NCBI GenBank assembly: GCA_031380785.1
Contig: JANMWU010000429.1
Coordinates: 1-40,257, forward strand
Source: Gemmatimonadaceae bacterium
GTDB taxonomy: Bacteria; Gemmatimonadota; Gemmatimonadetes; Gemmatimonadales; Gemmatimonadaceae
Direction of reading: 5' to 3'
DNA length: 40,257 bases
Part shown: positions 1 to 40,257 of the stretch, piece by piece
How positions within the stretch are numbered: position 1 is the stretch's first letter
Layout of the letters: each line of letters starts with the position of its first letter
Notes under the pieces: model-generated
Seen by the model: only the letters and a program-made list of their open reading frames with translations
The model's database searches: none
What the model was told of the DNA's origin: nothing
Position numbers and translations under genes: made by a program

Positions 1-607
1 TCAATGGCAGCCAGAACAGCTGGCGGAATTGCCACAACGACTGCCTGAAATCTCCGCCACGTACACCCACACCGTAGAATTCAAGCCAGAGCACGCCGGC
101 AAACGACAGGAACAGAAAAAACGTCAGAGCGACCGTGCCGCGGCTGCGGCCGCGGGTGTCAACGCGGATCCTGAAGCCCACGCGCGCAACGGCGAGCACG
201 GCCATGGCCACGAAGATCACTTCCAGCAGTGAGAACCGCAGCGCTTCAATCGGAAGCGTCTTGTTCAGATTCTCGACCAACACGTACTGCAGCCAGTACA
301 GCGGCGGAAACCAGAGCGATTTGTCCGGGAACGGAATCACCGTCGCATCGCTGGCCGCGACGATGAACAGCAGCACGAACATCACCTTGCGCAGTGACGT
401 CACAAGGAAAAGGCAGCACAGGCAAAACAGGAACAGAGGGAAAATCGCGACGATCGAATTCGCGGACAGGATGAACAACGTCGTCATGATGACGTTCATC
501 CCGACGATGAACCACAGCGTCCCTGGCGAAACGCCATCAGGATTGAGTGTGAAGCGCGGCTTCGCCGCCGTCCGACCGGGCAGCGACGTCAGTCCGGGAA
601 CCGTCAC
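1..607 (-). CDS. Integral membrane protein, Wzy/O-antigen-ligase-like; N-terminal ~202 codons only, continues past the left window edge
   Basis: Absent from the ORF track because it runs off the window. I hand-checked the minus-strand frame and found no stop from 607 down to 2. GTG at 607-605 overlaps the TGA of the upstream PCP gene (GTGA). The translation VTVPGLTSLPGRTAAKPRFTLNPDGVSPGTLWFIVGMNVIMTTLFILSANSIVAIFPLFLFCLCCLFLVTSLRKVMFVLLFIVAAS...LRFSLLEVIFVAMAVLAVARV...ALTFFLFLSFAGVLWLEFYG is a series of hydrophobic helices. The family call rests on composition and operon context only. Confidence 0.6.
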   Translation of the reverse strand, partial: MTVPGLTSLPGRTAAKPRFTLNPDGVSPGTLWFIVGMNVIMTTLFILSANSIVAIFPLFLFCLCCLFLVTSLRKVMFVLLFIVAASDATVIPFPDKSLWFPPLYWLQYVLVENLNKTLPIEALRFSLLEVIFVAMAVLAVARVGFRIRVDTRGRSRGTVALTFFLFLSFAGVLWLEFYGVGVRGGDFRQSLWQFRQLFWLPL

Positions 608-2160
608 CTGCGACGTACCTCGGCCATCACCGGCACGCCGAGCATCAGTTCAACCTGCCAGGGTTCAAGGACTTTGCCGCCGCCGAAGTCGAGCATGATC
701 GCGGTGAAGAACGCGATCGCGATCGCGACCACCAATCCACCGATGAGCAGCTTCGGAATTTTCGGCGAACTCGGCGAGTCAGGAATCGCGGCCGGCGTGA
801 TCACACTGTAGCGATACTTGAACGCGGCGCGGGCAGTTTCCATCTCGATCTTTGCGCCTTCCAGACGACCAAGCATGTCTTCGTAGTCGGCCGTGGCGAT
901 CTTGAGGCGCGAGCGGGCGAACGTCACTTCCGGTTTCTCCTGCGAATCGACCGGCACGCGCGTGAGCTGTTCGATCGCCTGACGCGCCAGCATCGGCTCC
1001 AGGGCCGCAGCTGATGCCGTCGGGGAGAATTCCGAGGCACCCAACGCCGCAAGTTGTTCGCGGACGGTCCGCTCCTTCGCCGTCAGTGCAGCGACCTGCG
1101 TTGATGGCTCGCTGATCGCGCGGATGTTCTCTTCGGTCTGCACGACGTCCGGATGCGCGTTGCCATACATCCCCTTCAGTTCGGCCAGGCGCGTCTGGAG
1201 CGCCGTAAGGCGCTGCGCACGCGTGGTGCTGATTTCGGCAATCGACTGCTGGGTCGCACGGAGTTCCGACTGCAGCGCCAGCACGGCCGGCGACTGCGGT
1301 TTTGGCGCTGTCGACCGCTGCGAGAACACCGGCTGCCTAATCGCGGCGCGCTTCGGAAGCGCGGCGTTGATTTGCGTCACGGCTGTCTGAATCGATGCCT
1401 GCGAGGCGGCGACGTAGCTCTCAAGAATGCCGATACTTTCGCCGATCAGAGAGACTTCGGAGGCGTGGCGCTGCTCAAAAAAGTTCTGCTGCGCGGTCTG
1501 AACGATCCGCGTTCCAATGACCGGATCCGGCCAGTCAAGACCGATGGTGACCGTGCCTTCGTTCGTCGTCACCCACATGCGCTTCTCGAGCATGCCGATC
1601 ATCGCCTGCAGCCGCTGGCTTTCGGTGTCCGGGCCCCTGAGGCGTGTGACAACCACATCTTTCATCTTGCCGAGAGGACCGCGCACCTTGTCCCACTGCG
1701 ACATGAGCTGAGTCTGTCGCACAATTTCGAGCAGGTTGGTGCGACGCATCACGGCTTCCGCCGCGAGGCGCGTCGGTGAATCAGATTCAGCCGTCACGGC
1801 GCGGCGCGGATTGCTCAGGGCCGGCATGACGAAATTCTTCTCGGCGAAGAACTTCGTCTCGAGATAGTAGTGCTTCTGCGACAGCACGATCACCAGTGCA
1901 ACGATCGTCATGATCGTCGCTGGGATCACGATCGCGAGCTTGCGGTGACGCTTCAGCGCACGGAGCGGAAAGCCGGCCGCAACCTTGACGTTCGCCAGCA
2001 CGAATATCGGCGACTCGTCGTGCTCCACCGGACGCATGTCGGTCGGCGTGCCGCCGCCGCGCTGCACGGCATACGGCCGCGACGACGACACCATCGACGA
2101 CGGGTTGTTGTCAGGCGGCTGATTATTTGATCGAACGGGAATGCTCATTGTCTGGTCCAA
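604..2160 (-). CDS. Polysaccharide co-polymerase / chain-length determinant (GumC/EpsF-like PCP) without a kinase domain
   Basis: 518-aa ORF with PCP topology. It has a polar N-terminal tail, TM1 (LAIVIPATIMTIVALVIVL), a ~370-aa A/Q/L/R/E-rich helical periplasmic region, TM2 (LLIGGLVVAIAIAFFTAIML) and a short tail. The start is TTG at 2160; ATG at 2148 (MSIPVRS) is an alternative. Confidence 0.8.
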   Translation of the reverse strand: MDQTMSIPVRSNNQPPDNNPSSMVSSSRPYAVQRGGGTPTDMRPVEHDESPIFVLANVKVAAGFPLRALKRHRKLAIVIPATIMTIVALVIVLSQKHYYLETKFFAEKNFVMPALSNPRRAVTAESDSPTRLAAEAVMRRTNLLEIVRQTQLMSQWDKVRGPLGKMKDVVVTRLRGPDTESQRLQAMIGMLEKRMWVTTNEGTVTIGLDWPDPVIGTRIVQTAQQNFFEQRHASEVSLIGESIGILESYVAASQASIQTAVTQINAALPKRAAIRQPVFSQRSTAPKPQSPAVLALQSELRATQQSIAEISTTRAQRLTALQTRLAELKGMYGNAHPDVVQTEENIRAISEPSTQVAALTAKERTVREQLAALGASEFSPTASAAALEPMLARQAIEQLTRVPVDSQEKPEVTFARSRLKIATADYEDMLGRLEGAKIEMETARAAFKYRYSVITPAAIPDSPSSPKIPKLLIGGLVVAIAIAFFTAIMLDFGGGKVLEPWQVELMLGVPVMAEVRRR

Positions 2161-2176
2161 TGCCAGGGAAAAACGA

Positions 2177-2350
2177 TCAGGCCGGAAGGCGCGGAAGCAC
2201 GTAGATAATGCTGAAGACGTAAACCAGGTTGAACAACGCCATACAAAAAACCATCCGCCGCAATCCCTTCTGCGGCGATGGGTTCGTCGCCGTCCACAGC
2301 GGGATGACGACGTTCGCCAGCAGCACCGACATCAGGAGAGCTTTCTGCAC
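2177..2350 (-). CDS. Small hypothetical membrane protein, 57 aa, two predicted TM helices (below the ORF-track size cutoff)
   Basis: Hand translation of the minus strand gives VQKALLMSVLLANVVIPLWTATNPSPQKGLRRMVFCMALFNLVYVFSIIYVLPRLPA*. The GTG at 2350 is preceded by GGTGGA 6 nt upstream; ATG at 2332 is an alternative start. An in-frame upstream stop lies at 2366-2368. Third codon positions are mostly G/C, like the neighbouring genes. The ORF fills the gap between the OPX stop (2379) and the PCP start (2160). Confidence 0.45.
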   Translation of the reverse strand: MQKALLMSVLLANVVIPLWTATNPSPQKGLRRMVFCMALFNLVYVFSIIYVLPRLPA

Positions 2351-2378
2351 CGTTATTCCACCACGTCAGCTGACGCGA

Positions 2379-3023
2379 TCACTCAACGACAATGATGTCG
2401 CCCTGCTGCATCCGGAATTTCGACGCCGCACCGGTATCGGTGAGCGACTGAAACGTGAAGCGAATCCGCACCGGAATCGGCAGCTTCCGCACGACGAAAA
2501 TCCGGTCCTTGTGCGCGAAGTCCGTGAGTCCGCCAGCTCCTGCGAGCGCTTCGGCCACGCCGCTGCCCTGATCGACCGCATAGTTCCCCGGCTTCGCAAC
2601 TGATCCGATCACCGAGATCTTCACTGCCGGAACATCCTCGACCGAGACGTTCACGCGCGGATTGAGTACGAGATTCTGGTCGCGCAGACGCTTCGCCACA
2701 TCCGCACCGACTTCCTGCGGCGTGCGTCCGGCGACCGGCACATCATTCAGCAGCGGAACCGAGAGCATGCCATCCGCACGCACGCGGCCACGCACCGACA
2801 GTTTGTCGTTGTCGAACACCTGCACCGAGACGAGATCGCCAACGCCAACCGTGAACGCGCCGCTGGCTGAGCCGGGCGACTGTGTCACGAAATCATTCGC
2901 CCACACGAACGGACCGATGGCAGAACCGCAGGCAGCGTTCAGGAGCCCGATTGCGGCGGCCGCTGACAGCAGTGCCGCGTGCCGCATCAGGTGCCTGGCC
3001 CTTTTCTGCAAAGAATTGAACAT
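2379..3023 (-). CDS. Outer-membrane polysaccharide export protein (OPX, Wza-like), short single-SLBB form, probable lipoprotein
   Basis: Poly_export/PES-like segment: FTVGVGDLVSVQVFDNDKLSVRGRVRADGMLSVPLLNDVPVAGRTPQEVGADVAKRL. SLBB-like segment: KISVIGSVAKPGNYAVDQGSGVAEALAGAGGLTDFA. Signal peptide with a lipobox-like LLNAAC. The ORF-track start at 3293 overlaps the upstream gene and was rejected. Candidate starts are 3068, 3023 (used here) and 2987 (MRHAALL...). Confidence 0.85.
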   Translation of the reverse strand: MFNSLQKRARHLMRHAALLSAAAAIGLLNAACGSAIGPFVWANDFVTQSPGSASGAFTVGVGDLVSVQVFDNDKLSVRGRVRADGMLSVPLLNDVPVAGRTPQEVGADVAKRLRDQNLVLNPRVNVSVEDVPAVKISVIGSVAKPGNYAVDQGSGVAEALAGAGGLTDFAHKDRIFVVRKLPIPVRIRFTFQSLTDTGAASKFRMQQGDIIVVE

Positions 3024-3069
3024 GGCGCGTAAAGTCGTAGTGGAAGACAGCGAACTGAAAGACAGCATC

Positions 3070-4230
3070 TCAACGCGATCCGAGCGCAAATCCCGCCTGC
3101 AGTTGCCCCGCGTATCCCGTGGCGCGCACAACATCGTCCCGAAAACGGTACGCAGCGCCGCCGCCAATGGTGATGCCGTTCCTAAACACGCGACGCACGG
3201 TTGCGCTGAGGCCTCTTGCGCGCAGCGGCACCGCCGTGCCAATCGGGCCGCCGGTCGATTTGCTGCTCGAGTTGGAGGCGCTGAGCGTGACAATATTTCC
3301 TCGTCGCGCCTGAAAGATATACGACGCTGCCTCGGCTGTCGTCACGAGCAGCGCGCCCAAACCGAAGCCCTGCGAGACACTTCGCGTAGCACCGACTGTC
3401 AGCACACCCTTCCCGATCGTGTCGCTCACGGTAACCGAACCCGTCGGTGAAAAGACCGCCGGATTCGATGCATTCACGCTTCGCGTCATGCCGCCGCGGA
3501 AATCGAATTGCACTGAGCGCAGCGAGCGGAAAAGCGGCTGCCAGGCAGCGGCCAGTGTCTGGGTCTGCAGCGGAACGCCGAGGGCGTTTCCCTGCGAAAT
3601 GTCTGCCAGCAGCGCCACCGATCCGCGGGTGCGAAAGCGTCGCTTGAGCGCGACGTTGCCGCCAATGTTCGTACCGGGGATCAGGCCCGGCGTCTCGAAG
3701 GTCACTTTGGAGTACGTGGCGCCAACGGTGCCGGTCATGAATGGCGACAGTCGATACTCGACGCCGCCAATCGTGGAGAGCGTGCGCTGCAAGGCCCGTC
3801 GCAGCAACGGATTCGCCGCGGTGCCCGTGACTTCGCCGACGAGTTGCCTGCCGTAACTTGCGGACGCGAGCGCGTTGGTGCGCGCGCCGAGTTTGTATGT
3901 GCCGGCGGCGGAGAAGTTGTACGAGATCGTATTGAGCAGCTTTGCCTTGCCGTAGAACAGCGCCGCACCGTTGCCGAGCAGGGTGAGGGAGCCGCGTGCT
4001 CTGACCTTCGTAATCTGCAAGGTCGTGTTGATGCGTTGGATCACGTCTTTTGTGGCAACGCTGTCAGCGACATACAGGACGTTATTGTCCCAGCCCTGCT
4101 CCCCGGTCGTCACCCACAGCCACGAACCACGCAACACCGGCTGCTGCGCGAGAAGTGGCGCACTCAGCAGTAGCGAAGAAACGAAGACCCCGATGTGTGG
4201 CGGGAGGAAGGCAAATCTGGCGCTGCGCAT
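3070..4230 (-). CDS. Secreted protein, predicted outer-membrane beta-barrel (EpsL/GfcD-like candidate partner of the short OPX)
   Basis: 386 aa with a signal peptide (MRSARFAFLPPHIGVFVSSLLLSAPLLAQQ). The rest is G/S/T/A/R/Y-rich with alternating polar and apolar stretches (e.g. GSLTLLGNGAALFYG, GITIGGGAAYRFRDD) and has no hydrophobic helices. Its ATG overlaps the TAA of the upstream gene by 1 nt (TAATG at 4228-4232). Confidence 0.65.
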   Translation of the reverse strand: MRSARFAFLPPHIGVFVSSLLLSAPLLAQQPVLRGSWLWVTTGEQGWDNNVLYVADSVATKDVIQRINTTLQITKVRARGSLTLLGNGAALFYGKAKLLNTISYNFSAAGTYKLGARTNALASASYGRQLVGEVTGTAANPLLRRALQRTLSTIGGVEYRLSPFMTGTVGATYSKVTFETPGLIPGTNIGGNVALKRRFRTRGSVALLADISQGNALGVPLQTQTLAAAWQPLFRSLRSVQFDFRGGMTRSVNASNPAVFSPTGSVTVSDTIGKGVLTVGATRSVSQGFGLGALLVTTAEAASYIFQARRGNIVTLSASNSSSKSTGGPIGTAVPLRARGLSATVRRVFRNGITIGGGAAYRFRDDVVRATGYAGQLQAGFALGSR

Positions 4231-6002
4231 TACTGCGGCACCGTTCCGCGCAACGAGTCCGATCGCGAACGGAATCGCGCGGCATCAGACACCGTGAATC
4301 GACGCGTGCGTGTGCGAGGACGACGCCCGAGCATGAGACCGAGCGGCACCGGCTTGCGGCCGCCGAGCGTGAAGATCGTCGCCAGGAAAATCATCACATC
4401 CAGTCGGAACGACACGTTCCTGACGTACAGGAGGTCGTAGTGAATCCACTGGTGGAAATCGCCCCGATCGCGGTCACGCCGGCAAACCTGCCAGAGACCG
4501 GTGATGCCGGGTCGTACCGACAAGCGACCGTTGCGCCACGGAATGCAGATCTGATTCTCACGGAACGGTGACGGACGCGGGCCGACGAAACTCATGTCGC
4601 CGCACGCCACATTCCAGAGCTGCGGAAATTCGTCGACATTCAGCTTGCGCAGAATCGCGCCGATCTTCGTGACGCGCGGGTCACGATCCATCTTGAATTG
4701 CGGGCCGTCCATCTGCTGCTGCGCAGCCAGCGCGCGCTGCATTTCGTCGGCATTGGTGAGCATGCTGCGAAACTTCCAGCACTTGAACGCGCGTGCATCC
4801 TTGCCTTCGCGCGAATCGCCGTAGAAGATCGGACCGGTGGACGTGAACTTCACCAGCAACGCCATCACGGCCATCGCGGGCGCGAGCAGGATCAGCGCCA
4901 CGAGCGCGAGCAGCGGTTCGAACAGGGCCTTGACCGCGACGTACGGTGGAATGGCGAGCCGCCGCACCGGCTCCGGCGCGGCAACCAGGTTGGGCGCGGT
5001 ATGGCGGCGCTGACCACCGAGCGCCGACGCGTGCGACGAATCGCCGCTGACGATGCGATGCCGAACGGTGGATGCCGGAGCGACGACGGCACCGGAAAGC
5101 ACAAGACACTGCGCCACCACCGCGCCCGCACCAACGCGAGCACCATCGCCAATCGTCGTGGGTCCCACAATCAGAGCGCCCGCACCGACATCAGCGCCAT
5201 CACGCACGACAACCGGGCCGACCAGACGGGCCGTCGCATGCACCGTTGCACTGGGCGCAAGCAGTGACGAACTCTGTCCGCGCACTTTGCCCAGCTCACG
5301 AAGCGTTGACAGCGCGCTCACGCGTCGTTCGCTCAGCGCGAGCACGCCGGCCTCGTCGTTGAGATCGAAACAGTCACCGTGAAACGGCACGTCCTGATTC
5401 GGCATGCCGTTCGCCGACAGCTGCAAACGCAATTCCTCGAGCGACGTCAACGTCAGCGGCATCACCATCTGCGCACACGCCACCGGCACCAGCGACGCCA
5501 GCACACCGGACGGAAACGGCCAGGTCACCGGCTCAAAATAGCGCTGAATCCGTCGCACGCGTCCATCATCGTCAGCCTGCACCAGCTCTTTCGTGCGCAG
5601 CGTCGGCGCTTCGAACGCAACCAGGTGCCGGACCATTCGCGCGTCGTTGGCGGCGGCCGTGCACAGCGGCCGCAAATCCACGCCCTCTGACGGATAGCAC
5701 ACCGGCGCCACGAACAGAAATGAATCCGACGGTGTGAACTTCTCGATCAGCGCCCGGAACTGGGACACACTGCGGATCGTCTCGACATTCGAGTAGCCTG
5801 AGCGCACCCGGCGTTCGTATTCGGCGTCCGGCGCAAAGTCAGTCAGCACAACCGGATGATGCGCAGTAACGCGCTGCACGCTGCGCATCACTTCGCGAAG
5901 CAGCAGGTCATCCGCCGTCGGGAGAAGGAGGAGCGAACCGGTATCGAGTGCATTGCGCGCGTACGACGGTCGAACGTCCAGCAGAACGGGCACAATGCTC
6001 AT
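4230..6002 (-). CDS. Fusion protein: nucleotidyltransferase-like domain + left-handed beta-helix (hexapeptide) domain + C-terminal monotopic phosphoglycosyl transferase (Bac_transf)
   Basis: 590 aa. The middle carries hexapeptide repeats: TVHATARLVGPVVVRDGADVGAGALIVGPTTIGDGARVGAGAVVAQCLVLSG. The C-terminus carries PGT motifs: a re-entrant helix (LLALVALILLAPAMAVMALLVKF), KFRSM, VDEFPQLWNVACGDMSFVGPRP and GITGLWQV. Its start overlaps the upstream stop by 4 nt (ATGA, 5999-6002). Confidence 0.85.
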   Translation of the reverse strand: MSIVPVLLDVRPSYARNALDTGSLLLLPTADDLLLREVMRSVQRVTAHHPVVLTDFAPDAEYERRVRSGYSNVETIRSVSQFRALIEKFTPSDSFLFVAPVCYPSEGVDLRPLCTAAANDARMVRHLVAFEAPTLRTKELVQADDDGRVRRIQRYFEPVTWPFPSGVLASLVPVACAQMVMPLTLTSLEELRLQLSANGMPNQDVPFHGDCFDLNDEAGVLALSERRVSALSTLRELGKVRGQSSSLLAPSATVHATARLVGPVVVRDGADVGAGALIVGPTTIGDGARVGAGAVVAQCLVLSGAVVAPASTVRHRIVSGDSSHASALGGQRRHTAPNLVAAPEPVRRLAIPPYVAVKALFEPLLALVALILLAPAMAVMALLVKFTSTGPIFYGDSREGKDARAFKCWKFRSMLTNADEMQRALAAQQQMDGPQFKMDRDPRVTKIGAILRKLNVDEFPQLWNVACGDMSFVGPRPSPFRENQICIPWRNGRLSVRPGITGLWQVCRRDRDRGDFHQWIHYDLLYVRNVSFRLDVMIFLATIFTLGGRKPVPLGLMLGRRPRTRTRRFTVSDAARFRSRSDSLRGTVPQ

Positions 6003-7258
6003 TTCAACGTCGCCTGCTCTCGCGTAAGGCGGAAGTCAGTCGCTGTACTGTCACGATTGAATCCGAACCCGATGCGCAGCCGCTCCGATGCCGACTCGCG
6101 GCTGGGCAACAGCTCGAGATTGGCACCGTCGGTTGCCACATCGGACGAGGGGCGCTCCGGAACGCCGAATTGCTCGGGCACCTGCGTCACGCTGCGCAGC
6201 CGGTCGCCGGAAACGACAACACATCGATCAGCGAGCACCGACGAGTCGACGATGGCATCCTCACCAATCACGCAGTCGTCCCAGATGAAAGAGCGCGACA
6301 CAAGCGCGCGGGCGGAAACGATCGATCGCTCGCCGATGGATGCGGGTCCCACGATCACGGCGTCCGCGTCAACGCGCACTCCTTCGGCGAGCAAGACCGG
6401 CCCAATCAGTCGCGCCGATGGATGCACGAAGGCCGTCGGGTGATGCATTCCTTCACCCGAGCGGATGTAGTGCGACAGGAGTGCGGGCCGCTCGATCGAG
6501 CGCGAGACGAGCCAGCGACTGACGGCGGCATAGCTCGAGTAGTCGAGCACCTTGGCCGACAGTCCGTGCACTTCATGCATAGCGACATGCGAGCCAGACG
6601 CGTTCAGTCGGCCGAGCAGACCTTCCTTGATGTCCTGATACCCATGCTCGGCGACCGACTCGAGAGCACTGCGCTCGAACACGTAGATGCCGGCGGGCTG
6701 ACGACGCACACCACTCGCCATACCGCGGCGACGTCGGTCGAATTCGACAACCACTGTGGCAGCTGCGCCAGACTGCCGGTGCGCCGCCAGCATCGCATCG
6801 AAGTCGAGGGTCGGCACGATGGTGCCTTCGATGACAACGAAGGTGCGTGCAGCGGACATGGTCACCGCGTCGCGAGCGCAGCCGGCTGGTCCGCGCGGCT
6901 CGGCATCCTCGAAGTAGTCGAGTGCGATCTGCATGGCGGCGCCGTCACCGAGCACGGCGCGCAACGACGGGGTGGCGCTGTTGGCGCACAGCACGGCGGA
7001 GCGGATACCCGCATCACGCAACCACTGCAATGGATATTTGATCAGCGGGGTATGCGCGACGGGCAGCAGCGGTCCGCGAAGAACGCGCTCAAAAACGCCG
7101 TCACCCCAGTGATGCGTGCCGGCAAGCACGATGCCACAGACACCACCCACATCGCAGTCGGGTCGCGACCGGCTCAGTGCCAGCGCGCCCTCCTGCGGCA
7201 GACGCACATCTTGCGCGCCAATGAATGGATCCAGCGGCATGAACGGCACGTTCGCCAC
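5999..7258 (-). CDS. Nucleotidyltransferase-fold + LbH protein (sugar-1-phosphate nucleotidylyltransferase-like, atypical signature loop)
   Basis: 419 aa. GIVLAGTHHWGDGVFERVLRGPLLPVAHTPLIKYPLQWLRDAG resembles the N-terminus of sugar nucleotidyltransferases but lacks the GGxGTRL...PKP residues. EPRGPAGCARDA resembles the LGTAG region. The C-terminal hexapeptide repeats (FVHPSARLIGPVLLAEGVRVDADAVIVGPASIGERSIV) are followed by a ~70-aa tail. GTG start. Confidence 0.8.
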   Translation of the reverse strand: MANVPFMPLDPFIGAQDVRLPQEGALALSRSRPDCDVGGVCGIVLAGTHHWGDGVFERVLRGPLLPVAHTPLIKYPLQWLRDAGIRSAVLCANSATPSLRAVLGDGAAMQIALDYFEDAEPRGPAGCARDAVTMSAARTFVVIEGTIVPTLDFDAMLAAHRQSGAAATVVVEFDRRRRGMASGVRRQPAGIYVFERSALESVAEHGYQDIKEGLLGRLNASGSHVAMHEVHGLSAKVLDYSSYAAVSRWLVSRSIERPALLSHYIRSGEGMHHPTAFVHPSARLIGPVLLAEGVRVDADAVIVGPASIGERSIVSARALVSRSFIWDDCVIGEDAIVDSSVLADRCVVVSGDRLRSVTQVPEQFGVPERPSSDVATDGANLELLPSRESASERLRIGFGFNRDSTATDFRLTREQATLK

Positions 7259-7884
7259 CTGTGGAGCGAGAGAGACTGATCAGGCGCCTGTCATCGTGCG
7301 CCGGACCCGAGGACACGTCGTTCGTGCAAGCCGCCGAAACGACGACCTCGTGTGCGTCATGACCGGGTCGCCGAATGACTACTGCGTCAGCACTTTCGTA
7401 ACTGCTTCGTACCTGCAAAACAAAGCTTAGTGCGCCCGGGCGGTCTTCCCTGTGCCGGAATGTAACAGGTGTCTAACCAATCTCAGTGCGTCGGAATCAC
7501 GGGTACACTGTGACAGCCGAGGTTGGTCCAAACGCCCCTGACTGAACGACGCTGTCAAGGCCTTACCGCTCTCAATCGACAACGGCAAACGGCCCAGACT
7601 TACGTGAGATGAAACTCTCAATAGAGGATTCTAATGGCTCACGTGCTCCCACACAAGGATTTTAAGCATAAATAGGCGCCGAAACATGCACGAACTTGCG
7701 CCCGAGCAGCTCATTCGTCGAGAAATCGTGATTCGGGACGACTGTGATATACGCGCAGGAATCGTGTAAAACGGCTCACGTATGCCGGACGTCCTTGGCG
7801 GGCACCGCCGCACGCGGATGCGCATTTTTCAGTCAGAGACATCGGCGATGAAGCGGAGTCGCGCACCGAATCCCGCGAGCTGGC
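7259..7884 (-). promoter_or_regulatory. Long non-coding spacer: presumed promoter and 5' leader of the leftward operon starting at 7258, and 3' region of the WbaP-like gene
   Basis: 626 nt with no credible ORF; the two 64-aa ORFs have non-protein-like composition. There is a local G+C dip (hand count 27/60 G+C for 7621-7680). I could not assign any specific promoter motif. Confidence 0.35.
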
Positions 7885-9441
7885 TCAGAGCGCGCCGTCC
7901 ATCCGGATCACTGCGGGCAGCGTGCGCGCGAGAATCACAGCATCGCGAGCGAAAGACCAGTCGGCGATGTACTCGGACTCCATCTGCACCACGTCCTCGA
8001 AATGGACGATGCGATTCCGGCCGGAGACCTGCCACGGCCCGGTCAGTCCCGGACGGACATCGAGGCGCACGAAATGGCGCTCGCTGTAGCGAGCCACTTC
8101 GTCCGGCAACGGTGGACGAGGTCCGACGAGCGACATCTCGCCACGAAGGACGTTCCAGAACTGAGGGAGCTCGTCGAGACTGGTCTTGCGCAGGAATCGA
8201 CCGAAGGGCGTGATGCGCGGATCGTGCGCGATTTTGAACAGCGGTTCTTCGCCGTACACGTTGCGCGCTCGCAGTTCGTCCTGCTGCTCGGCTGCCGCGG
8301 CGATCATCGAGCGGAACTTCCACATCTGAAAGAGTCGCCCGCCCTGCCCCACGCGCACCTGCCGGAAGAGTGCCGGTCCGCGCGACGTGACGCGCACCGC
8401 GAGTGCGACCAGGGCGAACACGGGCGCCAGCAGGACAAGCAGGATGGTTGAGATCACAACGTCGGTTGCGCGCTTCACGACCAGCTGCCGACCCCGCTCC
8501 CCAGGGCGCACGAGGCGCATCAGTGGATCGCCGTGATGGAAGACGATTTGCGGTTCGAACCCGTGCAGCGCCAGCGTGCGTGGCAGACAGACGACGTTGC
8601 ATCCCGCAGCGTCGGCGACGCGAGCGAGGCGCTCCGCCACCGGTTCCGTCAGATGGCCGAACAGCACCACTGTGTCGGCACGGTGCTCGTCGATCAATCG
8701 CATCATCGCGCTGGTCGGACCGAGCGGGCCGGCCTCCAGTGCAACGCGCGTCGTGTCGACATCGCCGACAAAACGGAATTCAGTCGGATCGGAGAACGCA
8801 GGATGGGCTCTGCCGGCGCGCAGATCGCGCGTCGGCGCAACCAGGATGGCGCGCAGGGCGAAAGCCGCGCGCGGACGAAGGCGTTCGACCACCAGGTCGA
8901 GCGAAAATCGGACAGCCACGAGAGTGGCCGCAACGGCCAGTCCGACGAATGGGACGCCGAGCAACCGGCCGGCGCTCGGCGACGCAAAGAGATCCGTCCA
9001 GGTGACGAACAGCACGCCCAGCATGGCGCCGAGTGCGACGCTGCGGATGTGCCGCTTGCGTGCGCCGCCGACGTAGCCGCCACAGATGGTCAGACCGAGG
9101 AGTACCGCAGCCTGCAGCGGCAGCGCCGGTACCGCACCCGCCGGAACAATGGATGCGAGCAGCTCTGCGACGCGGGCTCCAAACCAGGCCCGATCGCGCG
9201 CTGCTGACAGAATGATTCGCAGCACTTCAAGCGTCACCAGGTCGGCTGCGACGAGCACGAGAATACGCAGCACTGTGCGCCACAGATGGCGATAGACCGC
9301 GTGAGGAGCGCGCGCGTGGAGGATTTCCGGCAACGCGACATCATTGTACGTCTCGTCAGTCGTCGCGTGACGCAGCGGCGTCGGATCGTTGAGGCGACGT
9401 CGCGGCCTCGACCGTGGTGACGGAGGCGGAGGGGACGTCAC
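7885..9441 (-). CDS. Polytopic polyprenyl-phosphate hexose-1-phosphate transferase (WbaP/EpsB-type initiating PGT)
   Basis: 518 aa. It has a Pro/Arg-rich N-tail, about four TM helices and a central Rossmann-like segment (RAILVAPTRD...FRFVGDVD...ADTVVLFG). The C-terminal Bac_transf motifs are KFRSM, SLDELPQFWNVLRGEMSLVGPRPPLP and GLTGPWQVSGRN. GTG start. Confidence 0.9.
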   Translation of the reverse strand: MTSPPPPSPRSRPRRRLNDPTPLRHATTDETYNDVALPEILHARAPHAVYRHLWRTVLRILVLVAADLVTLEVLRIILSAARDRAWFGARVAELLASIVPAGAVPALPLQAAVLLGLTICGGYVGGARKRHIRSVALGAMLGVLFVTWTDLFASPSAGRLLGVPFVGLAVAATLVAVRFSLDLVVERLRPRAAFALRAILVAPTRDLRAGRAHPAFSDPTEFRFVGDVDTTRVALEAGPLGPTSAMMRLIDEHRADTVVLFGHLTEPVAERLARVADAAGCNVVCLPRTLALHGFEPQIVFHHGDPLMRLVRPGERGRQLVVKRATDVVISTILLVLLAPVFALVALAVRVTSRGPALFRQVRVGQGGRLFQMWKFRSMIAAAAEQQDELRARNVYGEEPLFKIAHDPRITPFGRFLRKTSLDELPQFWNVLRGEMSLVGPRPPLPDEVARYSERHFVRLDVRPGLTGPWQVSGRNRIVHFEDVVQMESEYIADWSFARDAVILARTLPAVIRMDGAL

Positions 9442-9639
9442 GATTCGGCGCGAGCCGTGGGCTGAGTCGGGCAGAACACTCGTCAGTTCAGCGGCTCGAG
9501 GGATCTCCAGCGGCGGATGCCGACCAGAGGCGCTGGGTACAACGCGGTACGCAAGGATGGGAAGCTAGGCTCAGAAGTCTCAGCGCGGCACTGGCGCGGA
9601 AGATCTGCAGCGCCGACGGATCGGCTTTGCTCGCACAGA

Positions 9640-11298
9640 TCAACGCATGCGTGGGTGAAAGCGGAATTCGAGCGAGATGTTTTGCTGGTCGATCTGCAGA
9701 TCGGGATTGTCGAAGCAGTATCCGGATGCCTGCCAGTACAGATTCAGCCGATTCTGGCTCGTCAGCGTTGCTTCCATCCAACCGGCGCCGGCGCGCGTCG
9801 AGCCGCGAACGCCGAAGGCGAGGCTGACGTCGTGCTTGCAGATCGCGCCGCCCATCGGGCGCGGAATGGTGTAGTAGGCATCGTCGTCCCATTTGATGCG
9901 ATACGCGAACATACCGATCGACTGTCGCGGTCCTGCAAAGTCGAGATTGAGGCGCTGTGTGACACTGCCGGGCCCGATGATGGCGCCGAGGACCTGACCT
10001 TTTTGCGTGAAGCCGCCTTGTATGGCGCGACTGGTATACCACGAACCAGTCGGCCGCTCACGATAGGTGGAGCTTTGATTCGTCTGCGAATACTCCGCAC
10101 CAACGCGCCAGGTCCAGTCGGGTCGCTCCATCGCTCCGACTTTTTGGAGGCCGAGCGTCACTGCCTGTGTGTGATTTGGCGACTCAAAGAAATCACGAAG
10201 ACCCTGCGGCAACTCCGCGCGTCCCCATTCAAACCAGATTTCGGCGCCGTCACTCGGCAGCCGCCAGTCGGCGAAGAGGCTGAACAGCTGATCGGGTCCC
10301 GGCGTCTGCGTCTTGTCTGAATAGGGCAGTGCGTTCGGTGTGCCGACATTCGTCACCGGATCAAGCACATGCCGTAACCACCCGTTGCCGAGAATCGGCG
10401 CGGCCACGAGGCGCGCTGCACCGATTGAGAGTCCAGGTTCGAACGCTGGTCGCCAGACGACTGTGAGACCGGTGAGTGTGCGTGTCGAGTCTTCCGTGTC
10501 GCGGAAGAAAAATGGTGAGTAGGAGAGACCACCGATGAAGTAGCGAATGTCGAGTTCTCCTGCGGCGCGAATCGGCTTCGACGTGCGTACGTACGCACGC
10601 GGCGCGCCGGCGGCCTGAGAACTCATGAGCAACGCGTTGTATTGCCCTGGGCCCCACCACTCGGATTCGGTTGTGAAGCCAGCTTCAACGCGCGGCCCGC
10701 GATACCAGAGGGCCAGCGCTCCCGGCTCGAATCGCCGGAGTGCCCCGTTGCCGAATCGTCGTGGCGCATCGAGCGAACGTGGGATGTAGTGATACGATGA
10801 AGCCCACGGGCTGTAGTCGGCACGCAGTGGTGGTACGAATTCGGGATTGTCCGGAAGATCGAACGCAGCGTTTTCCGCGTACCAATATGTCGGCGCGACG
10901 ATCGCGCCCCATCGCGCGTTGCGTCCGCAGATGGCGACGCCGCCGGTGACGCTGTAGCTGAGTCCCTTCCCGGCCCACATCGGTCCGTCGTTGGCGGCGA
11001 GCGGGAAAGCCTGCTGAGATGTCACGAGGAGCTCGGGGAGCACCGCAGCGACACGCAGATTGGCAGGCGCACTGTCGGCGAGCATGCTTGCTTTGGCGGC
11101 ATCGGTCGCGCCGCGCGTGAGGGACCAGATGCCACCGCTCCGAATCGTACGCGCTCTGATGTTCTCGTCGACGAGTCCGCCGGGCAGCGTTGTTGTGACG
11201 GCGCCGCCGGCGCATCGCGCGGAGGGCGGTATCAGCTGCGCCGAGATCGGTGCCGCGACGAATGGCAGCGCGATCAACGCGCGGAGGTGTGTCAGCAT
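9640..11298 (-). CDS. wzi: Wzi-like capsule-assembly outer-membrane protein (paralogue 1)
   Basis: 552 aa with a signal peptide (MLTHLRALIALPFVAAPISAQ). ESEWWGPGQYNALLMSS matches the Wzi WWGPGYEGSLI motif, and GLSIGAARLV matches Wzi SLELGASRI. It aligns along its length with the gene at 11324-13015. Confidence 0.8.
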   Translation of the reverse strand: MLTHLRALIALPFVAAPISAQLIPPSARCAGGAVTTTLPGGLVDENIRARTIRSGGIWSLTRGATDAAKASMLADSAPANLRVAAVLPELLVTSQQAFPLAANDGPMWAGKGLSYSVTGGVAICGRNARWGAIVAPTYWYAENAAFDLPDNPEFVPPLRADYSPWASSYHYIPRSLDAPRRFGNGALRRFEPGALALWYRGPRVEAGFTTESEWWGPGQYNALLMSSQAAGAPRAYVRTSKPIRAAGELDIRYFIGGLSYSPFFFRDTEDSTRTLTGLTVVWRPAFEPGLSIGAARLVAAPILGNGWLRHVLDPVTNVGTPNALPYSDKTQTPGPDQLFSLFADWRLPSDGAEIWFEWGRAELPQGLRDFFESPNHTQAVTLGLQKVGAMERPDWTWRVGAEYSQTNQSSTYRERPTGSWYTSRAIQGGFTQKGQVLGAIIGPGSVTQRLNLDFAGPRQSIGMFAYRIKWDDDAYYTIPRPMGGAICKHDVSLAFGVRGSTRAGAGWMEATLTSQNRLNLYWQASGYCFDNPDLQIDQQNISLEFRFHPRMR

Positions 11299-11323
11299 GA
11301 GGCGATGGTGCTAAGATACACCG

Positions 11324-13015
11324 ATGCCTTGGTTCTCACGATGGGTTGTGCTGACGGTGTGTGTTGCGTTGCAGTGGTGCGCGTCGCCGCTGACGGCGCA
11401 GTGGCAATCGAACACGGGGCCGGCAGGTGCGGCACTGGGTGCGGTTGTGGGTGGAGATGTGGAGCGGTATGTGCGAGCGTTGGCGATGGCGGGGGTTATC
11501 AAGCCGGTGGCGTGGGGGGCGCGAGCGTTCGGGCCGGTCGAACTGTCGGAGTTATTGAGTGATACATCGAGCGACGCGCATCCATGGCAGCCGGCGATGC
11601 AAAAGGCGCTGGTGCCGCGGGCCTCACTCGGCGGGATGCTCTTCTCAAGTGTGAACACAGGTTTTCCGTGGGGTGCGAACGATGGCGCGATGTGGCAGGG
11701 GCGCGGGCTCACGACGGCGCTTGGTGGTGCGGCGACGTTTCGTTGGGGGCCGGTGACTGCGGTGGCGGCGCCGGTGGTGTTTTGGGCACAGAATGCGAGT
11801 TTTCCGTTGATACCGCAACACATCGATGGCGTTTCTCCCTACGGCGAACCCCAATACGCGTTTGTCGTTGACTTGCCCCAACGCATGGGCGCATCGGCGT
11901 ATCATCGCTTCGATGCCGGCGAAAGTTCGATTCGCCTCTCACTTCGCACCGTCAACGTCGGAATATCGACCGCAAGTCTCGGCTGGGGCACGGGTGAGGC
12001 GTTCCCCGCGATTTTCGGATCCAACGCCGGAGGGTTCCCGCATCTGTTTTTTGGCACGAATGGACGCGGGCTGGCGGTACCCGGTTTCGGTCGCATCTCG
12101 GGGCAATACATCCTGGGCCTGCTGCAACAGAGCGCGTGGTCTCCCGTGCAGGGGAGTGAGACGTACGTTGACGTCAATCAGCCTGGAACTCAGCGCCTCG
12201 CAACAGGTTTGTCGATCAGTTTCATGCCGCAATTCGTCTCCGGTCTTGAACTTGGCGCGAGCCGTTTCTTCCATAGTCCGTACCGCGCGGGATCTTCGCG
12301 ATGGAACGGGTGGTCGAAACCCTTCGAAGGACTGTTCAAGAAAGGGCTTCGGACATCCCCGGGGACTGGAGACCCGACCGGCGACGCTGACAATCAGATG
12401 GCGTCATTGTTTGCGCGCTGGATATTTCCCAGGCGCGGAGTAGAGGCGAACCTCGAGATCTTTCGTGAGGATCACAATTGGGACTCGCGAGATCTTGCGG
12501 AAGAGCCCGAGAATAACAGCGCCGTTCTCGCCTCACTACGTGCAACAACGCACCGCAGCGCGTCGTCAATCGGCATTCTGTCGTTCGAGTACTTTGACGG
12601 CGATGTGCGTCCGATCGCTCAAGCGCGGGAGCAGGAGGCGCTCTATGTCCATACGGGACTGCGACAGGGCCATACGCAGCGAGGCCAGCTTCTCGGCGCG
12701 CCGATGGGCGTTGGTGCCATTACCAGCCAACGGATCGCATGGGAGAGATTCGATTCCGCGAGCTCGCTCCGCATGAGCATCCAACGATGGCAGCCCAGGT
12801 CGCGGCGTCACAGTGACATACAGGGCCTGTATTCAGGGGCATTGGCTCCAGTCCCGGAAAGCCATGACTGGACCATCGATGCAGGTGCCGCATGGACGCG
12901 CTATCACGGCGCGCGCGCACTGACGGTCGAGGGTGGTCTCGCCTGGGCGGGGCGGTGGCAACTCGGAGATAGTCGCGCGAATCCGTATATTCGAGCGAGC
13001 GCCGGGTTCTTCTGA
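11324..13015 (+). CDS. wzi: Wzi-like capsule-assembly outer-membrane protein (paralogue 2)
   Basis: 563 aa with a signal peptide (MPWFSRWVVLTVCVALQWCASPLTAQ). The N-terminal DVERYVRALAMAGVIKPVAWGARAFGPVELSELL resembles Wzi DLRNDLAWLSDRGVI..STWPLS. Other matches are GLELGASRFF and DNQMASLFARWIFP (Wzi GNQLAGFDFKF). It ends in a C-terminal Phe (ASAGFF), typical of OMPs. Confidence 0.85.
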   Translation: MPWFSRWVVLTVCVALQWCASPLTAQWQSNTGPAGAALGAVVGGDVERYVRALAMAGVIKPVAWGARAFGPVELSELLSDTSSDAHPWQPAMQKALVPRASLGGMLFSSVNTGFPWGANDGAMWQGRGLTTALGGAATFRWGPVTAVAAPVVFWAQNASFPLIPQHIDGVSPYGEPQYAFVVDLPQRMGASAYHRFDAGESSIRLSLRTVNVGISTASLGWGTGEAFPAIFGSNAGGFPHLFFGTNGRGLAVPGFGRISGQYILGLLQQSAWSPVQGSETYVDVNQPGTQRLATGLSISFMPQFVSGLELGASRFFHSPYRAGSSRWNGWSKPFEGLFKKGLRTSPGTGDPTGDADNQMASLFARWIFPRRGVEANLEIFREDHNWDSRDLAEEPENNSAVLASLRATTHRSASSIGILSFEYFDGDVRPIAQAREQEALYVHTGLRQGHTQRGQLLGAPMGVGAITSQRIAWERFDSASSLRMSIQRWQPRSRRHSDIQGLYSGALAPVPESHDWTIDAGAAWTRYHGARALTVEGGLAWAGRWQLGDSRANPYIRASAGFF

Positions 13016-13108
13016 TCGACTTCCCGGTCGTGGAGCGGCTAGCCGGGTGCACTCACTGGCGGGCCGCTCAACGATCGACGGTGCTTCATTTCTCGCGTTC
13101 ACTGCATC

Positions 13109-14266
13109 GTGACTTCGCCACGCATTTATCTGTCCGTTCCACACATGGGCGGTGAAGAACTTGCTCTTGTCGAGGAAGCCTTTACCACGAACTGGTTGTC
13201 GACGGTTGGCCCCCATCTCGATGCATTCGAGCACGAGATGTCCGAAGCGCTTGGCGGGTCGCACAGTGCGCTGGCGGTCGGCAGCGGCACCGCCGCACTG
13301 CACCTGATCCTTCGGGCGATCGGCGTTGGACCCGGCGATGCCGTTGCGGTTTCGACGCTGACCTTCGCCGGTTCTGTATTTCCGATTTTGTATCAAGGTG
13401 CGACGCCAGTGCTGATCGACAGCGAGTCGGCGTCCGGCAACCTCGATCCAGCACTGGTTCGAGAATACCTCGCGACCGCGGCGGCGAAGAACGCGCTACC
13501 GAAGGCACTCGTCGCAGTGCATCTCTACGGCCAGCACGCCGACATCGACACGATCGCAACAGCATGCGCCGAGTATGGTGTTTCGCTCATAGAAGACTCT
13601 GCGGAGTCGCTCGGCGCCACCTACCGCGGTCGCGAAACGGGGACGACGGCGCCATACGCATTGCTCAGCTTCAACGGGAATAAGATCATCACGACGAGCG
13701 GTGGCGGAATGGTCCTCGCCAAAGACCCGGCGCAGATACAGCGCATGCGGAAATGGGCAAATCAGTCCCGTGAGCCAGCCGTCGAGTACCTCCATACGGA
13801 GCATGGCTACAACTATCGAATGAGTAACGTGCTGGCCGGCATGGGCCGCGGTCAGTTGCGCGTGCTTCGCGATCGCGTTGTGCAGCGTCGCGCGGTGTTC
13901 GGTCGCTATGTCGCGGCGCTGCACGACGTGCCGGGATTGAGTTTTCAGGCAGAAGCGCCGTGGGGCACGCACACACGCTGGCTGACGGTGTGCTATCTGG
14001 ATGCGTTGAGCGGTGCACAAATGAGCCCGCTCCAGCTTATCAACGCGCTCGCGGCGCAAAACATCGAAGCCCGACCTGTCTGGCGTCCAATGCATACGCA
14101 GCCCCTGTTTGCGGGAGTGCAGATGATCGGCGGTGCGGTTGCGGAGCGCCTGTATCGCACCGGAGTATGCCTGCCTTCGTCGTCAAGCTTGGCGAGAGCT
14201 GACCAGCAGCGCGTGATCGCGATCATCCAGGAGACGATGGCGGAATCGGCGACTCGTAGCCAGTGA
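13109..14266 (+). CDS. DegT/DnrJ/EryC1/StrS-family PLP-dependent nucleotide-sugar aminotransferase (PglE/WbpE-like)
   Basis: 385 aa. N-terminus IYLSVPHMGGEELALVEEAFTTNWLSTVGPHLDAFEHEM. Active-site lysine context SFNGNKIITTSGGGMV. Also EHGYNYRMSNVLAGMGRGQL. GTG start. Confidence 0.9.
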   Translation: MTSPRIYLSVPHMGGEELALVEEAFTTNWLSTVGPHLDAFEHEMSEALGGSHSALAVGSGTAALHLILRAIGVGPGDAVAVSTLTFAGSVFPILYQGATPVLIDSESASGNLDPALVREYLATAAAKNALPKALVAVHLYGQHADIDTIATACAEYGVSLIEDSAESLGATYRGRETGTTAPYALLSFNGNKIITTSGGGMVLAKDPAQIQRMRKWANQSREPAVEYLHTEHGYNYRMSNVLAGMGRGQLRVLRDRVVQRRAVFGRYVAALHDVPGLSFQAEAPWGTHTRWLTVCYLDALSGAQMSPLQLINALAAQNIEARPVWRPMHTQPLFAGVQMIGGAVAERLYRTGVCLPSSSSLARADQQRVIAIIQETMAESATRSQ

Positions 14267-14855
14267 ACTCGGGCATCGTCGCATCGCCGGCCGCGGCAAT
14301 TCCGCCGCGCTGGATGACCGTACGAAACGTCCGGAGAAGAATTTGAATATCAAGCAACATCGAGCAGTGCTCGACGTAGCGGACGTCGAGATCGAACTTG
14401 TCGGACCAATCGATTGCATTCCGCCCGGAGATCTGCGCCAGACCGGTCAGTCCGGGCGGGGTTTCATGTCGGCGGCGATGATGCGCCGAATAGCGGACGA
14501 GGTATTGCGGCAGCAGCGGACGCGGGCCGACGAGGCTCATGTCGCCGCGCAGGACGTTGAAAAGCTCCGGCAGTTCGTCGAGAGACGAGCTTCGCAGTCG
14601 ACGACCGGACACAGTCAGTCGCTCGGTGTCGGGCAGAAGAGCGCCATCGACGTCACGTGCGTCGGTCATTGTTCGGAACTTGTACATCATGAACTCGCGC
14701 TCCCGCAGGCCGGTACGCCGCTGGCGGAAGAGCACCGGCGTGCCGATGCGCGCTCGCACTGACCACGCAATCAAGCATAGAGCCGGAAGCCAAATGGGCG
14801 AGACGATGAGGACGAGCAGGAGATCGAAGAGGCGTTTTCCACGGTAGCCGGACAT
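14223..14855 (-). CDS. Small monotopic phosphoglycosyl transferase (PglC/WecP-like initiating sugar transferase)
   Basis: 210 aa. Motifs: KRLFDLLLVLIVSPIWLPALCLIAW (re-entrant helix with Ser-Pro), YKFRTM, SLDELPELFNVLRGDMSLVGPRPLLP and GLTGLAQISGRN. Its 3' end overlaps the convergent aminotransferase gene by 44 nt. Confidence 0.9.
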   Translation of the reverse strand: MSGYRGKRLFDLLLVLIVSPIWLPALCLIAWSVRARIGTPVLFRQRRTGLREREFMMYKFRTMTDARDVDGALLPDTERLTVSGRRLRSSSLDELPELFNVLRGDMSLVGPRPLLPQYLVRYSAHHRRRHETPPGLTGLAQISGRNAIDWSDKFDLDVRYVEHCSMLLDIQILLRTFRTVIQRGGIAAAGDATMPEFTGYESPIPPSSPG

Positions 14856-14980
14856 GTCAGAAAAATAGCACTAGGGTTGCTGCTGCGACGCCAGCGACTG
14901 GTTCACCGTGCGACGCAGGACTAACCTTCATATCTCATTGCGTCCCCGCTCTGACGCGACTCCACCTTTTGACGTCCTCA
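14856..14980. promoter_or_regulatory. Divergent intergenic region between the PglC-like gene (-) and the tailoring operon (+); presumed promoters
   Basis: About 113-125 nt of non-coding sequence between divergent starts. No motif assigned. Confidence 0.3.
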
Positions 14981-15982
14981 ATGGCGCCAGACGCCTTCGT
15001 GCGCATCGACGATCGATGGTCGCTTGGCGGCCTCACGGTCATCTCGCTCGAGAATCGGTTCCTTCGGGTTGTGATCTGCCCTGCCCTCGGCGCTCGGGTG
15101 CTGCACTTCGAGCATCGCAGCGGCGGCACTGACCTGCTGTGGCACAATCCGCGCATCGAGCACCGTGCCGTACCGATCGGCAGCTGCTACGACGATAATT
15201 TTGCCGGTGGATGGGATGAGCTGTTTCCCAACGATCTGGCCGGCACAGTGGGCGGCGAAACGTATCCGGATCACGGTGAGCTCTGGTGTCAGCCTTGGCA
15301 CCATAAAATCGAATCCGTCAGTAGCGAATCCGTGACCGTTCGCCTGTGGCGTACTGGAGCCGTGACGACGACTACCGTCGAAAAGTGGGTCACACTTGTC
15401 GCCACCGAATCACAGTTGCGCTTCCGGCACCGCATCTCGAATCACGGCCCGCGCGCGCTCGATTTTCTGTGGAAGCTGCATCCAGCTTTGGCGATCGAGG
15501 CGGGCGATCGGATTGATGTGCCGGCAACGATGGCGGAGGCTGTGGATCCGTCATTCGGCCGCGTGGCAAACATAACGCCATTCCACTGGCCCGTCGGTGC
15601 GGATGAGCGCGGGGCTGCGATCGACTTGAGTGTCGTGCCGGCGCTCGACGGTACGCGCGATTTCGTCTACACACACGCACTGACAGATGGCTGGTGTGCA
15701 CTCCGCCGTACGCGACTCGACATCGGATTCGGTCTCGCATTCCCGACCAGTGTCTTCAACTCCGTCTGGCTCTTCATGACCTTCGGTGGATGGCGCGGAC
15801 TTTCGACCGTCGTGCTCGAGCCGTGCACGACAGTTCCAAAGGATCTCGCGGCGGCGATCCGCGCCGGAACGTCGAGGCATCTCGAACCCGGGCAGCATCT
15901 CGCGTGCGACGTGCGTGCGATTCTGTTTGAAGGCGCTGAATCGTTGACTGGATTCGGCGATAGCGGGCAACCACTGCGATGA
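14981..15982 (+). CDS. Galactose-mutarotase-like (aldose 1-epimerase fold) protein
   Basis: All-beta style sequence with features seen in mutarotase-like or DUF4432-type proteins (NFAGGWDELFPN, YPDHGELW, FLWKLHPAL). This is only a fold-level call. ATG at 14981 is used; the ORF track opens at TTG 14969. Confidence 0.55.
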   Translation: MAPDAFVRIDDRWSLGGLTVISLENRFLRVVICPALGARVLHFEHRSGGTDLLWHNPRIEHRAVPIGSCYDDNFAGGWDELFPNDLAGTVGGETYPDHGELWCQPWHHKIESVSSESVTVRLWRTGAVTTTTVEKWVTLVATESQLRFRHRISNHGPRALDFLWKLHPALAIEAGDRIDVPATMAEAVDPSFGRVANITPFHWPVGADERGAAIDLSVVPALDGTRDFVYTHALTDGWCALRRTRLDIGFGLAFPTSVFNSVWLFMTFGGWRGLSTVVLEPCTTVPKDLAAAIRAGTSRHLEPGQHLACDVRAILFEGAESLTGFGDSGQPLR

Positions 15983-16956
15983 CGGCGCCAATCTCTGCGA
16001 GCGTGCCGACGGCTGGCATCTCCACTGTGCTCACATCGCTGCTGCCCACGCTCGCATGTCCCGCGTGCCGAGCCGCGCTGGATCGCACGGGAGATGCCCT
16101 CACCTGCACGTCGTGTCTGCGCTCGTACGCGGTCAGCGGCGATGTCCCGATTCTTCTCGATGAGGAGTCGAAGTCGGAGATCGCGAGGTTCCGGCACGAC
16201 GCGGAGAACGTGCGACTCCGCCAACAACTGGCATCCGGAGGGCTCGCACGTCTGGTCGACGTCATTCGACCTCCGCACCCGTTTGCCTTTACGCGGCGTC
16301 GCGTCAATCACGCCAAACGGATCGCCTTCTCGCGTCTCGCCTCAACCAGTGCGGATGTGACGGTGCCGCGGTTTCTCGACATCGGCAGTGGCATACTCGG
16401 TGGCCTCAATCATTCTGGGCTGTCGCAGCATGTCCGCTCGCATTTGTTGCCCCTCGAAATTGCGCCGACCAGCGGCGTCGGCGTGGTGGGCGACGCGCAC
16501 AAACTTCCCTTTCGCGACGATAGCCTCGATGGCGCGTTGATTCAGGGCGTCCTCGAACATGTGCGCGACCCGATTCAGGTCGTAGAAGAGATTTTCCGCG
16601 CACTCAAGCCCGGCGCGCCGGTCTTTGCCGAAGTGCCGTTCATTCAGCACTATCATCTCGATCCGGTGGACTATCGACGCTGGACACACTACGGATTCGA
16701 GAAGCTCTTCGCCGGCTTCACGTGCGACGATGTCGGCGTCGCCGCAGGTCCTGCATCCGCACTGACTGACATGCTCACGGAGTTTCCTGCGCTGCTGTTT
16801 CGTTCTCCTGCGCTGTACTGGGGCGCGAAGCTGGTCAGCGGGTGGCTGTTCGCTCCGATCCAACTGCTCGACGCAGTCTGGGGTTCCGCACCGCGCGCGC
16901 ATGTGATGGCTGGGGCCGTCTATTTCTTGGGGCGCAAACCGGTGCGGCAGCCATGA
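15979..16956 (+). CDS. Class I SAM-dependent methyltransferase with N-terminal Trm112-like zinc ribbon
   Basis: The zinc ribbon is CPACRAALDRTGDALTCTSCLRSYAVSGDVPILL (CxxC...CxxC). Motif I is FLDIGSGILGG, followed by GDAHKLPFRDDSLDGALIQGVLEHVRDP (Methyltransf_11-like). ATGA overlap with the upstream stop. Confidence 0.8.
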   Translation: MTAPISASVPTAGISTVLTSLLPTLACPACRAALDRTGDALTCTSCLRSYAVSGDVPILLDEESKSEIARFRHDAENVRLRQQLASGGLARLVDVIRPPHPFAFTRRRVNHAKRIAFSRLASTSADVTVPRFLDIGSGILGGLNHSGLSQHVRSHLLPLEIAPTSGVGVVGDAHKLPFRDDSLDGALIQGVLEHVRDPIQVVEEIFRALKPGAPVFAEVPFIQHYHLDPVDYRRWTHYGFEKLFAGFTCDDVGVAAGPASALTDMLTEFPALLFRSPALYWGAKLVSGWLFAPIQLLDAVWGSAPRAHVMAGAVYFLGRKPVRQP

Positions 16957-17735
16957 GAGGCCTACGTGGGCGCATCGGCCTGGTCACTGGTGCCGCACAG
17001 GGGATTGGACGCGGCATCGCGTTGCGATTTGCCGAGGAAGGCATGTCCGTGGCGCTGGCTGACAAGAATGGAGAAGCGGTCCGGGCGGCCGCCGCAGAGA
17101 TCGCGGAGGAAACCGGCGCGACCACGTTGGCGCTCTCCGTCGACGTCAGTGACGAACACGCCGTACCACGCGCCATCGCGGCGTGCTGCACCGCCTTCGG
17201 CGGGATTGACGCGCTCGTGAACAACGCCGGCGTGGATGAGACCAGCGAACCGCAACTGATGACGCGCGCGGCGTGGAATCGGGTGCACGACGTCGATCTG
17301 TGGGGACCGATGCTCATCACGCGGGAAGCGCTCGATGCGCTGTCCGTGCGTGGCGGATCAATCGTGAACATCGCGTCTACGCACGCGTTCATCACACACG
17401 CGGGCCGTGCCGCATATGCGTCCGCGAAGGCCGGCGTGCTCGGTCTGACGCGGGCACTCGCGCTCGATCTGGGACCGCGTGGAGTACGCGTCAACGCCGT
17501 GCTGCCGGGCTATGTGCAGACTCCGATCTGGAAGCTGTGGCTCGACGACGCCTCGGACCCCGACGCACTCCTGCACAGGATCGCATCGTACCATCCCGTG
17601 CAGCGTGTCGGCACGCCCGCCGATGTCGCCGGACTCGTCGCCTTTCTCTGCAGCGATGACGCGAGTTTCATCACCGGGGGATCGTATCTCGTCGATGGCG
17701 GCTACACCGTGCAGGCGCACACGCCAGAGCCGTGA
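16953..17735 (+). CDS. Classical short-chain dehydrogenase/reductase (FabG-like)
   Basis: MRGLRGRIGLVTGAAQGIGRGIA (TGxxxGIG), NNAG, and the catalytic YASAK motif. The start was chosen at the ATG that overlaps the upstream TGA (ATGA); the longer ORF-track start at 16842 was rejected. Confidence 0.9.
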   Translation: MRGLRGRIGLVTGAAQGIGRGIALRFAEEGMSVALADKNGEAVRAAAAEIAEETGATTLALSVDVSDEHAVPRAIAACCTAFGGIDALVNNAGVDETSEPQLMTRAAWNRVHDVDLWGPMLITREALDALSVRGGSIVNIASTHAFITHAGRAAYASAKAGVLGLTRALALDLGPRGVRVNAVLPGYVQTPIWKLWLDDASDPDALLHRIASYHPVQRVGTPADVAGLVAFLCSDDASFITGGSYLVDGGYTVQAHTPEP

Positions 17736-18715
17736 CAGAGTCATCCGGCATCTGGCGCGGTCAAAGGGCACTCGTGACCGGCGGCCTTGGTTTCATCGGA
17801 AACGCCGTGGTGCGTCAGCTCGTGGCGGCCGGCGCGCATGTTCGCGTACTGGATGCGCTTCTGCCGCAAGGCGGTGGCAGCCCGCGCCACCTGCGAGGCG
17901 TCTCGTCCGAAATCGATGTGATCATCGACGATACCCGATCGCGGGATGCCGTGGATCGCGCCGTCCGCGAGTGCGATGTCGTGTTTCACCTTGCGGGCCA
18001 TGCAGGTTTTTCGGCGTTCGCTCCCGATTGGTACTCGGAAATCGACTCGGCGCTCCTCGGCACGCTGAATGTGCTCGAAGCCGTACGCGTACACTCGCCG
18101 CGCGCGCGGGTGGTGTTTGGCAGCGCACTCGGCGTGTACGGTCGACCTGAGCACGCCCACGTCGCTGAAACAGCGCGAACGGAGCCACTAACGCTTTTCG
18201 GTGTGCACAAGCTGGCCGGAGAGAAATACTGCAGCGTGTATCACACGCAACATGGCGTACGCACCGTGTCAGCGCGGATTGCGTGGCTGTTCGGCCCGCG
18301 GCAACGCCTCAGCGGAGCGGCCAACGGCACCATTGCGAACGCCCTTGACGCCGCAATTCACGGTGAGGTCATTCGCCTGCCCGACGATGGGGCGCCGTTA
18401 CTCGACGTGCTGCACGTCGACGACGCGGCGTCTGCGCTTCTCGCGATTGCGCAGGCCCCGTCGCACATTGATGGTGGGTTGATTAACGTCGGGCGCGGCG
18501 AGGGCGTGACCTTGCGATCGATCGCCGAGCAACTGGTTGCCGCCGTCGGCAGTGGTGAAATCCGGGAATTGCCCGCCGCCGGTGGACAGGGTGCCAGCGT
18601 GGTGACTGACATCACGCGTCTCCGCCGCATTGAACCGACGTGGCAGCCGCTTGCGCTCGACATCGCGCTCGCGCAGACGGTGCGCTGGTATCGCGGCGAC
18701 GACGATGCTGCATAG
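17732..18715 (+). CDS. Extended SDR, NAD-dependent epimerase/dehydratase family, with non-canonical FxxxK motif
   Basis: ALVTGGLGFIGNAV (GxxGxxG) and GSALGVYG are present. The position of the usual PYGxSK motif reads LFGVHKLAGE (TTC codon at 18197-18199). GTGA overlap with the upstream stop. Confidence 0.85.
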   Translation: MTESSGIWRGQRALVTGGLGFIGNAVVRQLVAAGAHVRVLDALLPQGGGSPRHLRGVSSEIDVIIDDTRSRDAVDRAVRECDVVFHLAGHAGFSAFAPDWYSEIDSALLGTLNVLEAVRVHSPRARVVFGSALGVYGRPEHAHVAETARTEPLTLFGVHKLAGEKYCSVYHTQHGVRTVSARIAWLFGPRQRLSGAANGTIANALDAAIHGEVIRLPDDGAPLLDVLHVDDAASALLAIAQAPSHIDGGLINVGRGEGVTLRSIAEQLVAAVGSGEIRELPAAGGQGASVVTDITRLRRIEPTWQPLALDIALAQTVRWYRGDDDAA

Positions 18716-19316
18716 CCTGCAACGGAGTGCATTTCTGCGACCGCGTGAGCGCCTCTACGAAATGCTCGCGCTCCAGCAGCTCGCGCTCGGCGTGCACGAT
18801 GGTGCGGCGGCGGGCTCCGAACGCATCGCCGACCAGCGCACCATGGCGGGCCACCTTCAGGAGTTGCTGCAGCAAGGCCTGGTGGTGGCCACGAACACCG
18901 TGGATCGCGCGGAGTACGCGCTCACTGACGCAGGCAAGCGTCGTCTGCGCATGCTGACAATCGACCTCGCGCGCGAACTCGAATCGTTGCAGGATGCGAC
19001 GCGCGCGATGATTCGTGCGGCTCTGGTGCCGCTCGCGCTCGACGGCGTGCGACGTGTGGTGTTCTATCCGTTCGGCGAGACTGCAGAAATGGCGTACACC
19101 GTCGTGACAGGTCTTGGCCTCGACGTGGTGGGGATCGTCGACGACTCGCCGCGAAAGTGGGGCGTGCGCTTTCACGGCCTGCAGGTGCTGCCGGCGACGA
19201 CGCTTCCATCATTGGCGCCGGATGCGGTCCTGGTGACGTCGGCCGTGTTTCAGGAAGCGATACTGACGAAGTTGCGAGCGTTGCCGCTCGAGGGCGTTCG
19301 CATTCATATTCTGTGA
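18705..19316 (+). CDS. Putative regulator: winged-helix DNA-binding domain + Rossmann-like (CoA_binding_3 / Rex-C-like) domain
   Basis: 203 aa from the ATG at 18705. The N-terminal half (LYEMLALQQLA...IADQRTMAGHLQELLQQGLVVATNTVDRAEYALTDAGKRRL) looks like a MarR/PadR-type wHTH. The C-terminal half (RRVVFYPFGETAEMAYTVVTGLGLDVVGIVDDSPRKWGVRFHGLQVLPATTLPSLAPDAVLVTS) follows the IiGaG..a......g...vGflDDdp.k.G..i.g.pVlg pattern seen in PglF/WbaP/Rex Rossmann modules, but it lacks GxGxxG. Confidence 0.55.
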   Translation: MLHSLQRSAFLRPRERLYEMLALQQLALGVHDGAAAGSERIADQRTMAGHLQELLQQGLVVATNTVDRAEYALTDAGKRRLRMLTIDLARELESLQDATRAMIRAALVPLALDGVRRVVFYPFGETAEMAYTVVTGLGLDVVGIVDDSPRKWGVRFHGLQVLPATTLPSLAPDAVLVTSAVFQEAILTKLRALPLEGVRIHIL

Positions 19317-21496
19317 CGCGCATCGATGGCGGTCTGCTCGCGCCACACGCCGCGCTCGACGGCGACGCGCTGCGCATCACCTGGACGAGTGAGACGGGGG
19401 AACGCGTCGGGCACGCCTGCATCGCGGTCGCCGTTACGCAGCGCCATGGAGCGCGGACGACGCGAGCCAGCTGGACACGGTCGAGCGATGCCGGCGGCGC
19501 GCGCACCAGCTGCGACGCCTGCGATGTGACGGTACGCTGGCAGCCGGTACGCGGCGGCTATCTGCTGCTCGCGACGCTGTCGAATGTCGGCACGAAAACC
19601 GTCGAACTCGAAGAATTCGAATTGGAGCTGTCCGAACTGTCCTCGTTCTGGTCGGCCGATGCGCACGTCAGCGGAACGCACATCGCGTATTGTGGCGCAC
19701 ATTCGCGCTCATCATCGAGTCGCAGCTACGTCGTCCCGCTCGACACCGACGCGTCACTCGACTCGTGGTGGGTCGGCGCCGTGAGTGGCGCACTCGGGCC
19801 GGGCATCGTGTGCGGCGGTGCTGCACCGGTCAGATTCGTGACCTGTGTTCGCGTCCGTCGCGACAGCTTGTGCGCCTGCAGCCCGCTGGAAGGGTGGACG
19901 CTGAAGGTGGGCGAAATTGTGACGCTCGACCCGGTGTGGATCGGTGCCACAGGCGATGCACCACATGTTGCGCTCGAGCGCTTTGCCGACGTACTCGGCA
20001 CCGCGCAGCATGCGCGTCAGGGGGCATCGCCATCGGGCTGGGGAAGCTGGGGCCACTGGCTCGAGCGTATCGACGTGGGACTGATGCGCGAAATGGTGCA
20101 TGCGATCGATGGCAGTGATGCGCTGCGCAGCGTGATAGACGTCGTGCAGATCGACGATGGTTGGTCCGAACTCCTCGAGTCGCGGCGCGTGTCTGCCAGT
20201 TGGCGACCGAACGGTCGCTTCCCATCCGGCCTCGCGCCGCTGGCCGCCGAAATCGCGCAGACCGGACGACGATGCGGGCTTTGGCTCTTGCCGTTCACGC
20301 TGAACGCCGGGTCACCTATCGTCGAGACCCATCCGGAATGGCTGGTGCAAGATGCCGACGGGGTGCCGATGCGCGTCGGTGGGAGCGATGCGTACTGCCT
20401 CGATCCAACGCATCCAGGCGGCGCGGCATGGATCACCGCACTGCTCGAGCGGATCCGCGACTGGGGTGTCGACTACGTCAAGCTGGATTTCCTCCGTGCG
20501 TTGCTGGCTCCTGATCCCGCCGATCCGCACGACAACTTTCGGGTCACCCGTCGATACCACGCTGCGACAACGCGCCTGGAAGCATATCGGATCGGGCTAT
20601 CGGTCATCCGTCGAGCGCTCGGCAACGACACGACGATCGTCGCCTGCTCGGCTCCCGCCGGTGCAGGAGTGGGAATCGTGGATTGCCATCGCGTGGGACC
20701 TGACATCGAGCGGCAATGGACTGGCAAGCTCGCCGGTGTGCTGGACGCGGCGCGCGCGGTCGCGACGAATTGGTTCTGGCATGGGCGCACTTGGGTCAAT
20801 GATCCGGACTATCTGCTGGCGTGTGAATCCGAACCGCTGACGAGATTCTGGGCGTCGATCGTTGCCCTGTCCGGTGGCTCTGTCATACTGAGCGCCGACC
20901 TGAGCACGCTGGCGCCGTGGGCCGAAACGATGCTCGCGTTTGTGATGCCGCCGATCGGCCGCTCGGCGCGACCGCTCGACCTGTTTTCGAGTGGCCCGGA
21001 CCCGCGGCGCTGGGCGCTGCCGTTCGAGCGCGGAGCAGAGCGATGGACGATGCTTGGCCTGTTCAACTGGGGTGAACGGCCAACCACCGAGCGTGTGTCG
21101 ACATGTGAACTCGGATTTGCACACGCCGTGCATGTGTGGGATGCATGGCGACTTCGGCACACGATCGCGTTGCACACCCTCGCTGTGCCTCTGGAACCGG
21201 AATCGGCGGCGCTCCTCCGCCTGACACCCGTGACCGCAATGCCGACCGTCGTCGGGACCGATGTACACTGGGCGCAGGGATGGCACGAGTTCGTACTCAT
21301 TCGGTTCGAAGAGGATTCCGGCAAACTGATTCTTGAGGTGGCTGGCGACTGTCCGCGCGACGGACGCGCGTGGGTCTGGGTACCGCCCGACTGGTCACTG
21401 GTGCATGAAACTTCGTCGACACTGGACGGACTCGTGAGCATCCCACTGGCCCCGGGCCGCACGACCGTAGCTATCTTTCGCCGAGTTTTGTTGTGA
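19313..21496 (+). CDS. Glycoside hydrolase clan GH-D (GH36/GH27-like alpha-galactosidase/melibiase fold), no signal peptide
   Basis: Motifs seen: VVQIDDGW, GVDYVKLDFL (KxD nucleophile context), CHRVGPDI (acid/base context, cf. RxSxDI) and TWVNDPDYL (cf. NDPDML). The start was chosen at GTG 19313, which overlaps the upstream TGA; the ORF-track start at 19157 lies inside the previous gene. Confidence 0.8.
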   Translation: MTRIDGGLLAPHAALDGDALRITWTSETGERVGHACIAVAVTQRHGARTTRASWTRSSDAGGARTSCDACDVTVRWQPVRGGYLLLATLSNVGTKTVELEEFELELSELSSFWSADAHVSGTHIAYCGAHSRSSSSRSYVVPLDTDASLDSWWVGAVSGALGPGIVCGGAAPVRFVTCVRVRRDSLCACSPLEGWTLKVGEIVTLDPVWIGATGDAPHVALERFADVLGTAQHARQGASPSGWGSWGHWLERIDVGLMREMVHAIDGSDALRSVIDVVQIDDGWSELLESRRVSASWRPNGRFPSGLAPLAAEIAQTGRRCGLWLLPFTLNAGSPIVETHPEWLVQDADGVPMRVGGSDAYCLDPTHPGGAAWITALLERIRDWGVDYVKLDFLRALLAPDPADPHDNFRVTRRYHAATTRLEAYRIGLSVIRRALGNDTTIVACSAPAGAGVGIVDCHRVGPDIERQWTGKLAGVLDAARAVATNWFWHGRTWVNDPDYLLACESEPLTRFWASIVALSGGSVILSADLSTLAPWAETMLAFVMPPIGRSARPLDLFSSGPDPRRWALPFERGAERWTMLGLFNWGERPTTERVSTCELGFAHAVHVWDAWRLRHTIALHTLAVPLEPESAALLRLTPVTAMPTVVGTDVHWAQGWHEFVLIRFEEDSGKLILEVAGDCPRDGRAWVWVPPDWSLVHETSSTLDGLVSIPLAPGRTTVAIFRRVLL

Positions 21497-21638
21497 ACTC
21501 GCGCGTCCTGCCGCACAAATGTGGCCGAGCGGAGGCTGGTGACAGCGGGAGTCGGGGCGGCAGCGTCTTCAGTGTGGCGCGAACAATCCGAGGGCCGCAC
21601 CGCGATTCGCCCGCTTCACTTCCGGATCACTCAGCTTC

Positions 21639-22940
21639 ATGACCGTTCGCGGCAAGCGTTTACTCATTCTCGGTGGCAACCCCGAGACCGCCGCGTTGGT
21701 GCGCCACGCCAGCGCAATGGGCGTGGTCACGCTTGTCGTCGATCCGAACCCCGATGCGCCCGCGAAGCGTGACGCCGCAGAGAGTTACGATGTGGACGGG
21801 CGCGACGTGCCCGCGCTCATCGACCTTGCAAGGCGCGTCGGCGCGGACGGTGTGCTTGTGGGCGTGGCCGACATTCTCGTCGGTGCCTACAAGGAAGTGT
21901 GCGAGGCACTCGGATTCCCATGTTACGCCAACGCGCGCACGGTGGAAGCATTCACGACGAAGGACGGATTCCAATCCGCATGCAGAACCTTCGGCATCGC
22001 GTGCATTCCCTCTTTCACGCTCAGCGCGTCACTCTCGAAAGCGGACGTGGAAGCGCTCCAGTTCCCCATCATGCTTAAACCCGTCGACAACGGCGGCGGT
22101 GTCGGCATGGTTGTCTGCGAGAACAGTCAAGAGTTGCGTTCAGGCGTCGATTTTGCCCTGCGTCACTCCAAGCGTGGCGCGTTCCTCGCGGAACGATACA
22201 TGACGTGCGATGACGTGTTCACGTACTACACCTTCAAGGACGGAGCAGTGTATCTGTCCGCGATGGCCGATCGGATTACGACGCGGGTTCAGGGAAAGAC
22301 GAGCCCAGTTTGCCTCGCGGCGTCCTATCCGTCCCACCATCTCGAAGCGTACCTCGCGACTGTTCATCCCAGAATGTGCCGAATGTTCGAAGGCCTCGGC
22401 GTGCGCGACGGAGTTCTCAACGTGCAGTTCTTCGTTAACGGGGACAATTTTTTTGCGTACGACCCAGGCTTCCGACTTCAGGGGGAGGCGCCACACATCG
22501 TGATCAACGCCGTCAACGGGTTTGATCATCGCAGCATGCTCGTGGAGTTTGCGCTGACGGGACAAATGGGTGACGTAGACCTCACCGTGGCGAATGATCC
22601 GCGACTACGAGGGAACCGTGCGTGCACCGTGTGGTTTCTGCTGAAGGCTGGAACGGTCGCGCGGATCGACGGGCTCGATGCGGTACGCCGCGACCCATCT
22701 GTGGCATTCGTCCTGCAACGCTTCGGCGAGGGGGACGTCGTCACACCCGCGATGGTAGGGACCGAACGTCAGGTGCTCGCCCGAGTATACGTGATCGCTG
22801 CGTCAGATCTGGCGCTGGCGGACACGGTCGCGGGAATCCAACGCGTGGTACAGGCATTCGACGCCGACGGCCAGGACATGCTTGTGGACCGGGTCGACAC
22901 AGCGCAGCTCATGACGATCTCTGACGGTGACGCAAAGTGA
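21639..22940 (+). CDS. ATP-grasp family carboxylate-amine/thiol ligase
   Basis: 433 aa. It has a pre-ATP-grasp Rossmann start (KRLLILGGNPETAALVRHASAMGVVTLVVDPNP), then KDGFQSACRTFGIACIPS, FPIMLKPVDNGGGVGMVVC, AFLAERYM and VLNVQFFVNGDNFFAYDPGFRLQG, as expected for an ATP-grasp core. Confidence 0.8.
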   Translation: MTVRGKRLLILGGNPETAALVRHASAMGVVTLVVDPNPDAPAKRDAAESYDVDGRDVPALIDLARRVGADGVLVGVADILVGAYKEVCEALGFPCYANARTVEAFTTKDGFQSACRTFGIACIPSFTLSASLSKADVEALQFPIMLKPVDNGGGVGMVVCENSQELRSGVDFALRHSKRGAFLAERYMTCDDVFTYYTFKDGAVYLSAMADRITTRVQGKTSPVCLAASYPSHHLEAYLATVHPRMCRMFEGLGVRDGVLNVQFFVNGDNFFAYDPGFRLQGEAPHIVINAVNGFDHRSMLVEFALTGQMGDVDLTVANDPRLRGNRACTVWFLLKAGTVARIDGLDAVRRDPSVAFVLQRFGEGDVVTPAMVGTERQVLARVYVIAASDLALADTVAGIQRVVQAFDADGQDMLVDRVDTAQLMTISDGDAK

Positions 22941-23701
22941 CGGCGGAAGGCGCCCTGACGCTCGCAGGACGCTGCGCACTGGTCACCGGAGGCACGCGGA
23001 ATCTCGGTCGCGCGATTGTGGAGCGGTTCGCGGCATGCGGTGTGCGCGTTGCCGTACTCGGGCGCCAAGCCGATAACGCGACAAGCGTCGTTGCCGAGAT
23101 CCGTGAGCGAGGGGGCGAGGCGATCGGATTGAAGTGCGATGTCACCGATCGCGAGTCTGTTGCCGACGCAGTCGGGCGCACGGTTGCCGAGTTCGGGAGC
23201 CTCGATATCGTCGTCAACAGCGCCGGCGTGCTCGACATGATCCCCGTGCGCGATATGACGGTCGAACACTGGGACCACGTCCTGGCCGTGAATCTCCGGG
23301 GCACCTTCTCGGTGATTCAGGAGTCGCTGCCGTACCTCGCGGCGAGCCGCGCCGGTCGTGTCATCAACCTGTCATCGAACTCGGGTCGTATGGGCGGCTT
23401 CGAGAACGGAATGGCGTACAGCGCATCGAAGGGCGGCGTTATCGCTCTCACCTATGGTCTTGCGCGACAACTCGCGCCGCAGCGGATCACAGTCAACTGC
23501 ATCGCACCGGGGACCATCGATTCAGACATGCTGCGTGCCCGTGACGAGCCGACACGCGTGCGACTGCTGGCGCGATTCCCACTGGGCCGCTTCGGCACCG
23601 CAGCCGAAGTAGCGGCTGCGGCCTGCTACTTCGCGAGTGAAGAAGCCGCGTTCACGACGGGCGCGGTGCTCGACGTGAACGGCGGGCTCTTCATGGGATA
23701 G
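22937..23701 (+). CDS. Classical SDR oxidoreductase (FabG-like)
   Basis: ALVTGGTRNLGRAI, NSAG, the catalytic YSASKGG motif and PGTIDSDM. GTGA overlap with the upstream stop. Confidence 0.9.
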   Translation: MTAEGALTLAGRCALVTGGTRNLGRAIVERFAACGVRVAVLGRQADNATSVVAEIRERGGEAIGLKCDVTDRESVADAVGRTVAEFGSLDIVVNSAGVLDMIPVRDMTVEHWDHVLAVNLRGTFSVIQESLPYLAASRAGRVINLSSNSGRMGGFENGMAYSASKGGVIALTYGLARQLAPQRITVNCIAPGTIDSDMLRARDEPTRVRLLARFPLGRFGTAAEVAAAACYFASEEAAFTTGAVLDVNGGLFMG

Positions 23702-23726
23702 CGTGAACTCCACTCAAGGATTCTTT

Positions 23727-24488
23727 ATGGCCAACATGTTCGATCTGACCGGGAAGACGGCCCTCGTGGTCGGCGGAGCCGGCGATCTTGGTGCACCGAT
23801 GGCAGAAGCGCTGGCCGAGGCCGGCGCGAAGGTTGTAGTCATTGACGTTGATTCGCGTGCGATGGCGATCGCCGACAGCATGGCCGCGCGGGGATTGTCC
23901 GTGAGCGCGATACTGGCAGATATCGGGGACCGATCCGCCATCCGGAGTTCATACGCGGAGGCGCTGACTCGCCTGGGTGGGAGGCTCGACATCCTTCTCA
24001 ATACGGCCGGCATCCAGCGGCGTCACCCGAGCGAAGTGTTCCCCGAGTCAGACTGGGATGCCGTCATTGCGATCAACCTCGAGGCAACCTTCTTCTACTG
24101 CCAACTCGCCGGCAATACGATGATCGCGCAGGGCGGTGGGAAGATCATCAACATCGCCTCGATGCAGAGCTTCTTCGGCGGACTCACCATCCCGGCGTAT
24201 GCGGCGGCTAAGGGCGGTGTCGCACAACTGACGAAGGCACTCTCGAATGACTGGGCGGCGAAAGGCATCAACGTGAACGCGATCGCCCCGGGGTATATGG
24301 ACACGCAACTCAATACGGCGCTCATCAACGATCCGGTCCGCCACGCGGAAGTCATGGCGCGAATTCCCAAGAAACGCTGGGGTACCGGTGCCGACATGAA
24401 GGGAATCGTCGTGTTTCTCGCCTCAATGGCCAGCGATTACATTTCAGGTTCTGTTATCCCCGTCGATGGTGGCTACCTGGGGCGCTAG
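23727..24488 (+). CDS. Classical SDR oxidoreductase, KduD-like (2-deoxy-D-gluconate 3-dehydrogenase-like)
   Basis: FDLTGKTALVVGGAGDLG, the YAAAKGGV motif, and IPKKRWGTGADMKGIVVFLASMASDYISGSVIPVDGGYLGR, which resembles KduD C-termini. ATG 23727 is preceded by AAGGA 7 nt upstream; the ORF track opens at GTG 23703. Confidence 0.85.
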   Translation: MANMFDLTGKTALVVGGAGDLGAPMAEALAEAGAKVVVIDVDSRAMAIADSMAARGLSVSAILADIGDRSAIRSSYAEALTRLGGRLDILLNTAGIQRRHPSEVFPESDWDAVIAINLEATFFYCQLAGNTMIAQGGGKIINIASMQSFFGGLTIPAYAAAKGGVAQLTKALSNDWAAKGINVNAIAPGYMDTQLNTALINDPVRHAEVMARIPKKRWGTGADMKGIVVFLASMASDYISGSVIPVDGGYLGR

Positions 24489-24548
24489 CGCCCTCCTAAC
24501 CTTGTCCCCGGCTCAGCGCCAACGTCGGTGCTGGAAGGAAGCACGATT

Positions 24549-25409
24549 ATGCTCGCAGAGTCGCCTGCCGGTGTCTCGATCGCGGTGCGCGCCTGCCCTT
24601 TGTGTGGCGGGTTCGATTCCAGTCAGGAACAGTTCCGCCTGACTGGCTGGCTTCAGCGCTGCCAGGGATGCGACATGGTCTTCAGCGAGTCCGCAGCAAT
24701 CCCCGGTACGTTATACGAGGAGGCGTTCTCCGACACCGACCACTTCTACCACCGGTACGCGGACGAGGGCGAGAAGCTGCTTACCGGCGCCGGCACGCAT
24801 ATCGCATGGGGCTGGCGCCAGTTCTTCCGCACCGTCCCCATTCCGCACGGTGGTGGACGCATCCTCGATATCGGCTGCAGTACGGGCGTCTTTCTTTCAG
24901 AAGCGAAGCGCCGGGGTTGGAGCAACGTTGAAGGGATTGAGATCTCACCCTCCGCCGCTGCGTTCGCACGGCGGTTGCTGCAGTGTGACGTGCACGAGAT
25001 GCCACTCGAATCGGCCAATTTGCCAAGTGAGCGCTTTGACACTGTCACCGTGTACGAAGTCATTGAGCACCTGCTGGATCCTATCGGATTCGTGCGCGAA
25101 ATCACGCGTGTGCTCCGGCGATCCGGAACGGTGACGTTTACCACGCCGAACTGGGAAAGCGTTTGGGAGCGTAAGTCGCGTGACGTTCACCGTGCACCGC
25201 CGTACCACCTCAACTACTTCACACCCCGCACGATCACGAAGCTCCTGACCGGTGCCGGCTTCACGGATGTGCGCACGGCGCGCAAGCCGTTTGCCTGGAA
25301 GGAGGAAATCGGGCCGAGCGCTCCACTCCACCTCCCGCTCTCACTCCTTCGAAGTGCGCTCCTCGGCCAGCGAGGAAACCGACTTTTCGTCACCGCGCGG
25401 CGGGACTGA
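24549..25409 (+). CDS. Class I SAM-dependent methyltransferase with N-terminal CxxC...CxxC zinc ribbon
   Basis: Zinc ribbon CPLCGGFDS...RCQGCDMVFSE. Motif I is RILDIGCSTGVFL, followed by FDTVTVYEVIEHLLDP (Methyltransf_23-like). ATG 24549 is preceded by GGAAGGAAG; the ORF track opens at GTG 24528. Confidence 0.8.
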   Translation: MLAESPAGVSIAVRACPLCGGFDSSQEQFRLTGWLQRCQGCDMVFSESAAIPGTLYEEAFSDTDHFYHRYADEGEKLLTGAGTHIAWGWRQFFRTVPIPHGGGRILDIGCSTGVFLSEAKRRGWSNVEGIEISPSAAAFARRLLQCDVHEMPLESANLPSERFDTVTVYEVIEHLLDPIGFVREITRVLRRSGTVTFTTPNWESVWERKSRDVHRAPPYHLNYFTPRTITKLLTGAGFTDVRTARKPFAWKEEIGPSAPLHLPLSLLRSALLGQRGNRLFVTARRD

Positions 25410-25478
25410 ACGATCTGCTATGACGGGGCGCCGCGCCGTCTCGAATATGGCTCACGCCCCGCACCGGCCAAATTCCTT

Positions 25479-26720
25479 CTATCTCGAACTTTTCAGCGAG
25501 GCGTTCAACTCGTCCATCAAGTCCGCCATGAGAATTTCTGCGTTCCGACGATCGAAATGCTTGCGAACGTAGGTGAGTGCGCGTAAGCCCATGGCGTTCG
25601 CCTCTTGTGGATTGTCGCGAAGCCAGCGAACTCCATCCGCTAGCGCGCGACTGTCCTGCGGCGGCACGAAGAGCCCACCGCGCGACTTGTCGATCACATC
25701 GCGGATGACTCCATCGATCGCAATTATCGTCGGCCTTCCGCAGGCCATGTAGTCAAATACCTTGTTCGGATACGTCGTCCGGAACAGCGGGATGTCGAGC
25801 AGCGTCGCGACGCCGGCATCTGCGCCAGCCAGAAGCTCGGGTATGCGCTGCTTGGGTACAGCGCCCAAAAACTGCACGTTCTCGAGTTGACGAGCACGTG
25901 CCGACGACTCGAGGTCCGCTCGCTGTTGACCGTCACCGACCAGGACGAAGAGAATTTCTGACTCGTCGCGCATGAGTTCCGCAGCGTCGAGCATCAGGCT
26001 CAGACCATTCGCCATGCCAATCGATCCAGCATACATGACGACGAACTTTCCCTCCCACCGGTTTTCGCTGCGCACACGCTCTCGCGCCTCGGGTATCGGC
26101 CGGAATTGTTCGAGATCGACACCATTCGGAATGAGTCGGATACGGCTGGGTGGCACGCCCAGGGCCTGGAGCGGTTCGATGAAGCCAGGCGAGTTGATGA
26201 CCACGTAACGCGAACGCGAATACAGGAAACGCTCGAGACGTCGGACGGCCCAGATGACCCACCGGTTCTTGACAATGCCGAGCTGGAACGCGACCTCGGA
26301 CCAAAGGTCGCGTACCTCGTACACCATCGGCGCACGATGCCAAAGCGAGAGTACATACCCTGTGATGCCGAGGAAAAATGGGGGCGTACACGGGGCAATC
26401 ACGTCGGGACGCTGTTCACGGATTCCGACGACGATAGACGTCAGCATGAAGGACAGCAACGTGAGCACACGGTGCCCGAAACTCTTGTGGTACCCTTCGT
26501 ATGTCCACGCGCGCACGACCTCGTAGCCATCGAGCCTTTCACGCACTGACAGCCGCCCCTTGAACTCCGGCGGTACGGTGGCTGTCAGGTAGTTGAATGT
26601 CCCAGCCAGGCAGGTGACAGCATGCCGGCGTTCCGATAAACGACGCGCAAAATCGTTGCCGCGGCCGCTGCCGCCGTCCTTCAGCGACTGGAACGACTGA
26701 TGCAGAAATAGAATTCGCAT
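25479..26720 (-). CDS. GT4-family glycosyltransferase, WbuB-like
   Basis: 413 aa. MRILFLHQSF..GGSGRGNDFARRL (GT4 N-domain), FVVMYAGSIGMANGL, ILFVLVGDG, VQFLGAVP and YPNKVFDYMACGRPTII, as typical of WbuB-type GT4 enzymes. Confidence 0.85.
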   Translation of the reverse strand: MRILFLHQSFQSLKDGGSGRGNDFARRLSERRHAVTCLAGTFNYLTATVPPEFKGRLSVRERLDGYEVVRAWTYEGYHKSFGHRVLTLLSFMLTSIVVGIREQRPDVIAPCTPPFFLGITGYVLSLWHRAPMVYEVRDLWSEVAFQLGIVKNRWVIWAVRRLERFLYSRSRYVVINSPGFIEPLQALGVPPSRIRLIPNGVDLEQFRPIPEARERVRSENRWEGKFVVMYAGSIGMANGLSLMLDAAELMRDESEILFVLVGDGQQRADLESSARARQLENVQFLGAVPKQRIPELLAGADAGVATLLDIPLFRTTYPNKVFDYMACGRPTIIAIDGVIRDVIDKSRGGLFVPPQDSRALADGVRWLRDNPQEANAMGLRALTYVRKHFDRRNAEILMADLMDELNASLKSSR

Positions 26721-26854
26721 TGATCTTGTTGATGTTATGTCTCAATCTCTGCCACACCGGATGGCATCAGTCGGGATTCGCTGGGCCATTGCAATGGCTC
26801 GACTACCCGTATCGCCATTCCCAGTGGAGCAGTGTCGATGCACGTACAGGACTT

Positions 26855-28690
26855 TCATGCAGTCCACTGAACCTGAGTCCGCACGGTGCCGGCGCGTTCT
26901 ATCTCGACTTCCAGCACGGGGAGCTCGGTCTTCTGGAAGTAGAAGCGAGATTCCCACCCGCGCACGAGTTCATGGCGAACGACGGGTACGTCCGCAGTCA
27001 CGGTGATGCGAATACGACCGTTCGTGACGGTTGAACCGTCGAGCACCCACGTACCCGGATGCAATCTCCAGCGCAGCACGGCGCGCGTCCGAAAGCCAGA
27101 GACATCATCGACGACATCGAGCTTTCCCTCGCTCAAGGCGATCTGCCGTTCGTGACGCGCACCCTTCCAGTCGACGTAACTGGCAGTGAGGCGCTGTGCG
27201 TCGCCGTCGTGCGCAATAGCGCTGCGCGATGTTGTCGAGAGCCACGCACCCCACAGAAACCGGCCCACCTTCGGCATCTGCTCATGATCGTCAAACTGGA
27301 CGCTGTTCTGCCCGCGCGCACCGCCGAAATACGCTGCCCAGTCATGGCCTGCGTTGTAGCTGTATGAGCCTCCATCGCGTAACACAATCTCGTGGTGCAC
27401 GCGAAGGTCGACGTGCAGGGCGTCCGTGTGCCCCGGCCGGAATCGAAAACGCGGATAGCGGAGCAGCGCCATAGCGTCGCGCGCGATGAGTACACCGTAC
27501 CCGCCATTATCGAACAGCGTGCTCGCCGGCGGCTCGAGTGCGAGCGATGGTTCCGGCACGCCAAGCCATTGCAGGTGCGCATGCGCCTCGGCGAGCGCGG
27601 GGTACGCCGTGCGGTCGAGGAAGAGCGCGGCAGCGAGGTGCACTGCCGGTCGATAGTCACGGTAGTCGGCGTCGGTCAGCGGCAGCAGATGCGCGCCGTC
27701 GTTGGCGCCAAGATTCGGCGCATCGCCAGTCACCGGATCGACCATGGTGTGCAACCATCGAGTGGCCGCCGCCGCGCGTTCGGATACAACCGGGTCGAAT
27801 GGTGGCAGGTCGAGCCGACGACGCCAGACCTCGGTCAGCGACAGCGTTTCGAGCATCAACCTGTGGTAGTTCAGCGAATACTGACTGAAGCTTCCGTCAC
27901 TTTCGATCAGCCGCGCCGCTCTGTTGGCGAGCAGCGCACGACCTCGCGCCTCGAACGACTGCCCGCCTGCCACACCATGCCGCTGCAGCCAACTGCCACC
28001 GATGACGAGCGCCGCCGCCTCCGACGTGCCATGGTTGTTGTCCTGTCCCACGGCATATCCTGTAGTGGGTGCAATACGCGCGCAATGCAGTTCGAGCACG
28101 GACAGAAGCGCCGGGGTCGGTGAATCGATCGCATCGAGCAAGAGCGCAGCCGTGGCGAGGTGCATGGCGCGAATGGATGCTTCCTGACCACACTTCCAGT
28201 TCGCGCCGCGATACGGCGGGTTTGCTGCGCACCAGTCGTTGATCCAGTCGTTGAGCTGCTGCAGCGACGCACCGTCACCACTCTTTGCGCGCGACGCCGA
28301 TGCGACCGCCCAGTCGAATCGTGAAGCCTCCCACACCGTCTTGATGTCGCCGATGTCTGGATCGAAATCCGGGATGGTCCACCACGGGGCATCCGTGCGT
28401 CTGGCGGTGCCGCCGGTGAACGCATTCGCGTGCCACGCCGGTGTGCCGGTCAACGCCGGCTGGAACCATCCGAAATACCTTCCGCGCCCACGCCATGCGC
28501 GGGACGGAGTGAGTGACGTGAGATTCGTCGGCGGCAGGAAGAACTCGCCACGCGGCGTGCCTGGCACGCGAAGGCGCTGCACGGGATGGACGCCGTACTT
28601 CAGCCGCACCCGATACCACAGCACACGCATCACATTCGCGACACCGAGCGCGCGCACCGCACTGACACGGATCCGGAAGTTCGAAAACAC
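26855..28690 (-). CDS. Heparinase II/III-like (alginate-lyase-fold) protein, no signal peptide
   Basis: Motifs seen: QDNNHGTSEAAALVIGG, SDGSFSQYSLNYHRLMLETL (DG..E.S..YH pattern) and a C-terminal Hepar_II_III-like beta region (HTDALHVDLRVHH). The start was chosen at GTG 28690, 4 nt after the upstream TGA. The ORF-track start at 28777 would overlap wecB by 83 nt; ATG 28630 is another option. Confidence 0.8.
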   Translation of the reverse strand: MFSNFRIRVSAVRALGVANVMRVLWYRVRLKYGVHPVQRLRVPGTPRGEFFLPPTNLTSLTPSRAWRGRGRYFGWFQPALTGTPAWHANAFTGGTARRTDAPWWTIPDFDPDIGDIKTVWEASRFDWAVASASRAKSGDGASLQQLNDWINDWCAANPPYRGANWKCGQEASIRAMHLATAALLLDAIDSPTPALLSVLELHCARIAPTTGYAVGQDNNHGTSEAAALVIGGSWLQRHGVAGGQSFEARGRALLANRAARLIESDGSFSQYSLNYHRLMLETLSLTEVWRRRLDLPPFDPVVSERAAAATRWLHTMVDPVTGDAPNLGANDGAHLLPLTDADYRDYRPAVHLAAALFLDRTAYPALAEAHAHLQWLGVPEPSLALEPPASTLFDNGGYGVLIARDAMALLRYPRFRFRPGHTDALHVDLRVHHEIVLRDGGSYSYNAGHDWAAYFGGARGQNSVQFDDHEQMPKVGRFLWGAWLSTTSRSAIAHDGDAQRLTASYVDWKGARHERQIALSEGKLDVVDDVSGFRTRAVLRWRLHPGTWVLDGSTVTNGRIRITVTADVPVVRHELVRGWESRFYFQKTELPVLEVEIERAGTVRTQVQWTA

Positions 28691-28694
28691 AGCG

Positions 28695-29795
28695 TCAGCG
28701 AGTCGGGTACAGCGCTTCGAGAATGGAGACAATCCGCTCTCCGGTCGCACCGTCCCAGAGTGGAGGAATCGCGCCACGCTTCCACTTGCCGTCGAACAGA
28801 CGCATAAGCGCGGGGCCGAGTGATGCCGGATCGATCCCCAGCAACTCGTTCGTTCCGATGGAAACCGTCTCTGGTCGTTCCGTCGTCGTGCGCAGCGTCA
28901 TGCATGGCACGCCCAGATATGTCGTCTCTTCCGTTATGCCACCAGAGTCAGTGATGACGGCCTTCGCGTTCTTCGCAAGGAAGTTGAACTCCAGATACGG
29001 CTGGGGATCGACGAAATGCAGGTTGTGCGGAAACTCGGAAATGGACTCGAGCGACTTCGCCGTTCGCGGATGCACCGGGAAGATGACGGGCAACCCGCGC
29101 GCACCCGTCGCGACGGCCTGCAGGACGTCCGCGAGTCGGCGTCCATCGTCCACGTTCGCCGGTCGATGCAGAGTCAGCACAAAGTACCCGGACACCTGCA
29201 GGGCGAGATCCTCCCAGAATGTGGGAGGCCGGAGGCGCGGCAGATTGGCGATCAGTGTGTCGATCATCGTATTGCCGACGAAATGGATCCTGTCATCGTC
29301 GACCCCGGCACGACGCAAGTTCGCGTTGGCAACGTCGGACGTGGTGAAGAAGTGGTTCGTGATCGCGTCCGTGACGAGCCGGTTGATTTCCTCTGGCATC
29401 GTCCAGTCTCCGGAGCGGATGCCACCCTCGACGTGCGCGACGGGCACGCCAAGCTTTTGCGCCGCAATCGCACACGCCATCGTCGACGTGACATCACCGA
29501 CGACGAGACAGAGGTCCGACCGCGACTGCAGCAGCAAGGCCTCGTACCGCGTCAGGATGGCTGCGGTCTGCTCGGCCTGCGTGCCGGAACCGGATTCCAG
29601 ATTGACATCCGGCGTTGGGATGCCGAGTTGCGTGAAAAAATCACCGGACATCCGCGCGTCGTAGTGCTGACCCGTGTGCACGAGCCGGTACTGCAGGCTG
29701 GATCCGTGCCGACGTCGCTCATCCATCGCTCGAATAATCGGCGCGATTTTCATGAAGTTCGGTCGCGCGCCGGCAATGATGTCGATCAACGCCAC
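28695..29795 (-). CDS. wecB: UDP-N-acetylglucosamine 2-epimerase (non-hydrolysing), WecB/WbpI family
   Basis: Motifs seen: IIAGARPNFMKIAPI, VHTGQHYD, VAHVEGGIRSGD, FPVHPRT and ITDSGGITEETTYLGVPCMTLR. The start was chosen at GTG 29795 (VALIDII). The ORF-track start at 29903 adds 36 non-homologous residues inside the upstream gene. Confidence 0.9.
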   Translation of the reverse strand: MALIDIIAGARPNFMKIAPIIRAMDERRRHGSSLQYRLVHTGQHYDARMSGDFFTQLGIPTPDVNLESGSGTQAEQTAAILTRYEALLLQSRSDLCLVVGDVTSTMACAIAAQKLGVPVAHVEGGIRSGDWTMPEEINRLVTDAITNHFFTTSDVANANLRRAGVDDDRIHFVGNTMIDTLIANLPRLRPPTFWEDLALQVSGYFVLTLHRPANVDDGRRLADVLQAVATGARGLPVIFPVHPRTAKSLESISEFPHNLHFVDPQPYLEFNFLAKNAKAVITDSGGITEETTYLGVPCMTLRTTTERPETVSIGTNELLGIDPASLGPALMRLFDGKWKRGAIPPLWDGATGERIVSILEALYPTR

Positions 29796-31906
29796 GTGCG
29801 CTGGCCCAGTTCGATGGTCACGCGGCTCACCTCGAGCAGTTCGTCGATAGGAATCGGCGATGGCGAGCCGGATTCGATGGCCGAAACGAATGCGTTGGCA
29901 CACGCCTTCTGTCCCTTGTCCTGCGACCAGAGCTTCGTTGCCGTGAAGCCGGGCCAGCCATAGCCTGTCAGTTTGCGGAAATTGTCGAGCTGCAACACGC
30001 GCCCGGCGGCAAACACCTCGAGGCGCTCCTTGGGAAATGACTTGCTGCCATTTGACAGGTAGTTGACGACACCGATCGAACCGTCGTCGAAGGCAAGCTG
30101 CATGATGACACTGTCCCTCGTTGGCGAATCCATGACGCTCACCGACGCGTCACTGATCCGCACGCCTGCGAGGTGACGCAGCAGATCGATGAAATGACAT
30201 CCTTCTCCGATGATGCGACCACCACCGACCGATCGATCTTGCGTCCAGTGTTCCGCGGGCAATGGGCCGGCGTTGACGGTCATCACGAACGCCTTGGGCC
30301 CTGTGACACCTCGCAGCAGGCGCGCCACTTCGACGATCTGTGGTGCAAACCGCCGATTGAAGCCGACCATCAGTCGTGGTGCGATGCCCGTCGCCGCGAG
30401 TTCGGCATGGCAGGATTCAATGTCCGCAAGTTCATCGAGCGTCAGACAGAGTGGCTTCTCCACGAAGACACTCTTGCCCGACCGCAGCGCCTGCATCACC
30501 AGGCTCGCGTGACTGTCATGCCGCGTGGTGATGACAATCGCCGTGGTGTCCGGGTCATCGAGGACGGACTGCGTGTCTGTCGTCGTTGCGCTGAATCCGA
30601 ACTTGCGTCCAGCGTAGAGTCCACTCACGCCACTGCGGGACGCGACGGTCCGGAGCACGGCGCCGGCGTCGCGGAATGCCGGGATCAGCACCGCAATCGC
30701 GTAATTTCCCGAGCCAATCACGCTCACGATGGCCGACCGGGCGGCCGGTGGGTCCATGGCGGGTGCGAGCGTCACGGTGCGTGACGGCGGCGCCGTCAGC
30801 GTCGGAAACTCCAGTACGATACCGAGCGACGGCACGTCGCTGGAAACCAACGCGTACGCGGCAGGGGCGTCATCGATGGTGAACCGGTGAGACAGCAATG
30901 GCATCACGCGCAGCTGGCCGCTGGCCAGCATGTCGAGGACCGCCTCGAAGTTGCGCTGCTCCGTCCACCGCACGAAGCCGACTGGGTAGTCGTTTCCGTG
31001 CTCCTCATACAACGGATCGTATCGACCAGGACCGTATGACGAGGACACCTGAAACGTCAGCTCTTTCTTGTAGAAATCCTCGCGAGCGAGGTCCAGACCC
31101 ACTACACCGACCAGCACGATTCTGCCTCGCTGTCGACTCATCAGCGCGGCCTGATGCATCGGTTCATTGCTCTGCGTCGCAGCAGTAATCAGCACGGCAT
31201 CGACGCCACGGCCTCGCGAGAAGGACATTGCCGCTGCGACCGCGTCCTGCCCGGAAGCAAGATCGACCGTTTCTGCGCCGAATTCGCGGGCGAGCGCGAG
31301 TTTCGCCGGGTCGAAGTCCAGCCCGAGGACACGGCATCCCGCCGCGCGCAACAGCTGCACCGCCAGTAATCCGATGAGACCGAGACCAGTCACGACGACG
31401 GCTTCACCCAGCGTCGGTGCCACCAGGCGAATGCCTTGCAAGGCGATGGCGCCGAGAACCGTGAATGACGCCTCATCGTCGGAGACACCGTCGGGGATAC
31501 GCGCGCACAAGTTGATCGGCACACTGACCACTTGCGAATGCGCACCATTCGAAATGACGCGATCACCGATGGAGACCGTCGCAACGCCCGCACCGGTATC
31601 GGCAACGACACCGACATTGCAGTAGCCAAGCGGCATCGGCTGATCGAGCTTGTTTCGCACCGAGTTCACCGTCGGCATCAGACCGTCCGTGCGCACCTTG
31701 GCGAGCACCATCTTCACCTTGTCTGGCTGCTGGCGAGCCTTGTCGAGCAGGTTCGCCTTGCCGAACTCGACGAGCATCCGCTCGGTACCTGCCGAGATCA
31801 GCGTCCGCGTGGTGTGGATCAGCACCTGACCGCGCGACGCTCCCGGCGCGGGGATTTCTGCGACGTCAGTGACGCCGGACTTCAGTGATTGGAGAATCTG
31901 TTTCAC
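29786..31906 (-). CDS. Bi-domain oxidoreductase: N-terminal zinc-type/MDR alcohol dehydrogenase-like domain fused to C-terminal Gfo/Idh/MocA oxidoreductase domain
   Basis: The N-half has VKQILQSLKSG...ISAGTERMLVEFGKA...QQPDKVK and the Rossmann motif VVTGLGLIGLLAVQLL. The C-half has IVSVIGSGNYA, SVFVEKPLCLT, MVGFNRRF and EGCHFIDLL. The start was chosen at GTG 31906, which overlaps the asnB TGA (GTGA). Confidence 0.85.
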   Translation of the reverse strand: MKQILQSLKSGVTDVAEIPAPGASRGQVLIHTTRTLISAGTERMLVEFGKANLLDKARQQPDKVKMVLAKVRTDGLMPTVNSVRNKLDQPMPLGYCNVGVVADTGAGVATVSIGDRVISNGAHSQVVSVPINLCARIPDGVSDDEASFTVLGAIALQGIRLVAPTLGEAVVVTGLGLIGLLAVQLLRAAGCRVLGLDFDPAKLALAREFGAETVDLASGQDAVAAAMSFSRGRGVDAVLITAATQSNEPMHQAALMSRQRGRIVLVGVVGLDLAREDFYKKELTFQVSSSYGPGRYDPLYEEHGNDYPVGFVRWTEQRNFEAVLDMLASGQLRVMPLLSHRFTIDDAPAAYALVSSDVPSLGIVLEFPTLTAPPSRTVTLAPAMDPPAARSAIVSVIGSGNYAIAVLIPAFRDAGAVLRTVASRSGVSGLYAGRKFGFSATTTDTQSVLDDPDTTAIVITTRHDSHASLVMQALRSGKSVFVEKPLCLTLDELADIESCHAELAATGIAPRLMVGFNRRFAPQIVEVARLLRGVTGPKAFVMTVNAGPLPAEHWTQDRSVGGGRIIGEGCHFIDLLRHLAGVRISDASVSVMDSPTRDSVIMQLAFDDGSIGVVNYLSNGSKSFPKERLEVFAAGRVLQLDNFRKLTGYGWPGFTATKLWSQDKGQKACANAFVSAIESGSPSPIPIDELLEVSRVTIELGQRTWR

Positions 31907-33924
31907 GGGATTACACGCAAGGTCTGGAAAGACACGCTCGATGTGCGCGGCAAACCCGGCCCATCGATGAATCGGCGAAACCACAACTCGATGCAGATGA
32001 GTGCGAAGATGGTGTAGCTGCCATCGATCCGGCCTTCAGCATCGAGTTGAATCAATCGGCGCACGGCACTGGCGTCGAAGATGCCACGCTGCCTCAGCGA
32101 TGAGGCGCTCAGGATTTCATCCACCAGGGGTCGGAGCTCGTTCTTCAGCCAGCCCCGGAGTGGGACGCCGAAGCCATTCTTCCCGCGATAGATCACGTCA
32201 TGGGGCAGATACGGTTCCATCGCTTTCTTGAAGATTGCCTTGCCGACCCGGCCCTGCTGCTTGTAGCGCGTCGGGATAGTCGTGGCGAAACGCACGAGAT
32301 CGAGATCGAGCAACGGCACTCGGACTTCGACGCCGACGGCCATGCCTGCGCGGTCGGTATAATTCAGGTTGTGATCGGCGAGAAAGTGGCGCGCCTCGAG
32401 ATACAGCATCCGCTGCAGCGGATCATGCTCATCAGGAATACGTCGCAGGCTCTCGAGCAGCGGCGCTGCCGTATCGACGCCCTCGACGCGGGACGCGAAC
32501 TCTGGCGTGTAAAGCGCGCGCCGGACAGCGTCCGTACTCCACATGAAGTACGACACCAAGCGGTGGTCCGCGTCCGCCCCGGCATGGGCGAACATTTTGG
32601 CGAATCGCCGGACTGCCGGAATGGACTGGGCGCCGCCGGACGCACCGACAACACCCGCAACGCGCTCGATTCCGGCGCGCGCCGCGTGCGGCAACCACGA
32701 CCAGCGCTGCTCGAAGTTCAGTGCCCAGTGTCGCCGATACCCGGTGAAGATGTCGTCCCCACCGGCGCCTGACAGCAGTACGGGAATCCCCATGGCACGC
32801 GCACGCTCGGCGATCATCAGGGCATTGATCGGTGCCGGATCGGCCTCAGGTTCGTCGAGGAGTTCGACAAGTTCAGGCAGACGGTCGATGGCACTCGCGT
32901 CCATCACGATTTCTTCGAGGCGGACGTTCAGGTGCTTCGCGACACGCCGGGCGTACGGAAGGTCGGGCGGATTGCCTTCATGATCAAACGCATCGCGAAA
33001 ACTGATCGTGAAGGTCGTGATTTCTTCGTCCGGCATCGTCGCACGCATCATGGCGACGATCGCGCTCGAATCGAGTCCGCCGGACAGGAACGCACCGACG
33101 GGCACGTCGGCAACCAGTTGCCGCTCGACGGCGGTTCGCAGTCGCTCCGCCAGCTCACATGCTATCGCGTCGGCGGGTTGCGTACTCGTCACGCCGTCGT
33201 AGGGCATGACGTAGTACGACCATTTCCGAACGATCACGCCGGCAGCGACGATCATTGCGTCGCCCGGCTCGAGTTTGCGAACGCACGCGAGCATTGTGCG
33301 TGGCGCCGGTGACCACAGGTACGCCAGCGTGTTGTGCAACGCGACGGGATCGATCGTACGCGGCAGGGACGGTTCCTCCAGCAACGATTTCAACTCGGAG
33401 CCGAAGAGAAATCCTCCATCGATCTGTGCGAAGTACAACGGCTTGACCCCGAGCGGGTCGCGCACGACGATCAAGCTGCCGCGTGAGACCCCCTCCGGTC
33501 GTCCGACCGGTCGGTCGTCGTGGATTGCGAACGCAAAGATACCATTCAGTCGCTCCAGCATCTGCAGGCCGTCTCGCTCGTAGAGATGCAGTAGCACCTC
33601 CGAGTCGGTGCGCGAGACGAACGTGTGCCCGTCGGACTCGAGTGCCGCGCGCAGCTCCCGGAAATTGTAGATCTCGCCGTTGAACACGAGCGTCAGCCCG
33701 GTCTGATCGCCTCCACCAGTGTCGCCGTGCGAGCACATCGGCTGCGCGCCCGCACTCGACAGATCGATGATGGAGAGACGTCGGTGGCCAAGACCGGTCG
33801 TATCCCGGCCGGTACCCCGCACAATAGTTCCCTGTCCGTCTGGACCGCGGTGCGCGACCGCGTCCGTCATGCGCTGCAGCAAGCCGTCGGAAAACGTGCC
33901 CTGAAATCCAGCGATTCCACACAT
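31903..33924 (-). CDS. asnB: Asparagine synthase (glutamine-hydrolysing) family amidotransferase
   Basis: 673 aa. It has MCGIAGF (the N-terminal Cys nucleophile of class II glutamine amidotransferases), FNGEIYN, and the PP-loop GAFLSGGLDSSAIVAMM. Confidence 0.9.
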   Translation of the reverse strand: MCGIAGFQGTFSDGLLQRMTDAVAHRGPDGQGTIVRGTGRDTTGLGHRRLSIIDLSSAGAQPMCSHGDTGGGDQTGLTLVFNGEIYNFRELRAALESDGHTFVSRTDSEVLLHLYERDGLQMLERLNGIFAFAIHDDRPVGRPEGVSRGSLIVVRDPLGVKPLYFAQIDGGFLFGSELKSLLEEPSLPRTIDPVALHNTLAYLWSPAPRTMLACVRKLEPGDAMIVAAGVIVRKWSYYVMPYDGVTSTQPADAIACELAERLRTAVERQLVADVPVGAFLSGGLDSSAIVAMMRATMPDEEITTFTISFRDAFDHEGNPPDLPYARRVAKHLNVRLEEIVMDASAIDRLPELVELLDEPEADPAPINALMIAERARAMGIPVLLSGAGGDDIFTGYRRHWALNFEQRWSWLPHAARAGIERVAGVVGASGGAQSIPAVRRFAKMFAHAGADADHRLVSYFMWSTDAVRRALYTPEFASRVEGVDTAAPLLESLRRIPDEHDPLQRMLYLEARHFLADHNLNYTDRAGMAVGVEVRVPLLDLDLVRFATTIPTRYKQQGRVGKAIFKKAMEPYLPHDVIYRGKNGFGVPLRGWLKNELRPLVDEILSASSLRQRGIFDASAVRRLIQLDAEGRIDGSYTIFALICIELWFRRFIDGPGLPRTSSVSFQTLRVIP

Positions 33925-33927
33925 GCG

Positions 33928-34950
33928 TCAGACGACTCCGTTTGGCGGCGTCCAGCCAGGCAGCACGGCCTGCAGCACGCGCGCGAGCCCGGCGCGGTGT
34001 GCCTCGTGGCTGAAGTTCGCGATGATGCGTGCTCGCGCGCGCGCGCCGAGCAGCTGGGCGGCGTCTGGATTGCTCAGCAGCCAGTTGATCTCACGTGCCA
34101 TGCCCACCGCGTCGTCGGGATCGACCAAGCGGCCGCAATCACCCACCACTTCGACAACGGCGCCGCGCGGGCTGGTGACAACAGGCAGTCCGCACGACAT
34201 CGCTTCTGCAATGCTCACCCCGAATCCTTCGTAGATCGTCGCCTGCGCGAGCATGGAGGCGCGCTGATAGATCGCAATCTTCTCCTCCGTGCTGACGCGC
34301 CCGGGAAATGTCACGGCTTGACCCACGCCGAGCGCCTCGACCTGCGCAACGAGATCCGGGTACGCATCCTCATGGCCACCGACCATCACGAAACGCGCGT
34401 CAGGATGCAGCGCCAGCACGTGCGGCACCGCCGCAATGACAGTTCCGAGCCGCTTGCGGATCGCGTTGCCGCGTGTGAGGTGACTGACCGTGACGATCGT
34501 CTTGCAAGGTGCGCGCGTGGCTGCTGGGCAATAAAGTGCTGTGTCGATCCCCTGATACACCATGTACAGGTGCTTGCCACCGAGTTGTGCGACGTACTCT
34601 CGCTCGACGTTGCAGATAGCCACATTCGCGGAAGCCAGCCGGACGCAGGCGCGCACAATGCTGCGCCGCAACAACCCGAGATCCTGCCACCAGCTCAGAT
34701 CGGGACTGAGCTGCAGCGTCCCCGTGAAAACGTTGGGTCGTCGCCTCGGCAGTGATTTCAGGAGTGAGAGAATCCCGGAGCCCCACCACCATGTGAAGTA
34801 GAGATCCGCGTCGCTCGGAAGCTCCGCGAATCGCGTCGCCGTGACGACTTCAAAGCCCAGTTCCCGCAGGGTGGTGATATCGTTGCGATAGAAATCAACC
34901 ACGTCGAGCAGCTTCGGATCCGCGACGCGTGCGAAAAATGCGACACGCAT
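33928..34950 (-). CDS. GT4-family glycosyltransferase
   Basis: 340 aa from MRVAFFARV. It has the EX7E region ATIYEGFGVSIAEAMSCGLPVV and FVMVGG. The ATG shares 1 nt with the upstream TGA (TGATG at 34948-34952). The 152-codon N-terminal extension in the ORF track lies inside the wzy-like gene and was rejected. Confidence 0.85.
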   Translation of the reverse strand: MRVAFFARVADPKLLDVVDFYRNDITTLRELGFEVVTATRFAELPSDADLYFTWWWGSGILSLLKSLPRRRPNVFTGTLQLSPDLSWWQDLGLLRRSIVRACVRLASANVAICNVEREYVAQLGGKHLYMVYQGIDTALYCPAATRAPCKTIVTVSHLTRGNAIRKRLGTVIAAVPHVLALHPDARFVMVGGHEDAYPDLVAQVEALGVGQAVTFPGRVSTEEKIAIYQRASMLAQATIYEGFGVSIAEAMSCGLPVVTSPRGAVVEVVGDCGRLVDPDDAVGMAREINWLLSNPDAAQLLGARARARIIANFSHEAHRAGLARVLQAVLPGWTPPNGVV

Positions 34951-36335
34951 CACATCGCGCCGATCAGTGCTTGCGCCGAGCCATTTTCGATTCGGAGGAC
35001 TGCCGGGCGTCGTCGTCTCAACGGGCTGAATATCCAGATGGCGATGATGAGGGGCAGCAACTTCAACCAGCCGAACAGCAATGACGCGAACTCCTGCTCG
35101 AATGGAAGGACGCGACTCAGCACGAAACTCGCGATGAGAATAACCGTCGGGCCGCCTTTCCCGCGCAGCCCGACACCCGCCACCGCACACGCTCCCGCCA
35201 GCACCAATGCCACCGCGAGGAACCCCGCGAGTCCGAGGTTGCCGTATGCGTCGGAAATCATGCAGGAATAATAGTCTGATTCTGCGATACCGGCGTACTG
35301 CAGGAGGAGAAAACTCTTCGAGGTCGTCAGCGCTCCGCGCTTCATCTGCTCGGTGAAATCCGTTCTGAAGATCGGATCGAGCTGCAGTAGCAGCGGTACG
35401 GCCCACGCCCGTCCGAGCGCGGGGCCTTGGGCTTCGACATTGTCCGCGATCAGTGCCATGAGATCGATGCCGTTCAGGCGCAGCTCGTATCCCTCTTCTC
35501 CACCGCCAGTCCGCCCGGACGGGTCGAGGTTCGATGGGTCGAACGCGCTTCCTCCGTTCGAAATACGCTCGCGGATATTCTCGGAAACACGAACGACGTA
35601 CAGTGCGGAAATGGCCAGCATCAGGATCAGCACAACGCGTTCAGGGCGCACGCGACGGGATTCCGGTGCAGTGATCAGCACCACGCCGGCCAGCGCGGCA
35701 ATGAACAGCACGCCAGCGAGGCGGGAATTCACGAGCACGTTCAACCCGTACAGTGAAGCGGTGACCACCAGGCAACTGCGCCAAAGCAGTTGTATCCAAC
35801 GCTGTGGAGGCTTCGCGATGCGCAACACCACTAAGGCGTAGATCGCGAAGAACGGCGCGAACTCCATGAAGGATCGGTAGATACCGAATTCGATCAGCGA
35901 GAGATCGAGTTGTGCGCCAGCAATTCCTTCCGCACCGAGCCGCCGGTAAAGCAGATTGCGTGTGAGCGCGACCCACAGCCAGCCAACGGCCATTAGAATA
36001 CTGCCAATCACGAATCCCACGCTGGCCAGCTGGTTCACGACGAGGTCTGGGGGCGCGGACCAGCGTCGCTCCAGACGAGCCGCGACGATGCGGTACGCGA
36101 CGAGAAAGGCGCCGCAGAACAGTGGCAGTGCCCACCACAGGAAAAAACTGTAGCGCGCCTGTGTGTTCGTTGGCAGACTGGCCGCAGCGATCGATGGCGC
36201 GATGAACATGTAAACAACGCCCTGTGCATACATCAATCCCGCGAAAATATCTCGCGGCCAGCGAAGCATTCCGGAAAGCATGGCGACCACCGGGAGCATC
36301 ATCGCGGCGAACGCCGCGATCCAAAGTGCGCTCAA
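34950..36335 (-). CDS. Polytopic membrane protein, candidate repeat-unit polymerase (Wzy-like)
   Basis: 461 aa with about 10 or more hydrophobic helices and one large polar loop (RISNGGSAFDPSNLDPSGRTGGGEEGYELRLNG...), an arrangement typical of Wzy. The call rests on topology and position between wzz and a GT. TTG start overlapping the wzz stop (TTGA); ATG 36302 is an alternative. Confidence 0.6.
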   Translation of the reverse strand: MSALWIAAFAAMMLPVVAMLSGMLRWPRDIFAGLMYAQGVVYMFIAPSIAAASLPTNTQARYSFFLWWALPLFCGAFLVAYRIVAARLERRWSAPPDLVVNQLASVGFVIGSILMAVGWLWVALTRNLLYRRLGAEGIAGAQLDLSLIEFGIYRSFMEFAPFFAIYALVVLRIAKPPQRWIQLLWRSCLVVTASLYGLNVLVNSRLAGVLFIAALAGVVLITAPESRRVRPERVVLILMLAISALYVVRVSENIRERISNGGSAFDPSNLDPSGRTGGGEEGYELRLNGIDLMALIADNVEAQGPALGRAWAVPLLLQLDPIFRTDFTEQMKRGALTTSKSFLLLQYAGIAESDYYSCMISDAYGNLGLAGFLAVALVLAGACAVAGVGLRGKGGPTVILIASFVLSRVLPFEQEFASLLFGWLKLLPLIIAIWIFSPLRRRRPAVLRIENGSAQALIGAM

Positions 36336-37396
36336 CTCGCCGCGCTTCGCCGAGTGGCCGTGCGGCGCGAAAATGCCGTTAGCGCGTCGAACTGCGGTCG
36401 ATCCTCGCGATAGAGTCGGCCGAGAAACGCGCGCAGGGCAGCCCAGAACAAAACCAACATGATGCCGAACACGCCGCCGCCGATGCCGGCGACAAGTCGA
36501 CTCGGGCTCGCCCGGCGCAGCGGAATCCGTGGCGGATCGACCACCGTCAGCACCGGTGTGTCATTGACCTCGTCGAGCCGCGCTGTGTCGTAGTCGCGAC
36601 GGATTCCGGTGTAAAGCGCCTGGTAGTTCGCCAGCGAGCGCTGGAGACGCTCGTACTCGAAACTCAGCGTCGGAGATTCACGATACTGACGGTTTCTCGT
36701 CAGGAAGGCACTGACGGAGCGGTCAACACTCGAGAGCGAGTCCTGCGCCTCGTGCAGTCGCGCTTCCGCAAAGCGTCGTCGCTGTCCAGCCTGCGACTGA
36801 CGAGTCGCGAGGTTGAACCGTCCGAGCGCATCGAGATACAACCAGACGACGCGAGCCGCGACGTTGCGATCTTTCAACGTGACGGCGAGTTCCAGAATAT
36901 TGGTCCGAGCGTTGACCGATGCATCCGTCGCTTCGCGCAGTCGGCGCAACGCGAGGTCGAGCTGCGCGTCGTCTCGCGCGCGTGAATCGACCAGGTAGTC
37001 CACCAGTAACACGCTGTCTCCACGCTCCGTCGCGACACGTGAGGCGAGGACTTCCTCCATCATCCGGCGAGAGTTGATCACCTGGATGTAGAACTGCGGA
37101 CTCTGAGCGCCCGAGGCCAACCCGACGCCAATCTGCGAGGCAAGGCCAGCGATCGCTCCAAGATTGGCGGCGCCCGTCGCTTTCGGTTGCTCAGGATACA
37201 CCTGCGCGAGCGCGCGGTACTTCTTGGGAACGGCAAACGACACGGCGATCGCGGCGATCGCCAGAAGGAAGGGCACAATCACGTAAGCCCGCCACGGTAG
37301 GAGCACCCAATCCAACGAACTCTGCGCGTCGGACGGGCCGTCCCATATGCTGCGGCGCTTGACGCCGCCGATCGATGCGTTCTCTACGAGAGCCAC
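36332..37396 (-). CDS. Wzz-like chain-length determinant (PCP-1 type)
   Basis: 354 aa. TM1 (AYVIVPFLLAIAAIAVSFAV) is followed by PKKYRALAQV, then a helical periplasmic region, and TM2 near the C-terminus (LVAGIGGGVFGIMLVLFWAAL). GTG start. Confidence 0.75.
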   Translation of the reverse strand: MALVENASIGGVKRRSIWDGPSDAQSSLDWVLLPWRAYVIVPFLLAIAAIAVSFAVPKKYRALAQVYPEQPKATGAANLGAIAGLASQIGVGLASGAQSPQFYIQVINSRRMMEEVLASRVATERGDSVLLVDYLVDSRARDDAQLDLALRRLREATDASVNARTNILELAVTLKDRNVAARVVWLYLDALGRFNLATRQSQAGQRRRFAEARLHEAQDSLSSVDRSVSAFLTRNRQYRESPTLSFEYERLQRSLANYQALYTGIRRDYDTARLDEVNDTPVLTVVDPPRIPLRRASPSRLVAGIGGGVFGIMLVLFWAALRAFLGRLYREDRPQFDALTAFSRRTATRRSAAS

Positions 37397-37514
37397 GGGG
37401 TGCGATTCAGGAAGCGGATGACAAAACGCAAGGTAAGGTGTCCGCTACATGTGAGGCCACGGCCGCTCACGGTTTAGCGACGCACGCCAAGTGACGGCTC
37501 GCACAAGCACATGG

Positions 37515-38849
37515 TCACGGAATGGCGGCGCGGTCGAAAGCCGACCGTGCGCTGAGACTATAGTTCAACCGCGTACTCGCGCTGACCACATAGGCGAGGG
37601 CGCTGATAGCTTCGCCCGCCACCACGGCAATCGCGGTCCCGATTGCGCCGAAGCGCGCTGTCAATGGCCAGCCCAGTCCGACCGTCACGGCAAGTGACAA
37701 GCTGTTGATCCACACGGTGTACCTCACGGCGCTGCACGCAACGAGCACCATTCCGGACATCGAGCTCAGCAGTCTGAACGGTACTGCGATCAGCAGGACA
37801 TACAGAATCGGAAGTGCGGGGCCGTACGACGGCAGGAAGACCTGCAGGATTGGCGCGGCGAAAACGGCAGTCACGCAGGCGAGCAGGACGCTGGCCCCCA
37901 GCGAGCCGAGCCCGACTTTCTTCACCAGCTCGTGCACAGCCCGGCGATCGTTCAGCCGAGCGACCAGTCGAGGCAGTGCAACACTCGGAATTGCGCCTGG
38001 CACAATAAGGATGGCGACGAGGGCGAGGCTGCTCAGGCCGAAGTATCCGATTGCCGGTCGACTGGCGCCGGCCGCATTCAGCATGAAGATGCCGGCGTTG
38101 TCGCCAGCGGTGCGGATCAGCAGCGACATCGCGATTCCCGAGCCCGCGCGCAGCAGGGTCGCTACCGATTTTCCGTCGGGAAGTGGGCCGGAAAGACTGA
38201 GCGTCGGGCCAATCGCACGCAGCATCATGCCGAGGAAGAGCGCCTCGCTCAGGTACCGTCCAACGATCCACCCGCGCAGCCCTCCAGCCCAGACCGCGAC
38301 GATGACAATGGCGAGCGAGATCAGCGACAGCACGACGGAGAATCCGGCGACTCGCTGAACCTGCTGCTTCCCCTGAAAATAGTTGAGACTGGTTCGCGAT
38401 CCTGCAGTTAGCGCGAGGATCCACGCCAATCCGCGCAGGTAACTCGGCGCCGGCTGGGCGAGCCAACCAGCAGCGAGCGTCGCGACCGCCGCGACGATCA
38501 GGCCGCCTACCACACTTATGGCGAGTAGGCCACCAACCATTCGCCCCTGCTCCGATTCACTCGCAAGCCCCGCAATCGTTGTGACCGCGAGCATGGGCAT
38601 GCCAATTGACGCGACGACGAGGAGCACGTTGAGCGTCGCCTCGACGGTGCGCACAACAGCGAAGTCAGCTGGCCCTGCGACCTTCGCAATCGTGAATTGC
38701 GTGAGATACGAAAGACCTTGCACGGCAAAGATGGCCACGATGTAGTGCAAGGTCCCGGCGTTGCGCGCAGCCTGTGCCGCACCCGACGCCCTGCCGATAC
38801 TCAGTTGCAGCCACGGGAGTTTTCTGGCCGATGGTTTTACTTCAGGCAA
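37515..38849 (-). CDS. wzx: Wzx-type flippase (MOP superfamily polysaccharide biosynthesis protein)
   Basis: 444 aa, hydrophobic throughout with about 12 helices. It carries Arg/Gly-containing short loops typical of MOP flippases and sits first in a wzx-wzz-wzy operon. The TTG start at 38849 is uncertain. Confidence 0.7.
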   Translation of the reverse strand: MPEVKPSARKLPWLQLSIGRASGAAQAARNAGTLHYIVAIFAVQGLSYLTQFTIAKVAGPADFAVVRTVEATLNVLLVVASIGMPMLAVTTIAGLASESEQGRMVGGLLAISVVGGLIVAAVATLAAGWLAQPAPSYLRGLAWILALTAGSRTSLNYFQGKQQVQRVAGFSVVLSLISLAIVIVAVWAGGLRGWIVGRYLSEALFLGMMLRAIGPTLSLSGPLPDGKSVATLLRAGSGIAMSLLIRTAGDNAGIFMLNAAGASRPAIGYFGLSSLALVAILIVPGAIPSVALPRLVARLNDRRAVHELVKKVGLGSLGASVLLACVTAVFAAPILQVFLPSYGPALPILYVLLIAVPFRLLSSMSGMVLVACSAVRYTVWINSLSLAVTVGLGWPLTARFGAIGTAIAVVAGEAISALAYVVSASTRLNYSLSARSAFDRAAIP

Positions 38850-39260
38850 AGGCGTCTCATTGGTGCAGGCTTACGCGGTCTTCGCACGCATGCTTGGCGA
38901 CCGCTCTTGGCATGTGGGAGCAAAGCGTGAAAAATGTTGAGTTCGCCCGAGTGCGGTTGGAAGCAAAGCTCCCCCGACGCGAACCTCCGCGCTATGCCCA
39001 TCGCTGTAACCTGAGGCTGAGTAACGCGAGGTAAGGCGGCTCGCGCCGAAGGACGGGCGAAACGACTCGAGGTCGCTTCGCGTCCGAGCAACGGTGACGC
39101 ATCCCTAACAAATGCATTGACTTACCGACATATTGCAATGGCGTTAACTCCCGTTCCGCGCCGGCTGCCATTGTGACCGATCAAGCTGTTCACGAGTATC
39201 CCAATTGCCGACGTTCTTTTCGCACCGCACACGCGGGCGCGTTTACCTCGATCAATCGCC
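38850..39260. promoter_or_regulatory. Divergent intergenic region between wzx (-) and the PglF-like gene (+); presumed promoters; contains two adjacent GC-rich stem-loops
   Basis: 411 nt without a credible ORF. Stem-loops: CGCGAG-9nt-CTCGCG (39025-39045) and an imperfect 13-bp stem (39051-39085). No promoter motif assigned. Confidence 0.35.
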
Positions 39261-40257
39261 ATGACGGGTGTCAAAACACCCCCATCGCAGCCTCGCGTAA
39301 CAACGACTCGCACACGTGCTCTTGTCGCGGCTGATATTGCACTAAGTCTCGCCGCAACGCTCATCGCCTACATCGCGCGATTCGAGACGTGGCCGCCCCC
39401 ACCGCAGTACCGCGACGGATTTGTCGTGTACGCCGCGCTGCTTTGCGTGAGCCGTGTCATCGTTTTCTTCATGACAGGCGCGTACGCCCAGGCGTGGCGA
39501 TACGCTAGCATCCGCGAAGCCATGCGACTGATCTACACCGGCGTAGTTGTCGCGATTCTGACTGTCGTGCTCGGCCTGATAATGGGTATCGCAGGCGGTA
39601 TCCGCGTGCCTTGGTCGGTGGTGCTTCTCGACACCAGCGTCTTCATGGGTTCTGCGATCAGCCTTCGGCTACTGGCGCGCGCGTGGCGCCAAAGTGCACT
39701 GGGACGCGTCAAGCCGTCACGGAAAGGGCGACAGACGTTGATCGTCGGTGCAGGCTCCGCAGGACAACTCGTTGTGCGAGAGATGCTCGATTCTGGCCGA
39801 ACCGGCATGATTCCGTTCGGCTTTCTCGACGATGACCCCACACTTCACGGCAAGCTCATCCTTAGCCTGCCGGTACTCGGGTACACTGTGGACATGGTCG
39901 ACATCGCCAAGGCTTCGAGCATCGACCTTGTCGTCATTGCGACGCCCTCTGCCCCTGGCTCCTTCATTCGCAAGATCGTCCAGCTCGCCCGAGAAGCCGG
40001 CGTCGAAGCACGAACGGTCCCCGGACTCGATGACCTCCTAAGTGGCCGCGTCTCCATCGCCGCCCTCCGCCAGGTCCAGATCGGCGACCTGCTCCGCCGC
40101 GAACCGGTCGAGGTCAACCTGCAGGGCCTGAAAACCATGGCCGCCGGTCGCACTATCCTCGTCACCGGTGCCGGCGGCTCCATCGGCAGCGAAATCTGCC
40201 GCCAGATTGCGACGCTCGAGCCGGGCCGCATCATCCTGCTCGGACACGGCGAAAACT
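39261..40257 (+). CDS. Membrane-anchored polysaccharide biosynthesis protein, PglF/CapD/WbpM-type UDP-GlcNAc 4,6-dehydratase; N-terminal 332 codons, continues past the right edge
   Basis: Absent from the ORF track because it runs off the window. Hand translation from ATG 39261 gives MTGVKTPPSQPR...ADIALSLAATLIAYIARF (TM helices), then RQTLIVGAGSAGQLVVREMLDSGRTGMIPFGFLDDDPTLHGKLILSLPVLG, DLVVIATPSA, and finally GRTILVTGAGGSIGSEICRQI, the hallmark of this family. Confidence 0.9.
   Translation, partial: MTGVKTPPSQPRVTTTRTRALVAADIALSLAATLIAYIARFETWPPPPQYRDGFVVYAALLCVSRVIVFFMTGAYAQAWRYASIREAMRLIYTGVVVAILTVVLGLIMGIAGGIRVPWSVVLLDTSVFMGSAISLRLLARAWRQSALGRVKPSRKGRQTLIVGAGSAGQLVVREMLDSGRTGMIPFGFLDDDPTLHGKLILSLPVLGYTVDMVDIAKASSIDLVVIATPSAPGSFIRKIVQLAREAGVEARTVPGLDDLLSGRVSIAALRQVQIGDLLRREPVEVNLQGLKTMAAGRTILVTGAGGSIGSEICRQIATLEPGRIILLGHGEN

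Follow-up and report, generated by a model that had tools for sequence, protein, structure and literature searches.

What does a block of ten genes that includes no glycosyltransferase contribute to a polysaccharide locus? Such a block occurs in the window analyzed here, a 40,257-nt stretch of DNA from a Gemmatimonadaceae bacterium. The original prediction offered two alternatives, either a cytoplasmic route to an unusual sugar substituent, methylated and aminoacylated or oxidised, that would serve the flanking Wzx/Wzy system, or an independent pathway lodged in the locus, and mapped the block to no named pathway. All ten predicted plus-strand genes are present as in-frame ORFs with the ends as given (Table 1), and the folds assigned to their products were confirmed in all ten cases by Pfam, NCBIfam, Foldseek and AF2 analyses. 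The predicted overlaps were likewise found: ATGA at 15979-15982 and 16953-16956, GTGA at 17732-17735, 19313-19316 and 22937-22940, and an 11-nt overlap (ATGCTGCATAG) at 18705-18715. These overlaps are more than chance, because the same ones are seen again in orthologous loci whose proteins are just 54-80% identical. Intergenic gaps measure 142 nt (g6/g7), 1 nt (g8/g9) and 39 nt (g9/g10). Public gene calls on identical contigs use ATG starts at 14981 (g1), 23727 (g9) and 24549 (g10), with which the g8/g9 and g9/g10 gaps become 25 nt and 60 nt. Some public calls also place alternative starts at 17774 (g4) and 18762 (g5). The g4 protein would then begin at its Gly-rich loop (residue 15, VTGGLGF) and lose everything ahead of it, W8 and G10 among them, both of which every orthologue keeps; residues 1-14 of g5 include seven invariant positions. 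The overlapping starts are therefore better supported, since conserved N-terminal residues fall before the alternative ones. As predicted, Pfam matched no gene of the block as a glycosyltransferase, acyltransferase, nucleotidyltransferase or transporter. None of the ten proteins has a hydrophobic segment exceeding a TM-like threshold, and the base composition of the block is that of its flanks.

Table 1. Genes of the block and functionally related flanking genes, in window coordinates.
Gene	Position	Strand	Product or remark
DegT gene	13109..14266	+	DegT/LegC/PglE-like sugar C4-aminotransferase; outside the originally predicted block, functionally linked to it
PGT gene	14223..14855	-	Small monotopic phosphoglycosyltransferase (PGT), 210 aa, PglC-like in size
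g1	14969..15982	+	Galactose-mutarotase-fold protein, DUF5107/DUF4432 family
g2	15979..16956	+	Trm112p-like zinc ribbon and class I SAM methyltransferase
g3	16953..17735	+	Classical SDR, candidate aldose 1-dehydrogenase
g4	17732..18715	+	Extended SDR, NDP-sugar epimerase fold, without catalytic Tyr and usually without Ser
g5	18705..19316	+	Winged helix, long helix and small Rossmann-like domain
g6	19313..21496	+	Cytoplasmic GH36-family enzyme, catalytic machinery intact
g7	21639..22940	+	ATP-grasp carboxylate-amine ligase, candidate N-acyl ligase for a 4-amino sugar
g8	22937..23701	+	FabG-like classical SDR
g9	23703..24488	+	KduD/gluconate-5-dehydrogenase-like SDR
g10	24528..25409	+	Cys4 zinc ribbon and Methyltransf_23 SAM methyltransferase
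Dehydratase gene	39282..40256	+	PglF/WbpM-like UDP-HexNAc 4,6-dehydratase, 5' part; gene runs past the window end

In the loci recovered, all from uncultured MAGs, the block always lies within a polysaccharide locus and adjoins a DegT aminotransferase gene and a small PGT gene. In the window these two genes overlap at their 3' ends by 44 nt. The aminotransferase matches Pfam DegT_DnrJ_EryC1 (E = 2e-86) and scores 324 bits with the LegC-family and 220 bits with the PseC NCBIfam models, both under cut-off, while the PGT matches Bac_transf (E = 1e-57) and has a single N-terminal hydrophobic segment. In tblastn a PglF-like protein matched the dehydratase fragment with its residues 5-329 (27%), and in a longer contig from this organism the corresponding gene product is 650 aa long and has CoA_binding_3 and Polysacc_synt_2 domains.

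The g7 product contains CPSase_L_D2, Dala_Dala_lig_C and LAL_C2 domains and has homologues in 421 representative clusters at E <= 1e-30, with fusions to MBL-fold hydrolases and to an SDR (P0196) in the family. We compared 48 unrelated metagenome loci, none shorter than 9 kb, from low-GC marine and freshwater organisms, each with a g7 homologue (47-55% identity). A small PGT gene stands beside the g7-like gene in 36 of these and DegT within 8 kb in 28; minimal cassettes are simply PGT-ATP-grasp-DegT (L053), and several other loci are ordered ATP-grasp-DegT-PglF. Because the ATP-grasp family is linked to DegT and PGT across many unrelated metagenomes, and the block itself lies beside both genes, the first of the two predicted alternatives is the best fit and holds in outline. 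The remaining genes of the g7-g10 segment have counterparts in these cassettes. FabG-like by Pfam and NCBIfam, g8 has homologues (60-63%) immediately after the ATP-grasp gene in many loci (17/48 with a g8-like SDR). Homologues of g9 (65-71%), which scores 272 bits with KduD (cut-off 339) and 206 bits with gluconate 5-dehydrogenase, occur in 22/48. The methyltransferase g10 (Methyltransf_23, E = 2.4e-24) has a 36% homologue after the ATP-grasp gene in marine cassette L057 and a 58% homologue in L011.

The stretch just upstream of the ATP-grasp gene in the 48 loci typically holds a dehydrogenase (an SDR in 34, a fusion of Zn-ADH and GT2 in eight), a lactonase-like hydrolase (SGL in 33, MBL-fold in 11) and a GT2 (in 39). 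Neither GH36 nor g1 is present in any of them. Cassette L057, which has g2-, g8-, g9- and g10-like genes, carries SGL and GT2 where the window has g1 and g4-g6. The widespread cassette thus differs from the Gemmatimonadaceae block in having GT2 at the position held by the GH36 trio (g4-g6), so the absence of a glycosyltransferase from the block is informative rather than odd.

Two characterized systems offer precedents. Neisseria PglB2 is an ATP-grasp/PGT fusion whose product is glyceramido-acetamido-trideoxyhexose (GATDH); its allele PglB, an acetyltransferase/PGT, makes diNAcBac, and the two are mutually exclusive (PMC11130364). The Bacillus cereus Pyl pathway makes UDP-Yelosamine by ATP-grasp-dependent N-acylation, and adjoins a small PGT (PMC11626204; reference in PMC8987622). 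We liken g7 to PglB2 and Pyl by reaction class and gene context, not by sequence. The block can thus be mapped in part, to the ATP-grasp N-acylation of UDP-4-amino-4,6-dideoxy-hexosamines for which PglB2 and Pyl are precedents.

The ten genes do not travel as a unit but form a mosaic whose sub-modules, at least three or four in number, assort independently. In sister lineages g7-g10 are swapped for genes encoding an SDR, a PglD-like acyltransferase, a CoA-transferase, a second SDR and AP_endonuc_2, a set that offers an alternative means of activating an acid and forming an amide. The g4-g6 genes evolve as a separate trio, which diverges far faster than its neighbours (53-57% versus 80-92% identity). 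Its alleles segregate without regard to whether the ATP-grasp or the CoA-transferase module is present, a pattern compatible with an upstream role common to both and equally with an unrelated role. Of g1 only a 47-codon remnant is left in L007/L012, and L010 and L011 lack the gene altogether; all of these keep the GH36 trio, and g1 is therefore dispensable.

The g1 model (AF2 pLDDT 94.9) matches B. subtilis GalM (Foldseek E = 4.6e-16, TM 0.67-0.70). More than 1200 homologues occur across phyla, one of which (45%) adjoins a canonical GH36 in a catabolic, sugar-oxidation cluster of Paenibacillus with an ABC transporter, a GntR regulator and an enolase-superfamily dehydratase; a second adjoins a sugar ABC transporter. 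The g2 protein (Methyltransf_11, E = 2.4e-11; Trm112p, E = 7.6e-6) has a 39% homologue beside the PGT gene in L057 and, like g10, begins with a Cys-pair zinc ribbon followed by a class I methyltransferase domain. The g3 SDR (adh_short_C2, E = 2.6e-67) scores above the cut-off set for the glucose 1-dehydrogenase subfamily in NCBIfam (224.7 versus 215 bits), a weak assignment because many SDR models give similar scores. It maps onto the marine-cassette SDR by analogy, as the two are only about 21% identical.

We tentatively propose, with somewhat less than even confidence, that the block is a Gemmatimonadaceae-specific mosaic form of the widespread cassette and makes an N-acylated amino sugar with a sugar-derived acid supplied by GH36, g1 and g3. 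The PglF-like dehydratase and DegT would produce a UDP-4-amino-4,6-dideoxy-N-acetylhexosamine, to which g7 would ligate an acid, presumably a hydroxy- or keto-acid, with the 4-amino group as the probable amide acceptor. Tailoring of the acid or acyl group may fall to two SDRs (g8, g9) and two methyltransferases (g2, g10), and the small PGT would transfer the finished sugar to the lipid carrier, where it would start the Wzx/Wzy repeat unit. The PglD-like N-acyltransferase swap and the PglF-like dehydratase at the 3' edge of the window support amino-sugar acylation. The acid would derive from a sugar: the retaining GH36 g6, with the co-evolving g4 and g5 in putative accessory roles, may free an alpha-sugar, whose anomers g1 would equilibrate and which g3 would oxidise at C1 to a lactone and thence to an aldonic acid. 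The most attractive candidate substrate for g6 is an NDP-alpha-sugar, chemically an alpha-glycoside; we know of no GH36 enzyme acting on NDP-sugars. The dehydrogenase, lactonase-like and GT2 genes upstream of ATP-grasp, the MBL-ATP-grasp and ATP-grasp-SDR fusions, the SGL and GT2 of L057 in place of g1 and g4-g6, the g5 homologues upstream of the GT2-ADH fusion in seven loci, the intact g6 residues, the g1 fold and its Paenibacillus GH36 neighbour, the g3 cut-off pass, the likeness of g9 to sugar-acid dehydrogenases and the lack of TM segments were counted for this sugar-to-acid branch. Counted against the proposal were the lack of a lactonase in the window block, the dispensability of g1, the mapping of g3 by analogy, the borderline g5-GT2 likeness and an unconserved Arg in g4 (both described below), and also that the GT2 replaced by the GH36 trio could be an ordinary glycosyltransferase.

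An unlikely alternative accepts this role for g7 and makes g4-g6 a control or editing unit rather than an acid supply, to which the rapid divergence and independent assortment of the trio and the dispensability of g1 lend support. Here g4 would be a silent SDR sensing NAD(H) or nucleotide sugars (NmrA-like logic). Its Pfam assignment is Epimerase (E = 8e-39), and FGVHK stands where YxxxK is expected, bearing out the predicted broken motif. Its top hit in the PDB, the 6wj9 epimerase (E = 9e-32), is an S121A/Y146F double mutant, and g4 itself has Ala and Phe at exactly these two positions. Phe or His stands at the Tyr position in all eight orthologues while GxxGxxG is kept, but an invariant His immediately preceding the Lys position might still allow catalysis. 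The Arg position that we take to match the UDP-phosphate-binding Arg of GalE-type epimerases is not conserved in the orthologue alignment. The g5 protein would be a Rex-like transcription factor: its model (AF2 pLDDT 85) combines wHTH and Rossmann domains in a Rex-like architecture, and its best Foldseek matches are Rex-family repressors (E = 1e-4), with further matches to the KijD1 C3-methyltransferase (E = 3.6e-4) and the N-domain of 3nkl (TM 0.59). However, global TM to Rex is only 0.35, neither the Rex GxGxxG motif nor a match to Rex Pfam families was found, and the protein's numerous invariant polar residues fall outside the winged helix. The g5 gene is also translationally coupled within an enzyme operon, and its true homologues in seven marine cassettes (hhalign 96.7%; hmmsearch down to 4e-19) lie directly upstream of the GT2-ADH fusion. 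The g5 family comprises only 26 clusters among 5.8 billion proteins; a likeness to the C-terminal domain of GT2 appeared as borderline Pfam hits and failed in direct profile comparison. In a control unit, g6 would act hydrolytically on a precursor or lipid-linked intermediate, destroying or trimming it and thereby tuning flux or correcting errors.

The alpha-galactosidase-like g6 protein matches Pfam Melibiase (46.8 versus 27 bits) and TmGalA (1zy9, E = 1.2e-31), and keeps every GH36 catalytic and sugar-binding residue checked. D281, K390, D392, R460 and D464 correspond to TmGalA D220, K325, D327 (nucleophile), R383 and D387 (acid/base) and are invariant in 17 family members; a search for a signal peptide or TM segment found none. 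Some members of GH36, the raffinose and stachyose synthases of plants, act as transglycosidases, a precedent for the idea that g6 is a retaining transglycosidase and non-homologous stand-in for GT2, glycosylating the acylated amino sugar or its acyl chain instead of freeing a sugar. The position of GT2 in 39/48 loci and the lack of another glycosyltransferase in the block fit this reading, which we nevertheless judge quite unlikely: it needs an activated cytoplasmic alpha-glycoside donor, of which none is evident, and leaves unexplained the mutarotase partner, the mutarotase-GH36 adjacency in the catabolic cluster and the fusion of marine GT2 to a dehydrogenase.

It is also improbable that g7 amidates a uronic acid carboxyl with an amine or amino acid instead of acylating a 4-amino sugar. 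Campylobacter Cj1438 typifies such amidation, the C-terminal domain of g7 is L-amino-acid-ligase-like, and proteins typical of aminouronic-acid chemistry are encoded in the locus (an Epimerase_2 protein, a GFO/IDH/MocA oxidoreductase fusion and an asparagine-synthase-like amidotransferase). Across phyla, however, the neighbours of g7 homologues are small PGT, DegT and PglF, minimal PGT-ATP-grasp-DegT loci included, with no uronic-acid genes, and the PglD-like swap partner is of an enzyme type acting on amino sugars. The predicted second alternative, an independent cytoplasmic glycoside-catabolic or small-molecule pathway formed by the block or its g1/g3/g6/g9 part, is disfavoured as very improbable: mutarotase, GH36, SDRs and the KduD-like enzyme resemble an oxidative sugar-catabolic set, and one g1 homologue lies in such a cluster in Paenibacillus and another beside a sugar ABC transporter, but the block lacks a transporter, catabolic regulator, dehydratase, aldolase and kinase, matches its flanks in composition, and holds a GH36 whose clade, in each of the Gemmatimonadaceae-type loci recovered (47% to 100% identity), occurs only within a polysaccharide locus with DegT and PGT as neighbours, its 30%-identical Anaerolineae relatives having no neighbours in common with it.

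We conclude that the cassette probably attaches an unusual acid to an amino sugar in a surface polysaccharide, and we infer that in Gemmatimonadaceae the GH36, mutarotase and SDRs act as suppliers of a sugar-derived acid.

The original prediction described ten plus-strand open reading frames between 14969 and 25409, joined mostly by stop/start overlaps; all ten reading frames and every junction string were found, and its fold assignments were also accurate. In public gene calls for identical contigs, ATG starts at 14981, 23727 and 24549 are favoured, which lengthens the last two gaps and leaves the picture otherwise the same. For g4 and g5, conserved N-terminal residues back the overlapping starts, and the same overlaps are seen again in loci encoding proteins just 54-80% identical. 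None of the ten proteins has a transmembrane-like segment. The window has a uniform composition of about 63% G+C. A promoter and terminator scan of 13000-27000 gave counts no higher than those of shuffled sequence, and is thus uninformative on transcript boundaries.

Positions of the ten block genes (g1-g10), of flanking genes and of related features on other contigs (L numbers)
Feature	Position	Strand	Description	Junction
Large PGT, first	4230-6002	-	590 aa; hexapeptide-repeat (LbH acyltransferase-like) region at about residues 250-320, C-terminal PGT catalytic domain	
Large PGT, second	7885-9441	-	Bac_transf PGT	
Wzi-like, first	9640-11298	-	outer-membrane protein	divergent, 25 nt from second
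Wzi-like, second	11324-13015	+	outer-membrane protein	
DegT	13109-14266		LegC/PglE-like sugar C4-aminotransferase	convergent 3' ends overlap 44 nt, 14223-14266
Small PGT	14223-14855	-	210 aa	
g1	14969-15982	+	mutarotase fold	ATGA at 15979
g2	15979-16956	+	methyltransferase	ATGA at 16953
g3	16953-17735	+	classical SDR	GTGA at 17732
g4	17732-18715	+	extended SDR	11-nt overlap, 18705-18715
g5	18705-19316	+	wHTH/Rossmann protein	GTGA at 19313
g6	19313-21496	+	GH36	142-nt gap
g7	21639-22940	+	ATP-grasp	GTGA at 22937
g8	22937-23701	+	classical SDR	1-nt gap
g9	23703-24488	+	classical SDR	39-nt gap
g10	24528-25409	+	methyltransferase	
Dehydrogenase fusion	29786-31984	-	732 aa; Zn-dependent alcohol-dehydrogenase-type domain and GFO/IDH/MocA oxidoreductase	
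PglF/WbpM-like	from 39282		4,6-dehydratase, 650 aa in full; leaves window	
g1 remnant	L007:6522-6662 (= L012:6423-6563)		last 47 codons of g1	immediately 5' of g2
Toxin-type genes	L010:11200-11670 and 14394-15169		AbiEii-type toxin genes and Rv0078B-like gene	
g1 homologue and GH36	L050:7772-10960		Paenibacillus contig	
GT2-dehydrogenase fusion	L055:6062-7966		634 aa	

The flanks form a Wzx/Wzy-type polysaccharide locus with genes for an OPX exporter, a PCP protein, two Wzi-like proteins, Wzz, Wzx and a probable Wzy, three members of the phosphoglycosyltransferase (PGT) family, two GT4 enzymes, and sugar-modifying enzymes (heparinase II/III-like, Epimerase_2, a Zn-ADH/GFO fusion and an asparagine-synthase-like amidotransferase). 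Immediately 5' of the block lie the DegT aminotransferase and the small PGT, whose overlap at the 3' ends is the same in L007 and L009. A longer contig of the same organism, reached via the asparagine-synthase-like gene, shows the full gene for a 4,6-dehydratase, and the reading frame that leaves the window is therefore its start. The two large and one small PGT genes suggest that the region uses more than one initiating sugar or produces more than one glycan. The first of the large PGTs recalls the bifunctional acetyltransferase/PGT PglB of Neisseria, with the domain order reversed, the PGT domain being N-terminal in PglB. The divergent Wzi-like pair, about 26-29% identical to each other, is kept in all related Gemmatimonadaceae loci, and the dehydrogenase fusion is 87% conserved in L008 and L009.

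The g7 protein has an ATP-grasp fold, with matches to the Pfam families CPSase_L_D2, Dala_Dala_lig_C and LAL_C2 and to the pre-ATP-grasp domain, and its C-terminal domain is L-amino-acid-ligase-like. The only close match of the family profile in the PDB, full-length at E 2.8e-34, is 4dim, an uncharacterised structural-genomics ATP-grasp protein. The family comprises 421 representative clusters at E <= 1e-30. Among the 150 best representatives, no ATP-grasp-PGT fusion was found, and fusions were to an SDR, metallo-beta-lactamase (MBL)-fold hydrolases, GNAT/FemAB, a second ATP-grasp domain and ornithine cyclodeaminase. Individual fusion proteins include P0229, P0240 and P0289 (N-terminal MBL fold), P0196 (C-terminal SDR) and P0336 (ornithine-cyclodeaminase domain).

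In the window, g7 is accompanied by a C4 aminotransferase, a 4,6-dehydratase and a small PGT. A metagenome scan recovered 80 loci with g7 homologues 47-57% identical, mostly on low-G+C marine and freshwater contigs, and neighbourhoods were counted in the 48 that reach 9 kb or more. Beside the ATP-grasp gene were found a GT2 (39 of the 48 loci), a small PGT (36), an SGL lactonase-family protein (33), a DegT (28), an SDR 65-71% identical to g9 (22), an SDR up to 63% identical to g8 (17), an MBL-fold hydrolase (11), a PglF-like dehydratase (9) and a Zn-ADH fused to GT2 (8); an SDR lay upstream of the ATP-grasp gene in 34/48. A profile search of all 80 loci detected neither a GH36 nor a g1 homologue in any. 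One of them, L057, also encodes methyltransferases similar to g2 (39%) and g10 (36%), so that the window cassette differs essentially by g1, g4, g5 and g6 in place of SGL and GT2. Two elements are new: this widespread dehydrogenase/lactonase-like/GT2 extension of the ATP-grasp cassette and, in Gemmatimonadaceae, the exchange of part of it for an intact GH36 together with a Tyr-less SDR and a Rex-like protein. In marine loci (L055, L059, L061, L066, L067, L071 and L072), the GT2 is fused to a Zn-dependent, glucose/threonine-dehydrogenase-like dehydrogenase and is preceded by a g5 homologue and an MBL-fold hydrolase. We know of no described function for this fusion.

Two characterised systems resemble this arrangement. 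In Neisseria, PglB2 (ATP-grasp/PGT) leads to glyceramido-acetamido-trideoxyhexose (GATDH), and the mutually exclusive allele PglB (acetyltransferase/PGT) to diNAcBac (PMC11130364). The Neisseria pgl core locus, like the block, has an ATP-grasp adjoining a small PGT domain, a C4 aminotransferase (PglC) and a 4,6-dehydratase (PglD). However, g7 is a separate protein whereas the ATP-grasp of PglB2 is fused to its PGT, and none of the block's two SDRs, two methyltransferases, mutarotase and GH36 trio (g4-g5-g6) is described for Neisseria. In the UDP-Yelosamine pathway of Bacillus cereus ATCC 14579, the genes for the aminotransferase Pat and the ATP-grasp ligase Pyl, which joins 2-oxoglutarate to the 4-amino group of UDP-4-amino-6-deoxy-HexNAc, lie immediately upstream of a small PGT (PMC11626204, PMC8987622). 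The acid in that pathway is a central metabolite needing no supply route, whereas the block carries at least six extra genes resembling a route that makes and tailors an acid. The comparison of g7 with PglB2 and Pyl is by ATP-grasp fold and gene neighbourhood.

The block is best filed as an ATP-grasp-dependent N-acylation of a 4-amino-6-deoxy-hexosamine for the small PGT. Probably, the PglF-like dehydratase and DegT would make UDP-4-amino-4,6-dideoxy-HexNAc, g7 would N-acylate it, g8, g9, g2 and g10 would modify the acyl group, and the small PGT would use the finished sugar to begin the repeat unit. The functions proposed here, insofar as they go further than folds, conserved residues and gene neighbourhoods, are ones that we infer. 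The outline of the first original interpretation, a sugar-substituent pathway serving the flanking Wzx/Wzy system, stands; the ten genes form a mosaic and not one unit.

Despite the recurrence of the full ten-gene set in two more lineages (L008 and L009), related loci display swaps, losses and uneven identity, and the block does not travel as a unit. Protein identity to L008/L009 is 68-80% for g1-g3, 53-57% for g4-g6 and 80-92% for g7-g10. Genes for an SDR, a PglD-like N-acyltransferase, a CoA-transferase, a second SDR and AP_endonuc_2 stand in place of g7-g10 in L007/L012, L013, L011 and a fourth contig. Nucleotide identity to L009 is about 0.52-0.63 up to about 21300, close to where g6 ends, and 0.75-0.87 beyond it, and this step (about 21300-21640, the g6 end and the g6/g7 spacer) coincides with the point at which the ATP-grasp and CoA-transferase/PglD-like modules are swapped, likely a recombination junction. 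In Neisseria and Gemmatimonadaceae alike, an ATP-grasp version and an acyltransferase version exchange at one place, and the swap seen here is the same kind of alternation as PglB2/PglB, since both modules activate a carboxylic acid and form an amide. A minimal locus, L010, has DegT-g4-g5-g6 and then genes for an SDR, a PGT and a methyltransferase. Just downstream of its DegT-g4-g5-g6 are AbiEii-type toxin genes and an Rv0078B-like gene, so defence or toxin-antitoxin genes border that polysaccharide region. The mutarotase gene g1 is absent from L010 and L011, and in L007/L012, which keep g2-g6, the g1 remnant is a recent deletion of this gene.

The g1 protein has the galactose-mutarotase beta-sandwich fold (AF2 pLDDT 94.9; Foldseek match to GalM 3mwx, E 4.6e-16, TM 0.67-0.70), and its profile also matches mutarotase-related PDB entries. 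The family has more than 1200 homologues; H102, H171 and E284, invariant among 28 members, are candidates for the mutarotase catalytic His/His/Glu. A g1 homologue on a Paenibacillus contig (L050), 45% identical, adjoins a canonical three-domain GH36 in a cluster that also contains an ABC transporter, a GntR regulator, an enolase-superfamily dehydratase, an SDR and a Zn-ADH. This cluster resembles an oxidative route of alpha-galactoside catabolism, and the pairing of g1 with GH36 may have its evolutionary origin there. The g2 and g10 proteins are class I methyltransferases with a zinc ribbon. Among the classical SDRs, g3 scores above the glucose-1-dehydrogenase subfamily cut-off, and g9 falls under both equivalog cut-offs for the 2-dehydro-3-deoxy-D-gluconate 5-dehydrogenase KduD (272.3 vs 338.85 bits for TIGR01832, 266 vs 369 for NF005390) and is, judged by these scores, KduD-related and not a KduD equivalog.

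The g6 protein matches the GH36 catalytic (Melibiase) domain at 46.8 bits against a cut-off of 27, and its best solved relative is Thermotoga maritima alpha-galactosidase TmGalA (1zy9, 5m0x; E 1.2e-31 over residues 192-549). Its D392 and D464 align with the TmGalA nucleophile D327 (KxD) and acid/base D387 (RxxxD), and K390, R460 and D281 with K325, R383 and D220 (residue roles from PMC6089974); none of the five varies among 17 family members. TmGalA hydrolyses raffinose and melibiose in catabolism, whereas the context of g6 is biosynthetic: g6 is found only within polysaccharide biosynthesis operons, shares translational coupling with an atypical SDR and a wHTH/Rossmann protein, and is about 170 residues longer. 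Relatives 56-64% identical come from Gemmatimonadaceae MAGs. More distant ones in Anaerolineae/Chloroflexota (26-33% identity) share none of the block's neighbours, one inspected locus having unrelated genes, and so provide no functional lead. A literature search on GH36 in exopolysaccharide clusters and on Gemmatimonadota EPS loci found no paper, and one on ATP-grasp and capsular amides found nothing.

The g4 protein shares the extended-SDR fold of its best solved relative, an NAD-dependent epimerase/dehydratase family protein (6wj9/6wjb, E 9e-32), which we take to be the UDP-GlcNAc C4-epimerase PelX. It matches the S121A/Y146F variant (6wj9) better than the wild type (6wjb) because it naturally has Ala and Phe at those positions. 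The Ser/Thr-Tyr-Lys triad of extended SDR epimerases and dehydratases is not kept among eight g4 orthologues: the Tyr position is Phe or His in all eight, the Ser/Thr position is Ala in four, Asp in two and Ser in two, and Lys is Gln in one. A His one residue ahead of the Lys position is kept in 8/8, and the N-terminal GxxGxxG dinucleotide-binding motif reads GGLGFIG in all orthologues. As a default reading, g4 as the pathway's 4,6-dehydratase was rejected, as g4 is without the Tyr and a Thr-Asp-Glu-type motif and a separate PglF-like gene exists.

A sugar origin of the acid is a possibility that we put forward tentatively. The dehydrogenase and lactonase-like pair, together with the MBL-ATP-grasp fusions, suggest a route from aldose through lactone and aldonic acid to amide. 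The free sugar would be released from its activated form by the GT2 elsewhere or by the GH36 here, by analogy with the nonulosonic-acid pathways, in which PseG and NeuC/LegG are biosynthetic NDP-sugar hydrolases whose free sugar is processed by later enzymes. These are a functional parallel only to the role proposed for g6, as they have GT-B-type folds and not the GH36 TIM barrel, and their free sugar is condensed with PEP and not oxidised to an acid. With an inverting GT2 the product would be the beta-anomer straight away, with a retaining GH36 the alpha-anomer, a difference that would explain why a mutarotase accompanies the GH36 and not the GT2; because mutarotation is spontaneous, the mutarotase would be helpful yet dispensable. 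The g4 and g5 proteins would supply nucleotide-binding surfaces missing from a GH36. Several points count against a sugar-derived acid. The window has no lactonase, and g3 and the marine SDR are not orthologues. Some lineages have lost g1, g4-g6 and the acyl module assort independently, the GT2 may simply be a transferase of the ordinary kind, and we know of no precedent for a GH36 acting on NDP-sugars. Rather doubtful is the full scheme, in which a complex of the cytoplasmic g6 with g4 and g5 would be a nucleotide-sugar hydrolase replacing the GT2-type enzyme non-homologously, and the freed sugar, after anomerisation, oxidation to an aldonic-type acid and methylation, would be joined in amide linkage to the 4-amino-4,6-dideoxy-hexosamine by the ATP-grasp enzyme.

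Alternatively, the trio could be a regulator, sensor or editing unit, which we regard as unlikely. The g5 protein consists of a wHTH, a long helix and a small Rossmann domain (AF2 pLDDT 85), an order and size like those of the redox-sensing Rex-family repressors, which are its top Foldseek matches (E 1e-4, global TM just 0.35). Its Rossmann half resembles the next matches, the C3-methyltransferase chain KijD1 and a WbpM-type N-domain (3nkl), at least as well. At the position of the GxGxxG NAD(H)-binding loop of Rex, g5 reads YPFGETAE; no Rex-related Pfam family matched even at E <= 10, where just weak wHTH matches and Methyltransf_14 appeared, and a sequence search against the PDB gave no match. 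The g5 family has only 26 clusters, and its genuine homologues in seven marine loci (hhalign 96.7%; hmmsearch down to 4e-19) lie between the MBL-fold hydrolase and the GT2-ADH fusion. A fused g5 in the C-terminal extension of the marine GT2, an idea based only on borderline C2185-like_N Pfam matches, was set aside when profile comparison proved non-significant (probability 0.2%, E 0.26).

It is improbable that the GH36 acts as a transglycosidase in place of the GT2. Amidation of a uronic acid by the ATP-grasp enzyme is likewise a poor candidate; the neighbours of g7 are those of 4-amino sugar synthesis. An independent catabolic or small-molecule pathway lodged in the locus, the second original interpretation, finds an echo in the Paenibacillus cluster and is very improbable beside the amino-sugar genes and the exclusively polysaccharide setting of g6.

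Antigenicity in bacterial surface glycans depends to a large degree on the N-acyl groups that 4-amino-6-deoxy sugars carry, and, to our knowledge, the making and attachment of unusual acids on such sugars are known in just a few cases. The present analysis defines a widespread, unannotated and searchable cassette, an ATP-grasp with a dehydrogenase, a lactonase-like hydrolase and a GT2 beside PglC/PglE/PglF-type genes, found in marine, freshwater and soil bacteria. In Gemmatimonadaceae, the glycoside hydrolase trio holds the position of the GT2. If it is a nucleotide-sugar hydrolase, it would extend known GH36 chemistry with a new activity and assign a role both to a Tyr-less SDR and to the small unannotated protein family of g5; under the full scheme, bacterial glycans would also gain their N-acyl groups by a new route, and the substituent would be an undescribed one. 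Should the trio be a unit for regulation and editing, it would represent control of a new kind inside a glycan operon.
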